DNA of 32,000 bases from NCBI GenBank assembly GCA_029379225.1, contig JAQYWR010000036.1:1132-33131 (forward strand), written 5' to 3'. The notes beneath the pieces are model-generated. The model worked only from the letters and a program-made list of their open reading frames with translations. It was not told where the DNA came from and did not search any database. A program made the translations under genes and the position numbers. This document shows positions 1 to 32,000 of the stretch, one piece after another (positions within the stretch are counted from its first letter, which is position 1; every line of letters starts with the position of its first letter). The DNA comes from Nostoc sp. S4 (GTDB taxonomy: Bacteria > Cyanobacteriota > Cyanobacteriia > Cyanobacteriales > Nostocaceae).

Positions 1-251
1 TTGCTAACGCAGCAACATTTACACAGATGTGATGTTTGCTAGCAGGAGCCGGGCGTCTGACCACAGGTTATTTAATTGAACAGAATAATTAACACAACAA
101 AAATCCCCTTCATGTGATAAGGTCTTCCATAGTTCAGATTACTCCTATCTCAATGTAGAAGTATTAATTATAAGATATTGCTCAAGTATAAGATGGGATT
201 TTGAAACATTGATAGTTCGAGATTGCGTAGATTAATTATTGGGAGGTTTAC

Positions 252-1805
252 ATGAAACAGTCAAAATACTATTTTGTATTTTTTATCATTATTATAATTA
301 GCATTTTTACTCGTTTCTTTTTATTGCAAAATCAAAGTCTTTGGTTTGATGAAGGCTGGAGTCTATCTTTATCTGATGCTACGAGTCTTCAAGAAAATTT
401 CTCTAAAATTGTAAATAGAGAAGCTGGTGACAAATACCAACCGCTTTACTATTTGGTATTGTTCTATTGGCGTTCGGTTTTTGGAGATAGTGAATTTGCC
501 ATTCGATCGCTCTCAGCATTGTTTGGAGTCAGTTCGGTAATCACTATATACTTAACTTGCCTACGGATTTATGGAAAAAAACATGCATTATGGTCATCTT
601 TAATCTTAGCAGTTAGTTCATTTAGCGTATTTTATAGCCAAGATGCTAGACCTTACTCGTTATTAATATTCATCACGTCACTTCAGGTATATTTCTTTAG
701 TTATTCACTCAAGCTTGACCAAAGTAATAAAATTATTTTTCAAGTATTTTTTGGCATTTTTACTGCAATAGCAAGTTTTGCTAGTGTTTTAACAGTAATG
801 TTTACTTTAGCTCTTAGTTTATCTCATGCTATCGTTTTTAGAAACTTCAAAGAATGGCTCAAATGGTCAATACCTCCAGTAATTTTTTCTTCGCCAATGA
901 TTTGGTTTTATTTGTCTTCACCTGCTGCATCCGATCCAACAGCTACAGCAGTTACTCGTAGTGGATTACCCATAGTTGAAAACATTATGTTTGTGCTCTA
1001 CGGTATATTAGTCGGGACATCCTATGGACCACCACTGGAGCAATTACGCGGTGATAATAAAATAGATATTTTACTTCATTACTGGGTTCATTTACTAATC
1101 TTTTTTATTGTCTTAATTGTAATTTTTGTAGTTTTAATTAGGAGTTTATTAAGTGATGACAATAAAAAAAGATATCAACGTACCGATCGCTTATTTGCAC
1201 TGATTTTTATTATATCTTTTTTACTAGATTTTTTATTCGCTTTATTTACAAAAATTAATTGGCTCCCACGTCACTCTTTTTATCTATCTATACCGCTTTT
1301 TATTTTGATCCCGTCTAGTTTTTTGCATAAATACTATCTAGAAAATAAACCTCGAAATCCACTTTATATCCTGTCACAAGTTGCTAAAATAGCTACTGTA
1401 TTTTTAATAATTATGAATCTTTATTCTAATTTTAACTATTATTTTAAACCAGAATATGGAAAAGATAACTATCGTTCGGCTGTTCAGTACTTGATAAAAA
1501 ATCGAGATGAATCTGCTAAATCTTTATTGTTGTTGGGACAGCCTAGATTATTAAAATATTACGGAGATTCATCGACTTTATATCTACCCGAATATCGTCT
1601 CGAAAAAATAAATGGAAAAAATTTGGCAGAAAAAGTTAATACAGCTACCAATAACACAAATACAGTATTTATTATAGTTAATCGGGAATTTTACTGGGAA
1701 CTAAAAGATACTTTTAAAACTGAAATGAGTAAATTATATAACTTAGAAGCTGAGGAAAATTGGCTTTATATGAAAATCTATCGATTTACAAAGAAAAAAG
1801 AGTGA
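252..1805 (+). CDS. Polytopic membrane glycosyltransferase, GT-C fold (ArnT/PMT family-39-like)
   Basis: 517-aa ORF with ATG at 252 preceded by GGGAGG (241-246). An N-terminal TM helix is followed by a first-loop acidic motif (SLWFDEGWSL), as in ArnT/PMT-type enzymes. There are many further hydrophobic segments and a soluble C-terminal tail. The gene is markedly AT-rich. Confidence 0.6.
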   Translation: MKQSKYYFVFFIIIIISIFTRFFLLQNQSLWFDEGWSLSLSDATSLQENFSKIVNREAGDKYQPLYYLVLFYWRSVFGDSEFAIRSLSALFGVSSVITIYLTCLRIYGKKHALWSSLILAVSSFSVFYSQDARPYSLLIFITSLQVYFFSYSLKLDQSNKIIFQVFFGIFTAIASFASVLTVMFTLALSLSHAIVFRNFKEWLKWSIPPVIFSSPMIWFYLSSPAASDPTATAVTRSGLPIVENIMFVLYGILVGTSYGPPLEQLRGDNKIDILLHYWVHLLIFFIVLIVIFVVLIRSLLSDDNKKRYQRTDRLFALIFIISFLLDFLFALFTKINWLPRHSFYLSIPLFILIPSSFLHKYYLENKPRNPLYILSQVAKIATVFLIIMNLYSNFNYYFKPEYGKDNYRSAVQYLIKNRDESAKSLLLLGQPRLLKYYGDSSTLYLPEYRLEKINGKNLAEKVNTATNNTNTVFIIVNREFYWELKDTFKTEMSKLYNLEAEENWLYMKIYRFTKKKE

Positions 1806-1842
1806 TAAATTCAGGTAAATAATTAAGATTTTAGAATGAGGA

Positions 1843-2841
1843 ATGCCTAAAACATTCACAGGAAAACCTCCAATTATCATTGCACATCGAGGTGCTAGCG
1901 GCTATCGTCCAGAACATACTTTGGCTGCTTATGAATTAGCGATCGCACTAGGTGCTGACTATATTGAACCAGATTTAGTTTCTACAAAAGACGGTGTTTT
2001 AATTGCTCGTCATGAAAATGAAATTTCTGAAACCACCAACGTTGCTAGCCATAGAGAATTTGCTCGCCGTCAAACTACCAAAGTAATCGATGGAGAATCT
2101 AAAATAGGTTGGTTTACTGAAGACTTTACCCTTGCAGAACTGAAAACACTACGAGCTAAAGAGCGAATTCCTCAACTGCGATCGCAAAATATTTTCTATG
2201 ATGGATTATTTGAAATTCCCACATTACAAGAAATCATCGATTTAGTCAAAGATAAAAGCGCCCAAATAAATCGTCAAATCGGCATTTATCCAGAAACTAA
2301 GCACCCAACTTACTTTAAATCCATTGGATTAGCTTTAGAAACACCCCTATTAACAACTTTAATAGCAAACTGTTATCAAGGAGCTAATGCAACTGTTTTC
2401 ATCCAGTCTTTTGAAGTAGATAATTTAAAATATTTATCTACAAAAACTGATTTACCTTTGGTGCAACTAGTGAATAATAGTGGTAAACCGTATGATTTTG
2501 TAGTTAATAGCAATGATAGTACTTATATAGATTTAGTAAACACTTCCAGCTTAAAAGAAATTGCTAAATATGCACAGGCAATTGGAGTTCATAAAAATCT
2601 GCTAGTTTCTCAAGACAGTACTGGTAAATTACTCTCACCCACGTCTTTAGTTATTGATGCTCATGCAGCGGGTTTACTGGTTCATGTCTGGACTTTCCGC
2701 AATGAAGACTACTTTTTACCATTGGACTTTCAAGGAAATCCCCAAGGGGAATATGAACTATTTTTTAACTTAGGTATTGATGGCGTATTTAGCGACTACC
2801 CAGATACAGCTTGTGCTGTGAATCAAAACCTTAAATTTTAA
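1843..2841 (+). CDS. Glycerophosphodiester phosphodiesterase (GDPD family, GlpQ/UgpQ-like)
   Basis: N-terminal IIAHRGASGYRPEHT ... YIEPDLVSTKDGVLIARHENE is the canonical GDPD catalytic His/Glu/Asp pattern. Length is 332 aa. GAGGA lies just upstream of the ATG. Confidence 0.9.
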   Translation: MPKTFTGKPPIIIAHRGASGYRPEHTLAAYELAIALGADYIEPDLVSTKDGVLIARHENEISETTNVASHREFARRQTTKVIDGESKIGWFTEDFTLAELKTLRAKERIPQLRSQNIFYDGLFEIPTLQEIIDLVKDKSAQINRQIGIYPETKHPTYFKSIGLALETPLLTTLIANCYQGANATVFIQSFEVDNLKYLSTKTDLPLVQLVNNSGKPYDFVVNSNDSTYIDLVNTSSLKEIAKYAQAIGVHKNLLVSQDSTGKLLSPTSLVIDAHAAGLLVHVWTFRNEDYFLPLDFQGNPQGEYELFFNLGIDGVFSDYPDTACAVNQNLKF

Positions 2842-2968
2842 CTTCATTCCCACTCTCCACTCCCGACTTCCCATTCCTAAAAAGCGATCGCACGCACTGG
2901 TCACAATTGCGGGAAACTAAAAGCAGATCTGTATCGAAGGAGAACCAATAGACTTCTTGCAAAAGTCC

Positions 2969-3012
2969 TCCTTTGCGTTCTCTTCTCAGCGCCTCAGCGC
3001 CTCTGCGTGAGA
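2969..3012. repeat. Small dispersed repeat (CGCAGAGG / CGCAAAGG family, reverse orientation)
   Basis: The sequence cctttgcgttctcttctcagcgcctcagcgcctctgcgtgagac, read on the reverse strand, contains cgcagagg and cgcaaagg. The same modules occur at 11524-11564. Confidence 0.5.
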
Positions 3013-3039
3013 CAAAAAAATATTTATGCAAGAGGTCTA

Positions 3040-3393
3040 ATGAGCTGGACTAAAGTTGTTGGAGTCGAAGCACTCTCGCTAGGTGCGCGACAAGTAGTAA
3101 AAGTTGGCAACCGCAAAATCCTGCTTTTAAATCATGAAAATCAGCTTTATGCCGTAGATAACATCTGTCCTCACTTAAAATTGCCTTTAAAAAATGCAAA
3201 AATCACAGAAGACGGGACAATTGTTTGCTCTTTCCATCGCAGTGCTTTTGATCTGAGTACTGGTGAGGTAAAAGATTGGTGTCCTTGGCCACCTGGTATA
3301 AGTAAGGTACTTGCGTTGGTTTCACAAGAAAAAAAACTGCCAGTTTTTCCGATTCGTGTGGAAGAAGGCTGTATTTGGATTGATGTGCAATAA
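3040..3393 (+). CDS. Small Rieske [2Fe-2S] domain protein
   Basis: CPH (..NICPHLKLPL..) and CxxH (..CSFHRSAF..) cluster-ligand boxes at Rieske spacing. I prefer the ATG at 3040 (MSWTKVV) over the GTG at 3007, which lies inside a dispersed repeat. Confidence 0.8.
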   Translation: MSWTKVVGVEALSLGARQVVKVGNRKILLLNHENQLYAVDNICPHLKLPLKNAKITEDGTIVCSFHRSAFDLSTGEVKDWCPWPPGISKVLALVSQEKKLPVFPIRVEEGCIWIDVQ

Positions 3394-3625
3394 GAATAAT
3401 ACCCTTAAGTAAAAAGGACTCGGGATTGGGAGGACTCAGTGCTGAGTTAAGAGTTAGGAGTTATTACTCTGCCTCCCGTTCCGCATTACTGGAGTTTAGA
3501 CGAGTATCTGACTTTTGCCGTTAAATATCTTTTGCAAGCTGCTAACGTTCTCTACCAGACGCTACACGAACACAGAGGTAGCGTAATTTTAACTGACCTC
3601 GCCACAACACCTGGATACCAATCTC

Positions 3626-3748
3626 GGATTTCTCACTCATAGTGTGGGGAGTGTAGGGCGAAGAGGAGGTGTGGGAAGTGTGGGGAGTGTGGGGGAAAAG
3701 ATTTCTTCCCCATCTTCCCCATCCTCCCACACTCCTTGGATTTCTCAC
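3626..3748. repeat. MITE-like palindromic element bounded by an 11-bp direct repeat
   Basis: GGATTTCTCAC occurs at 3626-3636 and 3738-3748. The 101 bp between them has a G-rich left arm (gtgtggggagtg..gtgtgggggaa) and a complementary C-rich right arm (ttccccatcttccccatcctcccacac). Confidence 0.4.
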
Positions 3749-4387
3749 AAGTAAGAAATCCAGGCAATGGGTGTTTTACTTCAATGTTTAAGGTAGCCGC
3801 CTTTATCGAGCAACAGCTTCAACCGTCCAATTAACTGTTAGCACTTTGGGTCTTCCTTAACTAATATTTACCCGCATATTTTGCTATTTTCGTCAATCTT
3901 ACTCAAGTTAAATACTTCTTTATTTGAAGACAAATTACTTTGCAGATTTATTTTATATAGCTCTAAACCTCTGATGTAACGGTTATTTGCTCAAATATGA
4001 TATTATGTAAATTGACAATTTTTTTTGATTTAAATGCAATTCTAAAACTTAAGATTAACAAAATTACATGACAAAGTTATATCTCTAGATAGAAAATTAT
4101 CAAATAAAAAAATTACAAATTGTTTAAGTGATACGATTAATTTTGATTAATTTACTAATAAATAATTAAATTTATTGCTCAGTATAAAACTGATACGTAA
4201 ATAGCCTATTATATGTGTTGAGTTCTAATCTTTTTCTAGTAATAAAAATAGAAATAATCTGATGATTGAGTACTAATTTATTAGTTTAATTTTGCTTGCA
4301 ATTTCTACTTAACTATTAAAGATACTTAGTTCTACTCAATCAAGATTAGTTAGAGGCTATAAAAGTCAGTTGTTGGAAATGTGCTGT

Positions 4388-6514
4388 ATGTATGTAAATC
4401 TCTGGCCGGGAAACGTATATCCTTTAGGTGCTACTTGGGATGGGAAAGGTACAAATTTTGCTTTATTTTCAGAGAATGCAACAGGTGTAGAGCTTTGTTT
4501 ATTTGATGCTGATGATAATGAACTTCGCTTATCTTTAAAAGAAAAAAATAATTTTGTTTGGCACGGTTATTTACCAGGGGTGGGACCGGGACAACGGTAT
4601 GGGTTTAGAGTACATGGACCTTGGGCGCCAGAGGTAGGTCATCGCTTTAACCCTAATAAATTACTGATTGACCCCTATGCTAAGGCAATTGATAGTGAGA
4701 TTAGCAATGATGCAGCGATTTTTGGTTACTCATGGGACGCTGCTGAAAAAGACTTAGCTTTCTGTGAGGTAGATGATGCCAAAATAATGCCGAAGTGTGT
4801 TGTCATTGATGAATCATTTGATTGGGGAGATGATAAACTGCTGCGTACACCTTGGCACGAAACTATTATTTATGAAACTCATGTTAAGGGCTTTACCAAG
4901 CTGCATCCAGATGTTCCAGAACAATTGCGTGGTACTTATGCTGGGCTAGCACATCCAGCAGCAATTCAACATTTGCAGCAATTAGGAATTACAGCAGTTG
5001 AGCTAATGCCTGTACATCACTTTTTGTCCCGTCCCGGACATTTAGAGTCAAAAGGGCTAACTAATTACTGGGGCTACGATTCGATCAATTATTTTGCACC
5101 TTACTCTGGCTACAGTGCTAGTGGAACTTTAGGACAACAAGCGATCGAATTCAAGCAAATGGTCAAGGCTTTGCACTTTGCGGGAATTGAGGTGATTTTA
5201 GATGTGGTTTATAACCACACTGGCGAAGGTAATCATTTAGGTCCAACGCTATCGTTGCGAGGTATTGATAATGCGGTGTACTACCGCTTGGTTAACGATA
5301 ATCCCCGCTACTATATGGACTTTACCGGTTGCGGTAACTCTCTGAATGTACGCCATGCTCAAGTCCTGAAGTTAATTATGGATAGCCTGCGCTATTGGGT
5401 AACACAAATGCACGTCGATGGCTTCCGCTTCGATTTAGCTTCGGCGTTAGCGCGGGAATTATATGAGGTAGATAACCTATCAGCTTTCTTTGACATTATT
5501 CATCAAGATCCAATTTTGGCAGATGTCAAGTTGATTGCTGAACCTTGGGACTTAGGAGAGGGAGGCTATCAAGTAGGTAATTTTCCGCTGCGTTGGTCTG
5601 AGTGGAATGGCAGATATCGGGATACTGTAAGAGATTTTTGGCGCGGTGTAGATGATAGCCTTGGGCAATTTGCTTACTGTTTTACTGGTAGTCCTGACTT
5701 GTATCAAGCAAATGGGCGCAATCCAAATGCAAGTATTAATTTCATAACTGCTCACGATGGCTTCACGTTAAATGATTTAGTCAGTTATAACCAAAAGCAC
5801 AACGAGGCAAACGGGGAAGATAATCGTGACGGAGAAAGCCATAACAGATCCTGGAATTGTGGTGCAGAAGGAGAAACCGACCACCCTGAAGTGTTGCGCT
5901 TGCGCGAACGCCAAAGGCGAAACTTTCTAACAACCCTAATGCTGTCTCAAGGTATACCGATGCTGTTAGAGGGAGATGAAATTGGCTGTAGTCAGAAGGG
6001 CAATAACAATGCCTACTGTCAAGATTGTGAAATTTCCTGGCGCAATTGGGACTTGCAAAAAGCAAATATGGAGCTATTGGACTTTACACGCGAACTGATT
6101 AATTTTCGCCATCAGCATCCAGTGTTTCGACGACGTAAGTGGTTTCAAGGTCGCCCGATTCGCGGTTTTGGCATTAGTGATATCGGTTGGTTTAACGCCG
6201 ATGGCAGTGAAATGACTGAAAGGCAGTGGCTAATTAGTTATGCCAAGGTAATGGAAATTTTCTTGAATGGAGAAGGGATTGTTACCCCAGGAACTCAAGG
6301 TGAGCGCATTATTGATGAGAGTTTTCTGCTATTTTTTAACGCTCACTACGAGATGATTGAGTTCGCTCTACCCAATGGTTTAAACCAAAGGGGATGGGAA
6401 ATAGTGATTGACACTAATGAACCTCGTTTTCTCCATCCAGGAAAGTGGATTTCCGGCTCTCAAACTTTACCAGTTACAGAGCGATCGCTTGTAGTGTTAC
6501 GTCTTATTACTTAG
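4388..6514 (+). CDS. glgX: Glycogen debranching enzyme GlgX (GH13)
   Basis: N-terminus reads [28 protein letters not shown]13 conserved regions are present: [28 protein letters not shown]. An ATG at 4388 or 4379 is more likely than the TTG at 4370. Confidence 0.9.
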
Positions 6515-6671
6515 AGTAATCTACGATTTTTAATAAAAAAGTATTTTGCTTGTTATCAACTGTCAAGCTATTTTTGCTTGCTCTGGTCTAAACTCCAGGC
6601 ATTAGGGTTTGCTGTTATAGACTCCTACACTTTTAGCGTTTTCAGCCAATGCCTAATGCCCAATCTCCAGT

Positions 6672-7070
6672 TTATTCTCGCCGTTGTTGATAATCTTCAG
6701 AAGACTTCGGATCTAATTCCCAGCGAGCATCATCACGTTCCTCTAAAATATCGTTGGTACGTAGAAACGTGTAATCATCCATTTCTAGTCCTACTGCTGC
6801 TTCTATTTCTTCAGTTACATTTTGATCGGGAGTAGGAGCCGTACCACCAACAGCTTCATCCCCAACTGCATCTGCATCCTGCCAATAAGCATCTACATCG
6901 CCACCAGTGAGTTCAGGGCTAGTTTCTGTGTACTCCTGTCTTTCGTCTTGTAGCGATCGCCCGCCAATATTATATCCCGGCAATTCTTTTACACCAGTAC
7001 CGTAAGATTCAGTAATTTCTTGCGGCAAATCATCAGATTTTATTTCGTCATTAGGATTTTTTTCTGCCAT
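6672..7070 (-). CDS. Acidic hypothetical protein (conserved cyanobacterial type, function unknown)
   Basis: Clean ORF with ATG at 7070 (MAEKNPNDE). It is strongly acidic and has no TM segment. It converges on glgX. Confidence 0.6.
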   Translation of the reverse strand: MAEKNPNDEIKSDDLPQEITESYGTGVKELPGYNIGGRSLQDERQEYTETSPELTGGDVDAYWQDADAVGDEAVGGTAPTPDQNVTEEIEAAVGLEMDDYTFLRTNDILEERDDARWELDPKSSEDYQQRRE

Positions 7071-7415
7071 ATTATTAGCTCTTTTCTGCAATCATACAAT
7101 AACCTTTTCTTGTTGCCAAGTTGTATTACTAAAGATGTATGGCTTTAGTAATAAAATAATCTATCCCCTTAGTACGAAGTTAAATTAACTATTGCTGCGT
7201 AATATTGGAAACATAAATTCATGGTCAAGCAACTTGTAGTTGAAGTTGTTAGTTATGAGTTAGGAGTTACTCAACCGAAATTAATCGATAATCAACTTCT
7301 CACTCGTAACTATTTTTTATTAACTAAAAACTAAAATTGTAATTTACTAATCTTGTTAACTACCTGAATGCTAAAAAACAATACATTCAATAATTTTCAA
7401 CAGCGCAGATAGAAA

Positions 7416-7544
7416 GTGGAATACGATGAGTTCATTACACACGTAAAAAGCCTTACTCAATTAAATTCTCGTGAAGAGGCCGAAAGTGCTACCCGTGCAA
7501 AGCTAGAAACACTTAAAGAACGGATAGCAGATGTTGAATACTAG
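7416..7544 (+). pseudogene. Remnant of a DUF2267-like gene (N-terminal ~42 codons only)
   Basis: GTG-EYDEFITHVKSLTQLNSREEAESATRAKLETLKERIADVEY-stop. This matches my memory of DUF2267 N-termini (..YDEFI..V......SREEAE.ATRA.LETLKERI..) and then ends early. Confidence 0.35.
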
Positions 7545-7567
7545 AAATAAACAGGTAATACCATATT

Positions 7568-8665
7568 ATGGCTGACAATAACAATTATCCTAGTAATAAA
7601 AAAGTTGCTATCCTCATTGAACAAGGAGTAGAGGATGTAGAATTTTCAATTCCTTATAATGGAATAAAACAAGCAGGAATCGAGGTAGTAGTCCTTGGTT
7701 CCCGGATGAATGAAAAATATAAGGGTAAACGCGGTAAGTTAAGTATACAAGCTGATGGCACAACAACAGAAGCGATCGCAGCCGAATTCGATGCAGTAGT
7801 CATTCCTGGTGGTATGGCTCCTGACAAAATGCGGCGCAATCCCAATACGGTACGCTTCGTACAAGAAGCTATGCAGCAAGGAAAGTTGGTGGCTGCGGTT
7901 TGCCATGGCCCACAGGTTTTGATTGAAGGTGACTTGCTTAAAGGTAAACAAGTTACTGGCTTTAGTGCTATTAGCAAAGATATTACTAATGCAGGTGCAA
8001 ATTATTCAGATGAACCCTTGGTAGTAGATGGTAATTTGATTACATCTCGCGAACCTGGAGACTTGCCAATCTTCACCACAGCTATTTTGAGTCGCTTGGG
8101 TTATGGTGGCAAAGATGCTGCATTGCCAGGTGAAAAAGATACAACTGCCGAATGGTGGAAGCTAGCCGATGCTTGGGGTGGCTCAACAAAAAGTGAAATT
8201 GGCAGAGGTTTAAATACTGCCCTTGCTGGCGAACGTTATTCGCTGGAAGCTTTGGAAAAATACCTTGAAAAAGAATCAGATAGTGAAGTAAAATCTACTT
8301 TTCAAGAAATAATTGGTAATAAACAAGCCCATATTGAAAAACTAGAAAGATATCTTCAAATATTAGGCGAAAAACCTTCTCTAGGAGCAAATATTGCCAA
8401 CCAATATGCCAAGGTGAAAAGTGCTTTAACAGGAAGTGACGACATATATCAACTACGTTCCGCCTTGGGAGATGTACAAACAGGTATTGGCGATATTGGA
8501 AATTTGTGTGCAATGCATACAGACCCAGTAGCAACTGCTATTTTCAAAGAGATTTACCAAGATTTATTGAAATACGAACAGCGATTACTAGAGTTGTATC
8601 GGGCGCGGACAGCCACTCAAATTCAGCCTCCTAAACCTACTACCGGCGCTGCTGTATCGATGTAA
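7568..8665 (+). CDS. DJ-1/PfpI family domain fused to a C-terminal helical (ferritin-like / four-helix-bundle type) domain
   Basis: Residues 1-185 carry the PfpI pattern: KVAILIEQGVEDVEF, nucleophile elbow AAVCHGPQVL, VVDGNLITSREPGDL. Residues 200-365 form a heptad-rich helical region (ERYSLEALEKYLEKE .. HIEKLERYLQ .. YEQRLLELY). Confidence 0.8.
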   Translation: MADNNNYPSNKKVAILIEQGVEDVEFSIPYNGIKQAGIEVVVLGSRMNEKYKGKRGKLSIQADGTTTEAIAAEFDAVVIPGGMAPDKMRRNPNTVRFVQEAMQQGKLVAAVCHGPQVLIEGDLLKGKQVTGFSAISKDITNAGANYSDEPLVVDGNLITSREPGDLPIFTTAILSRLGYGGKDAALPGEKDTTAEWWKLADAWGGSTKSEIGRGLNTALAGERYSLEALEKYLEKESDSEVKSTFQEIIGNKQAHIEKLERYLQILGEKPSLGANIANQYAKVKSALTGSDDIYQLRSALGDVQTGIGDIGNLCAMHTDPVATAIFKEIYQDLLKYEQRLLELYRARTATQIQPPKPTTGAAVSM

Positions 8666-8673
8666 ATAACCGT

Positions 8674-8705
8674 TCGTAGAGAAGCATAGCTGCGCTTTTC
8701 TACGA
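8674..8705. repeat. Dispersed-repeat hairpin (CGTAGAGAAG type) 3' of the DJ-1 fusion gene
   Basis: 11-bp stem tcgtagagaag / cttttctacga (one G-U pair) with a 10-nt loop. Related to gtagcgtctcgtagagaag at 15233-15251 and ttctctaccagacgctac near 3548. There is no U-tract. Confidence 0.4.
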
Positions 8706-8881
8706 AAAACAGACTTTCTTAAAATCTCGTTTCTATGAATCACCTAGAAATGCAGATATAGCGGCTCTGCCTCTTGAACAAAAGAAAGACAACTTTATCC
8801 AAGTTGTTCTCAAACATTGAATGGGAAATAATTATTCAATGTTATGAATTGTACACCCAACATAATGCAATTAAGGATTTT

Positions 8882-9274
8882 ATGAATCGACTGAATTCTT
8901 GGTTAAAAAATATTCGCATCCGCCAGATAGTTGTAGTTTTTCTGGTAGGATTTATGTTTTTACTTGGTCAAGCTTTTAGCTACGGTAATGTAGCACAAGC
9001 TGATGTCACAACTCCAGAGGGTACTTATTACAAAGCTACACCAGACTCACAAGGTGAAATTAGAAACGACAAGCAAATTGGAAATGTTCAAAACAAATTA
9101 AAGGACACTATTGATAATGTCCGTGAAAAGCTTAACTTAGATGAAAAACCTCCTAGAGCTACAAGAGAGTTTTTTGATTCTACAAAAGACACAGACGTAA
9201 ACAATAGTAGCGGAATTTATGAAAGTCCAGAGGGTCGTTACCGAACTCCTGCTGACCCAGGTGGTAGAAGCTAA
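8882..9274 (+). CDS. Small secreted or membrane-anchored hypothetical protein
   Basis: From the ATG at 8882: MNRLNSWLKNIRIRQIVVVFLVGFMFLLGQAFSYGNVAQA|D, a signal-peptide-like N-terminus, then a hydrophilic low-complexity tail. The upstream TTG start at 8774 is less plausible. Confidence 0.55.
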   Translation: MNRLNSWLKNIRIRQIVVVFLVGFMFLLGQAFSYGNVAQADVTTPEGTYYKATPDSQGEIRNDKQIGNVQNKLKDTIDNVREKLNLDEKPPRATREFFDSTKDTDVNNSSGIYESPEGRYRTPADPGGRS

Positions 9275-9296
9275 TACCGTTGCGCGGAAGGCGAAA

Positions 9297-9327
9297 GTCA
9301 ACGGTGAGCAAAGTACGAACCGTTGAC
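9297..9327. repeat. Dispersed hairpin repeat sharing an 18-mer with 21401-21418
   Basis: The stem gtcaacgg / ccgttgac encloses tgagcaaagtacgaa. The 18-mer gtcaacggtgagcaaagt (9297-9314) recurs exactly at 21401-21418. Both copies lie just 3' of a stop codon. Confidence 0.5.
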
Positions 9328-9370
9328 TCTGAGCGAAGTTGAAGCTGTCAAACTTGAAAAGCAAATCTTT

Positions 9371-9398
9371 GTAGGGGCGTACAGATGTGCGTCCCTAC
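9371..9398. terminator. GC-rich hairpin between convergent genes (candidate bidirectional terminator)
   Basis: gtaggggcgtac-agat-gtgcgtccctac forms a 12-bp stem (two G-U pairs) with a 4-nt loop. It belongs to the same sequence family as the hairpin at 27159-27185. Confidence 0.5.
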
Positions 9399-9501
9399 TG
9401 TAGTATATTCAATTAGAAATTGCGATAAGCAAATTTCAAAAAATAAAATAATTTGCCAGAGACTTCATTAATTGTGGTAAGAGCAATGAAAAATTTTTTA
9501 C

Positions 9502-10443
9502 CTATTCTCTACGCCCTATTTTTATCTCTGACAATCTGAATTGTTCGCCCACAAATGTCAAAGAATCGGCTAAATGTTCCCGCCAATATTTCCAAGTATG
9601 ACTACCTGGAAACTCACGGAGTGAATGGTAAATTTTTAGTTTGTCTAGTACTTGAGAAAATTTTTCGGCTTCATTGATTTCTTCTGTATCTGATTTACCA
9701 GAATCCAGATAGATTCTCAATCGTTTTTGGGCTTGTAGAGGAATAGTTTTAATATAAACTAATGGGCTATTTGTGGGGCCACTTTTATCTTCAAAATAAC
9801 CACTATGACTAAATAAAATTGAGAAATTATTCAGATTGTGTAGTCCTACATTAACTGCACCCCAACCACCAGAAGATAAACCACCTATCGCCCAAAAATC
9901 TGGATTTTGTAGCGTACGATAATGGCTTTGTACAACTTTTACTAATTCATCGCCTACGGCTGTGGAGACTTTACCGTTAGGGCCATCGATATATTCAGGA
10001 TCTCGATAGGGACTAGAGCCGCGTTTGTCGTTGCCATCTGGTGTAATAATTATGCTAGGTGGCAACTTCCCTGTAGTATAAAGTTTTTCGAGAGTTTTGA
10101 CAGCTTGTCCTTTATTTTCAGCAAACCAAGCAGTGGGATCGCCATGGCCACCGTGGAGGAGAAAGATTACAGGATAACTTTGTTTTGGGTTTTGCTGATA
10201 ACCAGGGGGTAAAGAAACGCCGTAGGTACGACTTCCACCCATCACTTGACTATCGTAAGTTTCAATCTTATAGCTGAGGGAAGTAGCCAAGTTGCTAGCA
10301 TTAGGCTGGGATGGAAGCAGGGAAGGGGTTGTTTGGAAGTTTTGCTGTTGCAGCGGTTTTGCGACGACACTTTGGGATAAATTACAGCTAAATAGAGTTA
10401 GTACCGAAAGTAGCAAGAACATTTTCAATTGTTTATAGTTCAT
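9502..10443 (-). CDS. Secreted alpha/beta-hydrolase (esterase D / putative esterase family)
   Basis: GxSxG nucleophile elbow GGLSSGGWGA and HGGHGD upstream. From the ATG at 10443 the N-terminus is MNYKQLKMFLLLSVLTLFSC, a signal peptide with a possible lipobox LFSC. Confidence 0.75.
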   Translation of the reverse strand: MNYKQLKMFLLLSVLTLFSCNLSQSVVAKPLQQQNFQTTPSLLPSQPNASNLATSLSYKIETYDSQVMGGSRTYGVSLPPGYQQNPKQSYPVIFLLHGGHGDPTAWFAENKGQAVKTLEKLYTTGKLPPSIIITPDGNDKRGSSPYRDPEYIDGPNGKVSTAVGDELVKVVQSHYRTLQNPDFWAIGGLSSGGWGAVNVGLHNLNNFSILFSHSGYFEDKSGPTNSPLVYIKTIPLQAQKRLRIYLDSGKSDTEEINEAEKFSQVLDKLKIYHSLREFPGSHTWKYWREHLADSLTFVGEQFRLSEIKIGRRE

Positions 10444-10582
10444 CTTTAAAGGGCATTGGGCAGTTGGTGCTAGCAATCAAAAGTTTATGCAAGTAATTTG
10501 TCAATGTTGTGTCAACACGATGGAAACTATACGACTGGTTGTAAGTTAAAAATCAAGAGTTTGAATAAGTTTCTTTAGTAGG

Positions 10583-11515
10583 ATGCTCAAAAAGCTGCGA
10601 TTTGATTTCAGTTCTTTATTTGGCTTGTTGCTACTGGTGCTTTCTTTGTGGGCGATCGCTCACGAATTGCATGAGTATAATTATCGTGATATCCTCAACT
10701 CTCTAGGCGCTATTCCCAAAAGTCGCTTAAGCTGGGCAATTTGGCTGACAGCTTTGGGTTATCTAGTGATGATTGAGTATGATATTTTGGGTTTTAATTA
10801 CATTAATCGTTCCCTCAACTGGAACAAAATTGCTTTCACTAGCTTTATTAGCTCTGCATTTAGTAATACGATAGGTTTTGCCTTACTGACTGGTAGCGCT
10901 ATCCGTTATCGATTTTATGCTAATTGGGGAGTCTCAGCAGTGGAGATCGCTCAAATAATTGCTTTTGCTAATTTTACTTTTTGGTTGGGGATGTTTGCCA
11001 TTGCTGGATTGATATTTGTTACCAACCCTTTGACAATTCCCACACAACTACATTTGCCTTTTGCAACAGTACGTCCCATTGGTATAATTTTTTTGTTGTT
11101 GATTGCTATATATTTGTTAGGAAGTCTTTTAATTAAACAACCATTAATTATTCGTCAGCAAGAATTTCGCTTTCCTTCCTTGCCAATATCCCTAGCTCAA
11201 ATTGCAATTTCTAGCCTGGACTGGATTCTGGCTGCGGCGGTTCTTTTTGCGGTGCTTCCTAGTAATACTCCTTTGTCTTATCTTGATTTTTTAGGAATTT
11301 ATTTACTAGCGATGTTTGCAGGTGTGGTTAGTAATATTCCTGGGGGTTTGGGTGTTTTTGAAACTGTGATGTTGCTGTTTTTATCATCAAAAATTTCGGC
11401 AGTGGCTGTTTTAGGTTCGCTGTTAGCTTATCGTGGGGTATATTATTTTTTACCTTTGCTGATTGCGGCAGGTTTGCTGGGAATATATGAAGTTAAATTT
11501 AGAGTCAGGGATTAG
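10583..11515 (+). CDS. MprF-like / UPF0104 (YbhN-type) integral membrane protein
   Basis: 310 aa with about 8 TM segments. The pattern YDILGFNYI..KIAFTSFISSAFSNTIGFALLTGSAIRYRFY resembles the membrane domain of lysyl-phosphatidylglycerol synthase/flippase proteins. No cytosolic synthase domain follows. Confidence 0.7.
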   Translation: MLKKLRFDFSSLFGLLLLVLSLWAIAHELHEYNYRDILNSLGAIPKSRLSWAIWLTALGYLVMIEYDILGFNYINRSLNWNKIAFTSFISSAFSNTIGFALLTGSAIRYRFYANWGVSAVEIAQIIAFANFTFWLGMFAIAGLIFVTNPLTIPTQLHLPFATVRPIGIIFLLLIAIYLLGSLLIKQPLIIRQQEFRFPSLPISLAQIAISSLDWILAAAVLFAVLPSNTPLSYLDFLGIYLLAMFAGVVSNIPGGLGVFETVMLLFLSSKISAVAVLGSLLAYRGVYYFLPLLIAAGLLGIYEVKFRVRD

Positions 11516-11523
11516 GTTTTTCA

Positions 11524-11564
11524 ACGCAAAGGGACGCAGAGGTAAGCGCAAAGGTACGCAGAGG
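11524..11564. repeat. Small dispersed repeat (CGCAAAGG / CGCAGAGG modules)
   Basis: acgcaaagggacgcagaggtaagcgcaaaggtacgcagagg. The same modules occur in the opposite orientation at 2969-3012. Confidence 0.5.
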
Positions 11565-11685
11565 TTTTGTTGGAAGTCGTCCCTTAATTTTTTTATAATT
11601 TCTTCTGTTATTTGTTCTTCATCACCTGTTTAGAGGCTGTTAGACTGAGAACCATAAGTAAAATTTCGGATGTTTTGGCGAATTT

Positions 11686-12075
11686 ATGGAGCCAGTATCA
11701 CTGACAGCAGCTGCGATCGCCACCTTGGTCATCACTAAAGCCTTTGAAAAAACTGGTGAAACCATCGGCGAAAAGGCTTGGCAGGAAGGTGAAAAGTTAT
11801 TATTACTCTTGAAGCGCAAACAACCCAACACAGCCAATGCAATAGAACTGGCTCAAACACAACCTTTAGATTATGGTCAAGCGCATTTGGTTGAGCAAGT
11901 AGAACAAGCGGCAAACAAAGACCCGGAAATTGCTCAAGCTGTCGAGACGGTGGCGGATGCTGTCAAATCTCAACCCGCTATTATCCAGAATTTTACGAAC
12001 ACAGTTGATAAAAATTATGGCGGGAATGTCGGGAATGTTTCTCATGACAACCGAACCCAAACTTTTAACTTCTGA
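11686..12075 (+). CDS. 129-aa helical N-terminal (effector-like) module, in frame with the downstream NB-ARC/TPR ORF and ended by TGA 12073-12075
   Basis: ATG at 11686. A hydrophobic, small-residue N-terminal helix (MEPVSLTAAAIATLVITKAF) is followed by charged helices and an N/G/Q-rich tail (IIQNFTNTVDKNYGGNVGNVSHDNRTQTFNF). It shares the reading frame of 12136-14211. Confidence 0.6.
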   Translation: MEPVSLTAAAIATLVITKAFEKTGETIGEKAWQEGEKLLLLLKRKQPNTANAIELAQTQPLDYGQAHLVEQVEQAANKDPEIAQAVETVADAVKSQPAIIQNFTNTVDKNYGGNVGNVSHDNRTQTFNF

Positions 12076-12135
12076 CTACAGCCGCCCGAACGGGAACGGG
12101 TAAAGTTAAATCCCCCTACTGAAATACCGCAAAAT

Positions 12136-14211
12136 TTGCCCCTGAGTGGGGTGGTGGAATTTGTTGGACGTGAACAAGAATTGCAAAACCTCCATCAACT
12201 TTTGCAGGATAATAAGCAAGTAGCTATTGCAGCTATTACTGGGATGGGTGGAGTTGGTAAAACAGAACTCGCCCTGCAATATGCCATTCAGCAACGCGAA
12301 ACATATAACGGTGGGCTTTGCTGGTTGCTGGCAAAAACTGGGGATGTGGGCATTCAAGTTGTGCAGTTTGCCAGAACGCAGCTTGATTTAAAGCCACCAG
12401 AAGATTTTGATATACTCGCCCAAGTGCAATATTGCTGGCGGCGTTGGCGTGAGGGTGAGGTGCTGCTAGTGTTGGATGATGTCAGCGACTACGAGCAAGT
12501 TAAGCCTTACTTACAGTCGCTACCTTCTCGGTTTAAAGTGTTGATGACTACACGCCAGAAGTTGGGACGCATCCCACAGTTATCTTTGGATGTACTGCAA
12601 CCAGAGGCGGCGCTGGAGTTGTTGAGGTCTTTACTCAAGGAAACACCAGAGCGAATTGAGCGAGAATTAGCTGTAGCAAATCAGTTGTGTGAGTGGCTAG
12701 GATATTTACCTTTGGGTGTGGAATTAGTGGGGCGCTATCTGGCGCGGAAACAGGATTTATCTCTAACAGAAATGTTGCGGCGATTGGAGAACAAGCGACT
12801 AGATGAGCGTTCTCTGTCTAAATCTAAGTCAGAAGCCGACATGACAGCACAACGAGGTGTATTAGCAGCCTTTGAGTTGAGTTGGCAAGAATTAGAAGAC
12901 GACGATAAGCAATTGGGCTGTTTATTGAGTTTATTTGCCGCCGCACCCATACCTTGGAAGTTGGTGGAACAGTGTTTACCAGAAGAAGATGTCGAAGATT
13001 TAGAAGAAATTAGAGACGATAGCTTGCTGAATCTACATTTACTCCAGCGCAAAGGTGAGGGAGTTTACCAATTGCATCCACTGTTGCGGCAGTTTTTCCA
13101 ATATAAGTGTACAGGTTTAGAAAAGGCAGAGGAACTTAAGCGAAGTTTTTGCCGGGTAATGGTAGCAGTTGCCCAAGATATTCCTTACTCGTCAACCCTT
13201 GAGCAAATCACCATCGTCTCTCCTGCCATACCTCACATAGCAGAAGTAGCAAATAATCTTATTCAATACGTTAACGATAATGATTTAACTGGAGCATTCA
13301 TCGGTAACGCTCGATTTTACGAAGGTCAAGGGTTGTATAACCAAGCTTTACCTTGGTATAAGCAGTGTCTAGAAGTTATCAAAAAACGCTTAGGAGATGA
13401 ACACTCATTTGTTGCAGAAAGCCTCAACAACCTAGCTTTACTCTACGAATCTCAAGGCAGATACAGCGAAGCCGAACCCCTTTACATGCAAGCTTTGGCA
13501 CTCACGCGTAAGCTGCTGGGCAAAGAACATCTAGATGTCGCCACTAGCCTCAACAACCTAGCGGTACTTTACCAATCCCAAGGCAGATACAGCGAAGCTG
13601 AACCCCTTTACATCCAAGCTTTGGCACTCACACGTAAGCTGCTGGGCGAAGAACATCTAGATGTCGCTCAAAGTCTCAACAACCTAGCTGTACTCTATGA
13701 TTCCCAAGGCAGATACAGCGAAGCCGAACCCCTTCACATCCAAGCTTTAGGACTCAGGCGCAAGCTGCTGGGAGAAGAACATCCACATGTCGCCTCTAGC
13801 CTTAACAACCTAGCAGGACTCTACTTTGCCCAAGGCAGATACAGCGAAGCCGAACTCCTTTACATTCAAGCTTTGGCACTCAGGCTCAAGCTGCTAGGAG
13901 AAGAACATCCAGATGTCGCACTTAGTCTCAACAACCTAGCGTATCTCTACTCTTCCCAAGAAAGATGCAGTGAAGCCGAACCGCTGTACCTACGAGCTTT
14001 GGAACTAAGACGCAAGCTGCTAGGAGAAGAACATTCATTTTTTGCCATTAGTCTTAACAATTTGGCAAAACTTTACTACTTACAAAAACGTTACGCACAA
14101 GCCGAACCATTGTATCTGCAAGCATTAGAAATTTTTGAGCAACAATTAGGGGTAAATCATCCTTGGACTGTTAAGTGTCGTGAAAATCTGGCAAATCTTT
14201 CCGTAGGCTAG
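12136..14211 (+). CDS. NLR-like STAND ATPase: NB-ARC domain plus kinesin-light-chain-type TPR array
   Basis: Walker A GMGGVGKT (12241-12264), Walker B LLVLDDV, then MTTR and GYLPLG (GLPL-like) motifs, followed by 6-7 TPR units of 42 aa. There is no in-frame ATG between the upstream TGA and the P-loop, only TTG 12136 and GTG 12151/12154. Confidence 0.85.
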   Translation: MPLSGVVEFVGREQELQNLHQLLQDNKQVAIAAITGMGGVGKTELALQYAIQQRETYNGGLCWLLAKTGDVGIQVVQFARTQLDLKPPEDFDILAQVQYCWRRWREGEVLLVLDDVSDYEQVKPYLQSLPSRFKVLMTTRQKLGRIPQLSLDVLQPEAALELLRSLLKETPERIERELAVANQLCEWLGYLPLGVELVGRYLARKQDLSLTEMLRRLENKRLDERSLSKSKSEADMTAQRGVLAAFELSWQELEDDDKQLGCLLSLFAAAPIPWKLVEQCLPEEDVEDLEEIRDDSLLNLHLLQRKGEGVYQLHPLLRQFFQYKCTGLEKAEELKRSFCRVMVAVAQDIPYSSTLEQITIVSPAIPHIAEVANNLIQYVNDNDLTGAFIGNARFYEGQGLYNQALPWYKQCLEVIKKRLGDEHSFVAESLNNLALLYESQGRYSEAEPLYMQALALTRKLLGKEHLDVATSLNNLAVLYQSQGRYSEAEPLYIQALALTRKLLGEEHLDVAQSLNNLAVLYDSQGRYSEAEPLHIQALGLRRKLLGEEHPHVASSLNNLAGLYFAQGRYSEAELLYIQALALRLKLLGEEHPDVALSLNNLAYLYSSQERCSEAEPLYLRALELRRKLLGEEHSFFAISLNNLAKLYYLQKRYAQAEPLYLQALEIFEQQLGVNHPWTVKCRENLANLSVG
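13420..14175 (+). repeat. Six tandem 126-bp coding repeats (42-aa TPR units), near-identical at DNA level
   Basis: Units begin at 13420, 13546, 13672, 13798, 13924 and 14050. Each encodes SLNNLAxLYxSQGRYSEAEPLYxQALxLxRKLLGEEHxxVAx. Long identical stretches such as caaggcagatacagcgaagccgaaccc recur. Confidence 0.85.
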
Positions 14212-14319
14212 CAAATACCGCAGGCATCGCTTCCCTTAAAATCCAGAATAGACTTATAGGGCTACGAATTTACAGGTGTTTATGCAAAGCATACCATGCT
14301 AGAACTTAAACACGCGATC

Positions 14320-14529
14320 GCCTCAACTGAGCTTTTCATGTTCTGAACTCGGCCTTTCGTGTTCTGAACTCGGCCTTTCGTGTTCTGAACTCGACCTTTC
14401 ATGTTCTGAACTCGACCTTTCGTGTTGCGAACGAGAATGTTCCTGTTTCAAACGAGAACGTTCCTGTTTCAAGTGACAACGTTTTAGTTTCGAGCTAGTC
14501 GTTCCTTGTTCTCAGGTAGAACGATGGTG
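14320..14529. repeat. Phased tandem array of ten 21-bp units in two subfamilies
   Basis: Subfamily 1 is ttctgaactcg(g/a)cctttc(g/a)tg at 14341, 14362, 14383 and 14404, with a degenerate copy at 14320. Subfamily 2 is tt(g/t)c(g/a)aacgagaa(t/c)gttcctg at 14425 and 14446, with decaying copies at 14467, 14488 and 14509. The 21-bp phase is constant throughout and there are no spacers. Confidence 0.8.
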
Positions 14530-14556
14530 TTGTAAAGGCGTAGGCGTAGCCCGTCG
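14519..14556. repeat. Left copy of a 38-bp direct repeat flanking hicBA
   Basis: gaacgatggtgttgtaaaggcgtaggcgtagcccgtcg matches 15190-15227 at 34 of 38 positions. A partial third copy (gcgtaggcgtagcccgtcgtagacatcgc) lies at 14597-14625. Confidence 0.7.
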
Positions 14557-14638
14557 GAGACATCACTCACCTAAATTTCATTAAACTACATCAATAGCGT
14601 AGGCGTAGCCCGTCGTAGACATCGCTTCTCCCCAAATC

Positions 14639-14833
14639 CTAAGGGCTATTCCATTCTTCTAGCGTAATTTGCCGTTCTAAAATCATCTCAACTTCTGCAA
14701 TCATCATCCGCAATAGCGGTACAGAATACTCATCATTAGAAGGAATAGTTAGGCGATGTTGGCTATAAACCATAAACTGATGTCTTGTTCCAGAATAAGG
14801 CCCCTCAAACCCAATCCATCGTAATTTCTTCAC
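14639..14833 (-). CDS. hicA: HicA-family (YcfA-like) toxin, type II toxin-antitoxin system
   Basis: The 64 aa KKLRWIGFEGPYSGTRHQFMVYSQHRLTIPSNDEYSVPLLRMMIAEVEMILERQITLEEW fit the HicA pattern (..KLGFEGPYSGGKHQFM....RLTIP..). Only a GTG start is available at 14833, and the open frame continues upstream as ..KRRDF without an ATG. The gene lies 13 nt after the hicB stop. Confidence 0.75.
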   Translation of the reverse strand: MKKLRWIGFEGPYSGTRHQFMVYSQHRLTIPSNDEYSVPLLRMMIAEVEMILERQITLEEWNSP

Positions 14834-14846
14834 AAAATCCCGACGC

Positions 14847-15119
14847 TTACACGGTATCCATCAGCTCAAGGCTCGGCTCCTTGTTGAGGTCAATATTATC
14901 AATTACTGGTAGAGAATGTCCCAACTTTAACCCAAGCAAAATCCAGTCTTCGAGCGTTGAGCGTAATTCATCCTCACACTCACGCAAAGTCGATGCAAAG
15001 GCTATTACTCCTTTACAAACAGGAATTCTACCTGTAAATGTACCATCTTCTAACTTGTCATAAATTGCTTGGGCGATCGCTAGCTCAACATAGTCGCTCA
15101 GAATAAATCTTATCGTCAT
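14847..15119 (-). CDS. hicB: HicB-family (UPF0150-type) antitoxin
   Basis: 90 aa with DGTFTGRIPVCKGVIAFASTLRECEDELRSTLEDWILLGLKLGHSLPVIDNIDL, the typical HicB N-domain pattern. It sits directly upstream of hicA on the same strand. Confidence 0.75.
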   Translation of the reverse strand: MTIRFILSDYVELAIAQAIYDKLEDGTFTGRIPVCKGVIAFASTLRECEDELRSTLEDWILLGLKLGHSLPVIDNIDLNKEPSLELMDTV

Positions 15120-15189
15120 GAAATCTCGCGTTGTGCTATCAATTTATCTTACGTTAAAAAATTGATTTCTCTGACGGTTTACCTCGGTG

Positions 15190-15227
15190 GAATGATGGTA
15201 TTGTCAAGGCGTAGGCGTAGCCCGTCG
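15190..15227. repeat. Right copy of the 38-bp direct repeat flanking hicBA
   Basis: gaatgatggtattgtcaaggcgtaggcgtagcccgtcg, followed by the related module gcgtagcgtctcgtagagaagacatcgc. Confidence 0.7.
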
Positions 15228-15349
15228 TTCGCGTAGCGTCTCGTAGAGAAGACATCGCTCTTATATGGTTGTGAATGATATAGAGCTACCCTTAGTTGAT
15301 TATCAACTATACTTGCTATCAATATTGCTCAAACCTTGAAATTTAAAAT

Positions 15350-15919
15350 ATGATAGCCTCCCCCCAACAAATTTATCTTACCCCTGAACAGTACATCCAA
15401 CTAGAGGAACAAAACCCTGTCAAACATGAATACATCGACGGCTACATCTATGCAATGGCTGGAGCGCTTGACCCACATGTTACCATTGCTGGAAACCTGT
15501 TTGCTCTCCTCCGTAATCATATACGCGGTTCTAGTTGTCGTGTTTACATCGCCGACATGAAAGCCCGAATTGAATCTCTAAATCGCTTTTATTATCCCGA
15601 TGTCATGGTTACTTGCGACTCACGAGACCGAGAAACACCAGCGTATAAAAGCTTTCCCTGTTTAATTGTTGAAGTTTTATCTAATTCTACTGAAGCCTTT
15701 GACCGGGGTGACAAGTTCGCTGATTATCAAGCACTCGAAACCTTGAAAGAATACGTTTTAATTAATACAAAACGTCAACGAGTTGAGTGTTTTCGCCGCA
15801 ATGATGAGGGACTGTGGGTTTTGCAATCTTACACAGCAGAAGATAAATCATTTCGACTCAACAGCGTGGATTTTCAAGAAACAATAGCAGCACTTTACGA
15901 AGATGTAGTTTTTGAATAA
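15350..15919 (+). CDS. Uma2 family endonuclease (DUF820, PD-(D/E)xK-like)
   Basis: HEYIDGYIYAMAGA .. YYPDVMVTCD .. PCLIVEVLSNSTEAFDRGDKFADYQ .. LKEYVLIN is the characteristic Uma2 pattern, a family abundant in cyanobacteria. Confidence 0.85.
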   Translation: MIASPQQIYLTPEQYIQLEEQNPVKHEYIDGYIYAMAGALDPHVTIAGNLFALLRNHIRGSSCRVYIADMKARIESLNRFYYPDVMVTCDSRDRETPAYKSFPCLIVEVLSNSTEAFDRGDKFADYQALETLKEYVLINTKRQRVECFRRNDEGLWVLQSYTAEDKSFRLNSVDFQETIAALYEDVVFE

Positions 15920-16029
15920 TTCTCAAACTGAGCTGCGAATTAATCTTTAAAACAGGTGGTGTCTACAACTAATCCTCTAAAACTGGATATTTAGAGATAT
16001 TTTTATTTACTCACATTAATAATTAAATG

Positions 16030-16209
16030 CTACTTCTGTTTATTTTTATCTAACTTCTCTTGGATAGCCTCTCTACAGAATTGTGCAGGGTCATCTTGTG
16101 CTTTCACCTCTTGTTTCATCTCTTTGGTAACTCGGAAACTGAGATTGTCGGTTAATTCTTTACTGGGCTGATTCCCAAAATTCTGAGGGTTACCTTTAGG
16201 ATTGGGCAT
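16030..16209 (-). CDS. Small (59 aa) putative ribbon-helix-helix-like DNA-binding protein
   Basis: From the ATG at 16209: MPNPKGNPQNFGNQPSKELTDNLSFRVTKEMKQEVKAQDDPAQFCREAIQEKL. The short beta-strand (LSFRV) followed by two helices looks RHH-like. The longer track ORF from 16320 is unlikely. Confidence 0.45.
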   Translation of the reverse strand: MPNPKGNPQNFGNQPSKELTDNLSFRVTKEMKQEVKAQDDPAQFCREAIQEKLDKNKQK

Positions 16210-16331
16210 TGTTGAGAAAAGTAAATATAGCTTTAATCGACGCGCGCAACGAAATATAGTTTTAAATCGGTAGGCTACTCGCCTGACAAACTTGTTACCT
16301 ACCGATACCACTTTTATCAAGAGGTAATTCT

Positions 16332-16709
16332 ATGTTTACACGTTCGGAACTTGAAATAAAGACTGTCCCTGAATTACAGGACTTATGTCGTCGATACGGT
16401 ATCCGTCTCACAGGGAGTGCAGCGTACAAGAGTAGCTACATTACCTCTCTGCTATCTTTCCCGATAATAGCGATTAGCCAGATGGAAGAAGCCAAAGGGT
16501 TAAAGTCACCAACTCTTGCTTATATTCAGGTAATTGGTTCAGCGGTAGATGAGATGAATTCACCTACAACTGAACAAGCAGCGCTGATTAGAATTTCTCT
16601 AGAAGGTAGGCGAATGGCTTACCCAGACAGATATCACCAAGAAAGGTTACTAGCTTGGCATATAGCTAAGATGAGACTTGAGCAGGCGATCGCACTACTC
16701 GGTAGGTAA
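16332..16709 (+). CDS. Hypothetical protein with an N-terminal HeH/SAP (Rho-N-like) motif
   Basis: GAGG lies 7 nt upstream of the ATG. The N-terminus SELEIKTVPELQDLCRRYGI resembles the helix-extended-helix motif of the Rho N-terminal and SAP domains. The rest is unassigned. Confidence 0.5.
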   Translation: MFTRSELEIKTVPELQDLCRRYGIRLTGSAAYKSSYITSLLSFPIIAISQMEEAKGLKSPTLAYIQVIGSAVDEMNSPTTEQAALIRISLEGRRMAYPDRYHQERLLAWHIAKMRLEQAIALLGR

Positions 16710-16719
16710 TCTCTTACTC

Positions 16720-16754
16720 ATCCCATCCCCGAAAAGGAGATGGGATTTCCCTTT
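16720..16754 (+). terminator. Rho-independent terminator candidate
   Basis: 8-bp stem atcccatc / gatgggat with an 11-nt loop, followed by ttccctttg. It lies 10 nt after the stop of 16332-16709. Confidence 0.55.
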
Positions 16755-16855
16755 GACTGATAAGTTAGTAAACTAAATATTTATTAATACCTTCAACGCT
16801 TCCTAACCCGGTGGGGGCATTGAGCAAAACAGACACAATTAATTGACTCAAAGTT

Positions 16856-18709
16856 ATGGCGCTCATAGTTCAGAAATACGGTGGTACATCTGTCGGTTCA
16901 GTCGAACGCATTCAGGCTGTTGCACAGCGCGTCTACAAAACTGTCAAAGCTGGAAACTCTCTGGTTGTAGTGGTTTCGGCAATGGGCAAAACCACTGATG
17001 GACTAGTCAAACTAGCTAATGAAATTTCGCCAAATCCTAACCGCCGGGAAATGGATATGCTGCTTTCCACTGGCGAACAAGTAACCATTGCCTTACTGAG
17101 TATGGCATTGCAGGAACTCGGACAACCAGCAATTTCTATGACTGGCGCTCAAGTAGGAATTGTTACCGAAGCAGAACACAGCCGCGCTCGGATTTTGCAT
17201 ATTGAAACTACTCGCGTAACTCGCCACCTCACAGCAGGAAAAGTAGTTGTAGTTGCGGGTTTTCAAGGCATATCCAGTGCCGGAGAAATGGAAATTACAA
17301 CTTTGGGACGTGGTGGTTCTGACACTTCAGCAGTAGCACTGGCGGCAGCATTACAAGCAAGTTTCTGTGAAATTTATACAGATGTTCCAGGTATTTTAAC
17401 TACAGACCCCCGCTTAGTTCCCGAAGCTCAGTTGATGGATGCTATCACCTGTAATGAAATGCTGGAACTAGCTAGCTTGGGAGCAAAAGTGTTGCATCCC
17501 CGCGCTGTGGAAATTGCTCGCAACTACGGTGTTCCCCTCGTAGTCAGATCTAGCTGGACAGATGACCCAGGTACTTGGGTAACATCAGCTAAACCCCAAG
17601 GGCGATCGCTAATCAACTTAGAAATTGCCCGTCCAGTAGACCATGTAGAATTTGACACAGACCAAGCAAAGGTCGCTCTACTGCGCGTTCCTGACAAACC
17701 AGGTGTGGCAGCAAGTTTATTTGGGGAAATTGCCCGTCAAAAAGTAGACGTAGATTTGATTATTCAATCAATTCATGAAGGTAACAGTAATGACATTGCT
17801 TTTACTGTTACTACACCAATTTTAAAACGAGCCGAAGCAGTAGCAGCTGCGATCGCCCCAGCCCTGAGGAGTAAATCCAACCCCAAATCTGATGAAGCCG
17901 AGGTAATGGTAGAACAAAAGATTGCTAAAGTCAGCATTGCAGGTGCAGGTATGATTGGGCGTCCTGGTATAGCTGCAAAGATGTTCGCTACCTTAGCCGA
18001 AGCTGGCATAAATATACAGATGATTTCCACCAGCGAAGTTAAAGTCAGCTGCGTAGTAGATGCAGCAGAATCCGATCGCGCCGTTACTGCATTGAGTACA
18101 GCATTTGAAATTGAAGCAAGGGAGCAGGGGAGTAAGGGAACACAGGAAACACGCACCTGTGCCCCTCTGCCCCTCCGCACCTCTGCCCCTGTGCCGAATT
18201 GTCCTCCCGTCCGTGGTGTCGCCCTTGACTTAAACCAAGCGCGTCTTGCTATTCGTCAATTACCAGACCGGCCGGGAATGGCGGCGAAGTTGTTTGGATT
18301 ATTAGCGCGATATAACATCAGCGTTGATATGATTATCCAATCTCAGCGTTGTCGGGTAATTGATGGTATTGCCAGACGGGATATTGCCTTTACAGTCTCG
18401 CGGATGGATGGAGAAAATGCAAAACAACTGCTTACTCAAGTAGCAATAGAATTGGGATGGGGTGAAGTTGTTTTAGATAATGCGATCGCCAAAGTGAGTA
18501 TTGTGGGCGCAGGTATGGTAGGGCAACCAGGTGTTGCCGCTAAAATGTTTGAAGCCTTAGCCCAACAACAAATTAATATTCAAATGATTGCTACTTCAGA
18601 AATCAAAATTAGCTGTGTCGTCGCCCAAGAGCAAGGTGTTAAAGCTTTGCAAGCTATTCATACCGCCTTTGGTCTAGCTGGTAGTGAAAAATTTGTAGTC
18701 CCAGCATAA
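16856..18709 (+). CDS. lysC: Aspartate kinase, long cyanobacterial form with duplicated ACT-domain pairs
   Basis: N-terminus [10 protein letters not shown], with GRGGSDT and [14 protein letters not shown]-type motifs. Two ACT pairs are present (..[20 protein letters not shown].. and ..[20 protein letters not shown]..). Length is 617 aa. Confidence 0.92.
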
Positions 18710-18717
18710 GTTAATCC

Positions 18718-18750
18718 CAAGTCTTCAACAGACTTGTAGTTTGTGTCTTT
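18718..18750 (+). terminator. Terminator candidate for lysC
   Basis: Stem caagtct / agacttg with a 5-nt loop (18718-18736), followed by tagtttgtgtcttt. It starts 9 nt after the stop codon. Confidence 0.5.
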
Positions 18751-19290
18751 GGGGACTTCTAGAAAATAAATTAACGTGAATGCTCATATATTGTCTGCCC
18801 AATTTACTCAATCAAAAAACCTCTAAGAGGTTTTACTACGCAAAACCGTCCCTCTGCGAATCCCACAGGGACAGACTTGAACTAGAGTTTAAGACAGGGA
18901 GAGGTTTGTCGAACTCACGTTAAATTATCCAATTTATGCGGACTTTCCGGTTCACCCCACAAAATTGAATAATTTATTTCTTGGTAATCCCTCATTCGGC
19001 TTTCTGTGCAATGCCTACTTATTTTTAGATACTATTTTTCTCTCATGGCTATTATTTCGTAAATTTGGCGTTCACCACACCAAACTAAATCAATATCAGT
19101 ATTCAACCTGTAAGATTTTTGTTAACAATAAAAATCTCTAGATTAATGGATTATCAAGAGTTTTACATGCCAAAATAGCATTAATTTTTCTGATAATAAA
19201 TTTATTTTATTTTAAAATTACCAATAATCATACGTATAATACTATCAAAGACTTACAGAAAATATAATCTTATATTTTTTATTTATATTG

Positions 19291-21354
19291 ATGAGTAGTA
19301 AATTTCTGGATGGACGCTACCAAATAATAAAAGTTCTCAATTATCAGGAAAAAATAAAAAACTATCTAGTGGAAGATGTTAATTTTTCTGGTAGTCGATA
19401 TGTAGTTAAGCAGTTACGTTCTACTAGTAACAATCCCCAAAATTTAACAATCCTACGGCATTTGTTTGCCAGTAAGGTAGCAACTTTAGAAAAACTAGGC
19501 CAGGAACATAGCCAAATCCAAAAGCTAGTTGGCTATTTTGAAGAAAATGAAGAATTTTATCTAGTCCAAGAATTTATTGCTGGTAATCCTTTAACTGACG
19601 AAATTTTACCAGGACAACCTCTGAGGGAAGACCAAGTAATCAATCTTTTATCAGAAATCTTAAAAATTTTGGTATCTATACATACTTCTGGTGTAATTCA
19701 TCGAAATATTAAACCAGCAAATATTATTCGCCGAGAGTCAGATAAAAAGTTGGTTTTGGTTGATTTTAGTACTGTTAATGAAGCTGTCAATACTGTTGAT
19801 AATATTGAATATATGCCTGTGGAACAGATTAACGGTAACCTGAAATACAACAGTGATATTTATGCTTTAGGTATAGTTGCGATCGCTGCACTTTTGGGTT
19901 TAACAACAAACGAAATATCTAATTTGCGAAGCCAGAAAAATCGGCTAACAAGTGAAATTATTTGGCCAAATAAAAATTTAAAAATTAATAGAAACTTAAA
20001 AAGAATTATCAATAAAATGGTACGCAATGATTATCGAAAGCGCTACCAGTATGCAACTGAAGTTTTAGACGATTTAAAAAATTTAACAAATCTTGAGCAT
20101 CAGCAAAAGCAATATCAAAAAATAATCATAGTGATGATAGGGATAGCTGGTTGTATAACATTAGGTATTGTTGCATGGTTTTTCCAGTTATCAAAATTTG
20201 AAAATAATCCGCAAAAAAAATTATATCAAGAGGGAGTAAATAAATATGATGAAGGAAATTATGAAGGAGCAGTTAAAGATTTTAATCAGCTGATTGAATT
20301 AGAACCGCAAAATGCTTTGGCATATAATAAGCGAGGCGATGCTTATTATCGATTAGGAGACTATGAACAAGCACAAGCAGACTCTAGTCAAGCGATTTTG
20401 CTCAATCCTCAAGATGCTAATCCTTATTATGACCGAGGATTTGCTTTGTATGAATTAGCCAAATATAAAGAAGCGCTCGCTGACTATACCCAAGCGATTA
20501 AGTTAAATTCTCAGAATGCATACGCTTATTATGGTCGGGGATTAGCCCGCGTTCAGCTTAAGGATCGTAAAGGGGCATTAGGAGATTTTAGCAAAGCGAT
20601 CGCCATCAAACCTGAGTATACGGATGCCTATTTACAACGCGGTATTCTCCGCCGTCGCCTCGAACTCAGACAAGCAGCAATCCAAGATTTTGATGCCATA
20701 ATTAAGATTAATCCTAGTGATGCCAGAGCCTATTATCAAAGGGGTCTAACTCAAGTTATTAACAAGCAAAAATATGCAGCACTGCAAGATTATTCAGATG
20801 CAATTAATATCAATCCCAAATATATAGAAGCTTATTTAACTCGTGGTGATATTTACAGCGATTTAGGAAACCAAATAGAAGCTACTGAAGATTATAATAC
20901 TATTTTAAAGCTCGATCCAAAATTTATTGATGCTTACATTCACCGAGGTATTCACCACTTTTCGTTTGGAGATTATAAAGCTGCTATTGAAGATTATACC
21001 GAAGCAGTGAAACTAAATCCTAATGATGCAGCAGCTTATAATAATCGTGGTAACGCCTATCTCGAATTAGGAAATAAAAAAGCTGCAAATCAAGATTATT
21101 CCCAAGCGATCGCCATTGATAAAAACTATGCCTTAGCCTATTATAATCGGGGTGTAATTCGCGCCAAGCAGAAAAATAAACAGGGAGCGATCGCAGATTT
21201 TCAAAAAGCTGCAAAACTATTTCAACAGCAAGGAGAAAAAGATAGTTATCAAGATGCCTACAGAGAAATTGCAATTCTGCAAAATAAGTCTGCACTAACG
21301 ACAACTACTCGTCCTAAATCTGGAAAAAGAGATAAAAAAGGAACTAGAGACTAG
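19291..21354 (+). CDS. Membrane-spanning Ser/Thr-kinase-like protein (predicted pseudokinase) with about 10 C-terminal TPR repeats
   Basis: The fold matches Hanks-type cyanobacterial kinases: RYQIIK, VVKQL, EFYLVQEFI, VIHRNIKPANII, LVLVDFS, YMPVEQ, SDIYALG. One TM helix follows (IIIVMIGIAGCITLGIVAWFF), then 34-aa TPR units (AxAYxxRGxAYxxLGxYxxAIxDYxxAIxLNP). The ATG at 19291 follows the TTG at 19288. Confidence 0.8.
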   Translation: MSSKFLDGRYQIIKVLNYQEKIKNYLVEDVNFSGSRYVVKQLRSTSNNPQNLTILRHLFASKVATLEKLGQEHSQIQKLVGYFEENEEFYLVQEFIAGNPLTDEILPGQPLREDQVINLLSEILKILVSIHTSGVIHRNIKPANIIRRESDKKLVLVDFSTVNEAVNTVDNIEYMPVEQINGNLKYNSDIYALGIVAIAALLGLTTNEISNLRSQKNRLTSEIIWPNKNLKINRNLKRIINKMVRNDYRKRYQYATEVLDDLKNLTNLEHQQKQYQKIIIVMIGIAGCITLGIVAWFFQLSKFENNPQKKLYQEGVNKYDEGNYEGAVKDFNQLIELEPQNALAYNKRGDAYYRLGDYEQAQADSSQAILLNPQDANPYYDRGFALYELAKYKEALADYTQAIKLNSQNAYAYYGRGLARVQLKDRKGALGDFSKAIAIKPEYTDAYLQRGILRRRLELRQAAIQDFDAIIKINPSDARAYYQRGLTQVINKQKYAALQDYSDAININPKYIEAYLTRGDIYSDLGNQIEATEDYNTILKLDPKFIDAYIHRGIHHFSFGDYKAAIEDYTEAVKLNPNDAAAYNNRGNAYLELGNKKAANQDYSQAIAIDKNYALAYYNRGVIRAKQKNKQGAIADFQKAAKLFQQQGEKDSYQDAYREIAILQNKSALTTTTRPKSGKRDKKGTRD

Positions 21355-21386
21355 TACTGCCGCCTGGAAGTCAAAAGTCAACGATT

Positions 21387-21420
21387 CGACTTTGCTCAGT
21401 GTCAACGGTGAGCAAAGTCG
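21387..21420. repeat. Dispersed hairpin repeat 3' of the kinase-like gene
   Basis: Perfect 12-bp stem cgactttgctca / tgagcaaagtcg with loop gtgtcaacgg. It contains the 18-mer shared with 9297-9314. STRR-like caaatgac modules follow at 21427-21465. Confidence 0.55.
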
Positions 21421-21510
21421 AAGTGTCATTTGTAATCACAAATGACCAGAGACAAATGACCAAAGATAACCATAACGATAATTTTCACAACTGATTTAGG
21501 ATTGCTATAG

Positions 21511-22587
21511 TTAATGAACTGTTCCTCTCAATGATTCCGCATCAACGGGTTTGATTAGGTAAATCTGTAACAGATGCCCAACTATGGAAGCTATCAGAGG
21601 TAATTTTTGGCAGAACTTAATAATTTTTGGGCGATTGTTATTGTTAATCTCTGCTAACTTGAGATTAAGGTCAGAACATTGCTCTAACCGCCGGAAAAAG
21701 TCAGGGTGATTTGTATTCAAAGTCAGAGGAAATGCCCGTGCGGCGGTATTATTTGTCTGTTGAATAACTCTGGTATTATATTCTCGTGGGTCAATACCAA
21801 TGGATTGATAGAATTTTGCCCGTTCAAATACTGTTAAAGTGTGAGTAGTAAACACACTCAACAAAAAGAACCGTACCCACAATCTAGCTTTCCAATTGTT
21901 CCATAATTGGGGTTGCGATCGCAGCAGCGCTTTGAAGAAATCTCCATGTCGATTTTCATCTTGACACCAACTCTCAAACTTCCGAAATAGTGGATAAATT
22001 TGGTGTTCTGGATGTTTTTGCAGATGACGATACACTAAAATGTAGCGCCAATAACCAATTTTTTCAGACAAGTAAACTGCGTAAATAATCCACTCTGGTG
22101 GAAAGAAGGTATAAGTGCGATTTTTGGTTAAATAACTTAAGTCAAGGGAAAGATTAAAATCTGCCATTGACTTATTCAAAAATCCTGCATGGCGTGCTTC
22201 ATCTCGTGCCATAAAATTAAACGCTTCCGCCAGAATCGGATTCCGATTTTTCAAACGGCGCGATAATTCTTTAAATAGCAGAAATCCAGAAAACTCTGAG
22301 GTACAAGAACGTTCCAAAAAGTCAATAAAAGCAAGGCGTGTTTCCCCATCAATACGATCCCAGCATTGGTTAAATTCTTCATCGCGTACAAAATGATGCC
22401 GATTATAATCAGCTCGTAACTCCTCGACAATTGCTCGTAACTCCTCCTCCTGTGGCGAAATATCTAACTGCGCTGCTGCCTCAAAGTCAGTAGTGTAAAG
22501 CCGGGGTGTTAATAATGTTTCCTGAACAGGCGCTTTTATACCTGGCTTCAACAACCCAGGTTCCGGGGTTTCCAGAGACTTAACCAT
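21511..22587 (-). CDS. acsF: Mg-protoporphyrin IX monomethyl ester oxidative cyclase (AcsF/ChlA family)
   Basis: Di-iron carboxylate motifs are present (DEARHAGFLNK and DENRHGDFF), and the overall sequence reads ..TPRLYTTDF..FLERSCTSEFSGFLLFKEL... Length is 358 aa. Confidence 0.92.
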   Translation of the reverse strand: MVKSLETPEPGLLKPGIKAPVQETLLTPRLYTTDFEAAAQLDISPQEEELRAIVEELRADYNRHHFVRDEEFNQCWDRIDGETRLAFIDFLERSCTSEFSGFLLFKELSRRLKNRNPILAEAFNFMARDEARHAGFLNKSMADFNLSLDLSYLTKNRTYTFFPPEWIIYAVYLSEKIGYWRYILVYRHLQKHPEHQIYPLFRKFESWCQDENRHGDFFKALLRSQPQLWNNWKARLWVRFFLLSVFTTHTLTVFERAKFYQSIGIDPREYNTRVIQQTNNTAARAFPLTLNTNHPDFFRRLEQCSDLNLKLAEINNNNRPKIIKFCQKLPLIASIVGHLLQIYLIKPVDAESLRGTVH

Positions 22588-22607
22588 AGGAATCCTTTTA
22601 TTAATTA

Positions 22608-22651
22608 ATGCCTTACAAGTTATATAAACATATATAATTGTTAATAGGCAT
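22608..22651. promoter_or_regulatory. Nested inverted repeat in the acsF 5' region (candidate operator)
   Basis: ATGCCT-N6-TTATATA-N4-TATATAA-N8-AGGCAT, located 21-64 nt upstream of the acsF start codon in the 475-bp divergent intergenic region. No protein binding is known. Confidence 0.3.
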
Positions 22652-23062
22652 CAGTTAAATTATTGAAAGCAAATTGTCAGAAATGAACAGATTGACAGCA
22701 ACTGCTTGTATTCATTTTGCTTAATGAAAATCTGTTAAGTAAGAAACTCAATAAACTATTAGTGGATGCAAGTTATACCTTTTATCATTGGAAGTAGTTA
22801 GAGATAGAAATTGTGTATTCAAACTCCTAACTCCTTAAATCTAAAAAAAATTGAATAACTTAATAGTTATGCAAATATTAATAGTTAAATAATCTTATGA
22901 AAAATAACAATAGCTGGGGTCTACATCGGCAATGGTACTTGCTGGATAGAGTGATGCAGATCCTTTCTAAACCTAGAATAACAATCTTTTAACTCTGGTA
23001 CTGGTAGGCATCGTGAGTAATGACTGCCTGAAAACTTATACTTGTACATCAAGGAAGCAACA

Positions 23063-23779
23063 ATGAGTAGCAATCTCGCCATCAAACTGCGCTCTGGAAC
23101 TCAACAAGCCCACAGTTCAGCGGAAAACGTGGGATTTATGAAATGTTTTCTCAAAGGAGTTGTAGATAGAGACTGCTTCGCTAAGTTCTTAAGTAACTTA
23201 TATTACATCTACAGCGAACTAGAAGCAGCTATAGTAAGCCATGTAGACCATCCTGTGGTTAGTGCAGTTTATTTTCCTGAACTGGATCGCCAAGCTGCGC
23301 TCGAAAAAGACATGATGTTCTATTATGGGGATAATTGGAGAAACAAACTCACCCCCTCATCTGCTGCCCAGACGTACATTGACCGCATTCGGGAAATTTC
23401 TGCTAACGAGCCAGTTTTATTACTAGGTCATGCTTACACTCGCTACATGGGCGACCTCTCTGGGGGTCAAATGCTACAAAAAGTTGCTCAATCAGCCCTG
23501 AAGCTTTCTGGCTACGAAGGCACATCATTCTATAATTTTGAGCAAATTCCTGATAAAAAGGCATTTAAAGATAAGTATCGTCAGGTATTAAATGAACTGC
23601 CTATTGATGATACTACAGCAGAACGAATTGTTGCAGAAGCCAATAATGCCTTTGCCTTAAATTTACGGATGGCTCAAGAACTAGAAGGAAATTTAATCAA
23701 AGCACTCGGTCAAGTCCTGTTTAATAACTTAACTCGCTTTGAGAACCCAGCTAGCACCGAAATTACTGCGGCTAATTAA
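23063..23779 (+). CDS. Heme oxygenase (ho2-like by gene context)
   Basis: LRSGTQQAHSSAENVGFMKCFLKGVVDRDCFAKFLSNLYYIYSELE and LLGHAYTRYMGDLSGGQ are canonical HO motifs. The ATG at 23063 is preceded by AAGGAAG. Confidence 0.9.
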   Translation: MSSNLAIKLRSGTQQAHSSAENVGFMKCFLKGVVDRDCFAKFLSNLYYIYSELEAAIVSHVDHPVVSAVYFPELDRQAALEKDMMFYYGDNWRNKLTPSSAAQTYIDRIREISANEPVLLLGHAYTRYMGDLSGGQMLQKVAQSALKLSGYEGTSFYNFEQIPDKKAFKDKYRQVLNELPIDDTTAERIVAEANNAFALNLRMAQELEGNLIKALGQVLFNNLTRFENPASTEITAAN

Positions 23780-23780
23780 T

Positions 23781-23822
23781 TTTGTCATTTGTTATTTGTC
23801 ATTGGTCATTTGTCATTGGGTA
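23781..23822. repeat. STRR-type heptamer tandem repeat (TTTGTCA/TTGGTCA, six units)
   Basis: tttgtca tttgtta tttgtca ttggtca tttgtca ttgggta. It starts immediately after the heme oxygenase stop codon. Confidence 0.8.
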
Positions 23823-23931
23823 GTTAGTTATTTCTCCCTCATCCCTCCGTTGGTAAATTTCGACTACCGCGAAGTCGAACCACATCTCCCCACCTCCCTA
23901 TTTCCTTACACATTTATTGGAAAGTAACTCA

Positions 23932-25314
23932 ATGGTTTTTCTATTACCTGGTGTCAAATTTGATTTGGATTTGATTCAAAAATATGACACTCGCGCACCC
24001 AGATATACTAGCTACCCACCTGCTACAGAGTTAAACGAAACATTCACCCAAACTGATTTTAAAGCTGCGATCGCCGCCTCGAATCAACGCAAAACTCCTC
24101 TTTCTTTGTATTTCCATATTCCCTTTTGCCAAAGCGCTTGCTACTTCTGTGGCTGTAACACGGTAATTTCTAACAATAAGAATATTGCTAAACCTTATTT
24201 GGAGTATTTAGTTCAAGACATCAAAAACACCGCAGCCTTAATCGATTCACAAAGAAAGGTACTGCAAATTCACTGGGGTGGTGGTACTCCTAACTATTTG
24301 GAACGCGACCAAGTAGAAGTTTTATGGAAAAATATCAATCGTTATTTTACCATCGATCCCCAAGCAGAAATTTCAATTGAAATTAATCCTCGCTACATTG
24401 ATAGAAACTACATTTTATTTCTCAGACGAATTGGATTTAATCGCATTAGTTTTGGAATTCAAGATTTTAATCGTCAAGTTCAAGTAGCTGTGAATCGCGT
24501 CCAGCCTGAAGAAATGTTGTTTGATGTCATGAGTTGGATTAAGGAAGCGGAGTTTGAAAGTGTGAATGTAGACCTAATTTATGGTTTACCTTATCAAACC
24601 TGCCAAACATTTCGGGAAACGATAAAAAAGACTATCGAATTAGACCCTGACCGAATTGTTGTTTTTAATTTTGCTTATGTTCCGTGGCTAAAACCGATAC
24701 AAAAAAATATTCCTCAAGAAGCCTTACCCCCAGCCCAGGAAAAGTTAGACATTTTAAAAATGACTATTGAAGAATTGACGAATAATCAATATCTATTTAT
24801 TGGGATGGATCATTTTGCTAAAAATAATGACGAACTAGCGATCGCTCAACGTAATGGTACTCTCAAGCGTAATTTCCAGGGATATACTACCCACGCAGAA
24901 ACAGAACTTTTTGGTTTTGGTGCCACATCAATCAGTATGCTAGAAGATGCCTATGCTCAAAACCACAAAGAATTAAAGGACTATTATCAGGCTCTTACAG
25001 CAGGTGATTTACCTATTAGTAAAGGTATCAAGCTGACTCAAAATGACATCATCAGACGAGATGCAATCATGTCTATCATGTCTCATTTTCAACTGCATAA
25101 GCAAGATCTAGAAAACAAGTATCATATTAGTTTTGATGAATATTTCTTTGAGGAAGTAGAAGCATTAAAACCACTAGAAGCTGATGGACTGGTGAATTTA
25201 TCAAAAAATTATATTCAAATCACCGACATCGGGAGATTACTAGTAAGAAATATTGCTGTGATTTTTGATAGTCATACAAGAAATCGAAATTCAAAATTCT
25301 CTCGTGCAATTTAA
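23932..25314 (+). CDS. hemN: Oxygen-independent coproporphyrinogen III oxidase (radical SAM, HemN)
   Basis: The CxxxCxxC box is present (FCQSACYFCGC), plus RAPRYTSYP, GGGTPN and GYTT motifs. The likely start is the ATG at 23932. Confidence 0.9.
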   Translation: MVFLLPGVKFDLDLIQKYDTRAPRYTSYPPATELNETFTQTDFKAAIAASNQRKTPLSLYFHIPFCQSACYFCGCNTVISNNKNIAKPYLEYLVQDIKNTAALIDSQRKVLQIHWGGGTPNYLERDQVEVLWKNINRYFTIDPQAEISIEINPRYIDRNYILFLRRIGFNRISFGIQDFNRQVQVAVNRVQPEEMLFDVMSWIKEAEFESVNVDLIYGLPYQTCQTFRETIKKTIELDPDRIVVFNFAYVPWLKPIQKNIPQEALPPAQEKLDILKMTIEELTNNQYLFIGMDHFAKNNDELAIAQRNGTLKRNFQGYTTHAETELFGFGATSISMLEDAYAQNHKELKDYYQALTAGDLPISKGIKLTQNDIIRRDAIMSIMSHFQLHKQDLENKYHISFDEYFFEEVEALKPLEADGLVNLSKNYIQITDIGRLLVRNIAVIFDSHTRNRNSKFSRAI

Positions 25315-25891
25315 AATAGCTACAAAGCTATAGAATTTTATTTGTTAAATTTTGCCTTCTTTAGACTCCTAACTTTTTTACAAAGTTGGGAATCTAATTT
25401 TTCATATTGGTATCAGATATTCAGCTTTTACATAAAAATTATTGGATAAAAATAATTTTATCTAATTGCCAAAATTTAATTAGCAATTATGAGAAGGCAA
25501 ATATTATTGATACATCTCCAAAAAGTTAGATAAAATGATTCCATCTTCAGATAGATACAGGAGAAGATAAATTAATTCAATGATAAGTCTCTATTGAGAG
25601 TAGAATTAGGAAGTAAAACAGGGTTGATATTTTGCTTTGAGAGGAATCGTTGTGTACTTCACTTCGTGTAAATCTGCTGTATCTATCGAGTCTAAATTTA
25701 AATTATTTTTAATTTGACTAAAAAATTTTGTTGAGGTTAATTCCCAAAAAAAATGCTAATATTCGTAAAATATTGAGATTAACTCTTCGATCTAACTTTT
25801 GGATTCAGCATTTATCCCATGTGATAGAAAGAATTGTGAATGAGAGTTGATAAGTTAGATACAGGTCAGCTAGATGAGGTAATTATCAATT

Positions 25892-26178
25892 ATGAGTATT
25901 ATTGCTTGAGTAGTTTTAGGTCTATGGCAGGTGCGATGCCTGCGGTGGGTTAAGCTTGCGCTAAAGCTATTTATCCTAGTTATCAAGGTGGTGGAATTCT
26001 TTCCACAATGATTTTAGGTTTCATTGGTGGTAGTTTGTTTACTTGATTAAAAACTGGAACACTGCAAATTACTTGGGCTGATGCTGGATTAACAATTCCT
26101 GGGATTTTAGTAGCTGTCCTTGGCGCAATCGTTGCCATTTACCTATGGGGACTCATTATAAAGAGTAGTAATGTTTAA
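25892..26178 (+). pseudogene. Decayed GlsB/YeaQ/YmgE-type (transglycosylase-associated) small membrane protein gene
   Basis: It reads MSIIA-TGA-VVLGL, then a 1-nt frame slip, then AGAM, then a 21-nt insert with TAA that carries the dispersed motif gcgatcctgcgg-like gcgatgcctgcgg, then AKAIYPSYQGGGILSTMILGFIGGSLFT-TGA(26044-26046)-LKTGTL..IPGILVAVLGAIVAIYLWGLI. Intact family members read MxIIAWIVLGLIAGAIAKAIYPG.QGGGIL... Confidence 0.6.
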
Positions 26179-26340
26179 TCATTGATTGGTAGTTACTAAT
26201 CATCGAATGACCGATGGGTTTTCTTTGTCTTCTAGTTTAGCATTTGAGAAGGTATGTAATCTCAAATAGGCTCTAGGTAAAAAGACTAGAGATAACAAAT
26301 TAGCCGATCCATTTTTCAAATTTTTGGGAATTTCAGAACT

Positions 26341-27033
26341 ATGTTCTTTCACAAAAAAGATCCTATTCACGTAGTAAATGTTAACGAAGCAAACCCTCGT
26401 TTCGCTCAATTACTTCTAGAGCAGTTTGGCGGAGCTACTGGAGAACTAAGTGCAGCATTGCAATATTGGGTTCAATCGTTCCATGTAGAAAATGCTGGAA
26501 TTAAAGACATGCTCCAAGATATTGCAATCGAGGAGTTTGGGCATTTAGAAATGGTTGGTAAACTGATTGAAGCTCATACAAAAAATACCGATCAAACAGA
26601 CGCATATAAGAGTACTCTCTTTGCAGTCCGAGGCATAGGGCCTCATTTTCTCGATAGTCAAGGAAATGCTTGGAGTGCAAATTACTTGAATGAGGGTGGA
26701 GATGTAGTACGTGATTTGAGAGCTAATATTGCAGCGGAAGCTGGCGCTCGTCAAACTTATGAAGCGTTGATTAAATTAGCAACTGACGAAGGAACTAAAG
26801 AAACTTTAGTCCACCTTTTAACACGGGAAATCTCACACACCCAGATGTTTATGAAAGCTCTAGATTCACTGGGTAAGTTAACAGATCCATTCTTTGGTAA
26901 TATTAAACCAGATGATACTGTTGCTCTTTACTACAACCTGTCTACAAACGGTAATGGTAAAGATGAGCGTGGTCCTTGGAATTCTGAGCCAACATTCAAA
27001 TACATTGCTAATCCATTAGAAAGTCACTCTTAA
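26341..27033 (+). CDS. Manganese catalase family protein
   Basis: ANPRFAQLLLEQFGGATGELSAALQYWVQSFH .. IAIEEFGHLEMVGKLI .. AAEAGARQTYE .. EISHTQMF is the di-Mn catalase signature. Length is 230 aa. Confidence 0.9.
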   Translation: MFFHKKDPIHVVNVNEANPRFAQLLLEQFGGATGELSAALQYWVQSFHVENAGIKDMLQDIAIEEFGHLEMVGKLIEAHTKNTDQTDAYKSTLFAVRGIGPHFLDSQGNAWSANYLNEGGDVVRDLRANIAAEAGARQTYEALIKLATDEGTKETLVHLLTREISHTQMFMKALDSLGKLTDPFFGNIKPDDTVALYYNLSTNGNGKDERGPWNSEPTFKYIANPLESHS

Positions 27034-27158
27034 TTCCATAGGTTGCAGTCAAATTATAAGTTAATTTCCAGCAAAGATTTCTTGGCAGATTCTTAGAAAC
27101 TTGGAAAGATTGCCGAGTGATATTGCTGATGTTAATTTGAATCCGACACACACACCAT

Positions 27159-27185
27159 AGGGGCGCACAAATGTGCGCCTTTATT
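27159..27185 (+). terminator. Rho-independent terminator after the Mn catalase gene
   Basis: The stem aggggcgcac / gtgcgccttt (core ggcgcac / gtgcgcc) has a short loop and is followed by ttattaatt. It belongs to the same hairpin family as 9371-9398. Confidence 0.6.
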
Positions 27186-27485
27186 AATTGCTATAAATAT
27201 TAAGTCACACATGATGTTATAAATGTAAACTACAAAGATTAGTGGTATAGCTATCATACTAAATCAGTGAACTTAAAAGGCAAAACGCATTTTGGAGGTG
27301 TTAGCATTGCAAAAAATATAGCTTTAGTCACACCCTTGTTGTTCTACCTATGTTTTAAAATGTGGGTTGCCCACACCCTACACCCTACCCCCTTTGAACT
27401 CCTGCCTTCTGCTAGAAATCAGACATCCTCTAGTTTTAAAGCAAATGTTAAAGTTATCAAAGATAACTAAAATCAAGGAGCTTCT

Positions 27486-29378
27486 GTGAATAGTTCATCA
27501 AAAAATAATCTAGTAAATTTACTATTAACTGATAGCTTGGCAGAGGCTAGACAGCAATATAAATACAACTATATTCATATTCCACCAATTGCGATGGTGG
27601 ATGAGCTTCCGGTTGCGGAACAGTTCTCTACTAACTGGCTGTTTCTGCTGGCGCAAGAATTACGCATACTTTTTGTTAATACCTTAATTGTAAATCGGGG
27701 AAATCAAGGTTCTCCCTCAGTGCGGGATGATGTCAAAAAATTTATTCTAGAAGCCTTAATCAAAGGAGCCATACCTTTCAAGCTGAGTGTTATTGTCAAA
27801 CTTCTACAAATAGTTCCCCAATTTTTTATTAAAAGCTTATCTAAGGATCTAAGAGAAATTGATGATTTATTGTATTCATTACTAAGAGAAAGTGGACTAT
27901 CAATTTTTGAAGATGCTCTGGATCAAGTTTTGAACCTATTGTATAAAGATCAGCCATTAGGCCATGTCACGAGTTTAAAAGATTACGAAAAATTACTGCC
28001 AGAAATTCCGCTACCAATGATCGCCAGCACATATGAGCAAGATGAAGTATTCGCCTATATGCAGGTAGCAGGCTTCAATCCGTTGATGATCGAGCGAGTG
28101 ATAAGTTTAAGCGATCGCTTCCCTGTCACAGGTGAAGATTATCAAGCTGTCATGGGGAGTGAAGACTGCTTAAGTGCAGCAGGTGAAGAAGGCAGACTCT
28201 ATCTTGCAGATTATAGAATTTTAGAAGGTGCAATTAACGGTACTTATCCACACGAGCAAAAGTATCTTTATGCTCCCTTGGCATTGTTCGCCTTACCCAG
28301 AGGCTCCCAAGCAAACCGTCTACTACGCCCTATAGCTATTCAATGCGGTCAAACTCCAGGCCCAGATTACCCCATCATTAGCCCTAGCTCTGGCAAATAT
28401 GCTTGGTTATTTGCCAAAACAATTGTTCAGATAGCAGATGCAAACTTCCATGAAGCTGTTAGCCACTTAGGCCGAACTCACTTGTTTGTCGGCCCTTTTG
28501 TGATGGCAACCTATCGACAACTACCAATTAATCATCCTCTGCGAATTTTATTACATCCCCATTTTGAGGGAACTTTAGCAATCAACGATGCTGCACAACG
28601 GGTTTTGATTGCTGCGGGCGGTGGAGTTGACAGACTACTTTCATCAAGTATTGATAACTCTAGGGTTTTAGCGGTGCGTGGACTGCAAAGCTATGGGTTT
28701 AATGACGCCATGTTACCAAAACAATTCCAACAACGTGGTGTAGACGATGTCAATTTGTTACCAGTTTATCCTTATCGGGATGATGCATTGCTAGTGTGGC
28801 AGGCTATTTATCAGTGGGTATCGGATTATCTCAAACTTTACTACTTTAACGACAATGACATTAAACAAGATATAGCACTACAAGCCTGGGCAGCCGAAGC
28901 ACAAGCTGATGATGGCGGACGTGTCCTGGATTTTGGTGAGAATGGTGGAATTGAGACGTTTGACTACTTAGTTGATGCTGTTACTCTGATTATCTTTACT
29001 GCTAGTGCCCAACATGGAGCAGTCAACTTTCCCCAAAAGGACTTGATGAGTTATGCTCCAGCATTACCATTAGCTGGTTACTTGCCAGCTTCAAAGCTCA
29101 AAACTCAAGTGACCGAGCAAGATTATTTAAATTTACTTCCACCTTTAGATCAAGCACAAAGGCAACTAAACCTTTTATCCTTACTGGGGTCTGTCTATTA
29201 CAACAGGCTAGGTGATTACCCAAAAGGATACTTTACAAATCCACAGGTAGAACCTTTGTTACAAGCTTTTCAGGAAAATCTGCAACAGGTTGAAGATACT
29301 ATCAATCAACGTAACTTGCACCGCCCGCCCTATGAGTATCTTCTACCTTCAAGAATCCCCCAAAGCATTAACATTTAA
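27486..29378 (+). CDS. Lipoxygenase (bacterial/cyanobacterial type, 630 aa)
   Basis: Iron ligand motifs are present: FHEAVSHLGRTH (H322, H327), SAQHGAVNF (H510, N514) and a C-terminal Ile (PQSINI). WLFAKT also matches the LOX consensus WLLAK. The GTG start sits 5 nt after AAGGAG (27475-27480). Confidence 0.9.
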   Translation: MNSSSKNNLVNLLLTDSLAEARQQYKYNYIHIPPIAMVDELPVAEQFSTNWLFLLAQELRILFVNTLIVNRGNQGSPSVRDDVKKFILEALIKGAIPFKLSVIVKLLQIVPQFFIKSLSKDLREIDDLLYSLLRESGLSIFEDALDQVLNLLYKDQPLGHVTSLKDYEKLLPEIPLPMIASTYEQDEVFAYMQVAGFNPLMIERVISLSDRFPVTGEDYQAVMGSEDCLSAAGEEGRLYLADYRILEGAINGTYPHEQKYLYAPLALFALPRGSQANRLLRPIAIQCGQTPGPDYPIISPSSGKYAWLFAKTIVQIADANFHEAVSHLGRTHLFVGPFVMATYRQLPINHPLRILLHPHFEGTLAINDAAQRVLIAAGGGVDRLLSSSIDNSRVLAVRGLQSYGFNDAMLPKQFQQRGVDDVNLLPVYPYRDDALLVWQAIYQWVSDYLKLYYFNDNDIKQDIALQAWAAEAQADDGGRVLDFGENGGIETFDYLVDAVTLIIFTASAQHGAVNFPQKDLMSYAPALPLAGYLPASKLKTQVTEQDYLNLLPPLDQAQRQLNLLSLLGSVYYNRLGDYPKGYFTNPQVEPLLQAFQENLQQVEDTINQRNLHRPPYEYLLPSRIPQSINI

Positions 29379-29396
29379 CTTAACCTTTTCAAAACT

Positions 29397-30746
29397 ATGG
29401 AACTCAAAAATAAAGTTCTCAAAAACCACGCTCGCCAGATCGAACTGTCCTACCGTCTTGCCAAAGTGGGTTATAACACAGCAATTGGCAAGCTGCTGCG
29501 CTTGCGTGCTTATTATAGCGATGCCTTAATTATGCTCAAAGCATGGAGAGACTTTCTCTATATCCGCCGAGATAATATTGGGGACAAATTTTTTGCGGTA
29601 GACCATGCAATTATGCACACATCTCATACCCAAGTTAAGGAACTGATGCACATCCAGCCGCAACTCCGGGGAAATGATTTAGGTATTATCAGAATTTTAG
29701 CTCCTAGTTACTTACTCAATAATCCCCTCAGTTTGGGAACAAACGGGAATGAACATACAGGTGTTCGTGCTGTATTATTGCAAGCCATACCAGATCCATC
29801 TGCACAAGTAGAAGTTTTATCGCATCTCATAAATCAATGTCTATCAAAAGCAGCCAAGCAGGGACAACTGCATATCGGTAACGATTTGCCAAAAATAATA
29901 CTGGAGATTCTGCACCAAATTATTCTTCAAGTATCATTAACTGAAGAAGAACTTAACGCATCAATTAATTATAATAAAAGTTTACCTCTGGCATCTCTAC
30001 CTAATTTCATCAGCAAATATCTACTAGCATTTAAAACAGCACCGAACATTAAACATCGTAAATCTTTAATTGAGAAATATAAACAATCTCCTAAATGGAC
30101 ATTCTACTGGGAAATAGGACAAAAATATCAGTTAAATGAACACCAAATAGCTAACAGTATTTTCGATATGATTCATATTGCTGGAACTGCTGGTACAAGT
30201 GCGCTGTTAGGCTCGGTAATTGGTATTTTGTGCTTAGAAAATGCTCTAAAAAATGATGTAGTATCCGAGATGAATTTACTCTGGAATGAACTGGAAACTC
30301 CTAATAAATATGCTCTTGAAGAATCCCATCTCCTTAATAAAGTAATTTTGGAAACTGCAAGGCTATATCCACCTGTAAGATTTGTTAGCCAACTTACTAC
30401 TAACTCCGGTGAAGTTGAAATAGGGGGACAAAAATGCCCATTCCAAGCAGGAACTCGTTTACTTGGCTCTATTTTTACAGCAAATCGAGATGTCCATAGA
30501 TATGAAAATCCAGATAATTTTGATATCACGCGAGATTTTACTGATATCTTATCTTGGAATGGTGAAGGTCATGAGCGGGTTTGTCCTGGGAGAAATTTGT
30601 CAGTTGGCTTCATTAAAATTTTCTGTTTTTATCTTTTTAAGAAATATAGATGGGATTCATTTACAGAAGTGAAATGGGATTTATCAAATGTAACTTCCGT
30701 TACTCCGAATAACTTATCGCTACAAGGATTTTCTCAACAATCATGA
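29397..30746 (+). CDS. Cytochrome P450, atypical (I-helix acid-alcohol pair absent)
   Basis: EXXR is present (ETAR, then LYPP), with a PERF-like NFDITRDF and the heme-thiolate loop NGEGHERVCPGRN (Cys codon 30582-30584). The I-helix reads IAGTAGTS (30180-30197) instead of AGx(D/E)T(T/S). The start lies 18 nt after the LOX stop. Confidence 0.85.
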   Translation: MELKNKVLKNHARQIELSYRLAKVGYNTAIGKLLRLRAYYSDALIMLKAWRDFLYIRRDNIGDKFFAVDHAIMHTSHTQVKELMHIQPQLRGNDLGIIRILAPSYLLNNPLSLGTNGNEHTGVRAVLLQAIPDPSAQVEVLSHLINQCLSKAAKQGQLHIGNDLPKIILEILHQIILQVSLTEEELNASINYNKSLPLASLPNFISKYLLAFKTAPNIKHRKSLIEKYKQSPKWTFYWEIGQKYQLNEHQIANSIFDMIHIAGTAGTSALLGSVIGILCLENALKNDVVSEMNLLWNELETPNKYALEESHLLNKVILETARLYPPVRFVSQLTTNSGEVEIGGQKCPFQAGTRLLGSIFTANRDVHRYENPDNFDITRDFTDILSWNGEGHERVCPGRNLSVGFIKIFCFYLFKKYRWDSFTEVKWDLSNVTSVTPNNLSLQGFSQQS

Positions 30747-31324
30747 CTAAAATAATTGAGAAAAAACAACTCGACAATATTGCTACCTGGATGATACCCA
30801 TTAAAGAAACGAACTTACCAAATGTCCTCAAAGGCGTGTTCTTTATGGATGGTAATCCACTTCCAGAAGATTGCCTCACAATGTACAACTTAGAATGGGA
30901 TATTCACAAACGCACCCTAGTTCTACCTGTCTCTGCTCCTTTGCAGTGGACTTTTCACAGCACAATTTATGGATGGTTATTACTTCGTTCAGTACAATTA
31001 ACTCGACTTAGTTACAAAATAGAGTTTATAGATGAAAGTTTACAACATGGGCAAATTCTAGCTTTTATTTTAGGGGTGCAAGTTCCTAAATGGGTGGTAG
31101 ATGCTACTATACACCAAGAAGAAAATTCTCAAGATATTTGGCAACGTAAAAACCTTTGGTTTGGAGGAATTTTACGGCTTGGGGAGTATACCTTACGTAA
31201 AATTGTAGATGAAAATGGTAATTACACTCCTGCTTTTGAGCCAATGCTGGCCAAGGTTCAAAGTGAGTGTCTAGTAATTACCAGAGGCGTAAATTGTAAA
31301 CATAAAAAAGAGCCAGAGATTTAG
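30743..31324 (+). CDS. Hypothetical 193-aa protein, translationally coupled to the P450 gene
   Basis: Its ATG overlaps the P450 TGA as ATGA (30743-30746). It has no TM segment and no motif I can assign. A stem-loop (31310-31335) spans its stop codon. Confidence 0.6.
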   Translation: MTKIIEKKQLDNIATWMIPIKETNLPNVLKGVFFMDGNPLPEDCLTMYNLEWDIHKRTLVLPVSAPLQWTFHSTIYGWLLLRSVQLTRLSYKIEFIDESLQHGQILAFILGVQVPKWVVDATIHQEENSQDIWQRKNLWFGGILRLGEYTLRKIVDENGNYTPAFEPMLAKVQSECLVITRGVNCKHKKEPEI

Positions 31325-31385
31325 TTATCTGGCTCAAAGCCGGAGACAAAATAATGATTGAATAAGGGCTAAGTTGGGTAAGAGC

Positions 31386-31646
31386 CTAAATTCTGCCCAG
31401 GTTATGCAACCCCAAAATAGTGCCTACTCCTAAGATATGACCAAAGGCAGTACTTGCTAATAAAGCAGGTAAACCGAAACCACCAAAGAAATTGTTTGAT
31501 GGTAGTGCTGGTTCTGCATTGGGATACTTGATAGTAGATTTAGCAAAGGCAATGGCAATTATGTTGGCGATAATCATAATCAGTCCAACTACAGGACTCC
31601 ATTGCAGGGGTGCGGTTGCAGCAGCAAGTAATGTTGAAGTAAACAC
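31386..31646 (-). CDS. psaK: Photosystem I reaction centre subunit PsaK
   Basis: FTSTLLAAATAPLQWSPVVGLIMIIANIIAIAF..KYPNAEPALPS..FFGGFGLPALLASTAFGHILGVGTILGLHNLGRI matches PsaK along its full length. The start is the GTG at 31646. Confidence 0.9.
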   Translation of the reverse strand: MFTSTLLAAATAPLQWSPVVGLIMIIANIIAIAFAKSTIKYPNAEPALPSNNFFGGFGLPALLASTAFGHILGVGTILGLHNLGRI

Positions 31647-32000
31647 CTGATTTGCTCCCGAAATTTATTAATGATTGAAAATATAATCTGAAAATTTCCG
31701 AAGCCAATTCAAGAAAATGCCTAATTTTGCATCAATATTTAACAGTTATTCTCATTACTTAATATAATTAGCCTCTGATTACTGCTTTTTGTCGTTAAAG
31801 TTTGATAAACGCTAAAATATTGAATAGTACATTTGAACGACTTTAATCAATTAACTTTCACATTCAGTAGAGTATGCAAACACTCTAGCTTTTAGAAAAT
31901 AATCAAAAAGACTATAATGCATTTCCTTTAGATGATAAATATCGTTGCATCAAACGACACATAAATTTCACACTTATTTTTCACTTACGTAATAGCGGAA

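Follow-up and report, generated by a model that had tools for sequence, protein, structure and literature searches.

A conserved, weak in-frame UGA in filamentous cyanobacteria probably yields both a short Bell-type protein and a rare fused NLR sensor from one message

The window analysed here is the whole 32,000-nucleotide stretch of Nostoc sp. S4 DNA, and the locus under study lies on its forward strand. Translation showed that one reading frame of 842 codons runs across positions 11686-14211 and contains a single internal stop, a TGA at 12073-12075. This stop ends a small ORF of 129 codons that starts at ATG 11686, and the same frame then continues into an NLR body (12076-14211, + strand) with an NB-ARC domain at about 12172-12846, a TPR array at about 13285-14208 and its own stop at 14209-14211. 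Pfam analysis of the NLR gave NB-ARC (7.5e-17), TPR_10 (5e-88) and TPR_12 (6e-88), with seven TPR_10/TPR_12 repeats, and the TPR units are 126 nt long, 85% alike and present in 4.9 copies. A first-pass annotation had placed the ORF at 11686-12075 and the NB-ARC/TPR ORF in one frame broken only by this TGA, with the P-loop GMGGVGKT at 12241-12264 and no in-frame ATG between stop and P-loop; translation and a codon scan agreed on all three points. The alternative starts that it listed (TTG 12136, GTG 12151/12154) are present, but TTG 12181 and TTG 12202, both 3' of FVGR, the first NOD motif, had been overlooked. Ribosomes can get to the NLR body only by passing the UGA or by starting at a weak internal codon.

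A consensus scan found a promoter-like site, TTGGAA-18 nt-TATAAT, at 11570-11599 on the + strand (10/12 matches), which lies about 87 nt 5' of the start codon and is a candidate promoter for one transcript spanning both ORFs. The scan supports this promoter weakly, and the count of promoter-like sites in the region equals that in shuffled sequence. Neither a promoter-like nor a terminator-like site was found between 12075 and 12241. The neighbouring genes in the window encode an esterase, an LPG-synthase-type membrane protein, a UPF0150/HicB-like protein, Uma2 and an aspartate kinase.

The window NLR scored 341.4 bits against the NCBIfam model NF040586 (FxSxx_TPR), which is above the curated cut-off of 300, so it would be labelled "FxSxx-COOH system TPR protein". 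This match reflects the common NB-ARC+TPR architecture. An FxSxx-COOH system was rejected: the C-terminus of the small protein is ...TQTFNF, and the neighbours include neither the radical-SAM protein FxsB nor FxsC.

Homology and AlphaFold2 indicated a Bell-type all-helical domain in residues 1-109 of the small protein (11686-12012, + strand). Over residues 1-129, it shares 64% identity with the small ORF of locus L040, which is exactly RCJ33357.1, the Nostoc Bell exemplar shown in Fig. 1C of Dyrka et al. (2020, bioRxiv 10.1101/2020.01.06.895854). By sequence, the 129-aa window protein belongs to this published Bell domain family. Its length is within the family range of 120-140 aa, the all-alpha domain covers about 100 aa, the first helix is hydrophobic (MEPVSLTAAAIATLVITKAF) and residue 2 is acidic; the N-terminus reads M-E-P-VSLTAAAIATLVITKAF, and these positions are invariant or near-invariant in the family alignment. 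The AlphaFold2 model has seven helices in residues 6-111 (mean pLDDT 68). A protein search returned 232 homologues of 102-163 aa, and there were 265 cluster representatives. Pfam, NCBIfam and PADLOC gave no significant match for the 129-aa protein, and DUF7517 and ZorA, which matched weakly, were dismissed as its family. Foldseek found nothing in the PDB at E < 1 for the model; the top match, the Rx CC domain, was not significant (E = 1.7) and was not used as evidence. The order of helical N-domain, N/G/Q-rich tail, NB-ARC and TPR that the first-pass annotation had read was upheld by Pfam and AlphaFold2, and RCJ33357.1 now places the N-domain, for which it had proposed a family search, in the Bell family.

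The small protein ends in a putative C-terminal signalling tail, NYGGNVGNVSHDNRTQTFNF (12013-12072, + strand), whose G/N/Q/V-rich composition makes it a candidate amyloid-type (BASS-like) motif. AlphaFold2 predicted tail residues 112-129 to be disordered in the monomer (pLDDT < 50). Across the Bell family the tails are modular, for example NYGGNVGNV... versus NWQGINIKGG....

The survey of the stop covered 68 TGA loci, 67 of them with a full-length small ORF, and 9 loci with TAA or TAG. The frame stayed open for at least 100 codons past the TGA in 66 of these 67 loci, which come from at least 15 cyanobacterial genera, and the continuation leads into a STAND NTPase or another module; all nine TAA/TAG loci were closed and out of frame. 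This contrast gave a Fisher value of 7e-11, but the loci are homologous and not independent, so the locus counts overstate independence, and the shared frame could be inherited in part. The TGA itself was unchanged in 66/66 in-frame loci. It was followed by C at the +4 position in 66 of the 68 TGA loci and by CTA (59/68) or CTG (5/68) as the next codon in 64 of them. Among background stops of the same DNA, TGA made up 16% and TGA-C was the rarest context (4/218). UGA-C is documented as a poor terminator in bacteria (PMC5289835). The 66 in-frame loci have all retained a leaky stop with its 3' context, and neither a sense codon nor a stronger stop has taken its place. This conservation across loci marks the UGA at 12073-12075 (+ strand), followed by CUA, as the proposed read-through (recoding) site. 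The junction lies in frame before three STAND classes (NB-ARC/TPR, nSTAND1/WD40 and an nSTAND3-like protein) and before other modules.

The same in-frame TGA was present in the 66 genome loci, the window, one ENA contig (L081) and 4 metagenome contigs, which goes far beyond a chance arrangement, and this recurrence excludes the assembly error that the first-pass annotation had asked about. Its first option was a freshly inactivated NLR gene, and one in-frame stop in an intact 842-codon frame does mimic a recent nonsense mutation when seen in one genome. But 66 loci in at least 15 genera carry this TGA at the identical position, and purifying selection acts on both halves: dN/dS was 0.37 for the Bell domain and 0.12-0.17 for the NOD, so the NLR gene is functional. 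Copies that have truly decayed show another pattern, namely further stops or insertions at other sites. A fresh inactivation is refuted by these data, and we give next to no credence to the general idea of a freshly or neutrally inactivated pseudogene with a functionless stop.

No TGG or other sense codon, and no TAA or TAG, occurred at the in-frame junction among the protein matches, the metagenome matches or the cluster representatives. Natural fusions were searched for with a junction-spanning query carrying W at the stop position, and the only protein that spanned the junction with W (P0142) turned out to be encoded with TGA, which the gene caller had translated as W. A metagenome pattern scan with any codon allowed at the stop gave 14 matches, 10 of them unrelated chance matches and four of Bell type, and 4/4 of the latter had TGA. 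The exhaustive search of the representatives showed that none of the long proteins is a sense-codon version of the junction; the two longest turned out to be Bell fusions of another kind, one with HEAT-like repeats (P0314) and one with a predicted membrane segment (P0296). A sense codon in orthologues, which the first-pass annotation had suggested looking for, was not found, and all the in-frame loci carry TGA.

The 9 TAA/TAG loci are true two-gene pairs, in which the NLR is out of frame, starts with ATG and repeats the tail motif at its N-terminus. In the pair at L080, the tail is ENWKGINIKGGSPTINSPKFTF and the NLR N-terminus is MTTEDWQGINFKDSNPTINNPTFYIG; the tail motif is doubled in the same way in L020 and L036. 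No copy of the window tail was found on the NLR side of the window (LQPPERERVKLNPPTEIPQNLPLSGVVEFVGRE), where the pattern of BASS pairs would place the same motif of about 20-25 aa on the Bell C-terminus and on the N-terminus of the adjacent NLR, and no second motif copy was found on the NLR side in any TGA locus. As the TGA loci have no second motif copy, only read-through would give their NLR a signalling module.

The sequence just after the stop is unusual. The linker LQPPERERVKLNPPTEIPQNLPLSG (25 codons, 12076-12150, + strand) shows constraint on its nucleotides: the entropy of third positions is close to zero in it and 1-1.8 bits on either flank, and dS is 0.148 compared with 0.77 and 0.87 in the flanks, which is about fivefold lower over the 75 nt (25 codons) after the stop. 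dN is not reduced (0.108 vs 0.089), and the linker dN/dS is 0.73, so coding constraint on the first 15 linker codons is not demonstrated. IPxNLPxSGVVxFVGRE, which is part of the linker, is translated in NLRs with fused N-terminal domains.

Within this block, covariation indicated a hairpin, HP1 (GCCCG / loop AACGGGAA / CGGGU; 12084-12101, + strand), which begins 8 nt after the UGA and was also predicted independently by RNAalifold. Pairing was kept in 99.1% of cells, with compensatory changes in 2 of the 5 pairs (15 cells); none of 500 shuffles was as good, and slid controls paired in at most 45% of cells. The stem is 5 bp long, single-sequence folding of 12073-12155 was unremarkable (z = -1.14), and HP1 is not kept in a subgroup of 14 loci with a 9-nt shorter linker. 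HP1 is a candidate read-through stimulator, for which its covariation speaks, while its short stem, ordinary stability and absence from this subgroup speak against it. Two other structures were rejected: a second hairpin, HP2 (12138-12152), was 98.8% paired but showed no covariation and did the same as shuffles, and an outer helix, UGACU:AGUYA, varied on one side only and was broken in L070, L075 and L077.

A hairpin conserved at a fixed distance of 8 nt from an invariant UGA, within a block whose nucleotide conservation resembles that of in-ORF recoding elements, could also suggest dedicated decoding of the UGA, either as selenocysteine or by a lineage-specific opal suppressor tRNA, with HP1 as the recognition element. 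We consider this very unlikely. An Rfam search (SECIS included) of 11500-12500 at E up to 10 gave only two chance eukaryotic matches, the 5-bp stem and A/G-rich loop of HP1 are unlike the bacterial SECIS elements that we know of, selenocysteine has no obvious use in a disordered linker, and there is no tRNA gene in the window. To our knowledge, few if any Nostocales have the Sec trait.

The conserved block could instead be a recombination homology patch, through which Bell-tail cassettes are swapped between NLR paralogues by gene conversion. Tail type B (NWQGINIKGG...) is paired with both linker types and tail type A with only one, which shows exchange with breakpoints near the stop, and many genomes have several paralogues. 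Gene conversion should lower both dN and dS, yet only dS is low in the linker, and the invariance of TGA-C, the frame and the covariation of HP1 would be left unexplained. As the explanation of the block, a homology patch has only a slim chance of being right in our estimate, and it does not compete with read-through, since both could hold.

Start codons in the 57 NB-ARC loci bear on the second option of the first-pass annotation, a stop with downstream re-initiation. No ATG lies upstream of FVGR-1 in any of them (0/57). TTG is found at FVGR-7 in 39/57 and GTG at -2/-1 in about 36/57, which means that most loci, the window included, have a TTG or GTG just before FVGR as a possible independent NLR start, and 7/57 lack all three codons (ATG, GTG and TTG) 5' of FVGR. 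The NLR is in frame 0 in all 57; the P-loop lies at codon 48, 49, 50, 51, 52, 53 or 55 after the TGA, and every indel is a multiple of three. What follows the stop is a selected ORF in the same frame without an independent conserved start.

In a two-gene operon without read-through, the Bell-tail protein would end at the UGA, the NLR would be translated from TTG 12136, from GTG 12151/12154 or by termination-reinitiation, and the conserved 75 nt would be a coupling element or a regulatory RNA. The frame would be the legacy of an old nonsense mutation, kept because few changes are tolerated in this region, and signalling from the NLR to the Bell protein would go by direct contact instead of a shared motif. 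The frequent TTG and GTG codons would serve this arrangement, annotation pipelines start the NLR at that TTG (e.g., P0144, MPLSGVVEFVGRE), and Bell and NLR genes often have short gaps or overlaps (Dyrka et al. 2020). Nucleotide-level constraint alone would disfavour indels and stop-codon change, so it could account for the absence of both. But no candidate start is conserved, FVGR is preceded by no canonical start in seven loci, and the IPxNLPxSG motif, a translated sequence in fused NLRs, begins 5' of the TTG. Re-initiation requires no set frame or stop, but 66/66 loci retain frame 0 and TGA-C, even before unrelated downstream modules, and the NLR would be left without an N-terminal signalling or effector module, unlike its two-gene and EAD-fused relatives. 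Re-initiation is still the main rival, and a two-gene operon is possible but on the whole unlikely. The first-pass annotation had also held that orthologues which are always two separate genes would speak against its view; the databases do list 232 stand-alone small proteins, but the DNA shows an in-frame TGA and no conserved NLR start.

Programmed UGA read-through that gives an abundant Bell-motif effector and a rare Bell-motif-NLR sensor is the explanation that we favour, with moderate confidence. Only a conserved, in-frame, weak UGA separates the genes, so both products are probably made from one message. Comparison across the loci showed what speaks for this reading: the in-frame UGA-C, the lack of a conserved start, the frame-keeping indels, the nucleotide constraint, the covarying hairpin and the absence of the motif on the NLR side. 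Low-level UGA read-through had been the third option of the first-pass annotation; it is now the best-supported one, apparently as a conserved and selected feature and not as accidental leakiness. We infer the occurrence of read-through, its level and the inserted residue, and we infer the amyloid and cell-death steps by analogy with Bell/BASS and HET-S/NWD2.

Under programmed read-through, the locus would be a single translational unit for two proteins, with UGA-CUA as a deliberately weak stop. Initiation would take place at AUG 11686, and most ribosomes would stop at UGA 12073 and release the 129-aa Bell protein with its amyloid-type tail, which may be a latent membrane-targeting executioner. 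A minority would decode the UGA, most likely by near-cognate tRNA-Trp, with help from the C at +4 and perhaps from the hairpin that starts 8 nt further on, and would make an 841-aa Bell-tail-NLR fusion that acts as the sensor. A ligand on the TPR array would then lead to NB-ARC oligomerisation and cluster the tails, and the clustered tails would nucleate an amyloid fold that serves as a template for the surplus of free Bell-tail protein, leading to cell death. More speculatively, the read-through efficiency at UGA-C might itself be a regulated input, set by RF2 activity and perhaps by the hairpin, so that recoding would itself be a sensing step of the NLR system. We regard this as improbable. 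If it were true, termination stress (phage takeover, starvation) would increase the amount of Bell-tail-NLR and prime or set off the death pathway, and UGA-CUA with the hairpin block would be a portable recoding cassette common to several STAND classes.

Bell/BASS-NLR pairs resemble the window locus in having a helical Bell protein of 120-140 aa with a G/N/Q-rich tail in a filamentous cyanobacterium, encoded directly upstream of and collinear with an NB-ARC/TPR NLR (Dyrka et al. 2020). The window and the 66 genome loci differ from these pairs in that the NLR has neither a motif copy nor an ATG and one frame is split by UGA-C; stop codons, read-through and frame are not mentioned by Dyrka et al. 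(2020). Fungal HET-S/NWD2 and "all-in-one" HeLo-NLR systems also have a pore-forming helical executioner activated by an NLR via a short amyloid motif, and both split (two-gene) and fused layouts are known there. Unlike in the fungal systems, we propose that both layouts come from one mRNA here, at a ratio that depends on termination efficiency, and that one motif copy serves both partners. Plant CC-NLRs such as ZAR1 consist of a helical bundle with a hydrophobic first helix, an NB-ARC and a repeat sensor. The parts of the predicted read-through product are arranged in this order too, but the window protein has no sequence match or significant fold match to this type (the Rx CC match given above was the best in the PDB).

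In phage Q-beta, a leaky UGA ends the abundant coat protein, and a few percent of ribosomes read on by inserting Trp, which gives A1, a C-terminally extended minor protein that is required for function. That is a phage gene, whereas the TGA loci are chromosomal immune loci with many paralogues, and their extension is a STAND NTPase of 700-1200 aa. At the autoregulatory site of prfB (RF2), UGA-C is a deliberately poor terminator, and the outcome is set by RF2 activity (PMC5289835). Both prfB and the window locus have UGA-C at the stop, but in prfB a slippery CUU, preceded by an SD-like element, leads to a +1 shift, whereas the continuation at the window locus is in frame 0 and its UUC-UGA allows no +1 re-pairing.

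Programmed stop-codon read-through is well established in viruses and eukaryotes, but hardly any documented cases in chromosomal bacterial genes are known to us. A literature search for read-through linked to bacterial Bell proteins, NLRs or NB-ARC found nothing. Annotation pipelines turn each such TGA locus into two entries, a "hypothetical protein" and an NLR with a truncated N-terminus, so surveys of bacterial NLR effector domains will have missed them. If confirmed, the locus would represent a family-wide conserved case of bacterial read-through, with UGA-CUA and a constrained 75-nt block as the signal. It would also add a third NLR/amyloid-signalling architecture beside the "two-gene" and "all-in-one" ones, in which one gene gives effector and sensor at a fixed ratio, and in which one motif copy would serve both partners, so that two copies need not co-evolve.

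Translation of the window bore out the first-pass annotation in that the small ORF and the downstream ORF lie in one reading frame, which covers 842 codons (11686-14211) with one internal stop. The small ORF runs on the forward strand from ATG at 11686 to TGA at 12073-12075 (129 codons), and its product had no Pfam match. The downstream part contains NB-ARC (7.5e-17) and seven TPR_10/TPR_12 repeats in Pfam, and the P-loop GMGGVGKT is encoded at 12241-12264 (+). No in-frame ATG was found from the stop to the P-loop in the window; the starts listed in the first pass (TTG 12136, GTG 12151/12154) are present, but the list was incomplete, and TTG 12181 and 12202 have to be added. A promoter-like site was located at 11570-11599, and there were no promoter-like or terminator-like sites between the two ORFs. 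Directly downstream of the NLR, on the reverse strand (14639-15119), a UPF0150/HicB-like protein of 90 aa (4.7e-27) and a 64-aa partner without Pfam match look like a toxin-antitoxin module. A Uma2-family putative endonuclease (15350-15919, +, 1.4e-41) and an aspartate kinase with four ACT domains (16856-18709, +) are neighbours of the ordinary chromosomal kind, so there is no obvious mobile element that carries the locus.

Searched against about 5.8 billion proteins, the 129-aa protein had 232 homologues; each of the 120 matches listed is a stand-alone protein (102-163 aa), and they come from Nostocales and further filamentous cyanobacteria. HMMER, run exhaustively on 1.84 billion cluster representatives, yielded 265 matches, and of the 150 listed nearly all were 56-174 aa long. 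In the alignment, the N-terminal helix LTAAAIATLVITKAFEKTGE is nearly invariant and is followed by a helical body and exchangeable C-terminal tails, such as NYGGNVGNVxNDNRTQTFNF or NWQGINIKGGTNTISGNTFNF. The AlphaFold2 model (mean pLDDT 68) predicted seven helices within residues 6-111 and a disordered tail. The first pass had left this domain unassigned and suggested homology and fold searches; a fold search of the model against PDB gave no significant match, and homology gave the family. The window protein, which is WP_138501496.1 (Nostoc sp. PA-18-2419) and MDF5710158.1 (Nostoc sp. S4 MAG), is 64% identical to the small ORF of Nostoc punctiforme NIES-2108 (locus L040), and that ORF is exactly RCJ33357.1, the Nostoc example of the Bell domain in Dyrka et al. 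2020 (bioRxiv 10.1101/2020.01.06.895854), so it belongs to the Bell family. Dyrka et al. 2020 propose that the Bell domain is the bacterial counterpart of the HeLo-type cell-death domains of fungi. On the PA-18-2419 contig (L001, 4388-4440), the Bell protein is identical to that of the window, the linker (the codons directly after the UGA) differs at several bases and the NLR is longer, with 927 codons after the stop versus 711, which means that TPR repeat number varies. The window thus represents another strain or a paralogous copy, possibly that of the Nostoc sp. S4 MAG, where an identical protein is encoded. The TPR array of the window (13420-14034) has 4.9 copies of a 126-nt (42-aa) unit at 85% nucleotide identity, and is of the highly internally conserved type linked to rapid diversification of NLR sensors (Dyrka et al. 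2020).

To our reading of the DNA at each small-ORF end in 80 genome loci with relatives (one genome per species), 66 loci had a TGA end with the same frame open for at least 100 codons (up to 1201), one had TGA and then ran off the contig, and one (L062) had TGA and was rearranged. Nine ended in TAA or TAG with the frame closed within 2-58 codons, and in three the small ORF was disrupted outside these classes. Fisher's exact test for TGA versus frame continuity gave 7e-11, a value that overstates independence because the loci are related. The codon after TGA was CTA in 59/68 TGA loci and CTG in 5/68. Stops of frames of at least 300 codons in the same DNA were TAA 125, TAG 58 and TGA 35, and only 4/218 were TGA-C. 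UGA with C at +4 is a documented poor termination context in bacteria, which is exploited by prfB (PMC5289835). The carriers belong to at least 15 genera, including Nostoc, Komarekiella, Amazonocrinis, Dendronalium, Aulosira, Calothrix, Tolypothrix and Spirirestis, as well as Potamolinea, Floridaenema, Microcoleus, Aerosakkonema, Microseira, Waterburya and Lyngbya. Three loci (L037, L058, L064; small ORF at about 4001) hold decayed Bell copies in which the ORF is interrupted by early TAA codons or an insertion, at positions other than the conserved junction, and L037 and L058 retain the ...NF-TGA-L-x-SP junction. The possibility, one of three raised in the first pass, that the NLR gene was freshly inactivated is therefore refuted, since the same TGA is kept across at least 15 genera and decayed copies look different.

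Orthologues, which the first pass had wished to see aligned at the stop, carried TGA in 68 of the 80 loci, and no sense codon was found. A junction-spanning query with W at the stop retrieved small proteins and NLR fragments as separate entries, the one exception being database protein P0142, which spans the junction with Trp. But its DNA (L081, 589-591; ENA contig ERZ27286106 k141_596624) reads TGA, which means that genes on this cyanobacterial contig had been called with a TGA=Trp table, and P0142 was rejected as a natural sense-codon fusion; L081 is another in-frame TGA example with a different tail, NVIQGNTFIGTNNF. Scanning metagenomes with any codon allowed at the stop position gave 14 sites, of which 4 were Bell-type (4/4 TGA) and the remaining ones were chance matches. 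Long proteins in the exhaustive representative search were other fusions, not sense-codon versions.

The nine TAA/TAG loci were all classical Bell/BASS pairs, with the NLR in a different frame and its ATG start 4-70 nt past the stop. Where readable, the NLR N-terminus repeats the small-protein tail, as in L080 (tail ENWKGINIKGGSPTINSPKFTF, NLR start MTTEDWQGINFKDSNPTINNPTFYIG) and L020 (tail AEKIGIVVQGGTVNI, NLR start MAEKIGVVNYGKTNIG), and this exactly matches the motif on both proteins of a Bell-NLR pair described by Dyrka et al. 2020. In contrast, the second motif copy on the NLR side was absent from the TGA loci, the window included, where the peptide after the stop, LQSPERERVKSNPSTEIPQNLPLSGVVEFVGRE, leads straight into the NOD (the NB-ARC-type core). 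Without this copy, an NLR translated alone would carry no signalling or effector module; a read-through product would carry both Bell domain and motif. In the Floridaenema locus L069 (4415-4500), Bell-tail-TGA is followed by in-frame LQSIAQVLGGIVVYVSGGQAIFG and then nSTAND1/WD40, with TTG at codon 8; the segment is beta-prone and might act as a second motif, and L069 perhaps combines the two layouts.

NB-ARC follows the stop in 57 loci (the window and 56 from the genome set); the P-loop was in frame 0 in 57/57 of these, at codon 48, 49, 50, 51, 52, 53 or 55 after the stop, so every linker length difference is a multiple of three, and these indels all precede any candidate start codon. The main rival to read-through is that the NLR is separately initiated or re-initiated at TTG/GTG, in a frame that was inherited and that an RNA element keeps from changing, and we consider it unlikely, though worth weighing. 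TTG occurs at -7 relative to FVGR, the first NOD motif, in 39/57 loci and GTG at -2/-1 in about 36/57; ATG upstream of -1 occurs in 0/57, and seven loci (L013, L014, L021, L067, L071, L072, L078) have no ATG, GTG or TTG between stop and FVGR. The IPxNLPxSGVVxFVGRE stretch begins upstream of the TTG and is translated sequence in NLRs with fused N-terminal domains, for example P0157 (PF19954), P0160 (PF19959) and P0150 (no Pfam domain on record). The Bell-tail-TGA-L-x-S-P-E junction also stands in frame ahead of several modules besides NB-ARC: an nSTAND1/WD40 protein (L069, 5e-108), an nSTAND3-like protein of about 1200 aa (L070, L077; the L075 copy is truncated at 698 aa), membrane or PsbP-like modules (L074, L056, L059) and an unknown domain of 124-133 aa (L065, L066, L073).

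In 36 distinct sequences with a 55-codon stop-to-P-loop spacing, third-position variation was almost nil at codons +1 to +25 after the stop, and both flanks had a normal coding pattern. Nei-Gojobori analysis of 406 pairs gave dS 0.148 and dN 0.108 for these linker codons, 0.77 and 0.089 for the start of the NOD, and 0.87 and 0.32 for the Bell domain, which means that the constraint acts on RNA or DNA, not on the peptide. The sole hairpin predicted by RNAalifold, independently, pairs 12084-12088 with 12097-12101 around the loop AACGGGAA, beginning 8 nt past the UGA. Pair counting found 99.1% of cells paired, with compensatory changes in 2/5 pairs (C:G to U:A; C:G to U:A or G:C) in 15 cells; this covariation was reached by 0/500 shuffles, and slid controls were paired in at most 45% of cells. 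The stem is only 5 bp, single-sequence folding of the post-stop region was not unusually stable (z = -1.14), and the hairpin was not kept in the 14 loci whose linker is 9 nt shorter. Rfam gave no match, SECIS included; dedicated decoding of the UGA is a minor alternative of very low probability, or one compatible with read-through. A second candidate at 12138-12152 (GCCCC-UGAGU-GGGGU), with TTG and GTG codons on its flanks, has Pro always as CCC or CCT and Gly nearly always as GGG, and is unsupported as a conserved hairpin, showing no compensatory changes. When L022, L030, L031, L035, L042, L043, L052 and L057 were compared with L023-L028, L032, L034 and L040, tail type B (NWQGINIKGG...) was combined with two linker types (P-loop at codon 55 or 52) and tail type A with one only, which indicates that cassettes have been exchanged at breakpoints near the stop codon. 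That the constrained block is purely a recombination junction seems highly improbable, and this role, too, is either minor or consistent with read-through.

The Bell domain, BASS-type tails, NB-ARC/TPR NLRs and UGA-C leakiness are already known, and what is new is the arrangement of Bell-tail and NLR in one frame split by an in-frame UGA. Neither the Bell/BASS paper (Dyrka et al. 2020) nor the main survey of these conflict systems mentions stop codons, read-through or frame, and full-text literature searches found no read-through linked to Bell proteins, NLRs or NB-ARC in bacteria. A BASS pair has the motif on both proteins, whereas the window locus has an in-frame UGA instead. Although the window NLR (12076-14208) scores 341 bits against NCBIfam NF040586 FxSxx_TPR (cut-off 300), the defining partners of the FxSxx-COOH system are absent at the locus, and automatic annotation likely misnames the whole class as 'FxSxx-COOH system TPR protein'.

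Judged from sequence comparison, programmed UGA read-through is the simplest account of all features of the locus and probably the right one. It is suggested by an invariant weak stop protected from sense codons and stronger stops alike, an invariant frame kept through indels and exchange of downstream partners, the lack of a conserved start codon, the loss of the NLR-side motif of true two-gene relatives, and a constrained block that contains a covarying hairpin, a candidate stimulator spaced from the stop as recoding stimulators usually are. At the UGA, most ribosomes would terminate and release the 129-aa Bell-tail effector, and a few would read on to give the 841-aa Bell-tail-NB-ARC-TPR sensor. 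If the analogy with Bell/BASS and HET-S/NWD2 holds, sensor molecules that oligomerise upon ligand binding might nucleate the amyloid fold of the tail, which would template the free effector and lead to cell death. If true, such a design would set a fixed ratio of effector to sensor and ensure that both partners carry the same motif. NLR and amyloid signalling would then have a third architecture, and the loci would be one of the rare candidates for programmed read-through among gene families of bacterial chromosomes.

What the first reader, a model, noticed from the sequence alone, without database searches (positions are those of the whole stretch)
27475..31324. Three-gene oxylipin-type operon: lipoxygenase, a P450 lacking the O2-activation pair, and an orphan protein
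Seen in sequence: AAGGAG then GTG 27486. The LOX stop is 18 nt from the P450 ATG (29397). The P450 stop overlaps the next start as ATGA (30743-30746). All three genes are on one strand, bounded by a terminator hairpin upstream (27159-27185) and convergent psaK downstream. The LOX keeps every iron ligand (H322/H327, H510/N514, C-terminal Ile). The P450 keeps EXXR, a PERF-like motif and the Cys loop (GHERVCPGRN), but its I-helix is IAGTAGTS, with Ala-Gly where the conserved (D/E)-T proton-relay pair sits. No ferredoxin or reductase gene is in the unit. Established knowledge: P450s that rearrange fatty-acid hydroperoxides or endoperoxides without O2 or redox partners (CYP74 allene oxide synthase, hydroperoxide lyase and divinyl ether synthase; CYP5A; CYP8A) have lost that pair. 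As far as I recall, the characterised cyanobacterial LOX partners are catalase-related haem proteins rather than P450s. Inference: the LOX hydroperoxide is passed to this P450 (AOS-, HPL- or epoxyalcohol-synthase-like chemistry), and the third protein handles the unstable product. That would be a bacterial LOX-P450 oxylipin pathway of a kind not characterised in cyanobacteria.
Basis: partly seen in the sequence, partly recalled or inferred. Interest (0 to 1): 0.82.

Follow-up and report, generated by a model that had tools for sequence, protein, structure and literature searches.

The report
Conserved lipoxygenase, P450 and beta-barrel gene trio
A cyanobacterial three-gene unit pairs a lipoxygenase with an unstudied haem enzyme (P450 family CYP227) that lacks the usual oxygen-activating residues, plus an unannotated beta-barrel protein; the same three parts occur fused into single proteins in other organisms, which points to an uncharacterised route for making oxidised fatty-acid products.

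Summary
The window is from Nostoc sp. S4.

- **Synteny.** In 33 non-redundant loci from Nostocales, Leptolyngbya and Lyngbya, LOX lies directly upstream of the P450 in 28 of 29 assessable cases. ORF3 lies directly downstream in 30 of 31. Flanking genes differ between genomes.
- **The P450.** It belongs to family CYP227, which is named but has no published function. Ala-Gly sits at the acid-alcohol position in all 30 aligned members. It is not a CYP74.
- **The "orphan".** It is not an orphan. It is a confident beta-rich fold with no Pfam or PDB match, and 299 representative clusters across bacteria and eukaryotes match its profile.
- **Fusions.** Chytrid fungi fuse it between a haem-thiolate peroxidase and a LOX. 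One metagenomic protein fuses it to a CYP227-like P450 and a LOX. Another fuses it to a divergent P450 just downstream of a LOX.

These fusions strongly support one functional module and favour peroxide-driven haem chemistry. The exact reaction and the barrel's role remain inferred. No paper in the library describes this module.

The parts
27159..27185 (+). Intrinsic-terminator-like hairpin that ends the upstream Mn-catalase gene and forms the 5' boundary of the unit
   Evidence: Sequence read; terminator scan hit at 27163-27176 with a T tail. Mn catalase at 26341-27033 is PF05067, E 2e-49.
27475..27480 (+). Shine-Dalgarno-like AAGGAG, 5 nt before the LOX GTG start
   Evidence: Sequence.
27486..29378 (+). 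Iron lipoxygenase, 630 aa, of the bacterial type with a helical N-terminal region
   Evidence: PF00305, E 1e-57. Best solved relatives are 8x8f (E 1e-121), Pseudomonas aeruginosa LOX 4g32 and the 569-aa '15-lipoxygenase' 5med.
28449..28466 (+). LOX iron ligands His322 and His327 (HEAVSH)
28593..28595 (+). Ala370 at the position that governs product stereochemistry in LOXs (Ala = S, Gly = R). The position was assigned by matching AINDAAQ to the INTLAR motif recalled from memory.
   Evidence: for the residue. The rule and the motif match come from my own knowledge (Coffa and Brash); this is an inference.
29013..29027 (+). LOX iron ligands His510 and Asn514
29373..29375 (+). C-terminal Ile630, whose carboxylate is the fifth iron ligand
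   Evidence: aligned to the C-terminal Ile of 8x8f.
29397..30746 (+). Cytochrome P450 of family CYP227, 449 aa
   Evidence: PF00067 at 47.5 bits. 163 relatives at 60-100% identity, all named ones cyanobacterial. AF2 model pTM 0.80 with a P450 fold, TM 0.6-0.7 to solved P450s. The published CYP227A1 forward primer matches the start codon region of orthologues exactly.
30177..30200 (+). I-helix motif IAGTAGTS (residues 261-268), with Ala265-Gly266 where the acid-alcohol (D/E-T) pair normally sits
   Evidence: A262, G263, T264, G266 and S268 are invariant, and A265 and T267 at least 90% conserved, in 30 family members. Register fixed by HMM alignment to CYP76AH1. AF2 breaks the helix at 263-266.
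30555..30590 (+). Haem-thiolate loop WNGEGHERVCPG with Cys396. Trp387 lies 9 residues before the Cys, against 7 for the usual Phe.
   Evidence: W387, H392, R394, C396 and G398 are invariant. The spacing is read from the sequence.
30743..31324 (+). ORF3, 193 aa: a beta-rich domain of a family absent from Pfam, partner of LOX and haem-thiolate enzymes. Its start overlaps the P450 stop (ATGA).
   Evidence: AF2 pLDDT 90.6, 12 strands and 3 short helices. No significant PDB fold match; the weak top hits are lipocalin-type barrels. 161 close relatives. Superfamily and fusions.
31386..31646 (-). Convergent psaK, the 3' boundary; not part of the unit
   Evidence: TIGR03049, E 2e-33. Present next to the cassette only in the two closest Nostoc genomes.

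Best explanation
This is a conserved three-component oxylipin module. Step 1 (well supported): the iron lipoxygenase oxygenates a C18 polyunsaturated fatty acid to an S-configured hydroperoxide, probably the 13S product. Step 2 (inferred): the CYP227 P450 takes that hydroperoxide as substrate and uses its O-O bond in place of O2 plus electrons. The ferric haem-thiolate cleaves the peroxide and the resulting radical or cation is rearranged into an epoxy alcohol, allene oxide/ketol or chain-cleavage product. The enzyme has replaced the proton-relay pair with Ala-Gly, and no reductase is linked to it. Step 3 (inferred, least certain): ORF3 is a fatty-acid/oxylipin-binding beta-barrel that works physically with the haem enzyme. 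It either delivers the hydroperoxide or captures and steers the reactive product. The three proteins probably act as a complex, since other lineages encode them as one polypeptide.
For: **Linkage.** In 33 non-redundant loci carrying a CYP227 orthologue, LOX is directly upstream on the same strand in 28 of 29 assessable loci. ORF3 is directly downstream in 30 of 31. Gaps are 19-579 and 2-334 nt (loci). Flanking genes are unrelated in Nostoc, Leptolyngbya PCC 7375 and Lyngbya aestuarii. Two different LOX types (56-97% and 42-45% identity to the window LOX) sit beside the same P450/ORF3 pair. P450 and ORF3 have nearly the same number of relatives (163 and 161), from the same taxa and in several cases from contigs of identical length.

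**Fusions.** The ORF3 profile hits the following, with whole-library E-values of 1e-10 to 1e-17.
- Chytrid proteins built as Peroxidase_2 + ORF3-like + Lipoxygenase, from Chytriomyces, Physocladia and Entophlyctis; Podochytrium and a second Chytriomyces protein (P0279) have Peroxidase_2 + ORF3-like only. In Physocladia the peroxidase and ORF3-like domains lie in one uninterrupted exon. The haem-thiolate PCP and EHD motifs are intact in the two chytrid sequences I read, Chytriomyces P0284 and Physocladia P0302.
- P0316, a single 1107-aa ORF built as ORF3-like + CYP227-like P450 + LOX-like. The CYP227 profile scores E 5e-23 and matches the family-specific N-terminal part.
- P0398, an ORF3-like domain fused to a very divergent P450-like domain, directly downstream of a LOX whose C-terminus is 75% identical to the window LOX.

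**Peroxide chemistry.** Ala265-Gly266 replaces the acid-alcohol pair throughout the family. Gly also occupies the Thr position in the P450 domains of P0316 (FAGVIGT) and P0398 (AALQGP). In chytrids the haem partner is a peroxidase/peroxygenase-type domain, which by established knowledge uses peroxides and not O2 plus reductant. CYP5, CYP8A and CYP74 cleave fatty-acid peroxides without redox partners (PMC9214053). The ExxR, R379 and Cys396 elements are intact, so haem binding is kept.

**ORF3 as a binder.** The model is confident and beta-rich, and its weak fold neighbours are lipocalin-type ligand binders. The residues conserved across 132 superfamily domains include R135, Y149 and R/K153, a set typical of carboxylate anchoring (this reading is an inference).
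Against: - No enzymology exists, and no tool here can show hydroperoxide turnover.
- Loss of the acid-alcohol pair is not diagnostic. By my own knowledge, some true monooxygenases such as EryF also lack the Thr. T264 and T267 are conserved nearby and could support O2 chemistry.
- Lack of an adjacent reductase is normal for bacterial P450s.
- The P450 shows no specific affinity to CYP74, CYP5A or CYP8A. CYP74A2 is only rank 10 at E 1.6e-6 in the profile search, and no CYP74 or CYP8A structure is in the top 50 fold matches.
- One locus (L022) has the P450 without LOX or ORF3.
- ORF3-like genes also stand alone in Sorangium, a Chitinophagaceae bacterium and a 64%-GC metagenomic contig (organism unknown), with no LOX or P450 in the roughly 2-7 kb of flank examined. 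The domain is therefore not restricted to this pathway.
- The P450 model has low-confidence stretches (residues 65-116 and 361-394).
- Co-transcription is inferred only from spacing.
Confidence: 0.6

Rival explanations
1. The P450 is an ordinary O2- and ferredoxin-dependent monooxygenase. It hydroxylates or epoxidises the fatty acid or the reduced LOX product (HODE/HOTE), drawing electrons from the cell's general ferredoxin pool. ORF3 is a lipid carrier.
For: The haem-thiolate core is intact, with ExxR, R379 and Cys396. T264 and T267 flank the Ala-Gly and could substitute in proton delivery. The closest solved sequences and folds are monooxygenases and fatty-acid P450s (BM3, BioI, CYP3A, CYP51), at scores no worse than CYP74. 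Most cyanobacterial P450s have no linked reductase (my own knowledge).
Against: Ala-Gly at the proton-relay position is invariant across the family, and Gly holds the Thr position in two independently fused relatives. In chytrids the same slot is filled by a peroxide-using haem-thiolate peroxidase domain. When fused to a reductase in E. coli, CYP227A1 was among the 20 P450s screened on 47 small molecules, and only CYP110E1 was reported active. None of the substrate classes named in that paper is a fatty acid, so this is weak evidence.
Confidence: 0.2
2. The module is a protective system and not a biosynthetic one. The haem enzyme acts as a lipid-hydroperoxide peroxidase or reductase that detoxifies peroxidised fatty acids, with ORF3 extracting them from membranes.
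For: In this window the cassette follows a Mn catalase and a haem oxygenase / HemN / rubrerythrin-domain group. Haem-thiolate peroxidase domains replace the P450 in chytrids. Lipocalin-like folds often bind damaged lipids (my own knowledge).
Against: A detoxifying system has no need for a dedicated enzyme that makes the hydroperoxide, yet LOX is the most constant neighbour (28 of 29 loci) and is fused in the same polypeptide. The catalase neighbourhood is found only in the two closest genomes.
Confidence: 0.1
3. ORF3 is itself the product-forming catalyst, for example a cyclase or hydrolase acting on an allene oxide or epoxy intermediate, functionally like plant allene oxide cyclase. It is not a passive binder. 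This is a sub-variant of the best explanation.
For: Plants pair a P450 allene oxide synthase with a small beta-barrel cyclase, and a complex containing a 13-LOX and AOS is reported in the abstract of PMC6627107. ORF3 is translationally coupled to the P450 here (ATGA) and fused to haem-thiolate domains elsewhere. Within the cyanobacterial subfamily the invariant polar residues include D36, N38, C44, Q68, K92, D97, R135 and C176; H72 is at least 90% conserved.
Against: There is no Pfam allene-oxide-cyclase hit, and no AOC or dirigent structure appears among the top 50 fold matches. Few polar residues are conserved across the whole superfamily. Stand-alone homologues occur without LOX or P450.
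Confidence: 0.25
4. The adjacency has no functional meaning: three unrelated genes that happen to travel together.
For: One locus has the P450 alone. The gaps between genes reach several hundred nt in some genomes.
Against: Order and strand are conserved in 28 of 29 and 30 of 31 loci across three orders with changing flanks. Independent fusions of the same three domain types exist in other lineages.
Confidence: 0.03

Closest known systems
Plant LOX / CYP74 (allene oxide synthase, hydroperoxide lyase, divinyl ether and epoxyalcohol synthases) / allene oxide cyclase pathway
   Same: A LOX feeds a P450 that has lost the O2-activating I-helix residues and needs no reductase (PMC9214053; PMC10813956). 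In the AOS branch a small beta-barrel protein then acts on the P450 product. The three-part logic is the same.
   Different: CYP227 is not a CYP74. CYP74A2 is a remote hit (E 1.6e-6, rank 10). The Cys loop is lengthened by about 2 residues against 9 in CYP74; the figure of 9 is from my own knowledge. ORF3 shows no detectable relation to allene oxide cyclase. The genes are clustered in an operon-like unit, which plants do not have.
Catalase-related haemoprotein-LOX fusions of cyanobacteria (Anabaena PCC 7120, Acaryochloris marina) and corals
   Same: A bacterial or cyanobacterial LOX is coupled to a haem enzyme that rearranges the hydroperoxide without O2 or reductant (PMC11719350; PMC11507377).
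   Different: The haem partner there is a Tyr-ligated catalase fold. Here it is a Cys-ligated P450. Those systems are not described with a third beta-barrel component.
Fungal dioxygenase-P450 fusion enzymes (linoleate diol, allene oxide and epoxy alcohol synthases)
   Same: A fatty-acid dioxygenase is joined to a self-sufficient P450 that isomerises the hydroperoxide (PMC13049297, abstract; the passages read concern the cyanobacterial dioxygenases).
   Different: The oxygenase there is a haem, cyclooxygenase-like dioxygenase and not a non-haem iron LOX. The P450 subfamilies are different. No ORF3-like domain is reported.
CYP152 fatty-acid peroxygenases (P450 BS-beta, SP-alpha, OleT)
   Same: They are the top structural neighbours of the CYP227 model (E about 2e-9, TM 0.63-0.70). 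They are fatty-acid-binding, peroxide-driven P450s without an acid-alcohol pair.
   Different: By my own knowledge, CYP152 enzymes carry Arg-Pro in the I-helix to hold the substrate carboxylate and use H2O2. CYP227 has Ala-Gly. Sequence similarity is marginal (E 1e-5 with the profile), and BM3, CYP3A and CYP51 score almost as well by fold.
Red-algal and Shewanella LOXs with an N-terminal two-barrel 'SRPBCC' domain (PhLOX, SvLOX)
   Same: A beta-barrel lipid-binding-type domain is attached to a LOX, and its removal abolishes hydroperoxide-lyase output (PMC11507377). UniRef names one ORF3 homologue from Emiliania huxleyi 'SRPBCC domain-containing protein'.
   Different: I could not test homology because I had no PhLOX or SvLOX sequence. 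ORF3 has no Pfam SRPBCC-type hit, and no START or Bet v 1 structure is among its top fold matches. Those enzymes have no separate haem partner.

Membership tests
Lipoxygenase (PF00305), iron type | Significant match to the family profile | tested here: met
   E 1.3e-57, 196 bits against a cut-off of 23.6. E 1e-121 to solved bacterial LOX 8x8f.
Lipoxygenase (PF00305), iron type | Five metal ligands: two His in HxxxxH, then His and Asn/His in HxxxN, plus the C-terminal Ile carboxylate | tested here: met
   H322, H327, H510, N514 and I630.
Lipoxygenase (PF00305), iron type | Dioxygenation of a 1,4-pentadiene fatty acid, with defined position and chirality | not testable with these tools
   Only a prediction is possible: Ala370 at the stereo-control position suggests S chirality (the rule and the motif match are from my own knowledge). 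Cyanobacterial LOXs from Rivularia and Calothrix are listed as omega-6 (13S) enzymes in PMC13319228, but I did not check their identity with cassette LOXs.
Cytochrome P450 superfamily | Profile match, P450 fold, ExxR, and Cys in the haem loop | tested here: met
   PF00067 at 47.5 bits against 22.8. TM 0.6-0.7 to many P450 structures. E319/R322, R379 and C396 are invariant.
CYP227 (named P450 family of Nostoc punctiforme) | Sequence identity with the founding member CYP227A1 (family level is 40% or more by the nomenclature rule) | tested here: inconclusive
Its published forward primer (19 gene-specific nt, encoding MTLKDK) matches exactly at the P450 start codon in L012, L013 and L015, which are 73-74% identical to the window P450. 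The reverse primer has no exact match in any of the 39 loci held.
CYP74 (allene oxide synthase / hydroperoxide lyase / divinyl ether synthase) | Closest sequence relatives are CYP74 members | tested here: not met
   CYP74A2 (3dam) is rank 10 at E 1.6e-6, no better than CYP3A or CYP76. It is absent from the single-sequence hits and from the top 50 fold matches.
CYP74 (allene oxide synthase / hydroperoxide lyase / divinyl ether synthase) | Long (about 9-residue) insertion in the Cys-ligand loop | tested here: not met
   Trp387 to Cys396 is 9 residues, against 7 for the canonical Phe-to-Cys distance: about 2 extra residues. The CYP74 feature is from my own knowledge.
CYP74 (allene oxide synthase / hydroperoxide lyase / divinyl ether synthase) | Loss of the I-helix acid-alcohol pair | tested here: met
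   Ala265-Gly266.
CYP74 (allene oxide synthase / hydroperoxide lyase / divinyl ether synthase) | Turnover of fatty-acid hydroperoxide without O2, NADPH or a redox partner | not testable with these tools
   Needs enzyme assays.
CYP152 peroxygenases | I-helix Arg-Pro that anchors the fatty-acid carboxylate for H2O2 activation | tested here: not met
   The I-helix is IAGTAGTS with no Arg-Pro. Resemblance is at fold level only.
Catalase-related AOS-type partner of cyanobacterial LOX | The haem partner has a catalase fold | tested here: not met
   The partner is a P450.
Allene oxide cyclase (for ORF3) | Profile or fold match to AOC | tested here: not met
   No Pfam hit even at E 10. The profile finds nothing in the PDB. 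No AOC or dirigent entry is among the top 50 Foldseek matches.
Lipocalin / calycin-type ligand-binding barrels (for ORF3) | Fold match to lipocalins | tested here: inconclusive
   The top Foldseek hits are lipocalin-type (Tp0751, nitrophorins, odorant-binding protein), but E >= 0.01 and TM <= 0.41.
SRPBCC (START / Bet v 1-like) (for ORF3) | Profile or fold match to SRPBCC families | tested here: inconclusive
   No Pfam hit and no such structure in the top 50. UniRef nevertheless names the Emiliania homologue P0314 an SRPBCC domain protein.
Operon | Same strand, short or overlapping junctions, no internal terminator, conserved order | tested here: met
   18-nt gap and ATGA overlap. The only + strand terminator-like site inside the unit is a weak one at 29488, within the P450 coding sequence. 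Order is conserved.
Operon | A single transcript | not testable with these tools
   Needs RT-PCR or RNA-seq.

The most novel reading that the evidence does not exclude
The ORF3-type beta-barrel is a previously unrecognised, dedicated third subunit of LOX-coupled haem-thiolate hydroperoxide-transforming enzymes. It was recruited repeatedly across kingdoms: with a P450 in cyanobacteria, with a peroxygenase-type haem-thiolate domain in chytrid fungi, and as full three-domain fusions. CYP227 would then be a second, independent invention of a self-sufficient hydroperoxide-rearranging P450 outside the CYP74 clan. It may make the epoxy-alcohol-type C18 products from which cyanobacterial epoxy-lactones and trihydroxy acids could derive.
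Probability: 0.45. Interest if true: 0.85.

Novelty: new variant of a known kind. Interest (0 to 1): 0.78.

Why it matters
LOX-plus-haem-enzyme pairs are the core of oxylipin signalling and defence chemistry in plants, animals, corals and fungi. For cyanobacteria, the only characterised LOX partners found in the library are catalase-related proteins.

This module would add a P450-based route that arose independently of plant CYP74. It would give a function to a P450 family (CYP227) that is widespread in filamentous cyanobacteria and has none. It would also define a new protein domain family with about 300 representative clusters in bacteria, fungi, haptophytes and foraminifera, which databases leave blank.

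The fusion proteins turn a vague 'neighbouring genes' hint into a directly testable three-protein system that can be expressed in E. coli. It could also explain the origin of cyanobacterial C18 epoxy and trihydroxy oxylipins, for example gloeolactone. PMC10088813 says it is unclear whether gloeolactone derives wholly from a fatty acid, and I found no assigned pathway for it.

Tried and rejected
- **CYP74 membership:** rejected.
- **CYP152-type peroxygenase:** rejected as a family assignment, because there is no Arg-Pro and the sequence similarity is marginal. It remains the top fold neighbour by a hair.
- **The shifted I-helix register.** The pairwise HMMER alignment to 5ofq would place the catalytic position at the variable CLENAL stretch.
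- **ORF3 as allene oxide cyclase, dirigent, START/Bet v 1 or PLAT domain:** no support from Pfam, a PDB profile search or Foldseek.
- **The extra 192-aa ORF after ORF3 in Leptolyngbya PCC 7375 as a paralogue:** no similarity.
- **P0344/P0364 N-terminal domain as a catalase-related haemoprotein:** suggested to me by RxTH and ARMS motifs, but phmmer against the PDB found nothing. Left unverified.
- **Mn catalase, psaK and the haem oxygenase / HemN group as parts of the unit:** rejected, because they are linked only in the two closest genomes.
- **Structured RNA or tRNA in the window:** none found.
- **Literature:** the seven searches on this topic, for a cyanobacterial LOX-P450 pathway, CYP227, or a haem-thiolate peroxidase-LOX fusion, found no description.
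- **A poorly spent scan:** the single genome-contig scan used a single-sequence query and returned only 6 close loci. The metagenome scan with an alignment made up for it.
- **The last word-indexed protein search** with distant ORF3-like domains returned only 27 hits, with no new fusion types.

Full report
**1. The observation**

The ORF list gives LOX at 27486-29378 (630 aa, GTG start), the P450 at 29397-30746 (449 aa) and ORF3 at 30743-31324 (193 aa), all on the + strand.

- AAGGAG lies 5 nt before the GTG.
- The LOX stop and the P450 start are 18 nt apart, and the P450 stop overlaps the ORF3 start as ATGA.
- The hairpin with a T-run at 27159-27185 follows a Mn-catalase gene.
- psaK converges from downstream.
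- The LOX matches PF00305 at E 1e-57 and solved bacterial LOXs at up to E 1e-121. It has H322, H327, H510, N514 and a C-terminal Ile.
- The P450 passes the Pfam threshold, but only over its C-terminal half. It carries IAGTAGTS (261-268), ETAR, TRDF and GHERVCPG.

A profile of the family aligned to the canonical plant P450 CYP76AH1 puts that enzyme's Asp-Thr on Ala265-Gly266. The motif is almost invariant in 30 diverse members. A pairwise alignment that suggested a different register falls on a variable stretch, and I rejected it.

The window is from Nostoc sp. S4: both the P450 and ORF3 have 100% identical database entries from that genome.

**2. Conservation as a unit**

The P450 has 163 relatives and ORF3 has 161, from the same cyanobacterial taxa. 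These are Nostoc, Calothrix, Scytonema, Rivularia, Nodularia, Leptolyngbya, Leptothoe, Lyngbya and others. The listed P450 relatives are 60-100% identical to the window protein, and the listed ORF3 relatives 54-100%.

I collected 33 non-redundant loci that carry a P450 orthologue.

- A LOX lies immediately upstream on the same strand in 28 of the 29 loci with enough sequence to judge.
- ORF3 lies immediately downstream in 30 of 31.
- The surrounding genes are unrelated in Leptolyngbya PCC 7375 and Lyngbya aestuarii.
- The Mn catalase and psaK neighbours recur only in the two closest Nostoc genomes.
- The LOX itself comes in two types, 56-97% and 42-45% identical to the window LOX. Both sit next to the same P450/ORF3 pair.
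- One genome has two tandem P450 copies between LOX and ORF3.
- One locus (L022) has the P450 alone.

**3. The P450**

It is a deeply divergent P450. The best solved relatives reach only E 6e-6 with the single sequence and 1e-9 with the family profile. These relatives are a mix of clans: a bacterial P450, CYP76, CYP134, CYP3A, CYP74A2 at rank 10, BM3, CYP51 and CYP152.

The AlphaFold model (pLDDT 75.7, pTM 0.80) has a P450 fold, two long N-terminal helices, and a break in the I-helix exactly at residues 263-266. Its nearest structures are the CYP152 fatty-acid peroxygenases, BM3 and BioI, all fatty-acid enzymes, but CYP3A and CYP51 score almost as well. So it groups robustly with nothing: neither with CYP74 nor with any particular monooxygenase family.

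The haem-binding elements are invariant (ExxR, Arg379, Cys396), so it is not a haem-less derivative.

A paper that cloned all ten P450s of Nostoc punctiforme PCC 73102 lists CYP227A1 (PMC3411444). Its forward primer encodes MTLKDK and matches the first 19 nt of the P450 gene exactly in three of my loci. That is the only paper in the library that discusses this family; the few other text hits for 'CYP227' belong to an unrelated liver study. It reports activity only for another P450, in a screen whose named substrate classes do not include fatty acids.

**4. ORF3 is not an orphan**

It has no Pfam, NCBIfam or PDB sequence match, even with a family profile. Yet it folds with high confidence (pLDDT 90.6) into a domain of about twelve strands and three short helices. 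Foldseek against the PDB gives no significant match. The weak top hits are lipocalin-type ligand-binding barrels, with TM at most 0.41.

A profile search of 1.84 billion representative proteins found 299 clusters at E<=0.001 and 125 at E<=1e-10. Named members come from chytrid fungi, Emiliania huxleyi, a foraminiferan, Coleofasciculus, Sorangium and a Chitinophagaceae bacterium.

Residues conserved across 132 domains are P26, G31, N38, W69, G77, F95, W133, R135, Y149, R/K153 and G159. I read the Arg/Tyr/Arg-Lys set as what one expects for anchoring a fatty-acid carboxylate. That reading is an inference.

**5. Fusion proteins tie the three parts together**

The multi-domain hits are the most informative result.

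- **Chytrid fungi.** In Chytriomyces sp. MP71, Physocladia obscura and Entophlyctis, the ORF3-like domain sits in one protein with a Peroxidase_2 domain (PF01328, the haem-thiolate chloroperoxidase/peroxygenase family) and a lipoxygenase domain. Podochytrium and a second Chytriomyces protein (P0279) have Peroxidase_2 plus the ORF3-like domain. In Physocladia the peroxidase and ORF3-like domains are in a single uninterrupted exon, and the rest of the gene is joined by short introns, so this is not a gene-model artefact. The peroxidase domains of the two sequences I read (Chytriomyces P0284, Physocladia P0302) keep the PCP cysteine motif and the EHD motif.
- **P0316.** This is one continuous 1107-aa ORF on low-GC (24-25%) metagenomic contigs. 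It reads ORF3-like domain, then a CYP227-like P450, then a LOX-like domain. The P450 part scores E 5e-23 with the CYP227 profile, which matches the family-specific N-terminal part. It also has the I-helix FAGVIGT and the loop ILSWNGSGFRKC.
- **P0398.** This protein fuses an ORF3-like domain (44% identical to the window's) to a very divergent P450-like domain with ECARLW, GRICPGRD and an I-helix AALQGP. Its gene follows directly on a LOX whose C-terminus is 75% identical to the window LOX.

The same three functions are therefore linked in four different physical arrangements. In all three P450-type partners, the position of the conserved Thr is Gly.

**6. What this means for mechanism**

That the three proteins work together is, in my view, close to shown. 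How they work is inferred.

A haem-thiolate peroxidase domain in the slot that the P450 occupies in cyanobacteria argues that the common chemistry is peroxide-driven. The obvious peroxide is the LOX product. CYP5, CYP8A and CYP74 set the precedent: the ferric haem cleaves the O-O bond of a fatty-acid peroxide and the radical is rearranged into epoxy alcohol, allene oxide or cleavage products, with no redox partner (PMC9214053; PMC10813956).

I cannot tell which of these outcomes CYP227 gives. Ala370 in the LOX predicts S chirality, by a rule I recall from the LOX literature. Cyanobacterial LOXs from Rivularia and Calothrix are listed as omega-6 (13S) enzymes (PMC13319228), so a 13S-hydroperoxide is the likely substrate.

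From memory, epoxy-lactones and 9,12,13-trihydroxy acids isolated from Nostocales and Lyngbya would fit an epoxy-alcohol synthase. Gloeolactone is an epoxy-lactone from Gloeotrichia (PMC5450532), and it is unclear whether it derives wholly from a fatty acid (PMC10088813). This is a lead and not evidence.

ORF3 could deliver the hydroperoxide to the haem or control the fate of the reactive product. Stand-alone homologues in bacteria with no LOX or P450 in the 2-7 kb of flank examined favour a general lipid-binding fold. The tight coupling to haem-thiolate domains leaves room for a product-steering role.

**7. Caveats**

- Loss of the acid-alcohol pair also occurs in some genuine monooxygenases.
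- Absence of a linked reductase is the rule for bacterial P450s.
- The P450 model is only moderately confident, with weak regions at 65-116 and 361-394.
- Co-transcription rests on spacing alone.
- In many genomes the gaps are 50-580 nt, unlike the 18 nt and -4 nt seen here.

**8. Comparison with what is known, and novelty**

The logic matches plant LOX/CYP74/AOC, cyanobacterial and coral catalase-related-haem-LOX fusions, and fungal dioxygenase-P450 fusions. Membership in each of those families fails on a tested feature (see the membership table).

Red-algal and Shewanella LOXs carry an N-terminal two-barrel domain, labelled SRPBCC, that is needed for lyase activity (PMC11507377). One ORF3 homologue is auto-named SRPBCC in UniRef. 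A relationship is possible, but I could not test it.

Searches of the paper library found no description of a cyanobacterial LOX-P450 module, of CYP227 function, or of peroxidase-LOX fusions.

I rate this a new variant of a known kind of system, containing a new domain family. Interest is 0.78.

Noticed in passing
window 21511-25314 and 26341-27033: A rubrerythrin-domain protein (- strand), a haem oxygenase, a radical-SAM HemN-type protein and then a Mn catalase lie just upstream of the cassette. This looks like a tetrapyrrole / oxygen-stress gene group. The Mn catalase (the only member checked) is linked to the LOX cassette only in the two closest Nostoc genomes.
   Followed up: partly
L017 3893-7405: Two tandem CYP227 copies sit between LOX and ORF3 (LOX-P450-P450-ORF3). 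Both keep the AGTAGTS motif.
   Followed up: partly
L022 1524-3020: A CYP227 orthologue (65% identical) stands alone, with no LOX upstream and no ORF3 downstream. It is flanked by a 273-aa ORF that I did not annotate and by two large ORFs on the opposite strand that look, by eye, like a response regulator and a sensor kinase. It is the only exception among 33 loci.
   Followed up: partly
L009 6225-7895; L031 1875-3851; L044 3372-5396: A second LOX type, only 42-45% identical to the window LOX (556 aa in Lyngbya, 674 aa in L044), occupies the same position upstream of CYP227. The LOX was therefore exchanged while the P450/ORF3 pair was kept.
   Followed up: partly
P0344 and P0364 (690 and 709 aa, metagenomic): These are lipoprotein-like proteins with an unknown N-terminal domain of about 450 aa and a C-terminal ORF3-like domain. 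RxTHxxG and ARMS motifs reminded me of catalase-related haemoproteins, but a PDB sequence search found nothing. If confirmed, this would be a third class of haem partner.
   Followed up: partly
P0314 (Emiliania huxleyi); PMC11507377: UniRef names this ORF3 homologue 'SRPBCC domain-containing protein'. Red-algal PhLOX and Shewanella SvLOX have an N-terminal two-barrel 'SRPBCC' domain that is required for lyase activity. Homology with the ORF3 family was not tested.
   Followed up: no
L042 7001-7624; L043 6136-7672; L039 1833-2399: ORF3-like genes stand alone in Sorangium, as two tandem copies in a Chitinophagaceae bacterium, and beside a membrane protein that looked to me like an FtsX-type permease plus an AttH-family protein on a 64%-GC metagenomic contig (organism unknown). 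No LOX or P450 lies in the 2-7 kb of flank examined.
   Followed up: partly
L036 / L037 (P0316): The three-domain fusion gene sits on contigs of only 24-25% GC from an unidentified organism. In L036 the 5' 180 nt encode an Ala/Pro/Gly-rich fragment whose composition looks unlike the rest of the contig, which may point to a chimeric assembly end.
   Followed up: no
window 27267-27470: A 67-aa GTG ORF lies in the 300-nt leader between the catalase terminator and the LOX start. It is probably spurious. No Rfam family matches this leader or anywhere else in the window.
   Followed up: partly
window 12136-14211, 15350-15919, 19288-21354: An NB-ARC/TPR protein, a Uma2-family putative endonuclease and a Ser/Thr kinase with TPR repeats lie further upstream. 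They are typical Nostoc accessory genes, with no apparent link to the cassette.
   Followed up: no
L007 10134-10712: Leptolyngbya PCC 7375 has an extra 192-aa gene with no Pfam hit directly after ORF3. It is not similar to ORF3.
   Followed up: yes
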